Source of the DNA: an uncultured virus (IMG/VR IMGVR_UViG_2772190671_000001)
Taxonomy: Duplodnaviria > Heunggongvirae > Uroviricota > Caudoviricetes
Direction: 5' to 3' (one strand)
DNA length: 64,000 nucleotides
Virus record (IMG/VR): IMGVR_UViG_2772190671_000001
Made by a program: the position numbers and the translations under genes. Every line of letters begins with the position of its first letter. Position 1 is the first letter of the stretch. Shown in pieces: positions 1-64,000 of this stretch. The notes beneath the pieces were generated by a model, which did not search any database, had not been told where the DNA came from, and was given only the letters and a program-made list of their open reading frames with translations.

Positions 1-243
1 GTGCCAGCCCGCCGCAACGACAGACCCGACTGGGTCAACGACCGATGCGTAACCCTCGGTCACCGCATCGCCGACCTGAGACGACAGGCTGAACTGTCAC
101 AGGAGGAGCTCGCCCACCTGGCCGGCCTGGAACGCCGCAGCATCCAGCGCTACGAAAACGCCCGGCGTGATCCGCGGTACTCCGACTTGCTCCTGATCGC
201 CCACGCGTTGCGGGTGCACGTCACCGACCTCCTGAGTAGCTAG
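1..243 (+). CDS. XRE-family HTH transcriptional regulator
   Basis: LRRQAELSQEELAHLAGLERRSIQRYENARRDP is a typical HTH_3 pattern. Confidence 0.9.
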   Translation: MPARRNDRPDWVNDRCVTLGHRIADLRRQAELSQEELAHLAGLERRSIQRYENARRDPRYSDLLLIAHALRVHVTDLLSS

Positions 244-486
244 GGGTCGGTACCGCTGTGGGGGGTTGGGTCGCGGTACCGAATCGAAAGTCAACATCAC
301 GTGTGCCCCGGTAGGAACCACGCCCGATGCATATATGCGTGGAGACCCTGTGTACTCCATATGGATTTGTAACCGCTTGCTGACCCTCTGGCCTGGGGTT
401 AGGGCAGCTTATCCAGACTTCCTGTAACCGCAGGTAGAGCATTGGCCAAACGTTTCTTCGGGTAACCCGCTGAGCGGGTCCTGTGC

Positions 487-663
487 TTAGGCTGGCCCGA
501 TCACGCGCACTCGCCCGCGGTGGCAGGGGTGTGTGCAGCGGATGAGCGGGACGGCCGGGCCGGCGCCGCTCTTCAAGCTGATGTTGCCGGTGCAGTAGCG
601 GCACTCCCCGAGCCTGCAGGCGTCCGCGACATCGTTGCGGGGGTCGGCCGGCGGCGGCTTCAC
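487..663 (-). CDS. Small Cys-rich hypothetical protein
   Basis: GTG start overlapping upstream stop (GTGA); CRLGECRYC and CTHPCH motifs. Confidence 0.45.
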   Translation of the reverse strand: MKPPPADPRNDVADACRLGECRYCTGNISLKSGAGPAVPLIRCTHPCHRGRVRVIGPA

Positions 664-920
664 AGGACACCGCGCAGGCCGCTGGAGGATTCGGCGGGGC
701 ACACGTACACGCCACCCAAGCCGGCGCCAGTCGGTGAGAGGCGTTCCCCGATGCGTAAGGGGTCGTGGTCGCGGTTGCCGCATGGGCAGGCCGGTTCTGG
801 CGGGGTGGTCTGGCGGTTGGGCGGGGGATCCGTAGGCTCGTCCACGTCGACGCTCCAGTTCGTCGGCTCGCCCCTGGGTCGCGTGGGCCGCGGCCTGGGG
901 GCTTCATCATGCAATTGCAC
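660..920 (-). CDS. Hypothetical protein, divergent from GntR gene
   Basis: ORF track; coupled to 487..663; CPC and VYVCP motifs. Confidence 0.45.
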   Translation of the reverse strand: MQLHDEAPRPRPTRPRGEPTNWSVDVDEPTDPPPNRQTTPPEPACPCGNRDHDPLRIGERLSPTGAGLGGVYVCPAESSSGLRGVL

Positions 921-926
921 GGTATA

Positions 927-970
927 CCGCAGTAGACCGCACTGTACTGCGGTCGCGCGGTGTACTGCGG
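927..970. promoter_or_regulatory. Putative GntR operator array
   Basis: TGTACTGCGG at 943-952 and 961-970 plus inverted CCGCAGTA at 927-934, between divergent genes. Confidence 0.55.
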
Positions 971-988
971 CTATCTAGCGTCAACCGT

Positions 989-1228
989 GTGAGCGTTGAT
1001 CTTGACCGGACGAGGCCGATCTGGCGGCAGGTAGCTGCGATCGTGCAGGCCCGCATCGCCGACGGCACCTACCCGCCTGGCAGCAAGGTTCCCTCGGTCG
1101 TGGAACTTTCGACCGAGTTCGGTGTGGCAGCATCCACCGCCCAGAAAGTCCTCGGGCACCTCAAGGCGGAGGGCCTGGTGCGGACCGAGGTCGGGCTCGG
1201 AAGCTTCGTCGAGCCGCCCGCTTCATAG
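989..1228 (+). CDS. Stand-alone GntR-family wHTH regulator
   Basis: PIWRQVAAIVQARIADGTYPPGSKVPSVVELSTEFGVAASTAQKVL...GLGSFV. Confidence 0.9.
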   Translation: MSVDLDRTRPIWRQVAAIVQARIADGTYPPGSKVPSVVELSTEFGVAASTAQKVLGHLKAEGLVRTEVGLGSFVEPPAS

Positions 1229-1261
1229 CCTGCTGACGGTGCCCGCCGATAGACTCGGATC

Positions 1262-1453
1262 ATGTCCCCCTCTCCCCCGCCGGATGGCTGTGAGCTGTCT
1301 GCTGCGGAGCTGAATGAGCGGATCCGTGCGCTCTGGATTGATGGGCGCGGGCATCCTGCGGTGGGGCTGACGGACGTGCAGCGGGCGGAGTATCAGCGGC
1401 TGCTGGCCGCGCTCCGGGCTGTCGAGCGCGGGGACGTCGTCGAAGCGGCGTAA
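1262..1453 (+). CDS. Hypothetical protein
   Basis: ORF after GntR gene ending before a hairpin terminator. Confidence 0.55.
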   Translation: MSPSPPPDGCELSAAELNERIRALWIDGRGHPAVGLTDVQRAEYQRLLAALRAVERGDVVEAA

Positions 1454-1462
1454 CCTGACACG

Positions 1463-1500
1463 GCGACGCCCCGCCTGCTTTCCTCAGGCGGGGCGTCGTC
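1463..1500. terminator. Bidirectional hairpin terminator
   Basis: GACGCCCCGCCTG...CAGGCGGGGCGTC between convergent genes. Confidence 0.7.
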
Positions 1501-1506
1501 TCAGGA

Positions 1507-2415
1507 TCAGTCGCCCTGCGCGCCAATCCACTCGACGCCGGACACGACGCCAGTCTGCGCAGTGGAGACGAACGAAGGCGCCCAGCCGCTCTTAACGAAG
1601 CTCAGGGCGGATTCATAGCTCGGACGGTCAGAGTCCGCCTTGACCGCTCCCCATGTGTATGCCGGGGACGACATCCAGTCGGCCAGCTCCTCGGCGGCGG
1701 CAAAGACTGGACTGATCGGCGACCCCTCGGAGACGGTCTCCCACAGCTGCCAACCGTCACCCTTCGGTGGCTCGGTCGGCTCCCACGCTTCGGCCTCGGC
1801 TCGCTGCCCTTCGTACTTCTCCAGGCTGGCGTAGCCCTTGCAGGTCGGGCAGGTGTCGTCGATGCCTTCGCGCTCACAGCGGGCACGGATGACGACGCTG
1901 GCGTTGATGCCGTCATGAGCAAGACCGGCGAGTGACCACTCGTTGACCTGTGCTGCGGTCGGTACGACGGGCGGCTCCTTGGGCTGCCAGCCATTCTCGC
2001 GGGTCCATGTATGCGTGAAGTCGTGGAGCCGTTCGCCAGCGACGAGCGCGTCAACGTCCTCCTGGGCGAGGTGATGCGACCAGGAGCCGTTGAACAGGTC
2101 GGCCAGACGGCGGGCCTCACGGACGATGGCGGGCTCGCCGCTTCCGTAGTACTCCGGGGCGTTGGCGATGTTCTGCTCGGCGCGTGTCCGGATCGCCGGA
2201 GTGTCCGGACCCCACGGCGTGGAGCCGGTGGTGGCCAGGTCGAAGGGGATCTTTCCGTACCAGAGGTCGTACAGGTTCTGAGCGCGCGGCGAGTAGCCGT
2301 TTGCACAGTCGGGGCACTTCTCTTCGTCGAACCGGTCGGGCGACAGGAAGCCGTCCCAGATCTTGTTGAACGGCCAGTCGAAGTCGAGGGGAACTCGGCG
2401 GACTTCTCGTCCCAT
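1507..2415 (-). CDS. Phage hypothetical protein with two CxxCxG motifs
   Basis: Start MGREVRRVPLDFDWP with RBS; CPDCANG and CPTCKG; WQLWETVSEGSPISPVF. Confidence 0.75.
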   Translation of the reverse strand: MGREVRRVPLDFDWPFNKIWDGFLSPDRFDEEKCPDCANGYSPRAQNLYDLWYGKIPFDLATTGSTPWGPDTPAIRTRAEQNIANAPEYYGSGEPAIVREARRLADLFNGSWSHHLAQEDVDALVAGERLHDFTHTWTRENGWQPKEPPVVPTAAQVNEWSLAGLAHDGINASVVIRARCEREGIDDTCPTCKGYASLEKYEGQRAEAEAWEPTEPPKGDGWQLWETVSEGSPISPVFAAAEELADWMSSPAYTWGAVKADSDRPSYESALSFVKSGWAPSFVSTAQTGVVSGVEWIGAQGD

Positions 2416-2416
2416 G

Positions 2417-2596
2417 TCAGCTCTCTCCGTTGATGATCCGGTCGATGGTAGTGCGGGCGATGCCGGACAGAACGTGGATCCGGTTTTTACTGAGCCCGGC
2501 GGCGCGGGCCCGGCGCACCATGTCGTCGCGCCCTTCCAGGGTCGCCCGGAAGTCGGCCAGCTCCTTCTCGGAGGCGGCTTGTTCATCGCTCATCAT
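2417..2596 (-). CDS. Small HTH DNA-binding protein
   Basis: RDDMVRRARAAGLSKNRIHVLSGIARTTIDRII; TTGACC-N17-TAGCGT promoter just upstream. Confidence 0.75.
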   Translation of the reverse strand: MMSDEQAASEKELADFRATLEGRDDMVRRARAAGLSKNRIHVLSGIARTTIDRIINGES

Positions 2597-2603
2597 GCAT
2601 CGA

Positions 2604-2632
2604 ACGCTACATGTAGCACACGCTACGGTCAA
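2604..2632 (-). promoter_or_regulatory. Sigma70-type promoter overlapped by palindrome GCTACATGTAGC
   Basis: -35 TTGACC (2632-2627), -10 TAGCGT (2609-2604), palindrome 2606-2617. Confidence 0.6.
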
Positions 2633-2674
2633 GGGGCGTGGGGAGCGGCGGGCGACGCCACGTAGGATCCCCCG

Positions 2675-2881
2675 GTGGCTGACATCGCTTTCCCCGAGGA
2701 TCTGATTGCGCTGGAGACGACCGCCTGGGAGGAAATCCAGGCCGGGCGGCTGACCGTGGAGACCGCGACCGCCGTGCAGACGCGACTCACGGAGTTCGCG
2801 GCCGAAGCCGGAGTCGACCGGTACACCGCCGAGATGGGGCTCAAGCGGGCCGTCCGGCACCCGGAGCCTGCCGAGGGCTGA
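2675..2881 (+). CDS. Hypothetical protein
   Basis: ORF with protein-like composition followed by a hairpin. Confidence 0.65.
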   Translation: MADIAFPEDLIALETTAWEEIQAGRLTVETATAVQTRLTEFAAEAGVDRYTAEMGLKRAVRHPEPAEG

Positions 2882-3209
2882 CAGCAGCGCACCCCGCCCG
2901 GGGTTCTACGTCGGACGGGGTGCAGCAAACCCGACTTGGTTGTGTCGGATAGTCAGACCAGCTTAGGCGTCACCACTGACAACGCCCGGATGCTCCGTCA
3001 GGGTGACAGCCGCAAGCCCTCCCGTGGGGAGGACCGGGAGGGGCGGCGGGCCCCGCCGTCCCAAGGGCGGCAGGGCCCAGCAGGAGCATCCACCCGGGGG
3101 AAGGGGAGCGCCTGGACGCACAGCATGCGCCACAAACAAGCCACCGGGGAAGATCCCGGCCGGAAGTAGTTCGCCGGGCGATGTCAGTGTCGCCCGCAAT
3201 GATGACCGC

Positions 3210-3395
3210 ATGACGATCACCATGCAGAACTACGGGCTCACCTGGACCGACCCGGACGGGATACCGCGGGCCTCCGCCGTCGCCTACGACAAGCCCAGCG
3301 CGGAACGACAGAAGGAGAAGCTCGAGGCCGGCAGGTGCACCAGCGTGGAGGTCGTCGAGACCAAGCCCGGGACACTCCCCGTCCCGAAGGCCTGA
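3210..3395 (+). CDS. Hypothetical protein
   Basis: MTITMQNYGLTWTDPDG..., followed by hairpin at about 3403-3433. Confidence 0.6.
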   Translation: MTITMQNYGLTWTDPDGIPRASAVAYDKPSAERQKEKLEAGRCTSVEVVETKPGTLPVPKA

Positions 3396-3446
3396 TCGCG
3401 AAAGCGCCCGCCCCCTCCACGAGGGCGGGCGCTCAACGCGTACCGG

Positions 3447-3614
3447 TCAGGCGCGCTGCCGGCGGTCGATCAGCACAACGGCCAGCGTGACCGCGGCAAG
3501 CGCAGCCCACGCCGCCCACAGCCAGCTGGGCGAGCCAGCCGCGACGGTCGCAGCGATGACCGCGACGAGGCTGGCCAGCGTGCAGACCAGGAGTGCCTTG
3601 ACGGGGGTCGGCAT
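3447..3614 (-). CDS. Small two-helix membrane protein
   Basis: RBS GGAGGAAG; MPTPVKALLVCTLASLVAVIAATV...WLWAAWAALAAVTLAVVLIDRRQRA. Confidence 0.65.
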   Translation of the reverse strand: MPTPVKALLVCTLASLVAVIAATVAAGSPSWLWAAWAALAAVTLAVVLIDRRQRA

Positions 3615-3704
3615 TCTTCCTCCTTCCGTTGCATCGCGGGGGGCGACGGTGGGATTGTGGGGGCCGGGACCCGGAGTTGATAAGCGCATCTCCGGGTCCC
3701 TTCT

Positions 3705-3830
3705 TCACTCCTTGCGGTGGCGGCCCCGGCGCTTAGGCTTCCGGATTGCCTTGACGGCGGCCACTGCGGCTACCGCGTTCACCGCGAGGGTCGCGATTGC
3801 GACCGCCAGAGTGATGTCCCCACTATTCAT
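3705..3830 (-). CDS. 41-aa hydrophobic peptide with basic tail (not in ORF track)
   Basis: MNSGDITLAVAIATLAVNAVAAVAAVKAIRKPKRRGRHRKE; G-rich RBS; TTGACA-N18-TAAGGT upstream. Confidence 0.6.
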   Translation of the reverse strand: MNSGDITLAVAIATLAVNAVAAVAAVKAIRKPKRRGRHRKE

Positions 3831-3934
3831 TTGTCACCCCCCTTCTTGCTGGGGTACCCCCACCTTATAGGGGGGCCTTGAATTCTGTCAAGACCCCCCT
3901 TGAAATCAAGTCTTCGCAGCCCTACCCTGGGAAC

Positions 3935-4228
3935 ATGACCGACACCCTCGCCCGCATCGAGCAACACCTAGCCGCGGCAGCAGCCGCCATCCAGGGGGAA
4001 CTAGCCGCGATCACCGACCCCGCCGCGCGCCAGGACGTCGCCCGCGAAACACTCGAAACCCTCCTCCCCAAACTCGGCCACGACGTCAAGATGGCACGGG
4101 CGGCAGCCGTCGCCGAACTCAAGCAAGGCCGCACCCTCGCCCAAGTTGGACAGCTGCTAGGCGGCCTCTCCATCGCCCGCGTCGACCAAATCCTCAAGGC
4201 TGGCGGCATCACCGCGAAGACGAAGTAA
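3935..4228 (+). CDS. Small protein with C-terminal HTH
   Basis: GRTLAQVGQLLGGLSIARVDQILK; TTGAAA-N17-TACCCT promoter suggests a leaderless start. Confidence 0.7.
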   Translation: MTDTLARIEQHLAAAAAAIQGELAAITDPAARQDVARETLETLLPKLGHDVKMARAAAVAELKQGRTLAQVGQLLGGLSIARVDQILKAGGITAKTK

Positions 4229-4292
4229 TGCAGAACGCCCGCCTCGACGGGGGATGCGAGGCGGGCTGCTGCCAGTGTGGCACGAGGCCGGT

Positions 4293-4526
4293 TCAGCGGC
4301 GGCGCTTCCCCAGCGATGGAGCGCCCCCGGGCACCGTGCGCACGCCTTGCTTGGAGACGCCCCTCGCCTTCGCCTGCGCCGGACCCGCTGCGGCCGTGGC
4401 CACCGCCTTGGCGTCTGCGTCCAGTGTTGCGGCTTGCGCCTCCAGCTCTTCGTCACTGGGCGAGCCGCAGCTGGGCTGCAGGAATACTTGCTCCGGGATC
4501 GACGGCCTCACGGGCTTGTCCGTCAC
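4293..4526 (-). CDS. Hypothetical protein
   Basis: GTG start overlapping the recombinase stop. Confidence 0.5.
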   Translation of the reverse strand: MTDKPVRPSIPEQVFLQPSCGSPSDEELEAQAATLDADAKAVATAAAGPAQAKARGVSKQGVRTVPGGAPSLGKRRR

Positions 4527-5551
4527 GGCGTCTCCTTCTCCAGCCGCTCGCCGAGTCTGGCGGCGAGGGCGTAGGCGGGGTGGTTGTCGAGCTGTCGTCG
4601 TCGCCGGTTGTACCGCTGTGTGGTGCGCGGGTCGGAGTGCGACACGGCGTCCTGGACGTCCTGCAGGGGGACGCCGTTGGCGAGGTTGTCGGTGATGAAC
4701 TGGTGTCGCAGCGTGTGGGGCTTGATGGTGGCGGCTTGCGGGATGCCTGCGCGGCGGGCGAGGACGCGGAGGTGCTTCCACACTTCGGGCTGGGTCCAGC
4801 GGCGGCCGGTCTCGGTGGTGAACAGGGGGCCGTCGGTGCGGTCGCCGAGGTAGGCGAGGAGAGCGTCGAGGGCGAGCGGCGGTACGGGCGCGGGTCGCTT
4901 CTTGCCGCCTTTCTGGGTGAGGGGCAGGGTGCGGTGTCCTCGGTCGTAGCCGAGCTGGTCGGCGTTGAGGGAGAGGAGTTCGTCGACGCGGGCGCCGGTG
5001 AGGTAGAGGAGCATGACGAGGGCGTAGGAGCGGGGCGCCCAGTCGCGTGCGGTCTCGATGAGCCGCATCGTCTCCTGCTCGGTCATCCCCTCCGTCGGCG
5101 AGTAGTCGGGGTCGACGTAGGGCCGGTTGACGGCGGCGAACGGGTCGCTGTCGACGGCTTGGAGGCGGGCCGCGTAGGTGTAGAAGGAACCGGCGGCGGC
5201 CAGGGCTTGGGCCTGAGTGGTCTCGGCGGGCGGCTTGCCGTTGCGGGTGGGGGTCTTGGCGAGGTGTTTGGCGTAGGCGTCGGCGAGCGGCAGCTTCGCT
5301 TGGAGCGGGTGGATGCCGGTGGAGCGGGCGTACTCCTCCCACGCCTTGAAGGTGCGGACGTAGGCGCGCCTCGTGTGGCGGGACTTCTGGCGGGCGATCC
5401 ATCCTCCGGCGATGGTGGGGAGCGGGTCGCGGTCGCCGTAGATGGCGGTGAGGTGGTCGGCGAGTTGGCGGGCTTCGTCGGGCCAGTCGTCGCGGGGGTC
5501 GTGCCGGTCGGTCGACAGCTCCGCCGACGGGCGCGGGACGACGGCGGTCAC
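4523..5551 (-). CDS. XerC/XerD-like tyrosine recombinase
   Basis: LYLTGARVDEL (R), QKGGK (K), PHTLRH (HxxR), VSHSDPRTTQRY (H, Y); SAM-like N-domain, no arm-binding domain. Confidence 0.92.
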   Translation of the reverse strand: MTAVVPRPSAELSTDRHDPRDDWPDEARQLADHLTAIYGDRDPLPTIAGGWIARQKSRHTRRAYVRTFKAWEEYARSTGIHPLQAKLPLADAYAKHLAKTPTRNGKPPAETTQAQALAAAGSFYTYAARLQAVDSDPFAAVNRPYVDPDYSPTEGMTEQETMRLIETARDWAPRSYALVMLLYLTGARVDELLSLNADQLGYDRGHRTLPLTQKGGKKRPAPVPPLALDALLAYLGDRTDGPLFTTETGRRWTQPEVWKHLRVLARRAGIPQAATIKPHTLRHQFITDNLANGVPLQDVQDAVSHSDPRTTQRYNRRRRQLDNHPAYALAARLGERLEKETP

Positions 5552-5937
5552 GGCCGCCACTCCTCGCGGTAGCCGGGCCGGTCCGCGTAGGGCAGCGAGA
5601 GCACTTGAAGCGTCTCATGCAGGACGTCACGCCTGTGGATGGCGGTCGCCCGGTCCATCTCCGGCATGAACGTGTCCTTACCCTCGGCCTTCAGCCTCTC
5701 GCATAGGGAGGCGAGTTCCTCCATTCGCTCAACCGCTTTGATATACGTCGCGATCACCCGCCGCTTGGCGTCGATCTCGCGCAGCACCCGCGCCGCTACG
5801 ACTGGTGGAAGCCCGGCCACCGTGCTCTTGTCCCAGCCGTCGTAGTCGGGAGGGGGCTCGGCCTTCAGATAGCCGCGCCGCGCCTCCCCTTCATCCGTGT
5901 CCAGCTGTTCGCCCAACCACCGCGCCAGCTCACCCAT
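5548..5937 (-). CDS. DUF6221-like protein
   Basis: ARVLREIDAKRRVI...LSLPYADRPGYREEWRP signature; RBS GGAGG. Confidence 0.75.
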   Translation of the reverse strand: MGELARWLGEQLDTDEGEARRGYLKAEPPPDYDGWDKSTVAGLPPVVAARVLREIDAKRRVIATYIKAVERMEELASLCERLKAEGKDTFMPEMDRATAIHRRDVLHETLQVLSLPYADRPGYREEWRP

Positions 5938-5951
5938 CCCGTTCCTCCCAA

Positions 5952-5979
5952 GTATTGGATAACTGTCATTATCAACCAC
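5952..5979. other. dif/lox-like tyrosine recombinase site (11-6-11)
   Basis: GTATTGGATAA-CTGTCA-TTATCAACCAC: ATAA-N6-TTAT core, arms 8/11 inverted-identical, AT-rich, upstream of the recombinase operon. Confidence 0.7.
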
Positions 5980-6121
5980 AGAGTTGGGTGATCGCCAGGG
6001 TCGCCGGCGCGGCGTCGAGGTGCTTCTCGGCTGCCTCTTCCATGGCGGCCAGGACGGCGAGCGTCGCAGCGTCGTAGGCGGCAGGGGTGGCGTCCGGCTG
6101 ACGCGGGATGAGGTCGGTCAC
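5972..6121 (-). pseudogene. Short ORF, possible truncated N-terminus of another recombinase
   Basis: VTDLIPRQPDATPAAYDAATLAVLAAMEEAAEKHLDA resembles (from memory) N-termini of Streptomyces phage recombinases; ORF stops inside the dif-like site. Confidence 0.35.
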
Positions 6122-6233
6122 GGGTTCTCCGATCGGGTACGGTACGGGCGATGCCCCGGCTGCTTTCCTCAGCCGGGGCATCGCTCATCCGGGTCAACGC
6201 TGCACGGCAGTCGTCCCTTGCCGGGGCGATGGC

Positions 6234-6473
6234 TCAGCAAGACCGTCGCGTCTTGAGTTCTTCCTCGGTGAGCGCGCTGTGGCTGAGGCAGAACGCGTCG
6301 CCGTTCTTTACGTCGCGGAACCGATAGATCATCGGGTTGCGCCGCGCTTCGCGCTCGGTGAAGAGGGCGTCCCTGTCTGAGGTCGGGGTCGCGTCTATCA
6401 CCTGACAGGTGAGGTCGAAGCGGCCGAGGGTGACGATTTCGCCCTCTCGGAGCCACTCGTTCGGGGTGCTCAT
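6234..6473 (-). CDS. Hypothetical protein
   Basis: ATG overlapping upstream stop. Confidence 0.6.
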   Translation of the reverse strand: MSTPNEWLREGEIVTLGRFDLTCQVIDATPTSDRDALFTEREARRNPMIYRFRDVKNGDAFCLSHSALTEEELKTRRSC

Positions 6474-6652
6474 CGCACGCACCACCAGGTGTAGCGCGGG
6501 CCGTTGGGTCGCTGGTTGAGCATCTCGACGCTGGCCTCTGCGGTCTTGAACTCCGTATGGGTTCCGTGCCAGCGGCCGGTCTTGACGTTGAAGACCTCGA
6601 AGGTCCCCTGAATGTTCATGCTGTTGATCGGCCTTACGTGATTCGCGGCCAT
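6470..6652 (-). CDS. Hypothetical protein
   Basis: RBS GGAGGG; MAANHVRPINSMNIQGTFEVFNV. Confidence 0.6.
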   Translation of the reverse strand: MAANHVRPINSMNIQGTFEVFNVKTGRWHGTHTEFKTAEASVEMLNQRPNGPRYTWWCVR

Positions 6653-6772
6653 TTCACCCTCCCCGGTCAATACCTGTTTCTGTTTAACAAGAATGACGCA
6701 TACGGATCCCCTCGTCAAGCCATCACGCCAGATGGATGCTAGATTCTGTTAAACACTTACCGAGGGGGAGAG

Positions 6773-7000
6773 ATGGGTCGACCCGCCACAGGCAAAACCA
6801 AGGTCATGGGCTTCCGTCCACCTAAGCCGCTGCGCGACGAGTTCGAGTGGCTCGCCGGGATCGAAGACCGAACACCATCCGACGCGCTCATCGAAGCGAT
6901 GCACGACTGGGTGAAGAAGAAGCGGCGCGAGCGAGCGACGGAAGGCGATCCACTGGAGTCACTCCCCCCTGACGGAGAGTCGGACAATCACCCCAAATAA
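6773..7000 (+). CDS. Ribbon-helix-helix DNA-binding protein
   Basis: MGRPATGKTKVMGFRPPKPLRDEFEWLAGIEDRTPSDALIEAMHDWV; strong RBS. Confidence 0.75.
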   Translation: MGRPATGKTKVMGFRPPKPLRDEFEWLAGIEDRTPSDALIEAMHDWVKKKRRERATEGDPLESLPPDGESDNHPK

Positions 7001-7060
7001 TGCCCGCGATATGGCATGTTATCGAGAGCTGAGCACGCCAACTCCGCACCCGGACACAGC

Positions 7061-7096
7061 AGAACGCCCCCACCGCCGAAGCGGTGGGGGCGTCTG
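7061..7096. terminator. Hairpin terminator at end of late/lysis operon
   Basis: ACGCCCCCACCGC-CGAA-GCGGTGGGGGCGT. Confidence 0.75.
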
Positions 7097-7205
7097 TCAC
7101 GCGGGCTCATCGTCGGGCGGCCAGTCGGGTTCGCGGAACGGCCAGCGCGACAGGTACATCGGCGTGCCGGGGTCGTCGTCGGGGATGTGGGGCATGGCGC
7201 CTCCC

Positions 7206-7502
7206 CTACTTGGTGTCGGGCTTCTTCTTCGTCTTCACCCAGCGGGCCACGGCTTCGACGGTGGTGGTGTCGAGTCGGGCGAGAGCCTGCACGGCAGCTT
7301 GGTCTTCTGCCGTGGTGGTGATGCCCGCATCGAGCAGGGCCGCTTTCAGGGTGGCCGCGTCGGCATCGTCCCCCGGCGGCCCGGGCGCCGGCGCGGTAGG
7401 GGCGGGCACAGGCGGCGGTTCCTCGCGGCCGAGGCGCACGAGGCTGCCCACATCGGCCGCCGTGTCGTCGCGGCGCGGCGACAGGGGGATCGGGTCGGGC
7501 AT
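7206..7502 (-). CDS. Hypothetical protein
   Basis: ORF with RBS downstream of lysis genes. Confidence 0.6.
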   Translation of the reverse strand: MPDPIPLSPRRDDTAADVGSLVRLGREEPPPVPAPTAPAPGPPGDDADAATLKAALLDAGITTTAEDQAAVQALARLDTTTVEAVARWVKTKKKPDTK

Positions 7503-7517
7503 GCCGAACTCCAGTTC

Positions 7518-7871
7518 TCACACGTCCATGTGGTGGATGTAGTGGCGGGCCCGCTCCGACATCGGCTCGGCGGCCGGGGGTTCGAGGCCGGCCTTCTTGA
7601 TGTGCGACACCAGCGAGCGCACACGGTGCAGGAGCCAGCCGATCGCCTCGTCCTGGTCGCCGATGCGTTCCCGCTGCTTCTCCGCCTCGGTCTCCTGCCG
7701 CTGGACGCGCCTCTCCAGCCGCTCGATCGCCGCGCCTTGTTGGGTGGAGATGGCGAGGAAGTCGTCCCGCTTCTCCTGCCGCTTCGTCCTTCGCGCCGAC
7801 CGTGCTGAGACGACGCCGCCGATCGCGGCGACCAGTGCCATGCCGCCCTGGATCCAGGTGTCCAACGCCAT
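7518..7871 (-). CDS. Membrane-anchored coiled-coil protein (lysis cassette)
   Basis: N-terminal TM helix followed by coiled coil. Confidence 0.75.
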   Translation of the reverse strand: MALDTWIQGGMALVAAIGGVVSARSARRTKRQEKRDDFLAISTQQGAAIERLERRVQRQETEAEKQRERIGDQDEAIGWLLHRVRSLVSHIKKAGLEPPAAEPMSERARHYIHHMDV

Positions 7872-8296
7872 CAGATGCCCTCAACTCTCTTGGGCCGGGG
7901 CGCCTCCCGCCATCCGGCAACGACGATCACCGGTACGGCGATCGCGCCCCACACGGCAGCAGCCACCCAGCCTCTCGAGAAGTCGCCCTGCAGCCACGAC
8001 ACCAGATACGACAGGGTCCACGGCAGGACGATGAGGACGAGGGCGACGAACCCGAACCAGTCCACACCCTGCGGCACGAAAGCCGAGACGACGGCCAGGA
8101 CGCCGGTCACGAGCCACAGCCAGCCCCACACGGTGATCGACAGCATCTGCAGAGCGAGCGTCAGACCAGGCTGAGCAGCTGGCGGTGAGATGAGCTGCCC
8201 GTACCCGTACAGCGCCCACACCGTCCCGTAGGAGAGCAGGATTGCGCCGCGGCGGCCCAGCATGAGGCCCAGCCGCCGGACCACCCGGCGCGGCAC
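7871..8296 (-). CDS. Four-TM membrane protein (lysis cassette)
   Basis: Four hydrophobic segments; follows holin. Confidence 0.75.
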   Translation of the reverse strand: MPRRVVRRLGLMLGRRGAILLSYGTVWALYGYGQLISPPAAQPGLTLALQMLSITVWGWLWLVTGVLAVVSAFVPQGVDWFGFVALVLIVLPWTLSYLVSWLQGDFSRGWVAAAVWGAIAVPVIVVAGWREAPRPKRVEGI

Positions 8297-8614
8297 TCAG
8301 ACGCTCCGCGGTGCGCCGCCGCCGAGCGCGGCCTGCGCCTTGTCGGAGACGCCGACCGGCTTCCACAGGCCGAAGTGGCTGAGCACACCAATACCGAAGG
8401 CGACGAGCGACAGGATGACGGCGGTGCCGAGGTCGTAGTCGGGGCCCGGGTTGGCGAGCTCGACGAGGAAGCCGTTCAGCGTCGACAGGGCGAGCAGGAG
8501 GACGGCCTTCACGCCGGCATGCGTGACCCGCTTCGTGACGAGGCCGACGAGGACGGGCAGGACGACGGAGATGAGCAGGCCCAGCCAGTAGGCCTTGTCG
8601 AGGTCAGCGTTCAT
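8297..8614 (-). CDS. Putative holin
   Basis: Three TM segments, directly after endolysin. Confidence 0.75.
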   Translation of the reverse strand: MNADLDKAYWLGLLISVVLPVLVGLVTKRVTHAGVKAVLLLALSTLNGFLVELANPGPDYDLGTAVILSLVAFGIGVLSHFGLWKPVGVSDKAQAALGGGAPRSV

Positions 8615-8616
8615 GG

Positions 8617-9390
8617 TCAGGACTCCTTCGCTACGGCGGCCCGCAGCTGCGCGACTTCGGTGCGCAGGGCCTTGAGTTCGGTGAGGATGGCGTCGGTGTT
8701 CTCGCGAGCCTTGCGCGCGTGCGCGTAGCCGGAGCCGAGTGCCGCATTGACGGCGATCTTCCCGTCGGCGAGGCCCTTGTCGTCGGGCCACTCCTGCGGC
8801 ACCCACGCGCCGAGAATGACGGCGTCGGACAGTTTCATCTCGTTGGTCTCCTCGGGCGTGGCGGTCTTCGGCGGCGTGGCGGCCGCGGGTCGGGGCGCTC
8901 CCGCCTTGACCCAGGCGTAGATGGCGTCGCCGGGGCAGCTGGTGGCGTAGCCGTCTCGGTGGCCGCCCAGCCACGTTCCGGCCGGGCCTTCCTTGCGGCA
9001 GTAGTCGATCGCATCCCGGGCGCCGGACAGCTGGGCGTCGGTGGGCTTGGTCAGGCCGGACGAGCCGACGAGCAACAGCACGGCGTAGTCCTGATCGTTG
9101 AGCGTGGTGTTGCCGTTCGCCGAGTTGCGGCGCTTCAGGCCGCGGCCTTCGTACACGTAGCCGTGGGTGCAGACGACGAAGCTGTAGCCGATGTCGGACC
9201 AGCCGTTGCCGTCCATGTGCTGGGCCTGGATCTGCCGCACGTAGTCGTCGCACTTGTCGTGCGTCCGGTCGGTGTAGGCGGTGCCGAGGTAGTGGAGCTT
9301 TACGCCGCGGCGCGGCCGGCTGTACGGGGTGGCGCCGTTGGGTGTGCGGTACGCGCGGGCACCCCACTGGGATCTGGTGACGAGCTGCAA
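8617..9390 (-). CDS. Endolysin, N-acetylmuramoyl-L-alanine amidase (PGRP/Amidase_2)
   Basis: VTRSQWGAR, HMDGNGWSDIGYSFVV...VYEGRG, GHRDGYATSCPG. Confidence 0.93.
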   Translation of the reverse strand: MQLVTRSQWGARAYRTPNGATPYSRPRRGVKLHYLGTAYTDRTHDKCDDYVRQIQAQHMDGNGWSDIGYSFVVCTHGYVYEGRGLKRRNSANGNTTLNDQDYAVLLLVGSSGLTKPTDAQLSGARDAIDYCRKEGPAGTWLGGHRDGYATSCPGDAIYAWVKAGAPRPAAATPPKTATPEETNEMKLSDAVILGAWVPQEWPDDKGLADGKIAVNAALGSGYAHARKARENTDAILTELKALRTEVAQLRAAVAKES

Positions 9391-9460
9391 GACGCCCTCC
9401 TTGGCTGGGCATAAAGAAGGCGCCCGGAGTCTTCGGGGCGCGGGTTGGGGTGGTGCGGGG

Positions 9461-10051
9461 TCAGAAGGTGGTGCGCAGGAACGCGATGTGGAGGCGCAGG
9501 TTGGTGTTGTTGGCGAGGTCGTTGGAGGCGGTGCGGAGGGTGACGATGCCGTCGACTCCGAGGACGAATCCGCCGTGGACGATGCCGGTGTCGTAGCAGC
9601 CGGTGATGGTGTCGTGGGTGGGGCGCCAGCTGGCGGGGACGACGCAGCAGACGGTGTCGACGATGTTCCCGTTGGTGGCGTTGATCGTGGCGCCGGTGCG
9701 GGTGAGGTAGATGTCGAGGACCGTCATGCGGCCCTGCCGGTAGCCGGTGAAGTCGTTCAGGCTGAACCCGGACGATGCGGACAGGCCGGTGGTGCCGCTG
9801 ACGAGGGACGGCTCCGGCGTGACCCACGAGGAACCGTTGTAGATCTCCAGCCGGTTGACGTCCTCCAGCCACGACGGCATGCCCTCGATCGGCGCGGTGA
9901 GGGTGGCGCCCCGCGCGGAGGCGGACGCGAACCTCATCAGGCTGCGCTGGGCGATTGCGTTGGCGAGATCCTTGGCCAGCTTCGACGCGTCTGGGGCGTC
10001 GGTGAGGGAGGCGATGTTGACGCCCTGCCCGTAGTCGTCCGTGGTGGGCAC
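9461..10051 (-). CDS. Minor tail / fibre protein
   Basis: End of tail operon; MRFASASAR...EGM N-terminal motif, beta-rich C-domain. Confidence 0.7.
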   Translation of the reverse strand: MPTTDDYGQGVNIASLTDAPDASKLAKDLANAIAQRSLMRFASASARGATLTAPIEGMPSWLEDVNRLEIYNGSSWVTPEPSLVSGTTGLSASSGFSLNDFTGYRQGRMTVLDIYLTRTGATINATNGNIVDTVCCVVPASWRPTHDTITGCYDTGIVHGGFVLGVDGIVTLRTASNDLANNTNLRLHIAFLRTTF

Positions 10052-10061
10052 GCGGCCTCCC

Positions 10062-10670
10062 TTAGATGGTGTACGAGATGCCGTCGAGGCCCACCCATGT
10101 GGGCAGGTTCGAGGACTGGAATGTGCGGAGGACGCCCGTGGTGACGATTTCGAGGCGGAGCACGGCCGGCACGACGGTGGCGTCGCGGACGACGGCCCAG
10201 GCCACGGTCTCGCTGGGGCGGATCGCGGCGGGCAGGGTGAGGATGGTGGCCCCGTCGGCGATCGTGCCCGCTGTCGGTCCGATGCGGCCGCGTAGCCAGA
10301 TCCGGCGGCCCTCCCGCAAGTAGGAGGCCGTGTAGCCGTGTCCCGGGTTCTGGAATCCGGCGGCGAGGGTGAGGGGCGTCCAGCCTTGTCCGCTGGTGGC
10401 GGTGCGCCCCCAGGCCAGCCAGTTCCCCATGCTGTTCTGGTCGATGACGATGACGTCGCCGACGGCGGGCAGGACGTAGGTTTCCATGCAGCGGATCGAT
10501 GGAATGCCGTCGGCGGCGACGGTCCCGTCTCCGTTGACGGCGGTGACGGTGGCGGTCCGCCAGTCGGAGCCGCGCACCGACGGCGACTCCTCCCCGGTCC
10601 GTTTGGCCTGCTGTTTGAGCGCCCAGGCGAGGTCGCGGTGGACGGCGAGGGCGGGCTTGCTCGTGCTCAC
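10062..10670 (-). CDS. Minor tail protein
   Basis: OB-fold-like N-part (ATVTAV...PAVGDVIV) plus fibre-tip-like C-part (ILTLPAAIRP). Confidence 0.7.
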   Translation of the reverse strand: MSTSKPALAVHRDLAWALKQQAKRTGEESPSVRGSDWRTATVTAVNGDGTVAADGIPSIRCMETYVLPAVGDVIVIDQNSMGNWLAWGRTATSGQGWTPLTLAAGFQNPGHGYTASYLREGRRIWLRGRIGPTAGTIADGATILTLPAAIRPSETVAWAVVRDATVVPAVLRLEIVTTGVLRTFQSSNLPTWVGLDGISYTI

Positions 10671-11767
10671 GCGTCCTCCTTCGCGGCGATCGTGGAGATG
10701 GGGAAGTCGCCGCCGAGGTCGAGGGGCACCGTGAACGCCGCCGCTTGGTGGAGTTCGCGACTCCCGTCCGCGTGCCGCACCCGCAGGACATCCCCGGGTT
10801 CGAGCGCCGGGTTGGGCAGCGAACTGATGTCGCCGGACGCGTTGGGGGCTTTCGCCTTGGCGAGGGTCACCGTTGCGGCGGCCTGGCAGGCTCCTGCGGT
10901 GACCAGCGTGGATGAGCTGATGAACTTCGGCCGCCTCCCGAAGGGGCCGCCCCAATAGGTCGGGCTGTTGGGGTCGTTGTCGGTGGCCAGGTAGGAGACG
11001 GGCGGGGCGTTGTCCGACGTGTTCTCACCGCGGGCGAGGACTCCGTTGTGGACGGCCTTGCTGCTCATGGCGCGCTTGCCGGAGATGTAGGCGCCGCCCT
11101 CCGTGGCTTCGATCGCCCACACGGGTTCCGTGGTCGCCAGGTCGGGCAACGTGGAGATGATGAACTCGCCGTCCGGGGAGGCGTAGCACTCGGCGCCGGC
11201 GGCTGCGGCGATCTCCTGTACGCCGGCCCACGGGTCCGCTTCGACGTCGAAGACGCGGGAGCCGATGGCGGTGTTAGTGATCCTGCTGATCACATCGGCG
11301 CCGGGCACGCTCCGCTGGATGATTTCGGTGATGGCGGAGACGACGGTGCCGGTCACCCGGTAGGGGGTGGTGAACTTGTCGTCGGCCACGATGATCGATA
11401 GGTCGCTGCCGGTCAGGGTGACCGGCCCTTCGGACACGTCTCCGTCAACGTCGTCCAGCCTGAACACGCCAAGGGGCACCAGCTCGGGCTGGCTACCGTC
11501 TCCGAAGTCGATACCTCGACTAATCCGCAGCCGGGCCCCATACGTGGCGAGCTCGTCGGCGGGAGTGCGGGGTATGAGCGTCGGGTCGGCGATGGTGACC
11601 GTGCAGGTGCGGCGGATCGCCTGCGCCCGATCCACAGTCACCTGCCCGCCCGTGTGCGGCAGGTTGATGACCTCGCCCGTCGTCAGGAACAACTGGACCT
11701 GTGTGACGGGGATGTGGTCCTCGGTGAGCCGTTTCAGGAATCGCTCGGAGACGGGGTACACGTTCAC
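10667..11767 (-). CDS. Tail hub / baseplate protein (DUF5047-like)
   Basis: GGQVTVDRAQAIRRTC...LVPLGVFRLDD...PNPALEPGD. Confidence 0.8.
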   Translation of the reverse strand: MNVYPVSERFLKRLTEDHIPVTQVQLFLTTGEVINLPHTGGQVTVDRAQAIRRTCTVTIADPTLIPRTPADELATYGARLRISRGIDFGDGSQPELVPLGVFRLDDVDGDVSEGPVTLTGSDLSIIVADDKFTTPYRVTGTVVSAITEIIQRSVPGADVISRITNTAIGSRVFDVEADPWAGVQEIAAAAGAECYASPDGEFIISTLPDLATTEPVWAIEATEGGAYISGKRAMSSKAVHNGVLARGENTSDNAPPVSYLATDNDPNSPTYWGGPFGRRPKFISSSTLVTAGACQAAATVTLAKAKAPNASGDISSLPNPALEPGDVLRVRHADGSRELHQAAAFTVPLDLGGDFPISTIAAKEDA

Positions 11768-13998
11768 TCCCTCCGGCGGTTCAGGAGTACGTCCTCCCAG
11801 GTGGCGAACGTGTCGAGGACGCGCTGCCAGGTCTCGAATTCGGTCAGTACGTCCTGCCAGGTCCGGCCGCCGGAGCCGTTGACGCCGGTGGTGACAGGCA
11901 TGTCTGCTTCGGTCAGCGGAAGCGTCCACGTCCTGATTTGCTCCTGCGCCAACGCGCCTACCCGAGCCTCAGGGACTTGGCCGACGGTGACGTACATGTC
12001 GTCGACGCCCAGGTCCGGCGCTGCCTGCCACAGCAGGGTGTTGCCGGAGTCGAGCAGCAGGTGCAGTGCCTTGCGTTCCGTATTCGACCGTGTCCAGATG
12101 GCGAGGTCGCCCTCAAGTCCCTGGCGCTTTCCGCTGAACGTGACCTTGTTTCGGCGTCCCCGGACGACGAATGTCGACTGGTCGATAGGACGGGTCCAGT
12201 CTGGCGCTCGCTGCACCATCACCTTGAGGTTGCGCTGCGGGTTCCCCGGATCCTTCAGCCACGCCTGGTTGATGTCGGCGAGGGTGAGCGAGACCACAGA
12301 CGATGTCCGCGAGGACGCGAGCGCGCCTGAGGGGGCGTAGATGCTGATCGTGTAGTAGACCTGCACGCCCATCGGCGCCTCATGGTCCTCGATCACCAGC
12401 AGGTCAGAGTCGATGAGCTGCTGGTCGATGAGCCCGTCCGGGCCGCGCACCAGGGTGCGTGATCCGTCCTCGGCGACTCGGTGCACGCTGACCAGATAGT
12501 CGAGCGGCAGCTCCCGCAGCGTCAGCGTCACGTAGCCGGCGGCACTGTCCGCGGAGACGGCGGTCTGCGGCAAGACCTGCCACAGCACGACCTGGTCGAC
12601 GTGGAGGACGCTGCTGGTCGCGCCTGCGGTGGCGATGAGCTCGACGGCCGCCTGCGTGGCGCCGGCCGGGGCGATCGCATCGGAGGGCAGGGCGTACCAG
12701 GAGGAGCCGGGGATGGCGTAGGTGGTGGCGGTGGATGTGCCGAGGTCGGCGCCGACGGCGTCGTACCAGTGGACGCGGACGCCGACGGTGGGCCAGGACC
12801 CGGCCGCCGGATGGATGAGGGCCTGGGCGCGGAAGTTTTCGCCCTCGATGATCCCGCCGACGGTGCCGGAGCGCATCGTGGATGCGGTGGCGGTCGCCGA
12901 GGTCGCGGCGAGCGCATACGCACCCGAATACCAGGACTCTCCCCACGGCGTCGTTCGTGCCAGCGTCGCCACACCTGAGGCGGTCGTCCACCCACCGACA
13001 CCCTGCTCGAACGATGAGTCGGCATAGGTCAGCAGTGATCCGGCCTGGAGTTTCGGCGCCACGATGACGACCGCGGTCTCCAGGCGCAGCACCTGCCCGG
13101 CCGACGCCGAGTCCAGGCCGGCCGCCACCGAGCAGGTCGCGGCGTTCGCCGGTGCCACCATCGACGCCCGCTGCCGGTACATGCCCGTCGCCGGTGTCGG
13201 CGGCGCCAGAGTGGAGCGCTGGGCGCCGACTTGGTTGCCATTGCTGTCGTAGAACCGCAGCTCGATCCAGCACGTCGACGCGATGGTCGGCGGCTGCAGG
13301 TAGGCGTAGGCCAGGTATTCCTCGCCCGGCGTGACGGTCGGCCGGTCCACCGCCAGAATGCTCGCGTTGCCGGAGGCGACCGCGGTCATCGCCAGCGTGT
13401 GCCCGCCCGCCAGATAGTTGTCGACCGCCCAGTTGATCACGGGGACTTGGCGGGTCACGCTCGCGTTGACGACGGAAGCCCACCCGGAGGCGTCGACCTC
13501 GGACGATTCCGTGTTGAAAGGCAGCAGGTTGCCCTGGGTGGTGATCGGCAGGCCGAGGTAGACGTTCTCCCAGTAGTGGGAGACGAGCGACCCGACCTCC
13601 GTCGACGACAGGATGACCTGCGCCTGGACGGCGATCGGCGGCGCCACCCCGGCCACGCCCACCCGATGCCATGCGGATGAGGCGGCGCTCGTCGTCAGCG
13701 ACCAGGTGATGCCGACCTCGAGGCCGCCGTGGGCGAGCCAGCGAATCCCGATCCGCTCCCCCACGACGCCCGCCGTGTCCGCGAACACCTGGTAGGTGGT
13801 CCCCGCGGTGACGGAGTAGGAGGAGACGGTGCGGGCCTGCATCTCCCCCGCCGCCACGGACTTCACGGCGAGGCAGCCGTCCCCGTTGCGTCCGCCCGTG
13901 CCCTTGCCGATCGTGCAGTTCAGCTTGGACGTCCACCCGGAGGTGTTCGGGTCGATCGACTCCGTCGTCGGGCTGAGGAGGTTACCGGGGATTGCCAA
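11764..13998 (-). CDS. Distal-tail-like protein with three carbohydrate-binding-like repeats
   Basis: Follows tape measure; three GNLL...SGW-starting modules; C-terminal WLKDPGNPQRN domain. Confidence 0.75.
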   Translation of the reverse strand: MAIPGNLLSPTTESIDPNTSGWTSKLNCTIGKGTGGRNGDGCLAVKSVAAGEMQARTVSSYSVTAGTTYQVFADTAGVVGERIGIRWLAHGGLEVGITWSLTTSAASSAWHRVGVAGVAPPIAVQAQVILSSTEVGSLVSHYWENVYLGLPITTQGNLLPFNTESSEVDASGWASVVNASVTRQVPVINWAVDNYLAGGHTLAMTAVASGNASILAVDRPTVTPGEEYLAYAYLQPPTIASTCWIELRFYDSNGNQVGAQRSTLAPPTPATGMYRQRASMVAPANAATCSVAAGLDSASAGQVLRLETAVVIVAPKLQAGSLLTYADSSFEQGVGGWTTASGVATLARTTPWGESWYSGAYALAATSATATASTMRSGTVGGIIEGENFRAQALIHPAAGSWPTVGVRVHWYDAVGADLGTSTATTYAIPGSSWYALPSDAIAPAGATQAAVELIATAGATSSVLHVDQVVLWQVLPQTAVSADSAAGYVTLTLRELPLDYLVSVHRVAEDGSRTLVRGPDGLIDQQLIDSDLLVIEDHEAPMGVQVYYTISIYAPSGALASSRTSSVVSLTLADINQAWLKDPGNPQRNLKVMVQRAPDWTRPIDQSTFVVRGRRNKVTFSGKRQGLEGDLAIWTRSNTERKALHLLLDSGNTLLWQAAPDLGVDDMYVTVGQVPEARVGALAQEQIRTWTLPLTEADMPVTTGVNGSGGRTWQDVLTEFETWQRVLDTFATWEDVLLNRRRE

Positions 13999-14008
13999 AG
14001 CGACCTCC

Positions 14009-17000
14009 TCAACCAGCGTTGATGACGGCGGCGAGTTCCTGATTGTTGCGGTGGACACGCACGTCGATGAAGTCCGCCAAGGCCCGGTCCTGGGTGTGGA
14101 TCTCTACCACGACCGGCTCGTCCGTGCCGCGGGCCGCCAGATCGTTGAACTGCGCCCCGGTCAGCACGGGTTCGGGCCGGCCGGTGCCGTTGTAAGCCAA
14201 GTTGAATCCGGGTTGGAGGAAGCCACCCGCGTCATACTTGCCGGGCTGGAAGCCGTACCAGGACTGGAACAGCCGGTCGTTGTAGCCGCGGGCTCCCTTG
14301 CCGACGACGACGCCGTCCCCGCCGCGGGACTCGACGTTGACCTTGCCGAGGGTGCCCGCTGTGTGGCCGACGCCGTCGGCGGTGATGCCGACCCGGAAGG
14401 GGCTATTGCCTTTCAGTACCCATCCGGGCGGAGCAGTCTTGCCGTGGAAGGCGTGTGTGCTCCACCTGCGGTGCGGCTTCTGCCCGCGGATGACGGACTC
14501 GATCGCGGACATGAAACCGGAGCAGTCCCAGCTGGGGTTTCCGTTTCCTGCCCACTGGTAGGGCAGCCCGTCCTGGGTTTTCGCCCACTTCAGCGCAGCC
14601 TGGATCCGTGGGCCACCAATGCCTCCGGCGCCCTTCTTGTCGGCCTCCTTGCTGTAGCCGAACAGGGTGTCGAGGATCTTGTCGGGGACCCTCCGCAGCA
14701 GGGCACCAAAGCCGGTGTCCATGCCGGGGAAAGACTTCAGCAGCGGGTCCACGACGTTCTTGACGCCCGCGCGGGCGGACTCTTCCAGGGTGTCGGCGAG
14801 CCAGCTCGCGCCCTTCTTGATCGTGTTCCAGGCGGCCGTGCCGGCGCCGACCGTGGCCGACGCGGCCTTGCCGATCCAGCCGAAGATCCCGCCGTCCGCG
14901 AACGCTTGGTGGATACCGCCGCTGGCGTAGCGCAGAGACCGGTCGGTGCCGGTGTGCGGGTTGCCGCCCAGTATGGGGGCGAGGGCCCGGCGTACTCCGT
15001 TCGCGCCCGACGAGCGGGCGATCTGGTTGAAGTGCGACACGAAGCCCGACCCGACCGCGCGGGTGAACTCTGGCCGCATGATGGCCTCGCCGCCGGACAG
15101 GTCGAGCGCCCCGCCCGTCGGGGAGATGAAGCGGTGCACGTCGCGGCCGGGCGTGTAGCCGGGCAGCACGCCGCCGCCGGCGAATCCCTTCGGGTGGATG
15201 GGGTCGAGCGTTGGTGCCCCGAAAGCCTTCGCGATGGCGTTCCAGATGCTCCGCAAGCCCGAGTTGTACACCGTGTCCACGATGAACGAGACGGGCTTTT
15301 TGGCGATACCGGAGATCTTGTCCCACGCCGTCTTGATTGCCTTGCGTGCCGTCTCGAAGCTGGCGCCCACCTGGCCCACTGCAGCCCGCAGCGTGTCAAA
15401 GATCGGTTTGACGCCGTTCTTCCACACGCTCGATACGTGCTCCCTGATGCCGTTCCACACCGGCTTCACGGCGTTGTCGCGCAGCCACCGGAATACCGCT
15501 CCGACGTCCCGGATTCCGCCCTCCAAGAGATCGAAGTGCGGCTTGATGACGTTGTTCCACGCTGCTTTCACCGCCGCCTGGATCGCCCGCCACACCGGCA
15601 GCACGACTTTGTCACGCAGCCAGGCGAACGCCGGACCCAAGCCGGTGGTCACCCACGAGATCAGGCCTGCGATCGACTGGACCATGCCACCAATCCAGCC
15701 GATCGCCACGGACAGTGCGGACGCGAGGCCGCCGATCAGGAATTCGGCAAGACCGATCAACGGAGGCAGCAGCCACGACAGGACGTTGACGGCCAACTCC
15801 AGCACCAGCCCGATGATCTCCGCCAGCGGAGGCAGGATCGGCAGCAGCGCAACGACCAGATCGACGCCCGCCTGGACGAGCAGCAGCAACGGAGGCAACA
15901 GCTGCATGAGCACACCGGCAGCCATTTCCAGGATCATCCCGACGAGTTCGCCGAGCACAGGGAACAGCGGCGCGAGCGCCTCCACCAGGATCAGTAGTGC
16001 ACCAGTGAGCGGCGGCAACACCTGGGCGAGGGTGTCGGCGAGCATCCCGACGAACGCCCCCAGGACGGGGGCGATTCCGGCGAGGATGGGGGCGAGTTGC
16101 TGGGCGATCGCCCCTGCCATTTCGGCGAGGGGGCCCACGATGCCCAAAAGTGCCGTCGAGATCGCCACGAATGCGTCCGCGATCGTGGGCAGGATGGGCA
16201 GCAGCGCCCCCAGGACTGTGGTGACGAGCTGCACGCCGATCGGGATGAGCGGAGCCAGGCCCTGCACCAGGACGATGGCCGCGTCGGCGAAGCCGAGCAG
16301 TGCGGGCAGCATGGTGAGCAGGGCTTCGCCGATTGCCGTGAATGCCTCGGAGATGACCGGGAGGAGGGGCTCCAGGGCGGCGAATACGACCTCGACGAGT
16401 TGCATGCCGACTGCGATGAGCGGCTCAAGTACGGCCATGAGCTGCGTCAGCGCGGCGGCGAACACGTCGGCGACTAGCTGCGCCACCATCGTCAGCAAGC
16501 CGATAAGGGGGGTGAGCAGGGGCTCCAAGTCGCGGAATACCTGCGCGGTGATGTCGGCGACAGCCACCATCACGGGAGTCAGGGCCTGCACGACCTGCAT
16601 CAGCGGCCCGACCAGCAGATTGATCAGCTGAGTGGTCACAGCCAGCACGGGCGCCAGGGCAGGCGCGAGCGCGGTGATGACCGCGCTGATCAGTTCCGCA
16701 ATGGGCTGCAGCAACGGCATCACAGACTGGACGATCTGCACGATCGTCGTGCCCACCATGACGAGCGCTGGGGCGAGGGCCTGAACGATCGGCGTCAGGG
16801 CCGCGCCGAGTGTCGTAGCCAGCTGCTGCAGGACCGGCCCGAGCGCGGTGGCGAGGGCGGCAATCGGCTGAGCGATCGCCGCGAGGAGCGGCACGACGGC
16901 CTGCACGACCGCCCCGATGACAGGGACGATCGCACCAACGATCTGCGCCACGGAAGCGAACAGGCTGCGCATCTGCGCCTGCATCTGCGGCGCGGCAAGA

Positions 17001-18613
17001 ATCTTCTCCAGCTCGCCGAAGACGGCGCCGAGCGTGCCGACGATCTGACCGCCCGCATCGCTCGCCGCTTTGAAGATCTCGCTGACGACCCCGAAGACGT
17101 TGCCCAGCAGCGTGCCGAACTGGGAGAGGATCCCGAACGCCGTCTCGGTGGCCTGCTGCAGGCCGCCCGACTCGAAGCTCGCGGCGATGCCGTCAGTGAA
17201 GCTGGTGATGGCGCCGGCCATCTGGGTGAGCAGTGCGTTGAACGCGGGCTGCGCGGCGACCGCCAACTGCCCCCAGGCGGTGAGCAGCTGCCCCGGGGTG
17301 TCCGCGAACACCTTCAGATTGGCCGTCGCCCCGGCGAGGATCTTGTCGAGCATCCCCGTCCTCGCCATCTCGGTGATGGCGCCGGCGGCGTTCTTCGCCA
17401 TGTCGTTCCACACGCCGGCCGTGGCGGTCAGCTGCCGCTGCAGGATCGGGATCGTGGTGTTGCCGAGCGTCGTGACGGTGGAGTCCAGGCCCTTGAACAG
17501 TTCGTTCTGCACCGACAGGCGCATGGCGTCCCACGCCGGCGCAAGGCCCTGCACGGCCCGCACAAAGCTCTGCGCGTTCGGTGCGAGTTTGGCCATGGCC
17601 TCGCCGAACTTTGACGTCTGCGCGGCGGCTGCGGCCTGCGCGTCCGCCACTGCGGCAGCGGCGTCGGCGACGGCGCGTTGTGCGTCCTCGATCTGCCGGG
17701 CGCCGTCGGCGCGCGCCTCATCCACGCCGCGCTGGGCGTCCGCGAGTGCGCGCTCTTTGTCGGCGACGGTCTCGTTGGCGTCAGCGATGCGTTCGCGGAC
17801 GTCGAGCACCTGCTCGCTGCCCTCGATGCCGGCCTTGTTGGCCTTCTTCGTGTCTTCGGCGAGCCGCTTCGTCTCTGTGCGCTGCTCGGTCAAGTTCAGC
17901 CGGGCCCGCTCGTAGCTGATGCGGAGCCGTTCCAGCTCGTCAGGGGTGACGCCCGGCTTCTTCTGTGCCGCCTTGAGCTCTTCCTCGGCCTCCTTGAGGC
18001 GCAGGACGGCCTCGCGCTCGTCGAGGTGGGATTCGGAAAGCTGCTGGTTCATGTCCTGCAGGGCGCGCGCCGCCTCTCGGCGGGCGTCGTTCAGTTCTCC
18101 CTGTACGGCGCGGGCATCGCGCTGCGCGTCGGCGAGGTCCCGCTCGGAGTCGGCGACCTGCCGCTGTGCGTCCTTGACGCGCTCGGCCGCATCCACGCGG
18201 GCCTGCGCGAGGGAGCGCTGCGCGTTGGCCAGCCCCCGCTGCGCTGATTCGACCGCCTTCGTCGCCGAGGCGGCGGCACCGGCGTCGGCGGACGAGTCCG
18301 CGAACGCGGCCTTGAACGCCTCCCCCACTCCGCTGAGCCCGAGCTTCAGCGCGCCGGCCGCGGCGCCTGCGGTGGCCAGCGCGGGCGCGAGGACGGCAGC
18401 CCCGGCCGCAGCCGAGGAGAGGTTCGCACCGATCGCGACACCGGCCAGCAGGCCGACACCCTTCATTCCGGCGCCGAACGCCTTCGAGAAGGCGCCTGCC
18501 CCGGACTTGCCCGCAGACGATGCGCGCGAGGTGACAGATCGGGACCAGTCCCCTTCGAACTCGGGCCGGATGGAGACGTATCCGCGTCCGACGAGGACAC
18601 CGCCAGCTGCCAC
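14009..18613 (-). CDS. Tape measure protein with C-terminal NlpC/P60-like domain
   Basis: About 1530 aa, Ala/Leu-rich repeats, coiled coil; PYQWAGNGNPSWDCSGFMS. Confidence 0.93.
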   Translation of the reverse strand: MAAGGVLVGRGYVSIRPEFEGDWSRSVTSRASSAGKSGAGAFSKAFGAGMKGVGLLAGVAIGANLSSAAAGAAVLAPALATAGAAAGALKLGLSGVGEAFKAAFADSSADAGAAASATKAVESAQRGLANAQRSLAQARVDAAERVKDAQRQVADSERDLADAQRDARAVQGELNDARREAARALQDMNQQLSESHLDEREAVLRLKEAEEELKAAQKKPGVTPDELERLRISYERARLNLTEQRTETKRLAEDTKKANKAGIEGSEQVLDVRERIADANETVADKERALADAQRGVDEARADGARQIEDAQRAVADAAAAVADAQAAAAAQTSKFGEAMAKLAPNAQSFVRAVQGLAPAWDAMRLSVQNELFKGLDSTVTTLGNTTIPILQRQLTATAGVWNDMAKNAAGAITEMARTGMLDKILAGATANLKVFADTPGQLLTAWGQLAVAAQPAFNALLTQMAGAITSFTDGIAASFESGGLQQATETAFGILSQFGTLLGNVFGVVSEIFKAASDAGGQIVGTLGAVFGELEKILAAPQMQAQMRSLFASVAQIVGAIVPVIGAVVQAVVPLLAAIAQPIAALATALGPVLQQLATTLGAALTPIVQALAPALVMVGTTIVQIVQSVMPLLQPIAELISAVITALAPALAPVLAVTTQLINLLVGPLMQVVQALTPVMVAVADITAQVFRDLEPLLTPLIGLLTMVAQLVADVFAAALTQLMAVLEPLIAVGMQLVEVVFAALEPLLPVISEAFTAIGEALLTMLPALLGFADAAIVLVQGLAPLIPIGVQLVTTVLGALLPILPTIADAFVAISTALLGIVGPLAEMAGAIAQQLAPILAGIAPVLGAFVGMLADTLAQVLPPLTGALLILVEALAPLFPVLGELVGMILEMAAGVLMQLLPPLLLLVQAGVDLVVALLPILPPLAEIIGLVLELAVNVLSWLLPPLIGLAEFLIGGLASALSVAIGWIGGMVQSIAGLISWVTTGLGPAFAWLRDKVVLPVWRAIQAAVKAAWNNVIKPHFDLLEGGIRDVGAVFRWLRDNAVKPVWNGIREHVSSVWKNGVKPIFDTLRAAVGQVGASFETARKAIKTAWDKISGIAKKPVSFIVDTVYNSGLRSIWNAIAKAFGAPTLDPIHPKGFAGGGVLPGYTPGRDVHRFISPTGGALDLSGGEAIMRPEFTRAVGSGFVSHFNQIARSSGANGVRRALAPILGGNPHTGTDRSLRYASGGIHQAFADGGIFGWIGKAASATVGAGTAAWNTIKKGASWLADTLEESARAGVKNVVDPLLKSFPGMDTGFGALLRRVPDKILDTLFGYSKEADKKGAGGIGGPRIQAALKWAKTQDGLPYQWAGNGNPSWDCSGFMSAIESVIRGQKPHRRWSTHAFHGKTAPPGWVLKGNSPFRVGITADGVGHTAGTLGKVNVESRGGDGVVVGKGARGYNDRLFQSWYGFQPGKYDAGGFLQPGFNLAYNGTGRPEPVLTGAQFNDLAARGTDEPVVVEIHTQDRALADFIDVRVHRNNQELAAVINAG

Positions 18614-18626
18614 CGCGCACCCCCTG

Positions 18627-19070
18627 TTACCGGTTCGCGGCGGGCCTTCCGAAGACGGCCGCCAACTGCTTTGCCCCGGAGCCGTGCTTGCCACCGAAGC
18701 GGATGATGTTGGACTTCTTCTGTTCGACGCCCGGGCGCGGAATGGGGTCCGGCGGCTTCAGGCGGCCGGTCTTCTTCGGATCGCCTCCGAGCTTGACCGT
18801 GGCGAACGTGTTCTCCCGGATGGCGTCCACCGCGCTGGCCAGCAGTTGCCGCTCCAGCGTCCACGCGTCCTCTTCGGGGGTGGATCCGCGCACCGCCCGG
18901 GCGGTCGCCGAGTCTGGCGGCAGATACCGCAGGAAGACGCGCAGCTCACGCCACGACATCTCGCCGCGGTACAGCTCCAGCAGGGACCGGCCGGGCCAGT
19001 AGTGCGGGATGTCCCACTCGACAGCCTCCCCGTACTCCGCTAGGAAGCGGCGGAGGCCTCGGATTCCCCC
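18627..19070 (-). CDS. Tail assembly chaperone, frameshift (T) portion
   Basis: -1 frame opens at GGGGGAA and continues GIRGLRRFLAEYGEAVEWD. Confidence 0.8.
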   Translation of the reverse strand, partial: GGIRGLRRFLAEYGEAVEWDIPHYWPGRSLLELYRGEMSWRELRVFLRYLPPDSATARAVRGSTPEEDAWTLERQLLASAVDAIRENTFATVKLGGDPKKTGRLKPPDPIPRPGVEQKKSNIIRFGGKHGSGAKQLAAVFGRPAANR

Positions 19071-19378
19071 GCTTCGACACCGGAGCGCTTCTGCCATTCC
19101 TGGCCGATCAGCTCGATGTCGAGGAACGTGTATCCGGCCTTGTACATCTGCTGGACGGTGTCGACGCCGAGGACGTCCTTCAGGACACCGGTGATGTTGT
19201 TGAGGTCGCCAACACGTTCCTGCAGTTCGAACGGCAGGGAGCGGATCGGGGGCAGGGTGAACTCCACGCCGTGCAGCTCGAACGTGGTGGGCTCGGGCAG
19301 CGCGTCGCGCTTCTGCTTCGCCATGCTGTCGAGGGAGACAACCTGACGGCCGGGAGTGGTCTTCTTGCTGGTGGTCAT
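19040..19378 (-). CDS. Tail assembly chaperone (G)
   Basis: Between major tail and tape measure genes; ends ...VEAGESEASAAS. Confidence 0.85.
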   Translation of the reverse strand: MTTSKKTTPGRQVVSLDSMAKQKRDALPEPTTFELHGVEFTLPPIRSLPFELQERVGDLNNITGVLKDVLGVDTVQQMYKAGYTFLDIELIGQEWQKRSGVEAGESEASAAS

Positions 19379-19454
19379 GCTTGTTCTCCTTGCGGGTGTA
19401 GCGGGTTGAGGCCCGGCAGGCGCGACCCGCATGGCACGCCTGCCGGGAGTCTGA

Positions 19455-20018
19455 TTACGCCGCAGCGGCCCAGGCCGGGTCGTTGGACAGCCAGACCGCG
19501 ATCTCGGGGGCGGTGTCCGCGTAGGCGGAAACCGTCATCGGCAGGGACACGGCGCCCGAGCGGGCCAGGGTGATGCTGTCGCGGTTGGTGACCTCGCCGC
19601 GGGCGATGACGAGCCGGTTCTTGATGTCGCCGTCCACCCACTCCAGGCCGATGGCTCGCTCGTCCGGGCTGGGCGCGGCCGGGATGGACAGTTTGTGCAC
19701 GCCCGTCGTGACGTCTGTCATCGTCGACGACGGGAAGTACAGGGTGACCGTCGACGTCTTCAGTTCGATCGCGGTGAAGCCGAGCGTCATGTCGACGCCG
19801 GTGAGCACCTTGCGGACCGGGGACAGGCTCTGCCAGGCGTTGATGTCCTCGGTCTCCGTCGAGTACGACATCTCCACGCCGTCGTCCGACAGGTAGCCGA
19901 GATCCACCCAGCCCGCGGCCCACGCGGTGTCCAGATCTGTCGGTGCGGTCGTGCCCTTCGGGGCGATGTAGATGGAGCCGTTGAGCCCCACGCGCACGTT
20001 GTCGGCGTCATTCGCCAT
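19455..20018 (-). CDS. Major tail protein
   Basis: IYIAPKGTTAPT...WVDLGYLSDDGVEM...INAWQ. Confidence 0.9.
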   Translation of the reverse strand: MANDADNVRVGLNGSIYIAPKGTTAPTDLDTAWAAGWVDLGYLSDDGVEMSYSTETEDINAWQSLSPVRKVLTGVDMTLGFTAIELKTSTVTLYFPSSTMTDVTTGVHKLSIPAAPSPDERAIGLEWVDGDIKNRLVIARGEVTNRDSITLARSGAVSLPMTVSAYADTAPEIAVWLSNDPAWAAAA

Positions 20019-20101
20019 CGGGTTGCCTCCAGGCATAGCGAGGACCCGCACGGCCAGACGCCGACGGGTGAATGGGTGAAGGGAGTGCGGGTTGGGTGCT
20101 G

Positions 20102-20524
20102 CTACGCGGGGCGGACCACCATGCTCATCACGAGCACGTAGCGGGGGATCGTGTCCGTCTCAGCGGACGGCGTGTAAGGCAGCCAAATCAGGGACGTCTC
20201 GTCCACGCCATAGATGCGGACGCCGTGCTGCGCGGTGCCCTGAGCGGCGATGAGATGCGCGGAGACGCTGGCGGCCAGGTCCCGGGCCTGCTTCTTCGTC
20301 GCGCCGAGGATGTCGATGTCGAGGGTGCGGTCCACGGTCACCGGCTTCTGCCGGGAGCCTCCACCGCCCAGCGTCACCGACACGATGCCCACGGCCAGCT
20401 TCGTGTCCCAACGGTCGGGCCACTCAGTCCCCACGACCGTGCCCGCAGGGAGCAGTGGTTTGAGATACTTCACGGCGGCCTGCTCGACGTCCGGCATGGC
20501 CGCCACTTGCAGGCCGCCGCTCAC
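20102..20524 (-). CDS. Tail terminator-like protein
   Basis: Position and size; MPDVEQAAVKYL. Confidence 0.7.
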   Translation of the reverse strand: MSGGLQVAAMPDVEQAAVKYLKPLLPAGTVVGTEWPDRWDTKLAVGIVSVTLGGGGSRQKPVTVDRTLDIDILGATKKQARDLAASVSAHLIAAQGTAQHGVRIYGVDETSLIWLPYTPSAETDTIPRYVLVMSMVVRPA

Positions 20525-20754
20525 CGCTTCCTACGTCCCGGCTGCGCAGCCTCGTGGCCGGCGTCGACAGCGTTCTCCGGTTGGGCCGGGTTCTCGGCGA
20601 CCGGCGCTGGCGCCTGCTCCTCTTGCAGCGTCTCTCGTTCGGGCTGGGCGACGAGGCCGTCCCGGCGCAGCGCCTTCGCGGTCACCTCGTCGACGTCGAT
20701 GGTCTCGCCGGGAGCCTTGTCCCCGTACCAGTGGGCGAGCGTGATCTGGGGCAT
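20521..20754 (-). CDS. Small hypothetical protein
   Basis: Coupled ORF; PGETIDVDEVTAKALRRDG. Confidence 0.65.
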   Translation of the reverse strand: MPQITLAHWYGDKAPGETIDVDEVTAKALRRDGLVAQPERETLQEEQAPAPVAENPAQPENAVDAGHEAAQPGRRKR

Positions 20755-21131
20755 CAGGTGCTCCTCAGCGAATCCAGGGCGCGTCCCAGCGGGCGCGCCT
20801 TCGGGGACCAGCCCGCCTGCGGGCGGTCGCGGGAAGAGGCGGGGCGGCCGGTACCGAATTCGACCTGCAGGGTCCAGTCGGCGGTGGCCCCGAACTCGGC
20901 CCGCCAGCCGTTCGGGGCCATGCTCGCCGCCGAGTACACGCTCGCCGCGTACTCGCCGTGCCGCTGCACCGCCGGGTCGTAAGTGGGGCCCGTGTACTTG
21001 GGGGCGATCGCCCGGGTCACGCTGGCGCCGCGCTCGGCGACATCGCTGAGCGCGTCCCGCATCTGCGACGAGCGGGCCAGCTCGTCGTACAGGCCCGGGT
21101 TGGGGACGAAACGAAACGAGGTGCGGGCCAT
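20754..21131 (-). CDS. HK97 gp10-like neck protein
   Basis: VEFGT...ARPLGRALD motif. Confidence 0.75.
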   Translation of the reverse strand: MARTSFRFVPNPGLYDELARSSQMRDALSDVAERGASVTRAIAPKYTGPTYDPAVQRHGEYAASVYSAASMAPNGWRAEFGATADWTLQVEFGTGRPASSRDRPQAGWSPKARPLGRALDSLRST

Positions 21132-21469
21132 CACGCCACCTCCCGCAGATCGGCCTCGACGTGGTGCACTCCCCCGCCCGGCGCAGGCCAGCGGGCCACC
21201 TTGCCGATGACCTGCATCGTCGTGCCCCACGCTTCGACCCGGTCGGTCTCGCGCAGGTCGACGTCCATGCCGCGCGGCGTGTACAGCCGCCAGCCCGTCA
21301 CGACGACCTGCTTGTCCTCGGTGTCCTCGGTCGAGCCGCCGTTCGGCTGCACGTTCACCCCGGACACCGTGATCCGGGTGGCTCCCTCGCCCCAGTCGGC
21401 TTGCTCGTTGCCGTAGTCGTCCTCAACCGTGCTGGGCCGGACGATGACGATCGACTGCATATACAGCAT
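21131..21469 (-). CDS. Head-to-tail stopper
   Basis: DDYGN...VQP...HHVEADL pattern. Confidence 0.8.
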   Translation of the reverse strand: MLYMQSIVIVRPSTVEDDYGNEQADWGEGATRITVSGVNVQPNGGSTEDTEDKQVVVTGWRLYTPRGMDVDLRETDRVEAWGTTMQVIGKVARWPAPGGGVHHVEADLREVA

Positions 21470-22077
21470 CAGCAGCTCCGCAGCCGCACGGTGCCCGAGG
21501 CGGGACGGTAGCGGCGCAAAGCCCGCTTCTCCAGCTCGCTCAGCAGCACACCCAGCGCCTCGCCACCATTCGGCACCAGGTAGGTGACGGACTCACCGCC
21601 CACCGTCTCAGACCGCAGGCCGCCGGGATTCACGATGACCCGGTTCGCGGCCTGCAGCACGATCGCCTTGATGTCGCCCGGGACTTCCTCCCAGCCGTGC
21701 GTGTAGGTGACCGTGACCTGCGGCGGTCGGTGCGCGACGGGAGGCCCGTCCCACGCCCACGAACGAAGCAGCAGATCACTGCCGTCCTGCCACCAGTCCG
21801 AGGTCTCGACCTCATTGACCGAAACCGTGTCGATGCCGACGACCGGACGTTGCGGTAGCGTCACCACGCCACCGCACCGGTGCAGAAGCGGGTCCGCGCG
21901 GCGCATCGTGAACGTGTCCGTCGTTGTCGCCCGGGTGATGTGCTGGCGGAGGTAGGCGCGAACCACCGCGGACGCCTGCTCCAAAAGTGCCTGCGCCTGC
22001 GCTTCCTGCTCTGGGGTGAAGGTGCGGCCCAGGAGGGTGGCGAGGTCGGCCACCGTAGCCAGCGGCGGCAATGGCAT
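21469..22077 (-). CDS. Head-to-tail adaptor
   Basis: LATVADLA...VTYTHGW...SETVGGESVTY. Confidence 0.85.
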   Translation of the reverse strand: MPLPPLATVADLATLLGRTFTPEQEAQAQALLEQASAVVRAYLRQHITRATTTDTFTMRRADPLLHRCGGVVTLPQRPVVGIDTVSVNEVETSDWWQDGSDLLLRSWAWDGPPVAHRPPQVTVTYTHGWEEVPGDIKAIVLQAANRVIVNPGGLRSETVGGESVTYLVPNGGEALGVLLSELEKRALRRYRPASGTVRLRSC

Positions 22078-22092
22078 GGTGGCCTCCCCTCG

Positions 22093-22320
22093 TCAGCGTC
22101 GTCGGGCGTCGTCGTCCAGCTGCTGCCGGACCTCGCGCGCGTGGCCGGCGTCCGTCTCCGGGGTCGGCTTGCCGGCCAGGACGCCCGCCACGGTGTAGTT
22201 CTCCTTGGGCGTGGGGTCCACCGGGACCCCGATGTAGCCCTTGTCCTCCGCCTCATCGACGGCCTTCTGTACGTCTGCCTGCGCCTCGTCCTTCGGCGCG
22301 GCGGTCTTCCGCTCAGCCAT
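22093..22320 (-). CDS. Small capsid-associated hypothetical protein
   Basis: RBS; MAERKTAAPKDE...ENYTVAGVLAGKPTPETD. Confidence 0.65.
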   Translation of the reverse strand: MAERKTAAPKDEAQADVQKAVDEAEDKGYIGVPVDPTPKENYTVAGVLAGKPTPETDAGHAREVRQQLDDDARRR

Positions 22321-22331
22321 GGATCTGCTCC

Positions 22332-22739
22332 TCAGCTCCTGGAGATGGTCACCCGGACGACGCCGCCCGGGTCGGTGATGCCGGTGCCGACCGCGACGGA
22401 ACGCCACAGCAGGGTGTCCCCCGCGGCGAGGACGAGGCTCGCCGCAGTGCCCGACAGGGTGATGGTCCGCTCGTTGTTCGCCGCGGCAGTCACGCTGCCG
22501 CTGTCGAAGGCGAGCGACGCCACGGTCGTGCTGCCGGATCCTGCCTGGCCCTTGTTGACCACGGAGAAGGTCCGGTGGTTGGTGGCGGCGCCGGTGATGG
22601 CCGCCTCGGCCACGTACTCGACGCCGGTGACGGTGCAATCGAACGGCGCCTGGCCGAGCACGGTGTCGTCGGAGGCGTTCGCGGTCGATACCGCGGGGAC
22701 GTTCCGCTCGATGACCTGCACGTAGGGAGCAGTCGTCAT
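22332..22739 (-). CDS. Putative capsid decoration protein
   Basis: Beta-rich 135 aa directly after capsid gene. Confidence 0.6.
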   Translation of the reverse strand: MTTAPYVQVIERNVPAVSTANASDDTVLGQAPFDCTVTGVEYVAEAAITGAATNHRTFSVVNKGQAGSGSTTVASLAFDSGSVTAAANNERTITLSGTAASLVLAAGDTLLWRSVAVGTGITDPGGVVRVTISRS

Positions 22740-22767
22740 GGTGATGTCCTCTCTTCCTCAGTGCGGG

Positions 22768-23718
22768 TCAGTACTTCAGGACGGCGGCCGGGTAGCGGTC
22801 GGCCTCGGTGGCCTGCTCGTTGTTGAGCGGGTTGGAGACCTGCCAGCCCACGCGGAAGGTGAGGCGCACGGCCGTCATGTCCTGCTGCGCGAGGTTGAAC
22901 ATGATCGCGCCGGTGTTGTCCTGGATGACGGCCTGGTCGAGGATCTTCATGGTGATGTCCTGGCGAACGCCGAGGACGAACTGGCTGAAGTCCCCGCCGA
23001 ACAGCCGGATGTTGGTGCCCGCGCCGCCGCCGGCCGGGAACAGGCCCTTCATGGCGTAGGCGACCGGCAGGCCGTCGAGGGTTCCGAGGTCGCCGCTCAC
23101 GCGGGTCTCGTCCAGCTTGCGGCCCTGGGTGTCGCGGGCCTTGCGGAGCTTCGACTTGGCCGCGGTCGAGGCGACCCAGCCGTCGATCTCGTAGCCGTCA
23201 GCCTCGACCTTCTCGTACAGGTTGTCCAGGTCGCCGAAGAACCCGCCCTGCGCGGCGGTCGCGGCCTCCGTGACGCTGTTGCCCGCAGCAGTCGCCGCGG
23301 TCGTAACGTCCGACGGCCAGCTGGACGGCGCGTTCGTGCCGAAGAACACCGCGGCGTCCAGAGTGCGACCGAACGCCTCGGTGAGCAGAGGCATCGCCTC
23401 GTCCCAGATGTTGGCGTCCACGTCGGCCAGGACGTTGTCCGGGACCGGCATGATCGTGGCGATCTCCTCGATGTTGAGGAACTTGTTCTGCCAGGCGATC
23501 TCCGTGGTCTGCTTCAGACCCGTGTCGCCACCCACGAAGTACGCCACCGGCAGGGCCGACAGGACCGGGAAGCGGACCTGCGCACGGCCCACCGGTACCC
23601 GGCGGAACAGCGACAGGGCCGCGGACTGCTCCGTGGCCTTGCCGAGCATCTCGGTGGAGACTTCCTCGGGGATGAGCGCCGCGGCGTCCGTCCGGGAAGT
23701 CACGTTGTTGTAGGCCAT
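22768..23718 (-). CDS. Major capsid protein (HK97 fold)
   Basis: LIPEEVSTEML...LRKARDTQGR...FGGDFSQ...NLAQQDMTAVR. Confidence 0.93.
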   Translation of the reverse strand: MAYNNVTSRTDAAALIPEEVSTEMLGKATEQSAALSLFRRVPVGRAQVRFPVLSALPVAYFVGGDTGLKQTTEIAWQNKFLNIEEIATIMPVPDNVLADVDANIWDEAMPLLTEAFGRTLDAAVFFGTNAPSSWPSDVTTAATAAGNSVTEAATAAQGGFFGDLDNLYEKVEADGYEIDGWVASTAAKSKLRKARDTQGRKLDETRVSGDLGTLDGLPVAYAMKGLFPAGGGAGTNIRLFGGDFSQFVLGVRQDITMKILDQAVIQDNTGAIMFNLAQQDMTAVRLTFRVGWQVSNPLNNEQATEADRYPAAVLKY

Positions 23719-23772
23719 GGTCCGGCCTCCTCCTGGATTTGAGCCGGCCGGACCGTTCCGTGCCGGGGTGGG

Positions 23773-24267
23773 TCAGCCCAGACCCGCCTTCTGGCGGATC
23801 AGGGAGTTCATATCGGTCGGGGCGGGCGCCGGTTTGCGCACACCGCCGTCGTAGCTGGGCGAGTTGGCCTGCTGCTGGGCCCCCAGAACCTCCAGGAGGG
23901 CATCCGCATCGGCGGCCATCTCCTCCTCGGTGGAGCCGCGCAGGCGCACGGCCAGCGAGGCGGGGAGTTTCTTGTCCGCGGCGATGCGGTAGCGCATCAG
24001 CTCCTGGCGGGCGTCAGCCGCATCCTTCTCGGCTGCCGCCTTTGCCTCGGCGAGCTTCTGAGCCTCGCTCTTGTCGCGGTCCTCAAAGGCCTGCAGTCGT
24101 TTCTGCAGCTCGGTCAGTTCCTTCTGCGCGGCCCGCTTCTCTCGGCGCTCGGCCTCGAGCGCCTTCTTCCCGCCGTCACCCAGCCCCTCCTCTCCCTGCG
24201 ACGTGGGCGCCTCGGAGACCGTCGCGGTCTCGTCCGGTCCCGGTGCGGGGGTGTTCTCGTCAGCCAT
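23773..24267 (-). CDS. Scaffolding protein
   Basis: GKKALEAER...RLRGSTEEEMAADADAL; upstream of capsid gene. Confidence 0.9.
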   Translation of the reverse strand: MADENTPAPGPDETATVSEAPTSQGEEGLGDGGKKALEAERREKRAAQKELTELQKRLQAFEDRDKSEAQKLAEAKAAAEKDAADARQELMRYRIAADKKLPASLAVRLRGSTEEEMAADADALLEVLGAQQQANSPSYDGGVRKPAPAPTDMNSLIRQKAGLG

Positions 24268-24311
24268 CGCGGCTGTCCTTCCAATCGCCCCGCCCTCGCG
24301 GCAGGGAAGCC

Positions 24312-25298
24312 TCAGACGATGTAGCCGTAACGGCGCAGCAGCCGCTGCTGGTCGGCCCGGTCGTCCGCGATACGCAAAATCTCCTCTGGCATCAGGCGCG
24401 GCGTCGTCGAGCGTGCGTACCGCTGCCCGGGAACCCTCGCGAAGCCGCCTCCCGCGCGACGCATCCGCCGCCCGTACAGGCCGCGCCGGGTGACACCTTC
24501 CGACGTCACCCGGAGATCCCTTCCGTGCAGGTGGGCCTGGTTCATGCCGCGCCGGGCGTTGACGACCTGCCCGATGTCCGCGCCCTGCCCGATCGCCTCC
24601 GCGCCCGCGGCGCCGAACACCCGGCGCCGCTCAGCTGCGGACATCGAGGCGGTGAGCCGTTCCGGGGACTGGACGCCGCTCCAGTCCCGCTCGCGCAAGG
24701 GAACGGTCTGGCAGTCACAGTTCGGATGACGCAGAAAACCTTCGCTGTACGAGTACTGCTGGCCGGCCAGCACGATGCACCGCGCGCACGCGGGGAGCGT
24801 CACCACCCGGGTGTAGGCCACGCACTGGCGGTCGGCCACCATGGCGACCTGCGCGGAAGAGCGTGCAGTGTCGGAGATCGATGTGGCCGCATAGCGGGCC
24901 ATGTCCGCCAAGCCGCCGATCATCGCCTGTTCGCCGGTCATCCCAGCGGTAAGACGCCGCCGCACGCCGATCGCCGGCAGGAACAGCAGCGTCTCCAAAG
25001 GGCCGCCGTCCGGAGCGATGCCCGCGAACGCCTCCGCCACCAACAGGGCTTCCGGCACGGCAGTGCCGCCCTGCTCGGCCATCGCGCCGGCGACAAACGC
25101 CTGAGCTCCCTCGGCGACCGTCAGCTGCCCCGCCACAACCGCCGCCACGATCGCGGCGCCCGCTTCGCCTTCCAGGTCCGAGGCGATCGTCGCGGCCGAC
25201 ATGCCGCGCCATAGCTGCTGGATCAGCGCCAACAGGGACCGGGTGACCGTCGTGACCTGCCGGTAGCGGGCCGCTGCCAGCTCAGAGGCCGTCGCCAC
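24312..25298 (-). CDS. MuF-like minor capsid / head maturation protein
   Basis: YTRVVTLPACARC...FLRHPNCDC; between portal and scaffold. Confidence 0.8.
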   Translation of the reverse strand: MATASELAAARYRQVTTVTRSLLALIQQLWRGMSAATIASDLEGEAGAAIVAAVVAGQLTVAEGAQAFVAGAMAEQGGTAVPEALLVAEAFAGIAPDGGPLETLLFLPAIGVRRRLTAGMTGEQAMIGGLADMARYAATSISDTARSSAQVAMVADRQCVAYTRVVTLPACARCIVLAGQQYSYSEGFLRHPNCDCQTVPLRERDWSGVQSPERLTASMSAAERRRVFGAAGAEAIGQGADIGQVVNARRGMNQAHLHGRDLRVTSEGVTRRGLYGRRMRRAGGGFARVPGQRYARSTTPRLMPEEILRIADDRADQQRLLRRYGYIV

Positions 25299-26694
25299 CG
25301 GCCGCCTCCACGTTCACGGGACCCTCGGGTTTCGGCCCGTACAGGGCCGCGATGTCGCCGCCGACGATCCGCTCCGCCGCCTGGTCACGCAGCTGCGACC
25401 ACTGGGCGATCTCCGTCTGGGACGCACCCCAGCGCTCCCACAAAGCCTCGTGCGGCACGCCCAGAGTCGACATTTTCACCAGGGCGTCGACGAGTTCGCC
25501 CTCAGTGCGGAACTCCGGGTTGTGCCAGATCGTCTCAATCCTCGCCAGATCCCTGCCGTCGCCTGCAGCCTTCAGGGTGAGGCGGACAACCTCCTCCATA
25601 CCCTCGCCCAGTGGCCGCTGGCGCTGGCGGACCTTGCTGACCAGGCCGGACTCGGTCGCCTTGAGAGTCTCGCCGTTCACGTTGCTGAGCTGCCCCAGCA
25701 GATACTGCGCGGGCGTCCTCGTGCGAGCCGCCATGTGCTGGACATCAGCATCCACCGCCTTCAGGTACGGCGTCAGGTCCGTCGCCGAGAACTCCCCGAA
25801 CTTCACGTTCGGATCCTCAGCCACCCACAGGCGGTCGACCGCCGCCTTGAACGGCTCGATCGGCTGCCCGTTCTCGTCCTCCGGCAGTTCGTAGCCGGTG
25901 GCCCACCGCTGACGGAACGCGCTGAACTCCTGCGCCATCAGCCGGTCGATGAGCGTCTTGTTGATGCGGTCCTGAGTGTCGAGGACGTCCTCGATCTCGC
26001 TGTGGGCCTCGCCGAGCAGGTCCGGCCTGTTCGGCACTTCGACGAGCGGTACCGCGCCCAGCGGGTTCTTCGCCGGCCAGGGCTCGCCCTGGACCTCGCG
26101 CGCCACCCACTTGGGCTGGCCGATCACGCCATGCTTCGGCTTCGGGGCCCGGAATTTGTGGATCGCATCCGGCAGATAGACGGTGGCCATCAGCTCACCC
26201 GTCCAGTCGTCCTCCCAGCACTTGAGGCCCGCCGCGCGTTCGCGGCGGCTGCCGGGGCGGTACGCGACGATCGCCTGCGTAGCGTCCTCCGCCGTCACCA
26301 TCGGGGTCGTGGCGTCGTCCGGGTTGGGTGCCACAAGCATGAACGCCCGGCCGACCTTCACCGCTTCAGTGATCACAAGATCAGAGTCGGCGTCCAGGTT
26401 GTTCGCCTGCCAGATCCTCCACGCCTCCGGATCTCCGGCCTCCGCATCCCCCAGCCGGAACCCGTCGATCTGCATGCGCTCCGCCGTCGCATCGACGACC
26501 AGGCCCACATAGTTCGACCGGGCCTGCCGCAGGAGCCGCTGGAATGCGACGCGGGCCTTGTCCTGGATCATCGGCAGCGGATGGTCGCCGCAGCAGTACT
26601 GGCGCATCAGCTCCACGTACTTGCGGCGCTCCTGCAGTTCGTCCCACAGTCGCTCCAGCCACCACAACGCAGACTCGACGGGATGCTGCGCCAC
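25282..26694 (-). CDS. Portal protein (SPP1 gp6-like, actinophage type)
   Basis: NYVGLVVDATAERMQIDGF...WRIWQANNLDA...AFRQRWATG. Confidence 0.93.
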   Translation of the reverse strand: MAQHPVESALWWLERLWDELQERRKYVELMRQYCCGDHPLPMIQDKARVAFQRLLRQARSNYVGLVVDATAERMQIDGFRLGDAEAGDPEAWRIWQANNLDADSDLVITEAVKVGRAFMLVAPNPDDATTPMVTAEDATQAIVAYRPGSRRERAAGLKCWEDDWTGELMATVYLPDAIHKFRAPKPKHGVIGQPKWVAREVQGEPWPAKNPLGAVPLVEVPNRPDLLGEAHSEIEDVLDTQDRINKTLIDRLMAQEFSAFRQRWATGYELPEDENGQPIEPFKAAVDRLWVAEDPNVKFGEFSATDLTPYLKAVDADVQHMAARTRTPAQYLLGQLSNVNGETLKATESGLVSKVRQRQRPLGEGMEEVVRLTLKAAGDGRDLARIETIWHNPEFRTEGELVDALVKMSTLGVPHEALWERWGASQTEIAQWSQLRDQAAERIVGGDIAALYGPKPEGPVNVEAAGGDGL

Positions 26695-26710
26695 CAGGCA
26701 CCCCCTCACG

Positions 26711-28282
26711 TCAGAAACCGACTACACGTCGCTTCCGTTTCCTGGTCAGTCCCGCCGCGACCGCGTCCATCGCCGCCTCATGGGCGAGGACGCTGCACAC
26801 CGCGAGGTCGATCTTCTGGTGGACGGATGCCTTACGCAGCACGTACCGGCCCGCCGGGCGGGCTGCTTTCCGGGCGTTCGCCACATGCTGGGCTGCGAGA
26901 TCGCAGCCGTCGTGCCGCCACGTCGAATCCTTCTTCGTGACGTCCGTGACGAGCCGCTGGCACGCCTCATGCATCTGCTTGATCCGGTTCGTGTACCAGT
27001 CGACAACCCGCTTGTCTCCGTACCGGCTCGCCCAGGTGTCGACCTCGGAGTCCCAGTACGGCGGGTCGCAGTACATGCGCACCACGTCGAAGCGGTCCAT
27101 CAGCTCATCAACCGCGGCGTCGACCTCCAGGCGCGGCGCCTGGCCGCCCCACTCCGCCGGATTCCACACCGTCGGCAGCCCATCCGGCCCATACACCGGG
27201 GTGAACTGGAACCCGTCCAGGGTCTCCGCCCGGATGCCCGTCCAGTCGTCCACGTCGGAGCCGTCGAAGCCGAGCACAATCCGTGTCCCGTCCGGGACTT
27301 CCTCCAGCCCCAGCCGGGCCATCCAGCGGTCCCGGTCGATGAACGCGGCCGTGCCGGCCACGATCCGGTTCATGTAGAACCGCTCCGCCTGCGCCGGATC
27401 CTTCTCCGCGATCTCCACCAGCTCGCCGTCGATGCGGTCCAGATCAACCCACCCGCCGGCGAGGACGGAGGAATCGCCGTAGGCGTGCCGCAGCGCCTTG
27501 TGCCGCTCCCGCTTGTTCGCCAGCGACGCCGGCGCCGGGACCCGGTGGTCGCGGTACACGTCCTTCACCGCGGCCTCGGCGGTGCGCTGCGCCACGCTCT
27601 GCTCGGATGGATCCCACGCGTTCGTCGTCTCCACCGCGCGGCCACCGGTCCCGGACAGGTTCCGGCGCTGGGTCTCGGCGAGCTTCCAACCGCCGTTCGC
27701 CTCCAGCCAGGAATGCGTCTCGTCCTGCACCGCGAACGTGATCCGCTGGCCGAGACGGGCCCGGCCCGAGCTGGTGACCGGCTCGATACGGCCGCCGCCC
27801 GGCACATTGATGCGGGTCTCACCCGTATCCGGGATGAGGTCCGCGAGCGGCCCCTCGTCGATCATCGGGACCAGGGCGCGGTACACGTTGTCCGTCTGAT
27901 CCTCGGAGGTGGCTGCGATCTGGATCCATGGTGTCTCCCACGCACGACCCACCGGCTCCCCAGAGGCATCCCAGCCGGCGAACCGCACCGGGCCAGCCGC
28001 CTCCGCGCACACCATCGCACACGTCAGCGGACCCTTGCCCCACTTCTGCGGACGCACCAGCTGCGAGCGACGGAAGTGCCAGGCAGACCGCCATGTCCCC
28101 TCCGTTGCGTCCTCGCGCAGCCGGTAATGCCACGCCAGGAACCGCCACATCTCATCCGTCAGCAGGTACGGCTCGCCGATGTCATCCCCGTCAGGGACCA
28201 CACAATGCCCCTCGATCCACTCGCCGACCAGCCAGCCCAGCGTCGGGAACTCGCCCGGATGGTCAGGACCCCGCCACGGCAT
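26711..28282 (-). CDS. terL: Terminase large subunit
   Basis: Walker A RPQKWGKG, Walker B AVQDETH, nuclease LGFDGSDVDD and KIDLAV. Confidence 0.95.
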   Translation of the reverse strand: MPWRGPDHPGEFPTLGWLVGEWIEGHCVVPDGDDIGEPYLLTDEMWRFLAWHYRLREDATEGTWRSAWHFRRSQLVRPQKWGKGPLTCAMVCAEAAGPVRFAGWDASGEPVGRAWETPWIQIAATSEDQTDNVYRALVPMIDEGPLADLIPDTGETRINVPGGGRIEPVTSSGRARLGQRITFAVQDETHSWLEANGGWKLAETQRRNLSGTGGRAVETTNAWDPSEQSVAQRTAEAAVKDVYRDHRVPAPASLANKRERHKALRHAYGDSSVLAGGWVDLDRIDGELVEIAEKDPAQAERFYMNRIVAGTAAFIDRDRWMARLGLEEVPDGTRIVLGFDGSDVDDWTGIRAETLDGFQFTPVYGPDGLPTVWNPAEWGGQAPRLEVDAAVDELMDRFDVVRMYCDPPYWDSEVDTWASRYGDKRVVDWYTNRIKQMHEACQRLVTDVTKKDSTWRHDGCDLAAQHVANARKAARPAGRYVLRKASVHQKIDLAVCSVLAHEAAMDAVAAGLTRKRKRRVVGF

Positions 28283-28739
28283 CCGAGTCGACCACCTTCA
28301 GCCGCTGACGGGCCGACTTCCGCGCCTGCACCGTCCGTTCCTGACGCTGCTCGCCCACCTCATCCGCCGCGACCTCCCAGCGCAGCCTCAGCATTGCCTG
28401 CGGCGACAACCCCAGCCGGTCCTCCAGCAGCCGGGCCTCGGCGCCGGCCTTCAGATCCCCGGTCTCCGCCTGCACCTCGAACCGCACGTACCGCGCGACC
28501 GTCCGCGTCCAGCGCATTCGCTCCCATGCCACCGCCTGCGGCGTCTCCCACAGGTCCGCCCACAGACCCGCCTCCCGCTCCTGCAGGATCACCGACAGGC
28601 CCTCATCGTCGGATGGAAGCGGAGGAAGCGGCCACTCTGGGGCGGGTCCGCGGCGGCCTTCGGCCGGCAGTTGCGTCATCGCGACTGTGGCATTGCGGCG
28701 CCGCCGCTCACCGGCGGCCTTCGGAGGAGGTCCAGGCAT
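28263..28739 (-). CDS. terS: Terminase small subunit
   Basis: MPGPPPK...WADLWETPQAVAW...EDRLGLSPQAMLRLRW. Confidence 0.9.
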   Translation of the reverse strand: MPGPPPKAAGERRRRNATVAMTQLPAEGRRGPAPEWPLPPLPSDDEGLSVILQEREAGLWADLWETPQAVAWERMRWTRTVARYVRFEVQAETGDLKAGAEARLLEDRLGLSPQAMLRLRWEVAADEVGEQRQERTVQARKSARQRLKVVDSDAVAGS

Positions 28740-28799
28740 GTCGATCACCCTTCGAGTGCCATCGCGGCACGTCAGCGCCGGGCCATCGCGGCCCGGTGC

Positions 28800-28925
28800 G
28801 GTGTCTCAAGATCCGATCCTGAAGATCGTTAAGGCTGGGGAACCCGTACACGACCCGAGCGCCCTCCCCCGCGGTCTTCCGTCAGGCCGGCTGGGGGTCA
28901 CTCCCCTGGCCGGTCGGCCGGATGA
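28800..28925. other. Candidate cos / packaging region
   Basis: Non-coding gap between HNH and terS, the usual cos position in HNH-terS-terL phages; exact cut site not determinable. Confidence 0.45.
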
Positions 28926-29285
28926 TCACTGCGTAGCCGCTCCACCGGGCTGATTGATCGCGGTTTCGCGGCTGTGGCAGGGCTTGCACAGACCGCGGCC
29001 TCGCGCCGGGTCGTTCGCGTCCAGCCCTTGCGCGATGAGCTCACGGCGGCTTAGTGGCCAGTGGTCTGCCTCAGTGGCGGGCGCTTGTCGGCACCGCACG
29101 CACAGAGGATCGCGGGCGAGTACGCCTGCACGGAAGCGGTTGTTGTGCTCGGTGCTGTAGCCGCGCCGTGCTGCGCTGCCGCGCTTGCGCTCGGCCTTGC
29201 GCTGGTGTTCGGGGCAGCGTCCACCATCTGTGTACTCGGGGCATCCGGACTCAGTGCAGATGCGCAGTGCGCGCCCTCGTGCCAC
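28926..29285 (-). CDS. HNH endonuclease (HK97 gp74-like packaging cofactor)
   Basis: RDPLCVRC...ATEADH...RGLCKPCHSRET; adjacent to terS. Confidence 0.88.
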   Translation of the reverse strand: MARGRALRICTESGCPEYTDGGRCPEHQRKAERKRGSAARRGYSTEHNNRFRAGVLARDPLCVRCRQAPATEADHWPLSRRELIAQGLDANDPARGRGLCKPCHSRETAINQPGGAATQ

Positions 29286-29393
29286 GGTCCACCCCCTGTT
29301 CGGTCACAGCCTGGTCACGTCAGCTCTTGGGTGACGGATCGGTGGTGTGATCATTGCTCCGCACGCAGGGGCGCGCATGAGTAGGGGGATGAC

Positions 29394-29579
29394 GTGGTGA
29401 GTGGTTGCCGTGATTGTCAGACGTGCACGATGTCGTGGATCGCTCGGATGGGGCGTCACACGTTGTACGTCTGTACCTTCTCGTTCTTGGTGAAGCCCGT
29501 GTTCCTGAAGTGCTGCCCTCAGTGCAAGCACACGATGGGCCGCCACCAGCGTCGTAGGGACGGTTCGTTCCAGGACTAG
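29394..29579 (+). CDS. Small Cys-rich protein antisense to the late operon
   Basis: RBS AGGGGGA; CRDCQTC and CCPQCKHTMGRH. Confidence 0.5.
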   Translation: MVSGCRDCQTCTMSWIARMGRHTLYVCTFSFLVKPVFLKCCPQCKHTMGRHQRRRDGSFQD

Positions 29580-29902
29580 ACGCGGACGACGTTGACGGTG
29601 AGTTCGGCGTTGTCGACATTGAAGCCGAGGGTGTCGCCGTAGTCGTTGGGGCTGAACGGCCCGAACACCTGCGTCTCGCCCGCAGGGATGGACTCGCTGC
29701 GGACGGGTGCGGTGAGGCCGTCGACGGTACGCGCGGTCTGGAAGGTGATCGTGCGCGAGGACGCCCCGGTGTTCTTGACGATGAGGACGACGCGGCCGTC
29801 GTTGGTGATGGCGTTGCCGTTGGTGACGTCGCCTGCGGTCGCTGCGGGGAGGACGGTTCCGGCGCGGGATGCCTGCGTGGCGGCGATGGCGGTACGGGGC
29901 AT
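29576..29902 (-). CDS. Small beta-rich putative virion protein
   Basis: RBS; NDGRVVLIVKNTG...IPAGETQVFGPF. Confidence 0.7.
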   Translation of the reverse strand: MPRTAIAATQASRAGTVLPAATAGDVTNGNAITNDGRVVLIVKNTGASSRTITFQTARTVDGLTAPVRSESIPAGETQVFGPFSPNDYGDTLGFNVDNAELTVNVVRV

Positions 29903-29911
29903 GACGGTCTC

Positions 29912-30076
29912 CTACGTCGGGACGATGGTGATCTGCGGCTGGGTGATCTGGAGCTTGCGCCCGTACTTGGCGAGCACCTGCTCGATCTCGGCGAGGCACG
30001 CCTCGGTCTGCCGCTGCTCGTCTTCGGCGACCAGGCGGCGGGCCTCGACTACGGGATCGGTCTTCTCGTCGGCCAT
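29912..30076 (-). CDS. 54-aa hypothetical protein (not in ORF track)
   Basis: MADEKTDPVVEARRLVAEDEQRQTEACLAEIEQVLAKYGRKLQITQPQITIVPT; RBS GAAAGG. Confidence 0.65.
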   Translation of the reverse strand: MADEKTDPVVEARRLVAEDEQRQTEACLAEIEQVLAKYGRKLQITQPQITIVPT

Positions 30077-30101
30077 GGGCGCGGGCCTTTCGGGGTGCGG
30101 G

Positions 30102-31301
30102 TTAGGTGGTGCTGTCGGTGATGAGCCCGATCGTGGCGAGCTGCGTGAGGAGCGACGTGAGCGCGGCGTTGCCGCCCTTCGCGCCGGTCACGGTCCGCCG
30201 GGTGGTGTCGAAGACGACTCCGGCCGCGGAGCGGACCTTGAACACGCCGCCCTGGCTGTAGGCGATGACCCCGTCGGTGGGATTCGTCGTCGGCGCGGTG
30301 GTGGCGTTCTTCATCGAGATGACGACGCCGCCGGACCCGCCGAAGTCGCTACTGGTGGAACCGAGCTGCAGGGCGCCGGTGAGGAAGGCGACAGCCCGCG
30401 TCACGATCGCCCCGGACGTGCCGACTTCCAGGGTGGCCGTCCCGCCGCTGGTCTTCACCTGGAACAGGGGCTGGGCGGTCGACGCCGCACCCTGCACGAT
30501 CAGCCCGACCGTGGCGGTGTCTCGCTGCCGGACCTCAAGGGCCGCGGCGGGCACGTTGCCGACGGGGATGCGGATGCCGGTCAGCCCGGACGCGTTGACG
30601 ACGAAGTCGTCCGTCGTGGCGGGGTCGCTGTTCCGCAGGACCAGGAGCCGGCCGGTCGTCGGGCCCTCGGTCGAGGTGAGGAAGATTCCCTGTGCGGCGG
30701 TGCCGCCCATCCCGTTGCGCTGCAGGTCGATGCTGATGGCTGCCGCGGAGGCGTCTGCGGTGGCACCGGCACCGGGATTGAGGTGGGCGATCTTCAGGGT
30801 GCCGCGGGCGGACTCTTTGCCGCTGAGCCACATCGCGGAGTCGCCGGGTTTGTCAGAGATGACGTTCAGGGCGACGCTGCCGGGCGAGGTGCCGGTGGCC
30901 CGCTGGTAGACAGTCAGCGCATGCTCGGTGTCGCTGTTCGTGCGGAAGTTGCCGGAGCGGACGGCACCGTCCGTGTTGAAGCTGGCCCCGGTAACCGCAC
31001 CGGTCGTCGTGACCGGGCCGGCGAGTGTGCCGCCGGCGAGCGGAAGGAACTGGCCGGACGCCCAGGCCCGGTCCCCGTGCGGGTCGGCAGCGACCGTGTG
31101 CGCCGCGACCTTGGCGGTGGCGTCGGCTTCAGCCGCAGCCTGTGCGGCGACAACGTCCGCCGAGAGTGCGAGGCCGGTGACAGCCCCGGTCTGCCCCATG
31201 ACGCTGGACACGAGCCCGGCGCTGACGGTGACGACGCGGGACTGCGTGCCGTTGACGGTGACCGCATCGACAGGGCGTTCACCGGTGACGCGGATCCTCA
31301 C
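30102..31301 (-). CDS. Fibre protein with HylP-like hyaluronate lyase domain
   Basis: ALNVISDKPGDSAMWLSGKESARGTLKIAH...AAAISIDLQRNG..GTAAQGIFLTST...TTGRLLVLRN parallels the streptococcal phage HylP core; GTGA-coupled start. Confidence 0.8.
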   Translation of the reverse strand: MRIRVTGERPVDAVTVNGTQSRVVTVSAGLVSSVMGQTGAVTGLALSADVVAAQAAAEADATAKVAAHTVAADPHGDRAWASGQFLPLAGGTLAGPVTTTGAVTGASFNTDGAVRSGNFRTNSDTEHALTVYQRATGTSPGSVALNVISDKPGDSAMWLSGKESARGTLKIAHLNPGAGATADASAAAISIDLQRNGMGGTAAQGIFLTSTEGPTTGRLLVLRNSDPATTDDFVVNASGLTGIRIPVGNVPAAALEVRQRDTATVGLIVQGAASTAQPLFQVKTSGGTATLEVGTSGAIVTRAVAFLTGALQLGSTSSDFGGSGGVVISMKNATTAPTTNPTDGVIAYSQGGVFKVRSAAGVVFDTTRRTVTGAKGGNAALTSLLTQLATIGLITDSTT

Positions 31302-32413
31302 GACCGGGTCACCTCCGGGGAGACGATCGCCCGCCCGTTCAACAGCCGGACGACGGTCGAGCCGTTGACGACTTCGAGGTCCCAGCGCCCGTTGCGGGTG
31401 AGGGTCTCGGTCACGCTGGCCGGGATGGCGATGCTGATCTCCGCACCGTCCACGGTCAGGTAGTCGGTGAGATCGAGGAGGAGTTCGCCGTTCGCGGAGG
31501 CTTCGGACCGGATCTGCGAGCGGGCCTCCCAGCCGTCCCAAGTGAATTCTGGGTCGTCGTCGACGGTGAAGCGCTGCAGGAACGTCGCACCTTGCTCGAT
31601 GTACAGGTCCCAGTCTCCCGCTGCCAACTCGGCCACCTCCGGGATCTCGCTGGATGCCACGTCAGCGGTGAGGGTCGATTCCGCGGTGAGTGCGGCTGCC
31701 GCGCGTGCGGACAGGACCGGAACGGATGCGAGGGTGCCTTCAGCGGTCAGGTCTGCTGCTGCAATGACGGCAACGAGCGCTGTTGCGCCGAGCGCGGCCT
31801 GCGCGGAAATGGTGGCGGATGCGGTCCAAACGGCCCCGTTGGACAGAGTGTTGAATAGGTCGAACTCGGCAAAGTCCCCGGTGCCGGCGTCGCGGTGCGC
31901 GCTCATGTCGAGGGCGCACACGTCGATGTCCGCGTCGATCCAGGCGGGCGTGGCGAGCGTGCGGCGGTTGGTCCACGCCGTCCCGTCAGGGCTCGTATCC
32001 CACAGGAGGTTGGTGCCGTCCTCGGTGAGTCGCACGAACAGATGCGCGACGGGATCGTAGGTGATGGCGACGGCGTCGTCGTCCCAGTAGCCAACCTCAG
32101 ACACGAACCGGATCAGACCGGTGACGGCGTTGATGCTGAAGCCGACGCGGGTTCCCTCAACGGTGCCCTGCACCATGGCCGCGCAATAGGCCTCGGCCGT
32201 GGCGCCGGAGGCGGCGGGCACGGTGGGAACCTGCACGAAGAACGAGGCGCCGGCCAACGTCCAGGCGTAGCCGGTCTGGCATCCGGCGTATGCGGTGGTG
32301 CAGGGGACGCGGGCCCGGCCGCCGACAACCGCGGTACCGCCGTAGCTGTTGCCCCACTCGGGGCCGAGCGTGCCGGTGTTGAAGTTGTCGACGAGGGTCG
32401 AGAGGCTGGGCAC
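31298..32413 (-). CDS. Virion appendage protein (lectin-like N-domain, LtfC-like C-domain)
   Basis: C-terminal WDLYIEQGATF...ARSQIR...RWDLEV pattern. Confidence 0.7.
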   Translation of the reverse strand: MPSLSTLVDNFNTGTLGPEWGNSYGGTAVVGGRARVPCTTAYAGCQTGYAWTLAGASFFVQVPTVPAASGATAEAYCAAMVQGTVEGTRVGFSINAVTGLIRFVSEVGYWDDDAVAITYDPVAHLFVRLTEDGTNLLWDTSPDGTAWTNRRTLATPAWIDADIDVCALDMSAHRDAGTGDFAEFDLFNTLSNGAVWTASATISAQAALGATALVAVIAAADLTAEGTLASVPVLSARAAAALTAESTLTADVASSEIPEVAELAAGDWDLYIEQGATFLQRFTVDDDPEFTWDGWEARSQIRSEASANGELLLDLTDYLTVDGAEISIAIPASVTETLTRNGRWDLEVVNGSTVVRLLNGRAIVSPEVTRS

Positions 32414-32423
32414 CCTGGCCTCC

Positions 32424-32810
32424 CTATGCGAGCGACAGCGTCAGGGATCCTGCGGTGAGCTGGAGTTCGTCCCCGGCCGCCACCGTGCGGGATGCGGAGA
32501 GGGACCCGTACCAGAGGCGCACCGGCGTGCCGGCCGAGTCCCAGACTTCGACGCCGACAACGGTGGCGGCCGGCATTCCCGTCCAGACGAGGTCGGCCGA
32601 GTTGGAGGTGGCGCCGGAGACGGCCGCCGCGACTGAGAGGTTCTGGCGGGCGTAGGAGCCGCCGGTCACCTCGGTACCCGCCGCCGTGTCGCTGCCATTC
32701 GCCGTGACGAGGGCGACCTTCAGCGGGGTGGTGGGCCTGGTCGGCGTACCGACGCCGTTGATCCAGTCGAGGGACAGATTCTCGGCGGTGTTGGTCAAGT
32801 TGTCGGCCAT
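32424..32810 (-). CDS. Fibre/collar-type structural protein
   Basis: GTEVTGGSYARQ...LWYGSLSASRTV motif. Confidence 0.7.
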   Translation of the reverse strand: MADNLTNTAENLSLDWINGVGTPTRPTTPLKVALVTANGSDTAAGTEVTGGSYARQNLSVAAAVSGATSNSADLVWTGMPAATVVGVEVWDSAGTPVRLWYGSLSASRTVAAGDELQLTAGSLTLSLA

Positions 32811-32820
32811 GGCGCCTCCG

Positions 32821-34680
32821 TCAGTCGTAGCGGTAGATGTCGGAGACCGGCAGGACTTTGATGCCGCGGGCCGCGATCCCATCCATGATCGAGTTGAAGT
32901 CGGTGATGCTGCACTGGTTCGTGGTCGTCGCCGCGCCGCTGGTGATCTCGTGGAAGGTCAAGATGGTCCACGCCCCGGTTGACGCGGTCCGATCGAGCGC
33001 TCCCCCGGCGGCGAGCATCGTCGTCGGGTTCGCCGGGGAAGCGCCACCGGCCATAGAGCCGATGCCGGAGATGGACCGCATCCTGAACGGCTGCCCGGGC
33101 GGGTGAGTTTCGCTGGCGTTGTCGGCCGAGGAGATGCCGCGGCCAGTGGAGAAGTAGCGGGCCGTCAACTGATCGATCAGATCGCCGTCCGTGGTGGGCC
33201 CGAACCAGCCGCCCGGGTAGGCGAAATGCTCCGAGGCGAAGCCGCGGGTGACCATCCACGCCCGCAGCTGCCGCAGCTCATCCAGCACGGCCTGCGTCGA
33301 CAGCGTCGTGTACTTCGCGTTGTGCGCGGCCACCGTGTAGGCGTGCCCGGCGATACCCCACCCGGCGTCCTGCATGGCCTGCAGGCCGGCGGTGGTGAGG
33401 TAGACGCCGCTGGTGTCGACGACGTCGGCGATCGTGTAGATCGTGCCGCGGTAGCCGAGCGCGTCCATCTTGGGCCGGGCCAGGGACCAGACCGAGCTGT
33501 AGCAGTCGTCGAAGGTGATCGACACCGCCCCGGTCGGGAAGGTGGCCACGGTACCGTCGATGATCTCGACGGACTGCAGGTTCACGGTGGCCGGCGCGCT
33601 GCCGCCCTTGTCGACGACCTGGAACGCCATGTCCGTCAGGCCGCTCGTCGTCGACGGAATGCCCGTCGAACCGACCGTGAAGGTCCCGGTGGGTGAACGC
33701 ACGCCGGACCACTGGAGGGTGACGGTCACCCACTCCCCCGACTGCACCTGGTTCTGCGCCGTGGTGGCGTGCGTGAACACCCGCCAGCTGTAGGAGTTCG
33801 CCAGCGTGCTGGTGCCGACGAGGAAGTTGATCTGGTTGATCCTCGTGACGTCCGCGACGCGGAAGACCAGCCGGATGGCCTTACCGGTGAGATCGAACGC
33901 GCTCGCCCCGTACCTGCGGATGTTGGCGACCGCCCCGGTGCCCGTCGTCGTCATCGCGAAGCTCTGCGAGCCACGGATGAACGTCGTGGTGTCGTTAACG
34001 TTGCTCGATCCGACACCCGACCCGGACGCCGTCCAGCCATGGCCGGAGGCGAAGATCTGCCGCCATCCGGCCTCGCGGTACCGCGGAGCCCGGATCGAGC
34101 GGGGGAGCAGCGTGGGCGTGCGCGCGTCCGTCGTGGTCGGGTCGTCGCTGCGCAACGCGGTCGTCGGGCCTGCGCCGGCAGCGCCGAGCGGAGGCTGAGG
34201 ACCAGCAGGCCCCGTTTCCCCTTGGGGCCCTTCAGGGCCCTGTGGGCCGACAGTTCCGGTGGGGCCTGTGGCGCCCTGCTCGCCCGGCGGGCCTGTAGGG
34301 CCCGCCGGGCCAGTGACGACGACATACTCGCCCTCTGAGGCTGCCGTGGGCGCCACGTCAGCAATGTCGACGGCGGGCGCGCTAGCGGGCAGAGCCAGAG
34401 GGAAGGAACGCCCGGGCGCGTCGTACCAGCGTTCGGTGACCGTGTAGGTCCAGCCGGTCGGCGTGACGTCCGGGTCGTCGGTGGCGAGGAGGGTGACGGT
34501 GAAGGAACCGTCGTTGTCGAGGACGGCTTCCGTGTCGCCCAGGATCAGGGTGTCGTGGGCGGCGGAGGTGAGGACCGCAGGGTCGGGCCGGAAGATAAGC
34601 CGGCCGATGAACGGGCTGCCGTCGGGCCGCTTGTAGCTGCCGGTGACGGTGACGGTGGAAAGTCCGGGAGGCAGGGCCAT
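32821..34680 (-). CDS. Collagen-repeat fibre with C-terminal CE4/NodB polysaccharide deacetylase
   Basis: Minor-tail N-domain ([16 protein letters not shown]), about 13 Gly-X-Y triplets, VSITFDD, GHAY...H, HFAYPGG, ILTFH. Confidence 0.8.
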
Positions 34681-34774
34681 GGTCACCTCCCGGACGTTCT
34701 TGGCTGTCCCGCCGCCTGCGACGGGGGCGTTGCGGGCGGCGGGACGTCGGGGCGTGGGACCGGCCCGCCCCGAG

Positions 34775-35020
34775 CTATGCGGCGCGTGGTGCGCGCTGCG
34801 GCATGGGCCTGTAGCTCTTTGCCTGCTCTTCGATCTCGGGCAGGGCGTACATGGTCTTGTACTCGTGCCCTTGGCCGGAGTATTCGCCAGGCCGGCCCGT
34901 GAATTTGCGGATCTTCCCGCGTCGGGCCCATTGCCGTATGACGGTGCCGGGGACGCCGGTTGCGGCTGTGGCTTCGTGCTCGTAGACGAGGTCGTCGGGG
35001 TACAGCTCGGTGACGTGCAT
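34775..35020 (-). CDS. MerR/Xis-like HTH protein
   Basis: EATAATGVPGTVIRQWARRGKI. Confidence 0.75.
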   Translation of the reverse strand: MHVTELYPDDLVYEHEATAATGVPGTVIRQWARRGKIRKFTGRPGEYSGQGHEYKTMYALPEIEEQAKSYRPMPQRAPRAA

Positions 35021-35153
35021 CGTCTACCCCCAAGCATGCAGAAAGCCCCCGGCCGGAAGCTGGGGGCTGAAGTAGTTGCGGACACACGAATGTTCCGTCT
35101 GAGGGCACTGTGACATACAGACGATCACGTTGGCAAGCGTTGACGGGCGTTGG

Positions 35154-35792
35154 CTAGGCCGCGGCCCGTTGCGCGAGGGGAAGGTCGAGTACCTCAGCGC
35201 GCGCGTACTGGGTGGCGCAGCCGGTGCATCGGGCGCCGGGTGTGGACACGGTGATGTGGAGGACGGTTCCGCAGGGGCAGGTGACGGCGACGGGCCGTTC
35301 AGGTCGCTCTCCGGTGATCTGCCGTTCGCACTGCCGGACCAGGCTGCCGACCTCGTGCACGAACTCCCAGAACGCGGGGTGGGTGCTCGCCGCCCCTTCA
35401 AGGTTGATCCGCAGGGCGTGGACGACTTCGTCGAGTTGCTGCTGCAGGCCGCCGTTCCAGCGCGGGTGTCGCCAGCCGAAGTGGTCGTGCCAGTCGACTT
35501 GCCAGGTCTGGAGGATGGTGACGACGCCGCCGCGGGCCATCAAACTGAGCGGCTCTAGCCGGAGCGGGAGGGGCGCGGTGCGGGACACGGATACGACCTG
35601 GCCGTCTCCGCCGCGGCCGGGGGTGAGGCGGGTGGCGAGCTGGGCGTAGAGCCCGTCGGGGCCGGGGAGTCGCCGCAGGGCCGTGTCGGCGCGTTCCTGG
35701 CAGGGGCGGCAGGCGGTGCGTCCGAGTTCGTCGCGGTGGAGTTGCCGGCCGCAGGGGCAGGTGGGCCACTGGTAGGTGGGCTGGTCGTGCAC
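35154..35792 (-). CDS. Zn-finger protein, putative late transcription regulator
   Basis: CPC...CRPC at N-terminus, CPC...CTGC at C-terminus; lies just ahead of late genes. Confidence 0.65.
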   Translation of the reverse strand: MHDQPTYQWPTCPCGRQLHRDELGRTACRPCQERADTALRRLPGPDGLYAQLATRLTPGRGGDGQVVSVSRTAPLPLRLEPLSLMARGGVVTILQTWQVDWHDHFGWRHPRWNGGLQQQLDEVVHALRINLEGAASTHPAFWEFVHEVGSLVRQCERQITGERPERPVAVTCPCGTVLHITVSTPGARCTGCATQYARAEVLDLPLAQRAAA

Positions 35793-35896
35793 GGCGGCTC
35801 CTCGGTGCGTGGCGGGGCTGCTGGTGACTCTGGGTTAAGTGTGCCGGAGAGGGTTGACAACGCCGGGCCAATAGCCCGTGGGCGCGGTCATGGCGA

Positions 35897-35920
35897 AGGC
35901 CCCGGTCGATGACCGGGGCC
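35897..35920. terminator. Hairpin closing the transfer module
   Basis: GGCCCCGGTC-GAT-GACCGGGGCC. Confidence 0.7.
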
Positions 35921-35946
35921 AGGGGGGGGCGGGTTGGTGCGGCGTC

Positions 35947-36408
35947 TCACTCGTTGGTGTTCTTGACCCAGACGCCGCTGTTCTTGGTCTGGACGTTGCG
36001 CTGGTCCTGGTGGACGGGGCCGGTGTAGTGCTGGTGGATCTCCGGCTCGGGCTTGGCCCCCTTGGCGAGGCGGGCGAGGGCGAGGATCGGCAGGGCGAAG
36101 GCGGCGGGTGCGGCGCAGATCATGCCGATGACGGTGGGGTTGGCGAAGTCGGAGGCGATCATGAGGATGCCGCCGCCGGCGGACACCATCAGCGTCATGC
36201 CTCCGAAGGCGATCATGCGGACGCTGTCGTCGGTGGCTTTCTCGCTCATTGCCGGGCGTTCCGGCTTCCGGGCGGGCGGTGTGGTGCTGTCGCGGCGCAT
36301 CTCGTGGATGGCGTTGTCGACGGCGGCCTGGATGACGGCTTCGGTGAGCGGGTTGGCAGCCTGCCCGGCCGCGGGCGCGGAGGGCTTCGGCTCGGGCAGG
36401 TTCGGCAT
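35947..36408 (-). CDS. Two-TM membrane protein, Spd-like (spread)
   Basis: Two hydrophobic helices; HQHYTGPVHQD tail; downstream of traB. Confidence 0.6.
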   Translation of the reverse strand: MPNLPEPKPSAPAAGQAANPLTEAVIQAAVDNAIHEMRRDSTTPPARKPERPAMSEKATDDSVRMIAFGGMTLMVSAGGGILMIASDFANPTVIGMICAAPAAFALPILALARLAKGAKPEPEIHQHYTGPVHQDQRNVQTKNSGVWVKNTNE

Positions 36409-36508
36409 GGAGGGGCTCCTTGCGGGATGGGTTCTGGGGTTCTGCGGAGACTGGCGGTCACGGACAGCTACGGTGCACGGATTGTGACATTGGGCGGGGT
36501 CGAGGTTT

Positions 36509-36636
36509 GTCAGGCCTGACTGTCAGGCCCTCACGGAGGGTGGAGTCACTGACTCTTCTATAAGCCCCCCAACAGGCATGACTCCTGACTGTCAGACGGT
36601 TTCTGACAGTCAGGTGACGCTGTGTGACCGTCAGGC
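36509..36636. repeat. clt-like repeat locus (TGAC-N-GTCA motifs)
   Basis: CCTGACTGTCAG at 36515 and 36584; perfect IR 36584-36596 / 36602-36614; GAGTCACTGACTC 36543-36555; TGACCGTCAGG at traB stop. Confidence 0.65.
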
Positions 36637-38706
36637 GGGAATCAGAGGCGACTGGAGAATCGTGTACTCACCGTAACCATCACGTCGGAGGACGCCCTCC
36701 GTGACCAGCCTCTTCAGCTCGCCCTGGAGCCACGGCTTGCCCCGCCCCGCGGACACGGCCGCCGGGCCCAGATCGGCGGGCTGGAACGTCAACTGGCGGG
36801 CCTGCAGCCACTGGTCGATCTGCTCGTGGATGACCTGCCGCGCCTCTGCTGTGCCGAGCCGATCGCGGCGCTCGAACTGCATGCCGGCGTCGGCCGGAAC
36901 CTCGGGCAGGGACCCGTCGAGATCGATCCCGGAGTAGTCCGCGTCAGGCTCCGGATCGTTGGGGATGAGGCCCATGACCTCGCTGTAGGCGTCCTCGATC
37001 TCCACAGTGATGGCTTCTTCCTGTGCGGACGGCAGGGTGGTCAAGTCGGCTCCGGCTTCTTCCAGTACGTGCGCCGCCGTAGCCAGCTGACCGGTGGGGG
37101 CGGGGTTGAGGCGGTTCGTTCCGCGGTGGGCTCGCTGGGCGTAGGCGGCGCCGAGGGCGGTCGCGGTCGCCTCGTCGAGCGGGTCGCGGTGCTCGGCCCC
37201 GGCGGCGACGAGCGCGGCCAGGTAGGCGCGGTCGGTGAGACCGGAGCGCCACTCCATCGCCCAGCGGCTCTGGTCGATGCCCATGCCGGTGGCGAAGGCG
37301 TAGCCGGGCCGGTCGGATCCCCAGTCGGGTACGGCGCCGGCCTCGATGACCCGGTCGGGCAGCCCGAACCCGGCGTCTCCTGCCTCGTCGACGCCGAAAC
37401 AGGCCGAGGCCTGCAGGTTGGCGCGGACGTCGGTGGACACGTTGGTCCAGGTCGCTCGCTGCAGGGAGACGACGAGCCAGATCCCCACGGAGCGGGCGGC
37501 GCGGGCGATCCGGTCGAGCTCGCTGAAGTCCGCCAGGTCGGCTGCTTCCTCGAGCCACAGCACCATCGCGTTGAGGCTGGACTTCGGCGTCCACTGGTCG
37601 AGGCCCTCGTCGGCGAGGACGTCGCCGCGGACCTTGATGGCGCCGGGCAGCGCCTTAAGGAGGTGCTTGACCTCGCGGCCGTCGGTGAGGAACCAGTCGA
37701 CGCCGTCGGCGATGTGCCCCATGGACTGGCGGCCCTTGGAGCAGTCGGCGAGGAAGATGGTCATCTTGCGGCGGGTGGCCAGGTGGGCGATGAGGCCGCG
37801 GGCGAATTCGGACTTGCCGGCGCCGGTGACTCCCATGACGAGGAGGTGCTGGAGGATGTCGGCGTCGAACGGGTTGATGATGAAGGTCTCGCCGTCGGCG
37901 TACAGGCCGAGCGGAATCGGCTCGTTGGGCAGCTGGCCGAGGCGGACGGGCGGGATGAACTGGACGCCGTCCTTGAGGAGGTCGGCGACGCGAATGTTGA
38001 GGGTTCCCCGGCCGGCGTTTTCCTGGTTGCGGGCGATGGTGGCGCCGGAGGTCGGCACTTGCATGGCGGCGGCCAGCTTGGGCAGGGCGGCCTGGACGTC
38101 GTCCATGGTCTGGCCGGCGGCCAGCTCGATGGGCGCCTGGACCATGCCCTTGCCGTTGCCCTTGGCCGACTTGACCGTGAGCTTTTCCAGGCCGATCGCC
38201 TCGGCGATCTTCCCGAGGCTGTTCTTCTCCTCGACTGGTTCGGTCTCGTCGTGGGCGTTGCGCATCAGCTGCCGGATGTTCCAGGAGGCGGCGAACACGC
38301 CGCCCCCGAGGAGCCACAGGTCGATCATCGGGGAGCCGAACGGTCCGGCGGCGGTGGCGCAGGTCAGCCAGCCCATCCCGGCGGCGACGGACGCGGTGGC
38401 CTGAGTGCGCCGGTAGCGGCGGAACTTGTTGCTGCCGCCCGCCGCATGCCAGGTCACGGCGCTGAGGACGACTCCCGCGACGCCGAGGCCGGCGGACGCC
38501 AGCCCGGCGGACAGGGCACTGTCGCCCCACATCTGGTTGGTGGCGAACCCGGCCATGGGGGGCAGCGTGTAGGCGCCGATCCACGGCGACGTGTACGGCA
38601 TTGCCTTGCCCGCGAGGTGGGAGATGAAGCCTCCCCGCCCGACGGGCACAAGGTCGGTGGAGGTGTTGACCGGCTGGCGGGGGCTGCGGGTGGCGGTGCG
38701 CGCCAT
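36631..38706 (-). CDS. traB: TraB-type FtsK/SpoIIIE conjugative DNA translocase
   Basis: N-terminal TM helices, Walker A GVTGAGKS, Walker B VLWLEEAA, ARSVGIWLVVSLQRAT, C-terminal wHTH (KPWLQGELKRLVTEGVL). Confidence 0.88.
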   Translation of the reverse strand: MARTATRSPRQPVNTSTDLVPVGRGGFISHLAGKAMPYTSPWIGAYTLPPMAGFATNQMWGDSALSAGLASAGLGVAGVVLSAVTWHAAGGSNKFRRYRRTQATASVAAGMGWLTCATAAGPFGSPMIDLWLLGGGVFAASWNIRQLMRNAHDETEPVEEKNSLGKIAEAIGLEKLTVKSAKGNGKGMVQAPIELAAGQTMDDVQAALPKLAAAMQVPTSGATIARNQENAGRGTLNIRVADLLKDGVQFIPPVRLGQLPNEPIPLGLYADGETFIINPFDADILQHLLVMGVTGAGKSEFARGLIAHLATRRKMTIFLADCSKGRQSMGHIADGVDWFLTDGREVKHLLKALPGAIKVRGDVLADEGLDQWTPKSSLNAMVLWLEEAADLADFSELDRIARAARSVGIWLVVSLQRATWTNVSTDVRANLQASACFGVDEAGDAGFGLPDRVIEAGAVPDWGSDRPGYAFATGMGIDQSRWAMEWRSGLTDRAYLAALVAAGAEHRDPLDEATATALGAAYAQRAHRGTNRLNPAPTGQLATAAHVLEEAGADLTTLPSAQEEAITVEIEDAYSEVMGLIPNDPEPDADYSGIDLDGSLPEVPADAGMQFERRDRLGTAEARQVIHEQIDQWLQARQLTFQPADLGPAAVSAGRGKPWLQGELKRLVTEGVLRRDGYGEYTILQSPLIPA

Positions 38707-39389
38707 CACTCGTCTCCGATCGTGAACTGCGGGCGGGCCTGCTTGGCGCCCCGCTGCTTGTTACGGGCGTCCTGCTCGGGCTTGATGAAGTGCCGGTCGA
38801 AGGCGTGCGCCATCTTCAGCGCGCCGACACCGAGAGCTTTGGCCGCTTCGGCGGACACCTTCAGGTGGGCGGAGACCAGGCGGGCTTTGACGCGGCTGCT
38901 GGCGCCGAAGGTGTACCAGTGGCCCTTGTAGGTGGACAGGACGCCGTTGATCTCTTCGGCGCGCATGCTGATGATGAAGTGGAGTTCGCGGCCGAGCCGG
39001 TTGATGGCCTTGGCGAGGTCGATGATGTCCTTCTCGTTGCGGAACTCGATCCGTTCGATCGCGGAGATCATGCCGTCGCCGCGGTGGTGGCTGCCGGATC
39101 CGCTGGCGGGGGTGTCGTCGTTGTTGCGACCTCCGCCGTTGTTTCCGCCTCCGCGGCCGCCCCCGTTGACGTGGACGTTGATCGGGGGCGTGAACGCGCT
39201 GCCCAGGCCTCCGGCGAATCCGCCTGCGGCGGCACCAGCTGCGCCGGCAACACGGGCGGCGCGGGACGAGGTGGCCGGCGGGTCCTGCCGCGGGCGGGGC
39301 GGGGCCTGGCGCGGCGGGGCGACCGGCCGGGGCGGGGCCTGCGTCATGCCGGAGTCGTTGTCGTCCGCCCAGTTGTACACGCTGCTCAT
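38706..39389 (-). CDS. TraA-like plasmid transfer protein
   Basis: Coupled directly upstream of traB; Gly-rich N-part, helical C-part. Confidence 0.6.
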   Translation of the reverse strand: MSSVYNWADDNDSGMTQAPPRPVAPPRQAPPRPRQDPPATSSRAARVAGAAGAAAGGFAGGLGSAFTPPINVHVNGGGRGGGNNGGGRNNDDTPASGSGSHHRGDGMISAIERIEFRNEKDIIDLAKAINRLGRELHFIISMRAEEINGVLSTYKGHWYTFGASSRVKARLVSAHLKVSAEAAKALGVGALKMAHAFDRHFIKPEQDARNKQRGAKQARPQFTIGDE

Positions 39390-39670
39390 GCGTCGGTCTC
39401 CTCGTGGATGGTGGTCGCTCCGAACCAGAGCGGCTGACGGATTTGGATCAGGTCGGCTTCCGGGTCGTTACCGAGCTGGGTTTCGGCTCGTTCGATGAGG
39501 TGGTGGGCTGCGGTGAACCGGGCTGCTGCGGCGGCGGCGTACAGGTCGGTGAGGGACCAGGACGCCTGCCGGGTAGCGAGCGTGATGAAGATGCGGGCCG
39601 CGTGGGCGAGGGTGTCGGCGAGTCGGGCCGCGTGGTCGAGGACGGTGAATCGTCGGGATCCGTGGGCCAT
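39386..39670 (-). CDS. Hypothetical protein
   Basis: Translationally coupled on both sides. Confidence 0.65.
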   Translation of the reverse strand: MAHGSRRFTVLDHAARLADTLAHAARIFITLATRQASWSLTDLYAAAAAARFTAAHHLIERAETQLGNDPEADLIQIRQPLWFGATTIHEETDA

Positions 39671-41034
39671 CACTGGTCCTTCTGGCGGGCGTTCTTGGCA
39701 GCGATGGATGCCTGGCGGCGAGCGCCCGGCGACTGCTTCGGGGTATCGCCCTTGGTGCGCCGTCCGGGGCGCGCGGGCGGGTTGTAGACGCGGGTCTTCT
39801 TGGTGCCGAGCATTTGCGAAGCGACCTGCGGTGTTGATCCGTTTACGGAGCGCTTTTCGCGGGCTGCTGCGACCCGCGCTTCGGCGGCGTTGCGCATGCG
39901 GATGACGTCCGCGGACTGGCCAGGAGGTGCGCCCTCGACGTCGAGCTTGGCCTGCTCCCAGATCGCCTCGGTGACGGTCGTCTCGCCGAGGTCCGTGGCG
40001 AGCTTCTCGGCGTGCTCCCACACCTTCGGGAAGAGCTTTGCGCGACGCTCAGCCAACTCCTTGGCTGCTTGCGCGGCGGCCTTGTCGGCGGTCTCCTTCT
40101 CGGCGGCGCGACGCTTCTCCTCGGCAGCCCGCTCGGCGGCGATCCGCTTCGTTTCCTTCTCGGCCGCCTTCCGCTCCCGGCGGGTGAGGACTCCGTCGCG
40201 CTTGCGGATCCGTCCGTGCTCGTGGAGGTCCCACACGCCGGGGCCGGCGATCGACGCGAACGCGGTACCGATCGCGGTGGCCGGGTCGAATGCGTGCATG
40301 CCGTGCCACAGGTTGATGCTGGCGGCGATGAACGCGAGCAGCCAGGCGATCAGCCGGTAGTGCCAGTGCGGCCGGTGGGCGGCCACTGCGGCAGCGGCGC
40401 CCTTCAGGACGACCCAGGCGCCGCCCTCAAGCATGAGCGGCGCGGCCATCAGCCACAGCGCCTTGGGGTTGTAGAACGCGGCGACCTGAACGGGCAAAGC
40501 CACGATCGCGCAGACGATGTAGAAGCTGCGTGCGTATCCGCGCCACCGGTTCTCCGCTTCGGCGACTTCGCTGGCCTCGGCCTCAGCGGCGATCCGCTGC
40601 TCTGCTTCCTGCCGGGCGGCGTTCTGGCGGGCACGGTCGGCTTCGTCGCGGCGTCGATGATGCTCGGCGATCCGCGCATCCGACGCGGCCTGCTCCTCGG
40701 TGGCCTTGCGCTCGGCACGGTCGTTGGCGAGACGCTGCTTGCGCGCCTCCTCCTCCGCCCTGACGCGGATCGCGTCGGCTTCGGCCTCGGCGAGTTTTAG
40801 CGCTGCTTCCTTCTCCGCTTCGGCCGCGATGCGCTGCTGCTCGGAGTCGGCCCACGCCTGGGCGCGGATCGCCTCGGCCTTGGCCTGGGCGACGATGTCG
40901 CTGTCAACGGTGGCCGCGGGCTCGGTGGGGGTGTTGGCCTGGGTGGGGGTGGCCTCTATGGGCTGCCAGTCCCCCAGCACCTGCAGGGCCGGCGGCCTGG
41001 CGTGGCCGTTCACCTTCGGCGGGCTGGCAGTCAT
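39670..41034 (-). CDS. Coiled-coil four-TM protein, SpdB/DUF2637-like
   Basis: Coiled coil, four TM segments (APLMLEGGAWV; ASINLWHG), basic C-terminus. Confidence 0.7.
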   Translation of the reverse strand: MTASPPKVNGHARPPALQVLGDWQPIEATPTQANTPTEPAATVDSDIVAQAKAEAIRAQAWADSEQQRIAAEAEKEAALKLAEAEADAIRVRAEEEARKQRLANDRAERKATEEQAASDARIAEHHRRRDEADRARQNAARQEAEQRIAAEAEASEVAEAENRWRGYARSFYIVCAIVALPVQVAAFYNPKALWLMAAPLMLEGGAWVVLKGAAAAVAAHRPHWHYRLIAWLLAFIAASINLWHGMHAFDPATAIGTAFASIAGPGVWDLHEHGRIRKRDGVLTRRERKAAEKETKRIAAERAAEEKRRAAEKETADKAAAQAAKELAERRAKLFPKVWEHAEKLATDLGETTVTEAIWEQAKLDVEGAPPGQSADVIRMRNAAEARVAAAREKRSVNGSTPQVASQMLGTKKTRVYNPPARPGRRTKGDTPKQSPGARRQASIAAKNARQKDQ

Positions 41035-41125
41035 GGCGGTCAAGTCCCTTCGGTGGTCAGCTACGACGGTTCAAGATGGGGACCGTGGCGGCGGGGGGGG
41101 GGGATCCGCCGCCACCGATCGGGGT

Positions 41126-41506
41126 TCAGCGCTGTACGACGGGCTTGTCGATGTCCCGGTGCTGGACGATCACGGCGTGCCCCGCGGCGATCAGGCGGGT
41201 GGCGAGGGCGCGGGCCACGGTGGGGGCGCGGTGCCGGCCGCCTGCACAACCTGCGGCGACGGTGATGTCCCCGGCGGACGGGCCGGCAGCGAACGCGGTG
41301 ACCGCTTCCGCGGCGGCCGCGACCAGCTGCCGGATTCCCGGCGTGCCCATCACCGCGTCCCGCACTTCCCGGTCCTTCGCGGTCATGTAGCGGAGCTCCG
41401 GGGATACGTGCGGGTCCCGGAAGTGGTGGCGAAGATCCACCGTCAGGTCCGCTGCGGGCGGGGCGTCGTGCAGGTAGCCGAAGGAGACGACCGTGACCGT
41501 AGCCAT
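41126..41506 (-). CDS. Stand-alone RapZ C-terminal domain protein
   Basis: VVSFGY...DLTVDLRHHFRDPH...VAAGCAGGRHRA...HRDI. Confidence 0.85.
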   Translation of the reverse strand: MATVTVVSFGYLHDAPPAADLTVDLRHHFRDPHVSPELRYMTAKDREVRDAVMGTPGIRQLVAAAAEAVTAFAAGPSAGDITVAAGCAGGRHRAPTVARALATRLIAAGHAVIVQHRDIDKPVVQR

Positions 41507-41703
41507 CAGGCGACGTCCCCGAGGCTGGCGCCGAGCAGCTCGTCCGTGAGCGACGCGCCCGGGTTGGCCTTGTCGTAGCGGGCCGCCTCGGCGAGCAGGG
41601 CCAACTCGGCGAACCTGTCCCTGGCGGCCAGGTAGCGGCGGATCAGACCCTCGCGGTAGGCCGCATCGGACGACGGGGCAGACGTGATCAGGGTCAGAGA
41701 CAT
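41506..41703 (-). CDS. Hypothetical protein
   Basis: RBS GAAAGG; coupled to RapZ-C gene. Confidence 0.6.
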   Translation of the reverse strand: MSLTLITSAPSSDAAYREGLIRRYLAARDRFAELALLAEAARYDKANPGASLTDELLGASLGDVA

Positions 41704-41874
41704 GGCAGTGCCTTTCGAGTGGTCAACAGAAGGAAGGGAGGTGGTGCGGGAAGTGGGGGCCGCGGCTGGCGGGACGGGGGCGGACACCGCCAACCGCGGC
41801 GGTCTAGGGGCGTTCAGCCCTGGGGGTGGGGGCGGGGCGGCCGGATCGGAAGCTCGGGCTTCGTCCGCTCGTGC

Positions 41875-42051
41875 TCAGCCACGACGCGCACCCTCCCCGT
41901 GCAGGTGCGAGCACTTGTCCACCCAGTTCAGGTGGATCTGGCAGGTCGACCGCTGACCGTCCGGCGTCTGCCGGGCCGTCTCCTGGTACAGGCGCAGGAC
42001 CAGGTCGTCGGAAGCGTCCGCGGGGATTCGGGCCAGCGTCGGGGCGGTCAC
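41875..42051 (-). CDS. 58-aa hypothetical protein (not in ORF track)
   Basis: GTGA-coupled; CQIHLNWVDKCSHLH. Confidence 0.55.
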   Translation of the reverse strand: MTAPTLARIPADASDDLVLRLYQETARQTPDGQRSTCQIHLNWVDKCSHLHGEGARRG

Positions 42052-42386
42052 GCTTCACCGCCGTCGAACGTCGGGTAGATCGTGGCCCGGATGGCGCCCA
42101 CCGGCTCCGACTGCTTCCACGTGAAGGGGGCGTACAGGTGGATGGCGCCCGCCGAATCGGTGCGCTCCGACCACTGCGAGCCCAGCCGGCCCGCCCACGC
42201 CACGAAGGCACGGCGCGTCTCGTCGGGCGTCGCGGTCAGGGAATCGGCGGTGCCGGTGATCGCACCCGACACGGCGATCGTCCACGCCATCGCGGGCAGA
42301 TCATCGAAAGCCAGCAGGTCACCGAGCACCAGGTGCGCGGAACGCTGCCACCGACGGAGATACACCTCCGTCGACTCCCCGGCCAT
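42048..42386 (-). CDS. Hypothetical protein
   Basis: Coupled ORF MAGESTEVYLRRWQR. Confidence 0.65.
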   Translation of the reverse strand: MAGESTEVYLRRWQRSAHLVLGDLLAFDDLPAMAWTIAVSGAITGTADSLTATPDETRRAFVAWAGRLGSQWSERTDSAGAIHLYAPFTWKQSEPVGAIRATIYPTFDGGEA

Positions 42387-42559
42387 CACGCACCACCCTT
42401 GGCGGCGAGCTTCCGCTCCAGGCTGCGCATCGCATCGCCAGCAGCCGGCGGAAGCGGGGCGGTGCGGACGTAAGACGCGGCCTCGTGGGCGGCGCGGTCG
42501 GCAGCCGACAGCGGCGCCTGGTGATCGGCGCGCACGGGCGCAGCAGTAACGGTAGTCAT
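42386..42559 (-). CDS. Hypothetical protein
   Basis: Coupled ORF MTTVTAAPVR. Confidence 0.55.
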   Translation of the reverse strand: MTTVTAAPVRADHQAPLSAADRAAHEAASYVRTAPLPPAAGDAMRSLERKLAAKGGA

Positions 42560-43245
42560 CGGCGTGCCTTCTTCCTGGCTTCGGAACGGCTGCTGGCTGC
42601 GGCCCGACAGGCACGGCAGTGCTTGTAGCCCTTCGGGTCGGTGTACGTGTTCTGCGAGTCGAGCGCGTGCCCCTTGGCGCACGCATCGGCTCCTCGGCTC
42701 CGACGCGGCACAAGCGGAGCAGCCACGCCGATCGGCGGTTCGTTGAGAGGCGTGCCGGCGGCAGCCGCCTGCCTCTCTCGCGCGGAGGTGATGGAGCAGA
42801 CCCGGCAGCGCCGACCTCCGTCCGGGTCAACGCTGAGGTTGTTGCCGGATAGGGAGTGGCCCCGCTTGCAATGGGTCTTGCTCGCATTGAGGGCCGCCGG
42901 GGCTATCGGCGAGCGCATGATGTTCTCTCGGCAAGTGACCGGCTCCAGGTGATCCGGGTTGCAGCACTCGCGCACCCGGCAGAGGTGATCGATGTGCAGG
43001 CCCTGGGCGATCTCACCGACGAGAAGCATGTACATCACGCGGTGTGCGTACATGCCCATCTGCCCCAGGTAGAACCGGCCGTAGCCAGCCTTGTAGCGCG
43101 GCCCGTTCCAAATCCAGCAGCCGGCCTCGTTCTCGGAGGCACGAGACCAGAGCCTGTCCAGTTCCGCCTGGGTGAACTTGCGGCTCAGGCCAGACGGCAA
43201 CGTGACCGGCTTCAGGCTGTCGAGAGCGGGCTGTGTGGACTTCAC
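42556..43245 (-). CDS. HNH homing-type endonuclease
   Basis: CWIWNG...AHRVMY...IDHLCRVRECCNPDHLEPVT...EN; two CxxGH...CxxC repeats. Confidence 0.92.
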   Translation of the reverse strand: MKSTQPALDSLKPVTLPSGLSRKFTQAELDRLWSRASENEAGCWIWNGPRYKAGYGRFYLGQMGMYAHRVMYMLLVGEIAQGLHIDHLCRVRECCNPDHLEPVTCRENIMRSPIAPAALNASKTHCKRGHSLSGNNLSVDPDGGRRCRVCSITSARERQAAAAGTPLNEPPIGVAAPLVPRRSRGADACAKGHALDSQNTYTDPKGYKHCRACRAAASSRSEARKKARR

Positions 43246-43467
43246 CTAGGCCACCTCACTCGGGACCTGCGCGGTGCGCAGGAACTCGGCCAGCGTGGAT
43301 TCGGCGACTCGGAAGCGGGGGCGCCCGGCTCCCTTGGCGATGTTGATGGCGGACAACCGTCCGGAGGTGATGAGGCCGCGCACGTGCTGGGGCGTACTGC
43401 CGATGCGCTTCGCCACCTGCCCGGTGGTCAGGTAGTCGCCCGTGGGGGCGACAGATGCAGACGTCAC
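43246..43467 (-). CDS. Xis-like HTH_17 DNA-binding protein
   Basis: YLTTGQVAKRIGSTPQHVRGLITSGRLSAINI...FRV. Confidence 0.85.
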   Translation of the reverse strand: MTSASVAPTGDYLTTGQVAKRIGSTPQHVRGLITSGRLSAINIAKGAGRPRFRVAESTLAEFLRTAQVPSEVA

Positions 43468-43514
43468 TAGGTGCTCCCCTGCGGTCGACTGGGGTGGACA
43501 CCTAGATAGAAGCA

Positions 43515-43546
43515 GATTGCTCCAGAGCAATCAATAGCTCTAGAGC
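43515..43546. promoter_or_regulatory. Two GCTC(T/C)AGAGC palindromes, putative Kor operators
   Basis: GATTGCTCCAGAGCAATC 43515-43532 and GCTCTAGAGC 43537-43546. Confidence 0.7.
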
Positions 43547-43612
43547 AGATGGACCACTTCTAAGACAACAAAAAAGCCCCCACCCGTTGAGTGGAGGCCA
43601 AGAAGCGGCAGG

Positions 43613-44368
43613 TCAGGCCGGGAAGTCGTACACCAGGAGGAACCGCGAAGCGTCCAGAATCATTCGATTGATCTCGACGACGCGACCATCCGCTCGCATC
43701 GCTGAGCGGTGCTGCTCCACAACGGGCGCACCGGCCGCCAGGTGCAGGTCGTCAACCTCCGCCGGGGTCGCCAATCGACAACGCAACTGCTCACGGAACT
43801 GCACCGGCCCGTGTCCCGCTTCACGGAGTCGCGCATAGGTGCCGCCCGGGCCGGAGTCGATCTGCGTAATGCGCGTGCCGCGCGCGAGGTCGTCCGGGAT
43901 GTACGAGGTCGCACGCATGACGACTTCCCCTTCCACTACGTAGCGGCGATTCCGCCGCCACACCGACTCGCCCTCTTCCAGGTCGAGGGCGCGGGCTACA
44001 TCCGCCGGAGCGTCGACCAGCTCAATTTGCACATCCCGCGCCTCAAGCTGCCGGTCGTCAATGTCGACGTCCCACATCGATCGCCCTTCGCCCCACTGAG
44101 AGGTCGAGAGACGCTTGAGGGCGTTGCGAACGATGGGCCGCCATTCGGCGACATACCAGCCAGAGCCAACCCGCGACTCGATCAGGCCCTCATCGCGCAG
44201 CACGCCGAGAGCTTGGCGGACGGTCATCTGCGAAACGTCGTAATTGGCGCGCAGATCCCGCTCAGAGGGCAGCTTGCGCTTCTCGCCGAACTCGTCGGCG
44301 CTGATCCGCCTACGCAGGTCGTCGGCGATCTCCCGGTACTTGTGCGGCTCGCCGGGCTTGCGTGGCAC
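43613..44368 (-). CDS. GntR/HutC-family repressor with UTRA domain, KorSA/TraR-like
   Basis: YREIADDLRRRI...LPSERDL...TVRQALGVLRDEGLI plus UTRA domain; heads the tra/spd operon. Confidence 0.88.
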   Translation of the reverse strand: MPRKPGEPHKYREIADDLRRRISADEFGEKRKLPSERDLRANYDVSQMTVRQALGVLRDEGLIESRVGSGWYVAEWRPIVRNALKRLSTSQWGEGRSMWDVDIDDRQLEARDVQIELVDAPADVARALDLEEGESVWRRNRRYVVEGEVVMRATSYIPDDLARGTRITQIDSGPGGTYARLREAGHGPVQFREQLRCRLATPAEVDDLHLAAGAPVVEQHRSAMRADGRVVEINRMILDASRFLLVYDFPA

Positions 44369-44392
44369 AGGCTCTCCTTAGGGACGGATTCA

Positions 44393-44484
44393 TCTAGAGC
44401 AACGCTACCTGCTCTACATCAGCGCTGGTCAATGCGCACCTTTGGCAGATCCAGGCGAGAGACTGGCGTCAATTGCTCTAGAGC
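44393..44484. promoter_or_regulatory. Further copies of the GCTCTAGAGC operator upstream of the GntR gene
   Basis: TCTAGAGCAA 44393-44402; TTGCTCTAGAGC 44473-44484. Confidence 0.65.
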
Positions 44485-44644
44485 GCTACGTTGGCGTAGT
44501 CGCGTTGTGACAGTGCGCACACCACGGCAACGCTTTGCACGCCCACGCACGAAAACGGCCGGACGGTCGCCACCGTCCGGCCGAAGAAGCGGCGGGTCGC
44601 CACCCGCCTAAGCAACTCAATCCTGCTGAGATTGGAGTCTGCCC

Positions 44645-44920
44645 ATGACTGTAACGCTCTCCCCCCTCCTGGACCACCTGCTCGACGCCCCGCTCCCCCA
44701 GCTGCTGGCCGAGTTGGACGTCGAGCTGGTCGACAGCAGCATCACGGACCGCACGTTCTTCGGCGCGTTCGTGGAGCATCGGAGCGGCAGGCGCATTCTG
44801 TCGATGCCGCCCGGCCGGTCCGTCTTCGAGCGGGATACGGCGGCGCGGATGCTCCTCGCGGAGGGGCTCGAGCTGGATGCTCCGCCGCTGCCGGCGCCGT
44901 TCGAGGTGACGCGCGGCTGA
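44645..44920 (+). CDS. Hypothetical protein divergent from GntR
   Basis: RBS GGAG; followed by terminator. Confidence 0.7.
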   Translation: MTVTLSPLLDHLLDAPLPQLLAELDVELVDSSITDRTFFGAFVEHRSGRRILSMPPGRSVFERDTAARMLLAEGLELDAPPLPAPFEVTRG

Positions 44921-44930
44921 CCGCACGCCT

Positions 44931-44964
44931 GAAGGCCCCCGCTCCGGTTGGAGCGGGGGCCTTC
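44931..44964. terminator. Bidirectional hairpin terminator
   Basis: GAAGGCCCCCGCTCC-GGTT-GGAGCGGGGGCCTTC. Confidence 0.8.
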
Positions 44965-44985
44965 GTCATGGCCGAGCCTGGTCGG

Positions 44986-45156
44986 TCACTTGGTCCTCCA
45001 TGCGGCGCGCGCGGCTGCGCGTCGGGTGGCGCGGTTCGGTGTGGGGTCGGGGGCGGTGTCGTCGACGACCTGCTCGGCGCGGACGAGTTGCTGCTCCCAG
45101 GTGACGCCCGGGGCCGGCGCACGCTCGCCGCGGGGTTTGGATGAGGGGCCGGTCAT
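44986..45156 (-). CDS. Hypothetical protein
   Basis: ATGA-coupled; last gene of early operon. Confidence 0.55.
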   Translation of the reverse strand: MTGPSSKPRGERAPAPGVTWEQQLVRAEQVVDDTAPDPTPNRATRRAAARAAWRTK

Positions 45157-45449
45157 GCGGCCTCCTTTCGGGCCCACGCGGGGCGGTGAGGCGCTGTGCG
45201 CCGTTCTGCGGGTGCTGGCGGCTCCGGGACCGCGTCGGGCTGTTCGGTCGTGAGAGGGGCACTCAGGGCCGTTCTCGGGCCTGTTGCGGCCAGAGCCGCC
45301 GTCACGCCCCGCCACAGCACCCGCCCCGCCCACCACACGGCCGCCACCACCGAGTGCAGAACCACCGCGGCGACGAAGGCGAGCGCGGCAATCCACGCGG
45401 CGAGCGCCCACCCGACCGTGACCACCGTGTCGACCGCCTCCCCGATCAC
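45153..45449 (-). CDS. Membrane protein
   Basis: Long hydrophobic N-terminus; coupled. Confidence 0.6.
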   Translation of the reverse strand: MIGEAVDTVVTVGWALAAWIAALAFVAAVVLHSVVAAVWWAGRVLWRGVTAALAATGPRTALSAPLTTEQPDAVPEPPAPAERRTAPHRPAWARKEAA

Positions 45450-45688
45450 GACGTGGGCCCCTCGTCGAGTAGTCCGGCGATCTCCCGCATCCCCGCCAGC
45501 CGCCGTTCCGTCAGCGCCAGTGCGGCGGCGTCCTGCGCGAGGCGGTGGGCGCTCCCGTGTCGTCCGGCAGCGATCTCGTCGGCGTAGATCCGGGCGGCGA
45601 CGGCGAGTCGCTCGGCCTCGCGTTCCAGTTCCTCGACCGTGAGTTGGAGTTGGCGGGTGACGAAACGGCGGGTGAGTTCGGCGGCCAT
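45446..45688 (-). CDS. Hypothetical protein
   Basis: RBS GGAGG; helical. Confidence 0.6.
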   Translation of the reverse strand: MAAELTRRFVTRQLQLTVEELEREAERLAVAARIYADEIAAGRHGSAHRLAQDAAALALTERRLAGMREIAGLLDEGPTS

Positions 45689-45689
45689 G

Positions 45690-46967
45690 TCAGGCCTCCT
45701 CGTCGGTGTCGGCTGCCGCAGGCTGCACCGGGACGGCGGGCGCATCGAGGACGTCACACAGGCCGCACACGACAGCGGGCGGCAGAAGGACGCCCTGCGC
45801 TACCGGGCAGACCTCGCGGTGCAGATCCCGGACGCGCTTCAGCTTGCCGGTGAGCGCGGACGCCCCAGTCCCGTACTCGTCGACCATGCGGCCGAGGCGG
45901 CGCACCTCCTGCTGTGCCTGGCCGAGGGCTGCTTCGTGCCCGCACTCGATCGGGTCGGGGCAGCCGGGCGTCTCGGTGTCGGGCTGCTGCTGCTCCTCGT
46001 CGGCCCGCAGCACGGCTGCTGCTGCGGCTCGTGTCCCCGCGTCCCACGCGTCAGCCAGCCCGCTGTGGTGCTGGTAGCGGTCGGGGATGGGCAGCCGGAC
46101 GGCGCGCGCGGCAGCCTCACGCAGGACAGCGGGCAGGTCGACGGTGGGCGTGGGGGCGGGCTGCGCCTCGTCGGCCATACGGCGCAGCAGGGTGGCGACA
46201 GCGTCGCGGTCGCGGGTGTCCCACCAGAAGCCGCCGTCCTCGTCGAGCTGCGGCCGGTAAGGGATCGGCCCGGGGTGCGCAGCAACGGCCTCGGCGGCCC
46301 ACATCAGGACGGCGGCCTGGTCTGTGGTCGGCGGCAGAACGGGCATGATCGCGTCGGCGAGGTCGCCACGGCGCATGTCGGGCCGGTAGTCGGCCTGTTC
46401 AAGCGCTACGGCGATGCGGTCGCGGAGTGTGGCCCGGTCGGCGCGCTCGGCGAGCAGCTGCCGTCCGCAGCGTGCGCCCTTCAGCCACTCCCGGACATCA
46501 GCCGTGGTGATCTGGCGGGCTTCACGGTCGGCGATGTCGCAGCACTCTCCAACGAACGCGAGCGCGTCCTGAGCGCGGTACAGGTCGGTGCTCAGTTCGT
46601 CGGCCAGGTCGCGGGCTTCCTCGGCGGTCAGTTCCTGCGCGGCCCGGTCGGCGGCGGGCGGCAGCACGGCCAGCACCGCGTCGGCGTGCTCGCCGTACTC
46701 GTCCGGTTCGATGCCGTCGTCGTCGAACTCGAAGCCGCTGGCCTCACAGATGGCGCGGCGGATGCGGTCGCGGAGTGTGGCCCGGTCGGCGGGCGGCGGC
46801 GGCACCGGCGCGGTGGCGAGCAGTTCGGCAGCGGCCCGGCACACCCGCTCGTGCTGCACCGGGAACGTCGGCTGCCCCGGCCCGGGGATGGCGACCGCGT
46901 CCCAGAGGGCGTCGGCCTGCTGGACGGTGAGGCCGTGCGTCGGGTCAGGCTGCGTCGGGTTGGTCAT
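45690..46967 (-). CDS. Mosaic protein with repeated linkers
   Basis: ADRATLRDRI twice; ADA(V/I)xxVLP twice. Confidence 0.7.
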   Translation of the reverse strand: MTNPTQPDPTHGLTVQQADALWDAVAIPGPGQPTFPVQHERVCRAAAELLATAPVPPPPADRATLRDRIRRAICEASGFEFDDDGIEPDEYGEHADAVLAVLPPAADRAAQELTAEEARDLADELSTDLYRAQDALAFVGECCDIADREARQITTADVREWLKGARCGRQLLAERADRATLRDRIAVALEQADYRPDMRRGDLADAIMPVLPPTTDQAAVLMWAAEAVAAHPGPIPYRPQLDEDGGFWWDTRDRDAVATLLRRMADEAQPAPTPTVDLPAVLREAAARAVRLPIPDRYQHHSGLADAWDAGTRAAAAAVLRADEEQQQPDTETPGCPDPIECGHEAALGQAQQEVRRLGRMVDEYGTGASALTGKLKRVRDLHREVCPVAQGVLLPPAVVCGLCDVLDAPAVPVQPAAADTDEEA

Positions 46968-47043
46968 GGTGGTCCCTTCGGAGAGAATCGGAGACGCCGG
47001 CCGGGCGCGATACGAGCGCGCCCGGCTGGTCCTGTACGGGTGG

Positions 47044-47331
47044 TCACGCGGCAGCCGATGCCGTCGGCGAAGAGGCAGGGTGGTCGCACTGCGGGGACCG
47101 GCCGGAGCGGCATATCGCGGCCACCTGCTCCATGGCCTGGAGGTTCTTGCGGCCCCAGTCCCGGGCGCGTTCCTCGTGGCTGGTCCGGGAGTCCATGAGG
47201 TGACATCCACCGGGCCACTCCGTCGGGTTCCAGGGGTTGTAGTCGTTGCGGCGCCATTCGACGAAGTGGGCGCGATGGGTGGGGCACAGATCGCCGGGTA
47301 TCGGTGTGGCGGCTGCCTCGGACGCAGTCAT
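47044..47331 (-). CDS. Hypothetical protein
   Basis: RBS AGAGGA; MTASEAAATP. Confidence 0.55.
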   Translation of the reverse strand: MTASEAAATPIPGDLCPTHRAHFVEWRRNDYNPWNPTEWPGGCHLMDSRTSHEERARDWGRKNLQAMEQVAAICRSGRSPQCDHPASSPTASAAA

Positions 47332-47390
47332 GTCGTGTCCTCTCGGTCGGGGCGGGTGCCGTGGTTGGTCTTTCGTTCCGGGCTGGCAGG

Positions 47391-48173
47391 TCACGCTGCG
47401 GCGATCTGTGCGGCAATTCGCTCGGCAGCCTGCACACGTTGCGCAGCCAGCTCTGCGGCGGCCCGGTCGATCTCGACGAGAAAGCAGCGGCGACTAGCCA
47501 GCACAGCGGCCACGCCCGTCGTCCCGGATCCGGCGCACGGGTCGACCACAAGGTCGCCGCGCAGGGTGCTGGACTCGATCAGGTCGGCGAGCAGCGGTAC
47601 CGGCTTCTCATTCGGGTGCCGCGTGTTGCCGTTGGGACGCTGATAGCGCAGGACCGATCCCTTGCGAAGGCGGGCCGCCAGACCTCCGCGTCCGGAAGAC
47701 CGGTCGGAAGGCCGCTTGCGGTGCACCCCGAAGGCGATGGGTTCGTGGCTCGCCGACCACGCCGTGGTGAGGTCTCCTTGAGGCAGCAGGATCTTGTCCC
47801 AGACGAGATCGGCTACCGCTCCCAGCCTGAGCGGCTCGGCCGCATCCTCAGAGCGGTAGCCGAACACGTACACGTGGCGGGAGTTGGCGAGGCCGCGATC
47901 GTGGCTGCCGCCCGGAGCGGCCCACTCGCCGAGGATCGCCAGCCAGTCCTGTGTGCCGTCGTCGCCAGCAATGGCGGGGCGGCTGGCCCAGTTGCTGCGG
48001 TAGTCGATGCCGTAGGGCGGGTCGGTGCACAGCAGTCCGTACCCGTCTGGGACGGCGGCGAGGATCTGCGGATCACGGCAGTCGCCCCAGATGATCGTGG
48101 CGCGCTCCGACTGGTGGAGGATCTGGCCGCCGGCGGGCGGGGTGAGGTCGAGGGCAAGCGTTTCGGCGGTCAT
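47391..48173 (-). CDS. DNA N6-adenine/N4-cytosine methyltransferase (beta class)
   Basis: TDPPYG before HPNEKP...VVDPCAGSGTT. Confidence 0.92.
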   Translation of the reverse strand: MTAETLALDLTPPAGGQILHQSERATIIWGDCRDPQILAAVPDGYGLLCTDPPYGIDYRSNWASRPAIAGDDGTQDWLAILGEWAAPGGSHDRGLANSRHVYVFGYRSEDAAEPLRLGAVADLVWDKILLPQGDLTTAWSASHEPIAFGVHRKRPSDRSSGRGGLAARLRKGSVLRYQRPNGNTRHPNEKPVPLLADLIESSTLRGDLVVDPCAGSGTTGVAAVLASRRCFLVEIDRAAAELAAQRVQAAERIAAQIAAA

Positions 48174-48203
48174 GGGTGTGTCTCCTTCGGGTGTGGGGGC
48201 GGG

Positions 48204-48536
48204 TCAGGTCACGGGGCGCAGAACACGGACGGCCGTGAGGGCGAAGTCCGGCAGCGGCGTCCCGTAGCGGGCGTTGTGCGAGGCGACCGTGTCCAGCCAG
48301 TCCGCGAAGGCGATGGCCAGCTCCGGCGTGAACAGCCCGGCCAGCTGCGAGCAGACGCCGCCCATGCCGTTCTCGAATCCGTCCCGCCAGGCGGTGGCCC
48401 GGTCGTAGCAGGACCAGAAGTCGTCGTGGTCGAGGTCGGCGAGAGCGGCCTCGGCGATGGTGCGGATGTGGGCGGCGGTCTGGTGGACGGTGAGCGCGGG
48501 GCTCGGCGGCGGCAGCAGCGGCGTGGTGGTGGTCAT
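48204..48536 (-). CDS. Hypothetical protein
   Basis: ATGA-coupled. Confidence 0.6.
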   Translation of the reverse strand: MTTTTPLLPPPSPALTVHQTAAHIRTIAEAALADLDHDDFWSCYDRATAWRDGFENGMGGVCSQLAGLFTPELAIAFADWLDTVASHNARYGTPLPDFALTAVRVLRPVT

Positions 48537-48988
48537 CGGCCGGCCCCAGCAGACACAGCAGCAGCGGCGGCGGCGGTGTCCTCGCGCTGCCACTGCTCCT
48601 CGTGCTCGCGAAGGCGGCACTGGACGTCGAAGGCGCCTTCGTAGTCGCGGTCCTCGCGGGCTTGCGTGACCAACTCGGCGAACGACTGGCGGATCTCGTT
48701 GCGCTTGGCCTCCACGGCCGGGCGCTCCAGCTCGGCAACGCGGGCGCGGAGGCGGCGGACTTCGGCGAGCAGCGTCCGCACGTCCTCGCGGGCGTGGGCG
48801 ATGAACTCGCCGTTGCGGGTCTCGCTCGTCGGGTTCCAGTAGCTGGCCAGCTGGTGGCCGTCGGGGCCGAGGACGTCGGAGTAGTTCTCTGACAGCGTCC
48901 AAGGGCCGGGGGTGGCGGCTTTCGCGCGGGTGTCGATGTCGTCGAGCTGCTGGGCGGTGAGCGGGGTGGGCTGGGTGTGCTGGTTCAT
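48533..48988 (-). CDS. Ead/Ea22-like protein
   Basis: AKAATPGPW...EFIAHAREDVRTLLAEVRRLR. Confidence 0.7.
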   Translation of the reverse strand: MNQHTQPTPLTAQQLDDIDTRAKAATPGPWTLSENYSDVLGPDGHQLASYWNPTSETRNGEFIAHAREDVRTLLAEVRRLRARVAELERPAVEAKRNEIRQSFAELVTQAREDRDYEGAFDVQCRLREHEEQWQREDTAAAAAAVSAGAGR

Positions 48989-49073
48989 GTGGGGTGTCCT
49001 GTCGTGTGTGGTGGCGGTAACCGGGTCGCGCGGTGGGCCGGCCGGTCAGGGCGGGCGCGGGACTACGGGCGGA

Positions 49074-49286
49074 TCAGGCGGCCTCGCCTTCGATGACGCG
49101 CAGCTTCGGCTTGCCCGTACCGCGGCCTTCGAGCCGGTCCAGCTCGGCTTCGAGGGTGGCGAGGTGCGCGGCCTGCTCCTCAGGCGTCCACCGTGAGACC
49201 GGCTCGGAACGGCGGCGGGCGGGCTGGGCGTGGCCGAACGTGCCAGTCGGCAGGGCCTCGGCCATGAGGCGCTCGTAGGGCGTCAT
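49074..49286 (-). CDS. Hypothetical protein
   Basis: MTPYERLMAEALPTGTFG; coupled. Confidence 0.6.
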   Translation of the reverse strand: MTPYERLMAEALPTGTFGHAQPARRRSEPVSRWTPEEQAAHLATLEAELDRLEGRGTGKPKLRVIEGEAA

Positions 49287-49579
49287 GCCGCTTCCCCAAT
49301 CTCGGCACGGAGCCAGGTCTCGTGGGCAGCGGCGTCGTAGGGTCCGGCGGCGAGCCACTCAGCGGTCGCCTTGGCGGCGGCCTCCTTGCGCCAGCCGCGC
49401 TTGTTGGAACGCAGGGACAGCTCGCCGTCCTGCCAGCTGTCGCCGCAGTGACAACAGGTGACCGTGGGCCCGTACCAGGCTTCGTCCTGGACGAGCATGC
49501 GGCGCCGGGTCTTGCAGGTGACGCAGCGGAGGATGCGGCGAATCGGGTACCGCCGGGCGCGGCAGACGATGACGTTCAT
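49283..49579 (-). CDS. Zn-ribbon hypothetical protein
   Basis: CVTC...CCHC; coupled. Confidence 0.6.
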   Translation of the reverse strand: MNVIVCRARRYPIRRILRCVTCKTRRRMLVQDEAWYGPTVTCCHCGDSWQDGELSLRSNKRGWRKEAAAKATAEWLAAGPYDAAAHETWLRAEIGEAA

Positions 49580-49881
49580 GCGGCGGTGGCCTCGGCTTCC
49601 TGGTAGCGGCGGGCGTGGACGGTGGTGCGGGCGCGGCCGTCTTCGTGGCAGGGCACCTCGGGCGTGACCTGGCATTCGGGGCAGCAGGCCGTGGCCTCGG
49701 CCCAGGCGGACACCCGCTGCGGGTGGGGCTGCGGAAGCTGCCGGCCGGAGGCTCGCAGGACGCAGGGCCGGTGTGCGTGGGCGCCGCAGTGCGGGCACGG
49801 GACGGCGCGGGCCGGGTGCTGGGCGGCTCGGACGAAGTGGCGGAGGCTGTCGGGCATCGGGGCGCCGGAGTGCAGGGTCAT
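49576..49881 (-). CDS. Zn-finger protein
   Basis: CPHC...C...H and CPEC...C...H repeats. Confidence 0.7.
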   Translation of the reverse strand: MTLHSGAPMPDSLRHFVRAAQHPARAVPCPHCGAHAHRPCVLRASGRQLPQPHPQRVSAWAEATACCPECQVTPEVPCHEDGRARTTVHARRYQEAEATAA

Positions 49882-50201
49882 CGGGTCTCCTTGGGCGGGC
49901 AGTTGCCGCAGTCACAGGGCTGATCAGGGAAGTGCTCGGTGTTGCGGTAGTGGCGGACAGCCGCATCCCAGGCGGCTTTCGGCAGGGACCACTCCGGTGG
50001 CGGGCCGGGCGGGGAGCTGCCGGTCGGCCAGGCGCCGGGCCGGTGGCCGGGCGGCTTCGGGGCTGCAGGTTTCGGCGGCTGGGCGCGGCGGGCTTTGCCG
50101 GCGGCGATCTGCTGCCGCATGAACGCCTTCAGGTCCGCTCCCCCGCCCTCCGCACGCATCGCCTTGATGTCTTCGACCTCCGGCTCCCAGTCAGCGGTCA
50201 C
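49878..50201 (-). CDS. Hypothetical protein
   Basis: Coupled; PPGHRPGAWP, CDCGNC. Confidence 0.6.
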   Translation of the reverse strand: MTADWEPEVEDIKAMRAEGGGADLKAFMRQQIAAGKARRAQPPKPAAPKPPGHRPGAWPTGSSPPGPPPEWSLPKAAWDAAVRHYRNTEHFPDQPCDCGNCPPKETR

Positions 50202-50956
50202 GACACGGCCTCCTCGTCGACGATCACGGCGTCGGGGATGTCGTCGGCTTCGCGGGCGAGGTGCGCGGCGGACATCTGCCGGATCCGCTGCTCCTCGGCG
50301 GCCCGCTCCGCCTCGGCGGCCTCAGGGATGCCGTTGGCGGCGCGGAGGCGGGCGCTGTGCGGCTTCAGACGCGGCTTCCCCAACGGCTGACGGTCCGTGC
50401 CGCCGGGCGCCTTGCACGGCTTGCCTATCGCCGCCCGGCACTTCTCCACCGGGCACACGACGCCCAGCGGGCCAGAACGGCGCACCGAGTCGATCAGCTC
50501 GGCCTCGACGGTGTCCTCATCGTCGACGGTCCGGTTGCCTTCCCAGCCGCGGGCTTCCAGCTCGCCCATCAGCTCGCGGGACGGGGCGCCCTCCAGTGCC
50601 AGCCGGCCGGTGGGGGCGGGGATGCGCCCGGAGGCGATCGCCTGAGTCTGGCCGCGGAGGCGGGCCAGGTACTCCGGCACGGTCTCGTCAGCGATGGGCT
50701 CGTACTGGAAGTTCTCCAGACGGGCACTGCGGATCTTCGTGCGGAGGGTCCGGATGTGGTGCGGCAGGATCCACAGCCGCTCGTTCGGATTCTGCGGCGG
50801 AGTCCGGTAGTAGAGCGCCACCGCGGCCTTCGCGTCCGCGTCCAGCGGCACGTCCTCGAGGGCGGCGGCCCAAGCCACAGCAGCAGCAGCAGACGGGTTG
50901 CGGTTGTCGAAGGCGGCGGCATGGCCGAGGAGTTCGGCCGCCTCGGTCGGATTCAT
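50198..50956 (-). CDS. Putative helicase loader-like protein with Zn finger
   Basis: Directly after initiator; MNPTEAAELL...AFDNR...W..AL. Confidence 0.6.
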   Translation of the reverse strand: MNPTEAAELLGHAAAFDNRNPSAAAAVAWAAALEDVPLDADAKAAVALYYRTPPQNPNERLWILPHHIRTLRTKIRSARLENFQYEPIADETVPEYLARLRGQTQAIASGRIPAPTGRLALEGAPSRELMGELEARGWEGNRTVDDEDTVEAELIDSVRRSGPLGVVCPVEKCRAAIGKPCKAPGGTDRQPLGKPRLKPHSARLRAANGIPEAAEAERAAEEQRIRQMSAAHLAREADDIPDAVIVDEEAVS

Positions 50957-51804
50957 GCGGAGTCTCCTTGCTCAGCGAGTTGGGCGGCGATGTCGGCCCA
51001 GCCAGCGACCTTCGCGTCGGTGCCGGTGAGGGTCTGGCCAGAGGGCAGGGCGATGACGTTGGAGGCGCTGTGCGCCTGCCGCATCTCAGAGAAGGCGAAC
51101 TGGAGGGTGCCGGGGCTGACGGGCTTCGACAGGGAGCCGAGGCGCTCGAGGGCTTGCCAGAGCTCTCCCGAGTCGGTGCCGTTGGCGAGGGCGTCGGCGA
51201 TGACCTTGCGTACCTGGCGCTGGCTGTAGGCGTTGCCAGCGCGATAGCGATCGAGGAAGGCGTCGGTCATCCGGTCTTCGATGGCCCTCTCGCCCGTCTG
51301 CGAGACGGCGGGGCTGTCGGACGACTGCCGGGGGGTAGGGGGGTTTCCCTTCCCTTCCCTGTTCCCTTCCCTTCCTTTCCTTTCCTGTGATGAGTCCTCA
51401 CTGAGGTGTGCGTGAGTATTCAGTGAGTCGCTGTCGTGCCTGGTCACAGGGTCAGGAGGGGTCGGATCGCCCTCTTCGGGGGCCGGAAGCTTGCTTGGTG
51501 TCGGACGGTTGATCCTTTGGTGCTCAATCCAGCCCGTGACGGCGATGTACCGCTTTCGATTGAGCGTGTAGCGAGTAATCAGTGAGGACTCAGTGAGTGC
51601 CTTCAGGTCGATCTCGATGTCGGCCGCGGTGCGGTCGTCGAGCGGCCAGATCGCCGCCTTGATCAGGCGAGCGTCGTCCACGCATCGGCCGGCGTCGTCA
51701 GCGTGCGTCCACAGGCCAATGAAGGTGAGCCGCTGCTCGGGCGTGAGGTCGGCGATCGTGAGCGAGGTGAAGAACTCGGGCTTGATCGTGCGGATGCGGG
51801 CCAT
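50953..51804 (-). CDS. Phage replication initiator (replisome organiser)
   Basis: MARIRTIKPEFF...LTFIGLWTHADDAGR...HQRINRPTPSKLP; internal repeats. Confidence 0.85.
   Translation of the reverse strand: MARIRTIKPEFFTSLTIADLTPEQRLTFIGLWTHADDAGRCVDDARLIKAAIWPLDDRTAADIEIDLKALTESSLITRYTLNRKRYIAVTGWIEHQRINRPTPSKLPAPEEGDPTPPDPVTRHDSDSLNTHAHLSEDSSQERKGREGNREGKGNPPTPRQSSDSPAVSQTGERAIEDRMTDAFLDRYRAGNAYSQRQVRKVIADALANGTDSGELWQALERLGSLSKPVSPGTLQFAFSEMRQAHSASNVIALPSGQTLTGTDAKVAGWADIAAQLAEQGDSA
51345..51600. repeat. Candidate replication origin within initiator gene
   Basis: TGAGTCCTCACTGA 51391-51404 and its exact inverse 51579-51592; more (CAG)TGAGT copies; pyrimidine tract 51345-51386. Confidence 0.6.
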
Positions 51805-53072
51805 CAGTTCTCGCCGCCCACAGGGCGCGCCGCGATCTCAAACACAGAGAGGTGCCGGGTGAGGCAGGTACTCAGGTCTGGGTCTTGATACGCGCCAGCG
51901 CCTGTTGCTGCCGGGTAGAGGTCGGCGATCCAGATGTCGCCGTCGCCCACTCGCCACAAGTTCTCGAGGAATGTGGATCGCTCGGAGTGGGTTGGCCAGC
52001 GCCCGGATGAAGCTTCGAAGGCCCCGGCCCACGTCTCGATAACCCTCGCGACGTATTCCGTTACGCCGACCTTGCCCATCTCCTCTTCACTGAGCCCGAA
52101 GTGGAGGAGCCCCGTTCGCCGGGATCCCGCGTAGGCGGCGGCTCGGGCGACACGGCCGATGTAGATGTCGGCGTCGAGAAGGGTGTTGATCTGGGCCTGA
52201 ATGCCTTGGGTGAGCTTGTCGTCGGGATACTCCCCTGCCGCACTGAGCCAGGCAGAGGTCCACTGCTGAAGAGCGTCCTCTCGGTCCGCCGCCTTGAGCG
52301 CCTCGGTCGCGTCGGCCTCGCCGAACCAGGCTGCATGTTGAGCGGCGTAAAGGACGCGGTGAGCATCCTCCCGTTTCCGCAACTGCTGGACGCTGGCCCG
52401 GAACTTGTCCAGAGCTTCGTTATCGATCTCGCCGAACTGTTCGTTTGTCCAGACGTCTACCGCTGCCTCGATCAGGGAATCTGCCGTCGGTTCTGCTGCG
52501 GGAGCGCCCCCGACGATCCTTCGCGCCTCCGCCTGCAGGGCAGTCACCTTGTTCCAGGCGATGCCGCAGACGTAGCGGAAAGTCCTGTCGGGCTTGACCT
52601 TCTGGTTGGCCATGGCGGCGTCGACGATGTCGGCCCACATCCAGGTGGGGATGCCGGCGACGCGGAAGCGTTCGATGCTCTGCTTCCAGCCGTCGTCCAG
52701 CGGGACCTTCTCGGTCTCGTCCTTGCCGACGTGCCACCGGTTCCATTCGGCGAGGAATGCGTCGCGGTACTCGTCCTTCGGCTTCTCCAGTTCCTGAAGG
52801 TTGACCGCGGCCTGCTTCATGGCGGCGGCCCAGCGGAGGGCGTCGTCGCTGACGCCGGCGACGACTGCGGAGTCGACGGTGGCGCTGCTCTTGCCGCTAT
52901 TGCAGGGCTCGCAGCTGGTGGCGAGGTTCGTCGGTTCGTCGGTGCCGCCGAGCGCGACGGGGGTGACGTGATCGACGCGCAGCGGTACGTCCGGGGCGGA
53001 CGCGCCGCAGTAGCGGCAGGTGTGGTTGTCCCTGCGGAGGATCTCGTAACGGAGGCGCTTGGAGACAGGCAT
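51804..53072 (-). CDS. HNH endonuclease with long helical C-terminal region
   Basis: VSKRLRYEILRRDNHTCRYCG...VDHVTPVALGG...NLATSCEPCNSGK. Confidence 0.88.
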   Translation of the reverse strand: MPVSKRLRYEILRRDNHTCRYCGASAPDVPLRVDHVTPVALGGTDEPTNLATSCEPCNSGKSSATVDSAVVAGVSDDALRWAAAMKQAAVNLQELEKPKDEYRDAFLAEWNRWHVGKDETEKVPLDDGWKQSIERFRVAGIPTWMWADIVDAAMANQKVKPDRTFRYVCGIAWNKVTALQAEARRIVGGAPAAEPTADSLIEAAVDVWTNEQFGEIDNEALDKFRASVQQLRKREDAHRVLYAAQHAAWFGEADATEALKAADREDALQQWTSAWLSAAGEYPDDKLTQGIQAQINTLLDADIYIGRVARAAAYAGSRRTGLLHFGLSEEEMGKVGVTEYVARVIETWAGAFEASSGRWPTHSERSTFLENLWRVGDGDIWIADLYPAATGAGAYQDPDLSTCLTRHLSVFEIAARPVGGEN

Positions 53073-53152
53073 GAATTGGTGTCCTTTGATCGTTCTGTAC
53101 AGCGGTGTCTGCGAGCGCGAAGAGCCGCACGGGGACTGAGAATTAACGCTCC

Positions 53153-53225
53153 CGTGTACGTACACGACCCTACCGGTCGTGTACGTACACGGCAACGTTC
53201 TATCTGGCGCGCGTGTACATACACG
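53153..53225. promoter_or_regulatory. Three 14-bp palindromes CGTGTAC(G/A)TACACG
   Basis: 53153-53166, 53178-53191, 53212-53225. Confidence 0.8.
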
Positions 53226-53240
53226 CGCTACGCTCACGGC

Positions 53241-53483
53241 ATGGCCCCGAAGGAGACCCACACGACCGCGCGCCCCGTCCGCATCCCGAAAGAGGACTGG
53301 GACGCTTTCGGCGCGCTCGTGGGTGATCGGGAGCGGTCGCGGTTGATCCGCGAGTTCATCGCCTGGTACCTGCGCCGGCCGAAGGCGACGCTGCCCAAGC
53401 GGCCGGACGCCGCGATCCATCGCTCCGACGGCAAGGTTGTGGCCGTCGAGGTGAAAAGCACGCACCGACCGCCTGGGCACTGA
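53241..53483 (+). CDS. Ribbon-helix-helix protein
   Basis: TTARPVRIPKEDWDAFGALVGDRERSRLIREFIAWYL. Confidence 0.75.
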   Translation: MAPKETHTTARPVRIPKEDWDAFGALVGDRERSRLIREFIAWYLRRPKATLPKRPDAAIHRSDGKVVAVEVKSTHRPPGH

Positions 53484-53538
53484 CCTCATCGCTCCTCCTC
53501 CCCGGCCCCGCTTGTGCGGGGCCGTTGTCGTGTCCGGG

Positions 53539-53883
53539 CTAGGCGGCTTGTCGGCTGCGGGCGTAGTAGACGGTTTGTCGGGTGCAGCCGACGCGTTCGG
53601 CGGTGACCCGCGCGGGGAGCCCCCACTGGTCGCATTGGGCGATCGCGGCACGCCGTTCGATCCAGGTGAGGTCTGCGGGCGGTTCTCCGGCGGCGGCCCG
53701 TTCGACGGCGATCTCGTCGGGTGCGGGCGGCGCCCATGTCCAGTCGTTGCCGGCGGCCCGTCGTTTACTGCGGGCGCGGTGGACGGTGCGCTGGGAGCAG
53801 CCGAGTTGTTCAGCGACGGCCCGGGCTGAGAGCCCCTGCTCGTCGAGTTCGGCGATGGCGGCGTGGAGTTCGGCGGCGTTCAT
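53539..53883 (-). CDS. Double-HTH protein
   Basis: GLSARAVAEQLGCSQRTVHR and GLPARVTAERVGCTRQTVYY. Confidence 0.8.
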   Translation of the reverse strand: MNAAELHAAIAELDEQGLSARAVAEQLGCSQRTVHRARSKRRAAGNDWTWAPPAPDEIAVERAAAGEPPADLTWIERRAAIAQCDQWGLPARVTAERVGCTRQTVYYARSRQAA

Positions 53884-54134
53884 GCGGCTTCTCCCATCTG
53901 GCGTCGCGTCACTCGGCGTTGTTGCTGGCTGGCGCCGCCCCAGATCCCGGTCATGGCGCCGTCGACGGCTTCGAGCCGGTTGGCGTGGGCGGTGCAGTCG
54001 GGTCGGACGGGGCATTCACCGCAGATGCGTTTCGGCTGGCGGCTGCCGTGGCCGGGTCCGGTTTCGGTCCACGCTTCGGGGTCGGCTTGGGCGCAGAGAG
54101 CGGCGTCCATCCAGGCGTAGCGGTCGGCGGTCAC
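53880..54134 (-). CDS. WhiB-family transcription factor
   Basis: WMDAALCAQADPE...ICGECPVRPDC...GIWGG. Confidence 0.92.
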   Translation of the reverse strand: MTADRYAWMDAALCAQADPEAWTETGPGHGSRQPKRICGECPVRPDCTAHANRLEAVDGAMTGIWGGASQQQRRVTRRQMGEAA

Positions 54135-54547
54135 GCGGCCATCCCCAATCCCGCAACGGCCTTGCGCCACTGCCTGTCGGCGGTGAGGTGGACGGTGCAC
54201 AGGCCGCGCCCAGAACGCGCCTTGCGGCAGCCGTCGACGGTGCACAGCTGGTCGGGGCCGAGCATCCCGGCGTCGGCTTCCCACTCCTTGACGAGCCGCT
54301 CGTACACGCTGAGGTGGACGGAGACGACGGCGCGTTCCATGCCGTGGCGCCGGAGCCAGAGGGCGGCTTCGCGGAGTTCATCGCGGGTGAGCTCGGGCCT
54401 CGGCGTCTCGCCGGTGATGGCCCGCTCGACGGCGTAGTAGTCGACCTGCTCGGTGCTGAACTGGTCTTCGGTGGCCGGCGGGATGTAGACGGGGCGACGG
54501 CCGCAGGCGCGGCTGGCGGTGAGCTTGAGGTGGCGCCTCTCGATCAT
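54131..54547 (-). CDS. HTH/Zn-finger hypothetical protein
   Basis: CTVDGC...GLCTVH; coupled. Confidence 0.65.
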   Translation of the reverse strand: MIERRHLKLTASRACGRRPVYIPPATEDQFSTEQVDYYAVERAITGETPRPELTRDELREAALWLRRHGMERAVVSVHLSVYERLVKEWEADAGMLGPDQLCTVDGCRKARSGRGLCTVHLTADRQWRKAVAGLGMAA

Positions 54548-54735
54548 GAGATGTCCTCCTTCCGGCTGGCAGTGGGCAGTGCGTTGATGCGGCGGCAGGT
54601 CCACAGGGCGTCGATGTCGATGCCGCGTTGGTTGTCGGGTGCGGCGGGGATGTGGCGGCGTTCGCGCCAGAGGCTGCGGACGGCGAGCACGGCGCCGGGG
54701 GCGAGGACGGCCGGCACGAGCCAGGCGAGGTTCAC
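54544..54735 (-). CDS. Small membrane protein
   Basis: Hydrophobic N-terminus; coupled. Confidence 0.55.
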   Translation of the reverse strand: MNLAWLVPAVLAPGAVLAVRSLWRERRHIPAAPDNQRGIDIDALWTCRRINALPTASRKEDIS

Positions 54736-55079
54736 GCGGCGGCCCTCCTAGCGGCGGCGGTGCCTTTCCAGGTGCGCACCCCGCTGTGGTGGACGGTGGG
54801 GCGGGCGGAGCAGGCCCAGCCCGCTTTCTTCACGTAGCCCTCGTCCTGCAGGAGGGTCATGAGCCGGCCCCAGTGAGCTTGCGGGTTCGGGGGCTGCGGC
54901 AGCTGGTGGGCGTCGGCGATCTCGAAGGTGGTGAAGGTGCGGCCCGACGCGGCGGCGGCTATGAACTTGGGCCAGACTTCGGCGAGCCACGACTCGTAGT
55001 CCTCGGCCTGCCGCTGCGTCTTCGTCTGCCGCGGCTCGGGGACGCTGCCGTCGAGGGCGGGCTGCACGATCGCGGTCAT
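54732..55079 (-). CDS. wHTH-like hypothetical protein
   Basis: FTTFEIAD...HWGRLM; coupled. Confidence 0.65.
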   Translation of the reverse strand: MTAIVQPALDGSVPEPRQTKTQRQAEDYESWLAEVWPKFIAAAASGRTFTTFEIADAHQLPQPPNPQAHWGRLMTLLQDEGYVKKAGWACSARPTVHHSGVRTWKGTAAARRAAA

Positions 55080-55927
55080 GACGCCGCCTCGTCCTGCTCC
55101 GCGCTGCCTGTGGGCAGTTCGATGACCTGGCCCTGGTCACCGTGGCCTAGCGTGGGGCGGTCCTCGCGCAGCTCTGCGTGCAACCAACGCAGCCCTTTCG
55201 GGGTGACCACGGTGTACGGGTGCGCGCCGGCCGCGCTGACCTCTGTGCGCACCGCGAAGTACCCGCGGTCGATGAGGTTCTGGTAGGGCAGAGTGGAGTT
55301 CTGCATGATGATCCCCATCCCGCGGAGCAGGTTGAGGAACCGCGTGCGGCCGACGCCCGTAACTGGGGCGAGGACCTTGGCCACTGCCCCCATGTCGAGG
55401 TAGCCGTCGGCGGCGATCAAGTCGTCGTACCCCTCAGCCTTTGGTGCGAGTTCGGCCACCTCACGGGAGAGTTCCGCGTTGGTGGTGGCGAGGTGCTGCT
55501 CGCGTTCCAGGGCGGCGATGTACCGATGTGCGAGCTCCAGCTCCGTCATCGGTCGTTCGGCCCGGACTTCCGCCTCCCGGGTGCGCATCGCGAAGTAGGC
55601 CTGCGCTGATGCGACCTCCGGCTTGTTCGGGTCGCCGTTCATCGCAAGCAGATAGGCGGCGACTCGGGTGAGGCGGTAATCAACCGAGGCGGGGCCGCTC
55701 TGACCTGCAACTTTACGCGTCTCCGTAAAGTTCTCCGCCACGTCGAGGCCCTGATTGCGCGCTGCCGTCTTGGCCCGCCCGAGGGCGGGAGCCAGAGACT
55801 GCCACTTGCGGTAGCCCATGAGGGCCTGAAGATCGCGAGCGGACCACCGGCCGTCTGCTCCCATAGCAGCGTCGAAGGGCGACCCCGTTGGCTCTTCAGG
55901 GTCGGGGGTGGCGACGAGGGTCTTCAC
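55076..55927 (-). CDS. Phage antirepressor (DinD/BRO-like N-domain, KilAC/ANT C-domain)
   Basis: WSARDLQALMGY...MNGDPNKPEVASAQAYFA; APKAEGYD...LPYQNLIDRGYF...VTPKGLRWL. Confidence 0.88.
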   Translation of the reverse strand: MKTLVATPDPEEPTGSPFDAAMGADGRWSARDLQALMGYRKWQSLAPALGRAKTAARNQGLDVAENFTETRKVAGQSGPASVDYRLTRVAAYLLAMNGDPNKPEVASAQAYFAMRTREAEVRAERPMTELELAHRYIAALEREQHLATTNAELSREVAELAPKAEGYDDLIAADGYLDMGAVAKVLAPVTGVGRTRFLNLLRGMGIIMQNSTLPYQNLIDRGYFAVRTEVSAAGAHPYTVVTPKGLRWLHAELREDRPTLGHGDQGQVIELPTGSAEQDEAAS

Positions 55928-56001
55928 AGGTTCCTCCCGGGGTGTGGTGTGCTGGTGGTGGGGCCGCCCCGATTCCCGCGGGGCGGCCTCAGGTGTGCGG
56001 G

Positions 56002-56784
56002 CTACTGCTCGGTGGGCTCGGGCGCGGGTTCGGCCTGCGGTTCGGCGGCCAGCCAGGCGAGGAGCGGGCCGGCGATGTCGCGCGCTCCCTGCGGGCGCTG
56101 GATGACCTTGCGATTGAGGGCCGGGCAGCGGGACTTGAGGACTTCGAGGGTGTTGTCTATGTCCATCGCCACGGCAACGTCGAACTCGTACTCGATGCCC
56201 TTGCGCTGCTCGGGCCGGGTGCCGACCTGCTTCGGCTTGCCGTTCTCCAGCACCCATTCCGTGTAGGAGCGCATCGAGGCGACGACGTGGCCGGGGTAGG
56301 CGAGGATCGCGGCGACCATGTCGTTCTGCATGGGGGTGCCGTCTTTCCAGCCGGCGAACTTGTTGCCGCCGTACCTGCTGCTGGCCTTCTCGACCTGGTC
56401 GAGGGTTCCGTCGGTGCCCTTCCAGAAGTGGGAGAGGCTGTCGACGAACACGGTCGGGTATCCGGCGTGCGCCGCGGCGTCGAGGGCACGGGCAAGGTCT
56501 CGCGGGTCGTAGCGGTCCATGGCGAGGGTGTCGAACTGGATGCCGCCGATCCCGGCGTACAGGCTGGCTGCACCCTTCTCGGTGTCGATGACGGCGAACC
56601 GCTTGCCCTCGGACAGGCCGTGGCAGATGCCGAGGCCGGTCCAGGTCTTGCCGGAGCCGGACAGTCCCTGGATGGACAGGCGGGCCTTACGGCCGGCCTT
56701 GCTGGCGGGGCTGAACGCGAAGTGCTCAGAGGTGGCCTGCTGGGCAGGGCGAGCAGCGCGGACAGGCGGCGGAAGCTGGGTCAC
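56002..56784 (-). CDS. AAA-family ATPase (AAA_24/Sak4-like recombination protein)
   Basis: GLSGSGKT, VIDTEKG, VFVDSLSHFW, EYEFD. Confidence 0.85.
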   Translation of the reverse strand: MTQLPPPVRAARPAQQATSEHFAFSPASKAGRKARLSIQGLSGSGKTWTGLGICHGLSEGKRFAVIDTEKGAASLYAGIGGIQFDTLAMDRYDPRDLARALDAAAHAGYPTVFVDSLSHFWKGTDGTLDQVEKASSRYGGNKFAGWKDGTPMQNDMVAAILAYPGHVVASMRSYTEWVLENGKPKQVGTRPEQRKGIEYEFDVAVAMDIDNTLEVLKSRCPALNRKVIQRPQGARDIAGPLLAWLAAEPQAEPAPEPTEQ

Positions 56785-57614
56785 GAGTTCTCCTGGGCGT
56801 ACTTGCGCTCCACCCACGAGGGGAGCGAGAGGTAGGTGGTGCCTTCGCTGTAGGCGGGCCAGTGGCCGGTCTGTCGACACATGGCGTAGGTCCACAAGGC
56901 GCGGTCGTTGAGTTCGCCGCCGATCACGCGGGCGGGGAAGTCGAGTTCGACGACGGTCACCAGGTAGGGCGGTTGCTTTTCCTGGAAGACGAACTTGAAG
57001 GAGCCGCTGGGCGGGATGAGTCCGAGGTGGATGGCGCCGCGGCGGTAGAAGTCGTCTTGCTGGTGGTAGCCGTAGTCCTGCACGGCTTTCTGCAGGTAGT
57101 CGGGGTGGACGGACCGTGCGGACTTGTAGTCGACGATCTCGTCGGGGCGGAGCCAGTCGATGCGGCTGCGCCGCCAGATGTCGTCCTCTTCCCAGAAGAT
57201 CGACTGTTCGGCGAGGCCGCTCCCTGGGGTGAGGAGATCGGATGCTTCGGGGTGGTTGGCGAGGGCTTCGGCCATGTCGTCGATCCGCTGTCGCGCCTCG
57301 GCTTTGAGGGGGACACCGCCGGCTGCCCGTATGGCGGCGAGCCGGGCCTTCGTCTCGTTGGTGTCCCAGCGCTTCTCGTCGACGACGACGAGCTCGGGGC
57401 CGTTGCCGAGGATCACGGTGTGCGCGGCGGTGCCGAACTCGAACTCGGGCTTGTAGGGCTCGGGGTTGTCGAGGAAGTACTTGAAGCGGGCGGGGCAGTC
57501 GGCGAGGCGGCGGGCGCCGGTCGAGGAGAGGCTGCCTCCGGGGATCGGGTCGGAGTGGTAGAGCTCGGCGTCGATGTCGTACAGGCCGGGCTGCACCTCG
57601 ACCGTGGCGGTCAT
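56781..57614 (-). CDS. RecE/ExoVIII-like PD-(D/E)XK exonuclease
   Basis: YHSD...LSSTG...FGTAAHT...RSRIDWL...IVDYKS...YGYHQQ. Confidence 0.88.
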   Translation of the reverse strand: MTATVEVQPGLYDIDAELYHSDPIPGGSLSSTGARRLADCPARFKYFLDNPEPYKPEFEFGTAAHTVILGNGPELVVVDEKRWDTNETKARLAAIRAAGGVPLKAEARQRIDDMAEALANHPEASDLLTPGSGLAEQSIFWEEDDIWRRSRIDWLRPDEIVDYKSARSVHPDYLQKAVQDYGYHQQDDFYRRGAIHLGLIPPSGSFKFVFQEKQPPYLVTVVELDFPARVIGGELNDRALWTYAMCRQTGHWPAYSEGTTYLSLPSWVERKYAQENS

Positions 57615-57946
57615 GCGACGCCGTCCAGGGGCATCGGGCGGGCGCACGCCTCACACAGGCCGGCGGGAACGAACGGGCCGTCGGTGCCCTGGCAGCGGGT
57701 GCAGCGGATCGCGGCGGCGGCCTGGAGTTTGGCGAGGCCGTCCTCGTCGTACCGGGCCAGGTGCAGCGCCTCGGACAGTTCCGGGTAGGCGTCGCGAAGG
57801 ATGGCCCGGTTGCGGACGTCTGCGGATTCGATGGCGGCCATGAGGTGCTGGGTGAAGGTGCCGGGCTGCGCGCCGCCGCACCGGTCGTAGCGCCACAGCA
57901 CGTGACGTGCGGTCTCCGTCGTGATGGTGATGCTGCTGGTGCTCAT
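57611..57946 (-). CDS. Hypothetical protein with C-terminal Zn ribbon
   Basis: RBS GGAG; CTRC...CEAC. Confidence 0.65.
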   Translation of the reverse strand: MSTSSITITTETARHVLWRYDRCGGAQPGTFTQHLMAAIESADVRNRAILRDAYPELSEALHLARYDEDGLAKLQAAAAIRCTRCQGTDGPFVPAGLCEACARPMPLDGVA

Positions 57947-58077
57947 GTGATCTCCAAGAGGGTGTGGGGTGCCGGGCGCCGCCCCGCCGAGGGGGAGGGG
58001 TGGGGCGGCGCCTCGGCTGCCGCGGAGCTTTGGGGGAAGAGCTCGACGCGGCCGTATGGGAGGTGTCGGCCGGGCCG

Positions 58078-58620
58078 CTAGTCGGCGTCGGCGAGCTCGA
58101 CGACCCGGTTGTGGGCCTCGTTGAAGTCGTCGGTGTCGAGGCCCATCCACGGCACGCGGTGCGTCATGGCGACCATGACGTCGAGGGCGTTGTAGCCGTC
58201 CGCCTTGAACTCGGCGGCGGTGGCCTCGATGTCGGCGTCCGTGTAGGTACCGTTGTGGGTGACGTCGCCTGGCATGTAGCTGCTGCCGGGCTCGTCGCAC
58301 CAGGCGTAGCTGAGCTTTGCGTACAGGTCCCGTGCGGTCTTGCTGCTGATGGTGACCTGGAGGTAGTCCTCGTCGCGTGTCCAGTCGATGCCGGACTCCA
58401 CCAGGATGGCGACGCCCTTGAAGGCGTCCTCGCGGCGCATCGCTTCCGCGATGGCGCGACCGTCGTGGTGGCCGATTCGCCAGCGGGCTGGGCAGTTGAT
58501 CGACTGGTCGTTCGGCATGCGGAAGACGACGAGGCCGGGTGCGGCCTGGATGGCGTCGGGGACGGTGTAGCGCTGCTCGCCGTGGACGACCATGCGGTAC
58601 TCGGTGGTCTCACCGATCAT
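58078..58620 (-). CDS. Hypothetical protein
   Basis: RBS AGGAG; protein-like composition. Confidence 0.7.
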   Translation of the reverse strand: MIGETTEYRMVVHGEQRYTVPDAIQAAPGLVVFRMPNDQSINCPARWRIGHHDGRAIAEAMRREDAFKGVAILVESGIDWTRDEDYLQVTISSKTARDLYAKLSYAWCDEPGSSYMPGDVTHNGTYTDADIEATAAEFKADGYNALDVMVAMTHRVPWMGLDTDDFNEAHNRVVELADAD

Positions 58621-58690
58621 GAGGATCTCCTGTGGGATGCTGGTGTCGGATCCCCGGGCGTCGGTAGCGCTCGGGGGTTTTGCTGTCCGG

Positions 58691-58876
58691 TTAGGCGGCG
58701 GCCGGGCTGGTGGGCTTGCGGCGCCTCGCGATGCGCACCGACTGGTTGCCGCGGGTCTGGCAGGGACAGTTCGGGTGGTGCTGGCGGCTGATGGCGAGCT
58801 GTCCCGGCTGGCCGCTCACGGTCGTGATCACGTGGTGGCCGTTGCGGATGCCGTCGATGCTGGTGGGCTTACGCAT
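58691..58876 (-). CDS. Hypothetical protein
   Basis: Overlaps upstream stop; HHPNCPC. Confidence 0.5.
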   Translation of the reverse strand: MRKPTSIDGIRNGHHVITTVSGQPGQLAISRQHHPNCPCQTRGNQSVRIARRRKPTSPAAA

Positions 58877-59006
58877 CGGCGTCGTCCTCGGTGAGGCTGG
58901 CCTCGAACTCGGCGTCCACGGCGTCCTGAAGGTCGCTGAAGAACCGGGAAGCGAAGCGGTGGAAGGCCTCCCCGTCGGGGGTCAGCTCGGTGGTGTTCTC
59001 GGACAT
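58869..59006 (-). CDS. 45-aa acidic protein (not in ORF track)
   Basis: RBS AAGGAG; MSENTTELTPDGEAFHRFASRFFSDLQDAVDAEFEASLTEDDADA. Confidence 0.6.
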   Translation of the reverse strand: MSENTTELTPDGEAFHRFASRFFSDLQDAVDAEFEASLTEDDADA

Positions 59007-59027
59007 GGGTTCTCCTTGCGGTGGCGG

Positions 59028-59480
59028 TCAGGTGTGCCCGGGGTCGGTGACGGGTCCGAGGAGTCCGGCGTCGCGGGCGTCCCAGAGGGCGCGGACTTCG
59101 CGGACGTCGATCGGGCCGGTCGCCTGGTCGGCGGGATCCGACGTGTCACGAACCCAGGCAGGGACGGTGACCCGGGCGGCGTTCGCCTCAGCGGCAAGCT
59201 GCGCGCCGAACTTCTGCCGCAGCCAAACGACTTCCTCAGCGAGCGCGTCGCGCTGGCTGGTGACGTCATCGATGTCGGCGAGCTGCTGCACGACGAGTTC
59301 TTCGGCCGCGGCCTGCTTGGCGCGGCTCTCCCTCAAGTCCTGCTGCAGGAGGGCAACCTCATCGCCGGCGGCGTGCAGGTTGCCGAGGAGGATCACGACT
59401 TCCTGCCGCAGCTTGGCGACCTTGTCGACGGCGCGTCGGCTGCCGGTGCCCTTGAGCTTGGGGATCAGGTGCAGGCTCAT
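59028..59480 (-). CDS. Coiled-coil hypothetical protein
   Basis: RBS GGAG; heptad pattern. Confidence 0.65.
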   Translation of the reverse strand: MSLHLIPKLKGTGSRRAVDKVAKLRQEVVILLGNLHAAGDEVALLQQDLRESRAKQAAAEELVVQQLADIDDVTSQRDALAEEVVWLRQKFGAQLAAEANAARVTVPAWVRDTSDPADQATGPIDVREVRALWDARDAGLLGPVTDPGHT

Positions 59481-59665
59481 GGCTTCTCCAGTCCGGTGCG
59501 GTCGATGTATCCGGCGGCTTCCGTGGCCTGGAAGTCGGCGGCGGTGCGGAGTTCGAAGTTGCGTTCCTGTGCGTCGGCCAGCTCGGCTTCCAGGTCGGCG
59601 ATCCGCGTCTTGAGCCAGCAGATCGCGGCGGCCGGGTCGGGGTCGACGGCCGGCGGGGCGGTCAC
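59477..59665 (-). CDS. Hypothetical protein
   Basis: GTGA-coupled. Confidence 0.55.
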   Translation of the reverse strand: MTAPPAVDPDPAAAICWLKTRIADLEAELADAQERNFELRTAADFQATEAAGYIDRTGLEKP

Positions 59666-59859
59666 CGGGTCGCCTCGGTGACGTTGCCGTTCCGGTCGAC
59701 GTAGATCCGGAACGGGCCGCGTGTCCCGTGGCTGAGGCGGTCGCAGAGTTCCTCCCACGTCTCCCCCGGCCCGCTGTCAGCCGGTTGGATACCGACGAGG
59801 GCGGCGAGACCGTGGACGCGGACCACGGGCGGCAGCGCGGCAAGATCGGCGACCGTCAT
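59662..59859 (-). CDS. Hypothetical protein
   Basis: ATGA-coupled. Confidence 0.55.
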   Translation of the reverse strand: MTVADLAALPPVVRVHGLAALVGIQPADSGPGETWEELCDRLSHGTRGPFRIYVDRNGNVTEATR

Positions 59860-60059
59860 GTCGTCACCCCTTGTGGGTGGCGGCGCAGCCACTCGCGGCG
59901 CAGCCTGTAGCGGGCGTGGACCTTGTCGACGGCGTCCAGGTACTCGGCCGTCGTCCACGGGCGGACACCCCTCGCGCGGGCCTCCCACGCCGCCTCCACG
60001 GCCAGCACGGAATCCATCTCCAGGTCAGCCAGCGGGCGGGGTTCGGTGACGGTCGCCAT
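59856..60059 (-). CDS. Hypothetical protein
   Basis: RBS GGAGG; coupled. Confidence 0.6.
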   Translation of the reverse strand: MATVTEPRPLADLEMDSVLAVEAAWEARARGVRPWTTAEYLDAVDKVHARYRLRREWLRRHPQGVTT

Positions 60060-60060
60060 G

Positions 60061-60678
60061 TCACGCCACCTCCGCCGTCTTGAGGGAGGCCGCGTAGAGG
60101 TCGATGCCGTGGCGGATCGCGTGACAGCAGTGCAGGAAGCCGGGCGTGTAGTCGCAGAACTTCCACTCCCAGGTCTCGCCGAACGTCCAGCCCTGGTACC
60201 GGAAGTCGTCGAGTTCCTTCCGGGCCCCAGCCTCGTGGCTGATGTCGCCCCACTCGAAGATGTCGCGGGTGACCTCGGCGCCGATGCCGCGCGGCGCGTC
60301 TCCGTTGCGGATGGCCTCGACGACGTGCTGCTTGACCTGCTGCTCGAAGAGGTCCGGGTTGAAGCCCTCGATCTCGTCGCGCCCAGCCCGGACCTTCTCC
60401 GACCAGTAGCCGGGGTTGATCTGGCCACTGAAGGCGGTCTTCCGGAACAGGTCGAACATGTCGGGGGTGGCGTCGATGTCGAAGTGGAACGTCCAGCCCG
60501 CCTTGACGACGAGGTTGTACGGCCATGTGATCAGCTCGAACGGGTAGCGGCTGAACGGCGAGTCCGCCGTTCCCTCGAACCGCAGGTGCCGGTACAGGCC
60601 GTCGTCGTGCAGGACGGTCATCTGGTGGCTCGCCGTGTCGCGGGCGAACCGCTCGGCGATCTCCGGGTAGTCGCTCAC
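60061..60678 (-). CDS. Phage hypothetical protein
   Basis: FARDTASHQMTVLHDDGLYRHLRF...DMFDLFR...INPGYWSEK. Confidence 0.75.
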   Translation of the reverse strand: MSDYPEIAERFARDTASHQMTVLHDDGLYRHLRFEGTADSPFSRYPFELITWPYNLVVKAGWTFHFDIDATPDMFDLFRKTAFSGQINPGYWSEKVRAGRDEIEGFNPDLFEQQVKQHVVEAIRNGDAPRGIGAEVTRDIFEWGDISHEAGARKELDDFRYQGWTFGETWEWKFCDYTPGFLHCCHAIRHGIDLYAASLKTAEVA

Positions 60679-60908
60679 GGCGTCTCCTGCGGGCGGTAGT
60701 AGGTGGGCTGTGCGGCGAGGGCGGCAGCCCAGTCGGGGTAGTCCTGGTCGCAGCCGCACGCCTCGGCGGGGCAGGCGCAGGCCAGGTCTGCGAACGCTGT
60801 GTCAAGCGGGTCGAGTTGGTGGGACTGCTCGACCAGATCGGCGATCCGCTGCTTCAGCGTCGACAGCGGCACGTCCAGGTCGGCGATCGGGCGGGACGGG
60901 GCGGTCAC
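60675..60908 (-). CDS. Hypothetical protein
   Basis: GTGA-coupled. Confidence 0.5.
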   Translation of the reverse strand: MTAPSRPIADLDVPLSTLKQRIADLVEQSHQLDPLDTAFADLACACPAEACGCDQDYPDWAAALAAQPTYYRPQETP

Positions 60909-61210
60909 GACGCGGCCCCCGGAGCCTGTTCGCCGCAGGTCACGTTGCGGATCGTGCGGATGTCCGCCTCGAACGCCGACAGCTGCAGCGTCCACTGGCC
61001 GTCGATCTCGGCGTGGAACTTGATCCGTGCGTTCTCGCTGTCGGAACCGAACACGCCATTACCGAGGGCGGCAACGCGGACACGCATGCTGTCGTGCGAG
61101 ACCTGGTGGGCGATGACCTTCTCGACATGCCCGGACTGCCAGGTGATCTCGTACACCTGGTGCGGGACGTTTGCGTAGAAGGACTCGCGCTTCTGGGATG
61201 ATTGAGGCAC
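60905..61210 (-). CDS. Hypothetical protein
   Basis: RBS AAAGGGG. Confidence 0.65.
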   Translation of the reverse strand: MPQSSQKRESFYANVPHQVYEITWQSGHVEKVIAHQVSHDSMRVRVAALGNGVFGSDSENARIKFHAEIDGQWTLQLSAFEADIRTIRNVTCGEQAPGAAS

Positions 61211-61313
61211 GTGAAGCCCCTTTCGTTTCTACGGTTCGTGAGGGGTGGATCGCACGGCTTGGCCGCGGGGCCCCGGCTGCCGGTGTGCGAACCGGCGGTT
61301 GGGGTCTTGGCCG

Positions 61314-61613
61314 CTAAGCGGCGACGCGGGCCGGCTCGGCCTTGCTGAACGGCTTGACCGTGTAGCGCTCGATGAGGGCCACGATCTGCGCGCCGGTCAG
61401 GTAGTTGTCGCGGCCGTTGAAGACGTAGTCGATCTCCTTGCGGCGGCACATCTCGGCGATCTTGCGGCCGGAGAACGGGGCCCAGATGGCGGCCTCGTAG
61501 GGCGTGTAGGCGAAGAGCTGGCCTTCGGCGGTCTGCGGCGCCGGGAGCTTCTCGCGGATCTTGGGGGCGGGGCGCTTGCGGGGCGCGGACGTCGTGGCCT
61601 GGGGGGCGGTCAC
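61314..61613 (-). CDS. Excisionase-like HTH protein
   Basis: AYTPYEAA...KIAEMCRRKEI; follows Cro-like gene. Confidence 0.65.
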   Translation of the reverse strand: MTAPQATTSAPRKRPAPKIREKLPAPQTAEGQLFAYTPYEAAIWAPFSGRKIAEMCRRKEIDYVFNGRDNYLTGAQIVALIERYTVKPFSKAEPARVAA

Positions 61614-61816
61614 GGGGTCTCCTTGTGGGTGATGTCATCAGGGGTGACACCCAGCGCGTCCGCGACCTTTTCGATGTTTTCCGCACTCAGCCCGGCGAGT
61701 CCTCGTTCGACTCGGGAGAGGTGCGACCGATGGATCCCCGTCTTTGCGGAGAGCGTGCGCAGGCCCATTTGAAGAGCCCTCCTTCTGTAGCGGATAGCGC
61801 TGGAGTGCGGTCTCAC
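61610..61816 (-). CDS. Cro-like XRE HTH regulator
   Basis: GLRTLSAKTGIHRSHLSRVERG...KVADALGV. Confidence 0.88.
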   Translation of the reverse strand: MRPHSSAIRYRRRALQMGLRTLSAKTGIHRSHLSRVERGLAGLSAENIEKVADALGVTPDDITHKETP

Positions 61817-62031
61817 GCCTTAGAAGCTAGCTACTCGATACGCTTCAGGCAAGCGCTAGTGCTACATCGGTGCGCTTTTTTATAGCTGCTCGGGACCGGC
61901 GCGCCCCCTACCTACCGGTAAGCACAGTGCGCCCCATGCAACCCAAACGCTCTGTTTGTGAGCCCAAGCGCAGGTCAAACGGCTCAATCCCCGCTAGGTG
62001 GTTGCATGGAAGTAGTGCATGATGGAGAGCC

Positions 62032-62550
62032 ATGGAGCGAGATTGGGAACGGCTCGGCAGGGCATACGCGAAGGCCCGGACCGCGGCAGGCCTCACCCAG
62101 GAACAGGTCGCGGAGCGGCTGCACGTCAGCCGCACCCCCATCCAGGCCATCGAGCGCGGACGGCAGCCCAACGGCAAGGCCTTCACGAAGGTCACCCAGA
62201 CGATGCGGTCCTACGCGCGCCTGGTCGGCTGGACCGAGGCGTCCCCCGATCTGATCCTCGACGGGCAGGAACCAGAACCGGCCACGCGACCCGTTTCACC
62301 GGCCGCCGAGTCCAGGTCCGGTCTTCCGCCGGCGATCGACCGCGAACTGCGTTCCGGGCAAACCCTCGACCACACCGTGGTGCACCTCAGCGGCGAAGGC
62401 GATGACGACGATGTCAGGCTCGTAGTCGTCCTCAAGGGCGCGGAGGGCATGAGCGAGGAGGAGATCGACCGGCGCTACGAGCAGTGGCGCAGGGCGCGGC
62501 GCCAGGTGCAGGCACTGGCCGGCGAACCAGACACCCCACAGGAGCCGTAA
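62032..62550 (+). CDS. Immunity repressor (XRE HTH)
   Basis: ARTAAGLTQEQVAERLHVSRTPIQAIERG; divergent from Cro-like gene, upstream of integrase. Confidence 0.85.
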   Translation: MERDWERLGRAYAKARTAAGLTQEQVAERLHVSRTPIQAIERGRQPNGKAFTKVTQTMRSYARLVGWTEASPDLILDGQEPEPATRPVSPAAESRSGLPPAIDRELRSGQTLDHTVVHLSGEGDDDDVRLVVVLKGAEGMSEEEIDRRYEQWRRARRQVQALAGEPDTPQEP

Positions 62551-62650
62551 GGCATTTTCGGCCCCAGACGGTCGACTGTGACTCAAAAGTATGCTTCGAT
62601 CGACAGACCGTCACCGAGGGGGGGCACTGCTCGGATCGGGGTAACAGCCC

Positions 62651-63061
62651 ATGTGGGTCATGCACGTTGAGCGTGTTCAGGGTGACTACAGAGAACCCGA
62701 GATCATCGATCTCGAAGACGGCACAGGCTGCCTGTTCAGGCTGCACGAGATAGACATCAGCGAGGACGGCGTGAAGCCCCTCGCGAAGCTCCTCACCGAG
62801 CAGGCGCAGCGCTGGGCGCCCAGGCCGCCCGGCTCCCCCCTCGGCCCGGTTATTCCCGTGCGCTGGGAGCGCATCCCCAACCCGCCGGACCCGCTCGCCA
62901 TAGGGGTCGACGACGGCCCCAACGGCATCACCTACACGCTGGACGCCAAGATGCTCAGCCAGCATGCCGCGGACTATCTCAGCCGACTCGACACGGAACG
63001 ATCTCCGTACTGGCAGCGTGTACCCAAGGGCTACCACGACGGCAAGAACGACGCCGAGTAG
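62651..63061 (+). CDS. Hypothetical protein between repressor and integrase
   Basis: Clean ORF; no HEXXH motif. Confidence 0.7.
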   Translation: MWVMHVERVQGDYREPEIIDLEDGTGCLFRLHEIDISEDGVKPLAKLLTEQAQRWAPRPPGSPLGPVIPVRWERIPNPPDPLAIGVDDGPNGITYTLDAKMLSQHAADYLSRLDTERSPYWQRVPKGYHDGKNDAE

Positions 63062-63080
63062 CGAAGCGCAAGGGGGCACC

Positions 63081-64000
63081 GTGGCCTACGCCGAGAAGGT
63101 CTACAAGGTCCGCAACGGCAAGCAGACCAAGCAGTACACGTGGAAGGCCAAGTACAAGAAGCCCGACGGCAGGTACGGGTCCGAGTCCGGCTTCCCGACG
63201 AAGGCTCTGGCCGAGCAGTGGGGCGGGCAGCAGGAAGCGGCGATCCGCGCCGGAACCTGGATCGACCCGGACAAGCTCAACACGCCGTTCGGTGAGTGGG
63301 TCGAGATCTGGAAGACGGCCAACAAGAAGCGCCCCCGCACCCAGAGCGGTCGCGCTTACCTGCTGGCCAAGCTCCTGCTGCCCGAGTGGGAGCACACGCC
63401 GCTAATGCAGGTGAACAACGTCTTCACGGTGAAGTCGTGGGCAACCCGCATGGCCAAGCCGCACGGCAAGCACGACCCGGACACCGTCGCCCAGGCCCGC
63501 AGCCTGCTCTCGTCGATTCTCTCCGGCGCTGAGGACGCCGGCTACATCCCGGCGAACAAGCTCTACGGCAGGCGCATCCTCGTAGGCGGCGATCACCACG
63601 AGGAGGAAGAGGAGGTCTGGGCACAGCCCGACGAGGTGTACCGCATGAACCAGCGCATGAGCGGCGTGCACGGGCTGATGATGACTGCTGACTGCTACCT
63701 GGGATTCCGGTGGGGGGAGTTGGCCGGCCTGCACCGGGACAACTGCCTCCTCAAGCGCGAGGACAAGATCGACGGGCGGCCGTTCGTGCGGCACGTGATC
63801 CGCGTCGATCCGAAGGTGGGCTCTCTGCACGAGGATCCGGTGGAGCTCGACGAGGAGAGCCTGGCTGCATGGGAGGCCGCCGAGGACGCGCGGCTACGGA
63901 AGTGCATCGAGAAGGGCTGGAAGGCGAACCGCAGGAAGGCGCCGGCGAACAAGCTGCACGTCTATCTGGGGCCGCCGAAGAACAAGTACTCCGCCCGCGA
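63081..64000 (+). CDS. int: Tyrosine integrase (3' end beyond window; not in ORF track)
   Basis: GTG start MAYAEKVYKVRNGK...SGFPTK (arm-binding-like), YLGFRWGELAGL (catalytic R), GPPKN; frame open to window end. Confidence 0.9.
   Translation, partial: MAYAEKVYKVRNGKQTKQYTWKAKYKKPDGRYGSESGFPTKALAEQWGGQQEAAIRAGTWIDPDKLNTPFGEWVEIWKTANKKRPRTQSGRAYLLAKLLLPEWEHTPLMQVNNVFTVKSWATRMAKPHGKHDPDTVAQARSLLSSILSGAEDAGYIPANKLYGRRILVGGDHHEEEEEVWAQPDEVYRMNQRMSGVHGLMMTADCYLGFRWGELAGLHRDNCLLKREDKIDGRPFVRHVIRVDPKVGSLHEDPVELDEESLAAWEAAEDARLRKCIEKGWKANRRKAPANKLHVYLGPPKNKYSAR

Follow-up and report, generated by a model that had tools for sequence, protein, structure and literature searches.

What is a second, small tyrosine recombinase for in a prophage that another enzyme integrates, and what is the palindrome beside its gene? 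The locus that raises this question lies in a 64,000-nucleotide stretch of DNA from an uncultured virus (the window), in which an earlier note had described an intact recombinase gene and a 28-bp site at 5952-5979, 14 bp upstream of the operon; both can be read in the sequence. The gene (4523..5560, minus strand) encodes a 345-aa, two-domain, Xer-like tyrosine recombinase, P0001, that matches PF00589 (2.5e-25, covering positions 3-169 of 172) and PF02899 (1.3e-06), and no further Pfam domain was found in it. The site is an 11-6-11 imperfect palindrome, GTATTGGATAA-CTGTCA-TTATCAACCAC, which on the strand of the recombinase gene reads GTGGTTGATAA-TGACAG-TTATCCAATAC. Its arms match as inverted repeats at 8 of 11 positions, and 11 bp separate the centres of its two inner GATAA motifs. 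We propose that this palindrome is a candidate core binding and recombination site of the recombinase as well as its operator.

The enzyme had been called XerC/D-like, a description that stands as regards fold and family but not as regards membership in the named subfamilies. In particular, the recombinase scored 117.5 bits against the NCBIfam XerD model (cut-off 329.6), 115.7 bits against the XerC model (cut-off 335.15), 121 bits against the XerA model (cut-off 220) and 30.8 bits against the XerS model (cut-off 267); at roughly 117 bits against cut-offs near 330, we rejected its assignment as a canonical XerC or XerD. Nor is it half of a two-paralogue chromosomal dif pair, since it is the only match to the XerD model in the host genome and its gene lies in a prophage. 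A PDB sequence search with the protein returned XerA (4a8e, 5.6e-18) and XerD (1a0p, 8.4e-16), and an AF2 model (pLDDT 86.8) predicts an Xer-like clamp made up of a core-binding and a catalytic domain. The best folds found for this model with Foldseek were XerA, IntI4, the Tn1549 Int core, XerD, XerH and Brujita Int, with a Foldseek probability of 1.00 for XerA, IntI4, XerD, XerH, the lambda Int core and Cre. Residues 1-20 of the model are of low confidence and the helices of the SAM-like domain begin at residue 22; an arm-type integrase like lambda Int was rejected because the protein has no N-terminal arm-binding domain. Among 27 homologues, down to about 50% identity, R191, K217, H282, H308 and Y317 never vary, and R285 shows at least 90% conservation; judged from this alignment, the catalytic R-K-H-R-H-Y set is conserved and intact.

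That the gene is the second recombinase of this phage, as had been noted, is correct. An ORF of 492 aa on the plus strand (62964..64000, continuing past the window end to ~64442) matches the phrog_1 'integrase' family (5.1e-29), has no Pfam match and is the probable integrase of the prophage. It adjoins a tRNA-Val gene (window 64512-64585, minus strand), and a 43-bp direct repeat at window positions -575 and 64513, in tRNA-Val, marks the ends of a prophage of ~65.1 kb. Because a different integrase lies beside these repeats, the small recombinase is not the integrase of this prophage. The palindrome is found intact ~6.5 kb inside the left end and is not split between the ends.

The recombinase gene is the second gene of its operon. 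The first, a DUF6221 gene (5548..5937, minus strand; PF19730, 7.6e-16; phrog_6326, 4.3e-19), overlaps it by 13 nt, such that the DUF6221 stop lies within the start of the recombinase ORF. The ATG of this first gene is at 5937, separated from the palindrome by a short 14-bp leader (5938..5951, minus strand) that contains the ribosome-binding site GGGAGG. DUF6221 is annotated next to the recombinase on pSLE1, pSAM1 and NZ_CP108470.1. A DUF6221-like ORF was present in the fetched flanks of 8 of 45 module loci, and DUF6221 is therefore a recurrent but optional neighbour rather than an obligatory partner. A PADLOC search for defence genes gave no match to the recombinase, to DUF6221 or to any of 10 ORFs around them. 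Farther upstream, a GC-rich hairpin followed by a T-run (7063..7097, minus strand), which has a weak, sub-threshold match to the 'sar' hairpin in Rfam, is probably the terminator that closes the lysis and late operon, and would thus make the module a separate transcription unit. Also found in relatives is a sequence that we refer to as Motif 2, CTCTCGATAACATGCCATATCG (7007..7028, minus strand), which resembles GATAA-N6-ATATC; 18 loci have it, at distances of -50 to -1044 bp relative to the site, and it is inverted and downstream in one (L011), is a perfect palindrome with no recombinase nearby in another (L048), and may lie outside the module.

The palindrome is both unique in its genome and conserved beside the recombinase. 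The 16-base core GATAA-N6-TTATC occurs once in the whole genome of 9,179,735 bp (backward-read control, 0), and a search for the 28-mer that tolerated as many as 3 mismatches gave a single match in the window and none in 100 shuffles. It does not form a stable hairpin (z = -0.32) and nothing in Rfam matched above threshold; a terminator or RNA reading was accordingly rejected. The earlier note had made conservation of the site beside homologues a point on which its proposal could fail. Among related loci, 31 of 36 carry the strict site pattern, and with the variant sites of L033 and L025 counted as well, all 33 usable loci (those in which the 5' end of the gene and upstream DNA are kept) have the site upstream of the recombinase operon, although such counts overstate independence because the loci are related by descent. 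All but one of 46 sites carry the GATAAT half on the coding strand, ahead of the operon. Among 32 unique 28-mers, GATAAT and GTTATCC are near-invariant (the exceptions being a G-to-A change in L033 and one variant site in L025, respectively), the central T..C.G is invariant, giving a 6-bp centre T-N-N-C-N-G, and four are perfect 11/11 palindromes. Each locus has one site, the two copies in one assembly (G145:C4) being an overlap of a single 37,165-bp unit, and the site lies 3-2700 bp from the recombinase gene in relatives. Of at least 117 matches in viral contigs, we examined 80 loci, 9 of which are high-GC. In 5 of these 9 the site adjoins a recombinase of 45-68% identity, in 1 there is a weak match at a distance of 2 kb, and the other 3, including one at a contig end, have no such match.

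The outer arms vary, and they do so together with the enzyme. Clade 1 (at least 64% identity) has arms RTRKTKGATAA, clade 2 has GGGAAGGATAA/TTATCCTTCCC, clade 3 (43-49% identity) has GCACAGGATAA/TTATCCTGTGC, and clade 4 (pSLE1 and the phage-plasmid) has GTACCAGATAA/TTATTGGGTAC. In the aligned loci the arm sequences follow the recombinase clade while remaining palindromic, with the exception of L128, in which a clade-2 enzyme accompanies a clade-3-like left arm. A second, tandem recombinase in clade 3, suggested by single-linkage clustering, was rejected: the 344-aa ORF between site and recombinase in that clade has no similarity to either recombinase. Homology breaks located exactly at the site were absent among 741 locus pairs (39 sites). 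Only in the pair L010 and L026 was one flank similar (97%) and the other dissimilar (60%); by eye, these two diverge ~30 nt upstream of the site, outside it, and exchange of cassettes at the site is thus unsupported by this comparison. No product of recombination was seen.

As read from the alignment of relatives, the palindrome overlaps the promoter of the operon, a feature absent from the earlier note. A conserved block, CCCTGGCGATCACCCAACTCT on the gene's strand (5980..6003, minus strand), lies upstream of the site at the -35 position in the stacked alignment, and in three relatives (L016, L017 and L034) the hexamer CTGACA precedes GATAAT by 18 nt. In 7 of 10 clade 2/3 and viral loci TATCCT lies 6-7 nt before the first ATG. 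The window's own -35 hexamer is weak (3 of 6), a consensus promoter scan of 4200-7200 found nothing, and the promoter reading relies on relatives. Because the site overlaps the operon promoter, autoregulation is likely, with the recombinase likely repressing its own operon. Promoter function can also account for part of the conservation of the site, and the 11-bp spacing of the GATAA motifs would suit a helix-turn-helix dimer as well.

The elements that carry the module bear on its role. Its carriers are prophages, plasmids and a phage-plasmid, and it is not of the terminus-located, vertically inherited chromosomal type. On a 37,165-bp conjugative plasmid that assembles as a circle (TrwC/TraG), the module recombinase is the only ORF with a Phage_integrase domain. 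The circular phage-plasmid NZ_CP108470.1 (36.7 kb), which carries ParA, has no annotated recombinase other than that of the module, and 18 bp lie between the site and the start of this gene. Of 15 PLSDB plasmid records with the recombinase, 11 have the canonical site and 4 do not; 11 are circular and 4 linear, and 2 of the linear carriers have the canonical site. The linear carriers argue against a strictly circle-bound role and, together with the integrated prophage, mean that dimer resolution cannot explain every occurrence. Zeta-toxin genes lie close to the module in 7 loci. None of 41 sampled Streptomyces genomes, the host included, reaches the XerD cut-off, and a match of any kind to the XerD model at E <= 1e-25 is sporadic in the genus (6 of 41 genomes).

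On these grounds we favour, with about even confidence, a model in which the module is an autonomous, self-regulated dimer-resolution system like Cre/loxP. The palindrome would serve as the core site, with one recombinase monomer on each 11-bp arm (the clade 1 consensus above being its half-site) and strand exchange across the 6-bp centre. Because each replicon has a single site, sites would come together only in joined copies, and the recombinase would split such dimers, multimers or cointegrates into monomers; binding at the promoter-overlapping site would at the same time repress the operon. In the window's phage the module would act at the stage when the DNA exists as a free circle, integration at tRNA-Val being left to the different integrase. 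The module is portable among the temperate phages, phage-plasmids and plasmids of Streptomycetaceae, where, given that the genomes sampled show no canonical XerD, circular replicons would have to carry a resolvase of their own. The earlier note had likewise proposed a self-contained multimer-resolution system. The self-contained, conserved module is borne out, whereas resolution itself is something we infer from context: an intact site beside another integrase, one site per element, plasmid carriers and no XerD together make multimer resolution the best reading.

The overlap with a promoter suggests another possibility, that the palindrome is a promoter or operator for another phage or host regulator and that the recombinase acts elsewhere, which we consider fairly unlikely. 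The site does overlap -10-like hexamers (GATAAT with a CTGACA -35 in some loci, TATCCT in others), and HTH genes lie near some loci. Moreover, of 35 core-bearing regions from genomes of the genus, 12 have a P0001-family match (one weak and partial), whereas 22 belong to another class, in which GATAA-N6-TTATC palindromes (GATAAC...GTTATC) lie beside restriction-modification genes, at the borders of type I restriction islands, and have no recombinase close to them; given this second class, the core by itself does not identify the module. The one remaining region is an orphan, an exact 18-base core that lies between chromosomal genes, more than 35 kb from any recombinase. An independent regulator would not, however, lead one to expect that the recombinase is the sole gene family common to all 15 representative loci, that the arms vary with its clade, or that in many loci the site directly abuts its start codon; nor would it account for the format, 11-bp arms about a 6-bp centre being that of tyrosine-recombinase core sites. 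The orphan core is also what a second integration or fusion system might leave behind, in which the palindrome would be a simple attP-like site for alternative integration or for phage-plasmid cointegrates, as with arm-less integrases of the Brujita type. We judge this unlikely. It would fit the annotation of the nearest phage proteins (~35% identity) as integrases, the distant resemblance of the recombinase to Brujita gp33 in fold and sequence, a decayed relic (L037) with a break inside the 6-bp centre, and the fact that the sites of different elements differ mainly at central positions, as heterospecific sites would. Yet the site is whole and adjoins the gene in every intact locus, large chromosomal contigs included; no split attL/attR pair was found; the site is present in one copy in this genome; and another integrase explains integration here, as it does in L021 and L063, where a large serine recombinase lies at the edge of the element, adjoining host genes.

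Functional coupling of the recombinase to an FtsK-family protein of the phage, which the earlier note called TraB, had also been suggested, and chromosomal Xer systems do need FtsK. The phage indeed encodes an FtsK/SpoIIIE-family ATPase (36631..38709, minus strand; PF01580, 1.3e-07; phrog_24831, 8e-303), but a homologue at E <= 1e-10 was present in 0 of 10 module-bearing genomes (the query found itself in the control), and the ATPase and recombinase genes are 31 kb apart. Elements with transfer systems of other kinds carry the module too: no FtsK-like gene was seen in a Pfam scan of 31 ORFs of the TrwC/TraG plasmid or in the PLSDB annotation, itself incomplete, of the small phage-plasmid. A Xer-dif-like system switched on by this translocase is therefore highly improbable. 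That the palindrome is a chance AT-rich intergenic stretch is hardly credible at all: beyond its small size nothing speaks for this, and its uniqueness in 9.18 Mb and absence from the shuffles exclude such an origin, as does its presence in 33 of 33 loci.

A bolder extension of the dimer-resolution model, which we also regard as improbable, is that these modules form a family of portable, self-regulating substitutes for dif/Xer in Streptomycetaceae replicons, and that shared sites let phage and plasmid fuse and split. If so, at least four arm-specificity classes and single-base differences in the centre would keep co-resident elements from accidental fusion, and reversible cointegrates would allow prophages to spread by conjugation and plasmids to travel in capsids; such a role would also explain the module on linear plasmids and in integrated prophages. 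More generally, dimer resolution would give a testable role to the actinobacteriophage 'second integrase' that puzzles annotators, and the module hints at how phages and plasmids with circular DNA may get by in Streptomyces. It further offers natural pairs of a small recombinase and a 28-bp site that come from high-GC actinomycetes and span several arm classes and variants of the centre; should they prove active, these could serve as orthogonal, Cre/lox-like tools for Streptomyces genome engineering. We found no description of the module or of DUF6221 in searches of freely accessible full texts.

Several known systems resemble the module in part. The Brujita-type arm-less integrase (PDB 5vfz) is, like P0001, a simple two-domain actinophage tyrosine recombinase with a fold match and a weak sequence match (8e-4); the Brujita enzyme, however, is that phage's integrase, whereas the module site is intact inside integrated prophages that have another integrase. 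The nearest phage proteins (~35% identity) are second 'tyrosine integrases' of Arthrobacter and Gordonia phages (clusters FA and FF). Karkharias likewise combines a small recombinase of this type with a larger integrase in one phage, but there the small recombinase gene (35% identical, from an Arthrobacter phage) lies in the central lysogeny cassette, and no palindrome like that of the module was seen next to it. Two reports describe two integrases in one phage as rare and leave open whether both work (PMC13097055, PMC9670964). With XerC/XerD acting at dif, cer and psi, the module shares superfamily and domain layout, and its site format is reminiscent of dif; it differs in being a single gene rather than one of a pair and in having no long conserved accessory region.

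Closer in sequence and fold are the single-recombinase systems, archaeal XerA/dif, XerH/difH and XerS/difSL, the sites of which are of the 11-6-11 type with ATAA/TTAT inner arms. The best sequence and fold matches are XerA (4a8e), XerA (5hxy, rank 1) and XerH (5jjv), and here too one recombinase gene adjoins its own site of that format; those systems, however, act at chromosomal termini, whereas the module is on phages and plasmids, and its recombinase falls far under the XerA and XerS model cut-offs. The role that we favour is that of Cre/loxP, which resolves dimers of the plasmid prophage of phage P1. The two differ in that no sequence kinship with Cre was detectable for the recombinase in the PDB search, the module site is 11-6-11 and loxP 13-8-13, the module site overlaps the recombinase promoter, and the window's phage is integrated rather than a plasmid. 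They are nevertheless alike in that a single tyrosine recombinase with no arm-binding domain is paired with one palindromic site per replicon with no accessory sequences evident, in that Cre structures align to the recombinase model at TM ~0.52-0.58, and in that a relative of the module lies beside ParA on a circular phage-plasmid.

In a Pfam scan of 74 ORFs, the window, which is GC-rich throughout (66-74%), has the content of a siphovirus-type prophage encoded mainly on the minus strand. Gene order begins with a divergent HTH repressor-like gene (62032..62550), followed by early genes, an FtsK/SpoIIIE-family ATPase gene (36631..38709), the small terminase gene (28263..28748), portal, capsid, tail tube and tape measure genes (the last at 14009..18694), an amidase gene (8617..9390), a GC-rich hairpin with a T-run (7063-7097), a few small ORFs, the palindrome (5952-5979), a DUF6221 gene (5548..5937) and the gene for the recombinase P0001 (4523..5560). 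(Note that hyaluronidase-like, Gp80 fibre-like, collagen-repeat and polysaccharide-deacetylase genes at 30102-35085, minus strand, sit 5' of the small terminase gene, where the early genes give way to the packaging genes, an unusual position for fibre-like/depolymerase-like genes.)

Pfam detects in P0001 a catalytic domain and a SAM-like core-binding domain, and NCBIfam Xer models align to it end to end, at ~116-121 bits versus cut-offs of 220-335. An earlier note had called the protein XerC/D-like; judged from its sequence P0001 is indeed Xer-like in build, but scores so far under the cut-offs rule it out as XerC, XerD or XerA. The solved structures closest in sequence are archaeal XerA (5.6e-18), E. 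coli XerD (8.4e-16) and XerH, with Brujita gp33 a weak match, and an AlphaFold prediction that drew on 27 homologues (pLDDT 86.8) matches XerA, IntI4, the Tn1549 integrase core, XerD, XerH, the lambda Int core and Cre, and has no arm-binding domain. Across the homologue alignment, down to ~50% identity, R191, K217, H282, H308 and Y317 are invariant and R285 nearly so; conservation of these catalytic residues argues that the family has been maintained as an enzyme, beyond mere DNA binding. Public annotations of the family are generic only ('tyrosine-type recombinase/integrase' or 'site-specific recombinase XerD'). Separately, genome G034 has a more XerD-like recombinase (143 bits) in duplicate (contigs C83 and C95), and the C83 copy, ~150 bp from a GATAATTGCCCTTATC site, suggests that more recombinase families share the site format.

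Between the palindrome and the ATG are 14 bp that include GGGAGG. With 3 mismatches allowed, the 28-mer occurs once in the window (0/100 shuffles), and its core, GATAA-N6-TTATC, once in the 9.18-Mb genome, which together exclude a chance origin. A scan of species-representative genomes gave 36 loci, nearly all Streptomyces, with recombinases 64-97% identical. Of these, 31 contain the strict core, one copy each and always 5' of the gene; L033 has a one-base variant, GAATAA, and L025 the variant ATGGTTGATAA-TGACAG-TTACTCACCAT. With L032, L035 and L037 left out as unusable (gene 5' end missing or locus decayed), the site accompanies the recombinase in 33/33 loci, and conservation beside homologues, a check named in the earlier note, is thus borne out. 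Its distance from the recombinase start varies from ~30 bp to 2.7 kb because of differing cargo genes in between (DUF6221, for one, occurs at just 8 of 45 loci). The site stands at the head of the operon in every case, and clustering of ORFs around it in 15 representative loci left the recombinase as the sole family common to all. The decayed locus L037 retains a relic at 3735-3755, ACAG-TTATCCAATAA, broken within the 6-bp centre, beside a recombinase truncated after ~53 residues.

Among 32 distinct 28-mers, GATAAT is near-invariant (one G-to-A exception, L033), as is GTTATCC (one variant, L025), and the centre retains T..C.G; a single half-site pattern fits both arms, which form a perfect 11/11 palindrome in four. 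The recombinases fall into four clades that the arm sequences follow: RTRKTKGATAA in clade 1, GGGAAGGATAA/TTATCCTTCCC in clade 2, GCACAGGATAA/TTATCCTGTGC in clade 3, and GTACCAGATAA/TTATTGGGTAC or related sequences in clade 4. Both arms vary in concert between clades, with the exception of one site of mixed arm types (L128); such joint change is the behaviour that would be expected of a dimer-bound site. At L029, the site (3943-3970) has an Xre-type HTH gene on one side and the recombinase on the other, and is the only one with its asymmetric centre inverted relative to the recombinase gene. A subclade on plasmids NZ_CP109265.1 and NZ_CP108988.1 (L203 and L210) has an HTH gene ahead of the recombinase, and a different AT-rich palindrome, GTCCCGTAATAATAGGGAC-like, replaces the canonical site upstream.

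The carriers are phages, plasmids and other elements, including a Prim-Pol/helicase element at L029. In PLSDB, 40 plasmid records (29 Streptomyces) contain a P0001 homologue; of 15 examined, 11 are circular and 4 linear, and the canonical site precedes the operon in 11. The circular, 36.7-kb NZ_CP108470.1 encodes terminase, portal, protease, capsid, tail tube, DnaB and ParA, and its only annotated recombinase is of the P0001 family and starts 18 bp downstream of the site. Contig G145:C4 represents one 37,165-bp unit, its assembly containing an exact overlap of 15,002 bp. Besides a TrwC relaxase, a TraG-type coupling protein and a DnaB-like protein, it encodes a single ORF with a Phage_integrase domain, which belongs to the family. 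Seven clade-3 loci have zeta-toxin genes no more than a few kb away, a neighbourhood that looks like the stability regions of Gram-positive plasmids. Among viral contigs, 9 of 80 fetched matches were high-GC, five of these with an adjoining recombinase (45-68% identical). Searched with the XerD model, the prophage's own genome gave no match besides P0001, and 0 of 41 genus genomes reach the cut-off, in agreement with the absence, to our knowledge, of XerCD/dif from Streptomyces, whose chromosomes are linear.

Many loci retain an upstream block with the hexamer CTGACA 18 nt before GATAAT, and in 7 of 10 listed clade 2 and 3 loci the first ATG lies 6-7 nt past the right-arm TATCCT, the geometry of leaderless actinobacterial promoters. 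Since the site overlaps these promoter-like elements, protein bound on it would cover the promoter; the overlap is consistent with autoregulation of the recombinase operon, and site conservation could in part be promoter-driven. The core pattern was matched in 60 of 400 other genomes of the genus, and 35 regions were fetched. In 12, GGATAAT-N4-GTTATCC with palindromic outer arms adjoins a P0001-family recombinase (one match weak and partial). The second class, (T/C)GATAACC.GGGTTATC(A/G), comprises 22 regions in other Streptomyces genomes (among them L039-L044, L049-L053 and L066-L073), is often paired at 8-12 kb (8.4-12.5 kb), and has no P0001-family recombinase in the fetched DNA; it is situated in type I restriction-modification islands (genes checked in 2 of 22 regions, L039 and L044, where the palindromes flank HsdM, HsdR and an SMC-like ATPase). 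Such palindromes probably serve a defence island as operators. An orphan exact 18-mer core, GGATAATGACAGTTATCC, is intergenic in a chromosome (L077 position 15024; G380:C61), with non-palindromic outer arms and no recombinase within 35 kb. A further conserved element, CTCTCGATAACATGCCATATCG (7007-7028, minus strand, after the probable late-operon terminator), resembles GATAA-N6-ATATC. Within L003-L036, 18 loci have it 50-1044 bp upstream of the main site; at L011 it is inverted and downstream, and in G192 (L048) it is a perfect GATAACATGCCTTATC with no recombinase nearby.

Two loci, L021 and L063, have a large serine recombinase between the Xer-like gene and the bordering host genes. In the present case, a 43-bp direct repeat bounds the prophage, with copies outside the window at -575 and 64513 (L196 and L197), the right one coinciding with the 3' portion of tRNA-Val; just inside it, a 492-aa ORF, without any match in Pfam, matches phrog_1 'integrase' (5.1e-29). 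Given this repeat and the adjoining match, the prophage is ~65.1 kb and was inserted into tRNA-Val probably by the 492-aa enzyme, and not by P0001. P0001 is therefore a second recombinase, as the earlier note had it with coordinates that were all correct, including the site 14 bp ahead of the ATG; gene and whole site lie ~5-6.5 kb inside the prophage end opposite the integrase. That note's proposed coupling to a phage FtsK/TraB protein is very improbable: co-occurrence was found in 0 of 10 genomes, in a test whose control was positive.

We see about an even chance that the palindrome is P0001's own core site and that the pair forms a portable, self-regulated multimer-resolution module. P0001 would bind the palindrome, catalyse recombination there and resolve multimers, and the module would serve temperate phages, phage-plasmids and plasmids in hosts offering no Xer system. 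We consider it unlikely that the palindrome is instead an operator for another regulator, and similarly unlikely that the pair is a second integration or fusion system. Circle resolution cannot be the whole story, because some carriers are linear plasmids and this prophage is integrated. Genome announcements of Arthrobacter phages with a pair of tyrosine integrases leave open what each enzyme does (PMC13097055, PMC9670964). We found no description of the P0001 family, its site or its spread in Streptomycetaceae in the searchable literature; the kind of system is already known, and the putative module would be of the Cre/loxP or single-Xer type.
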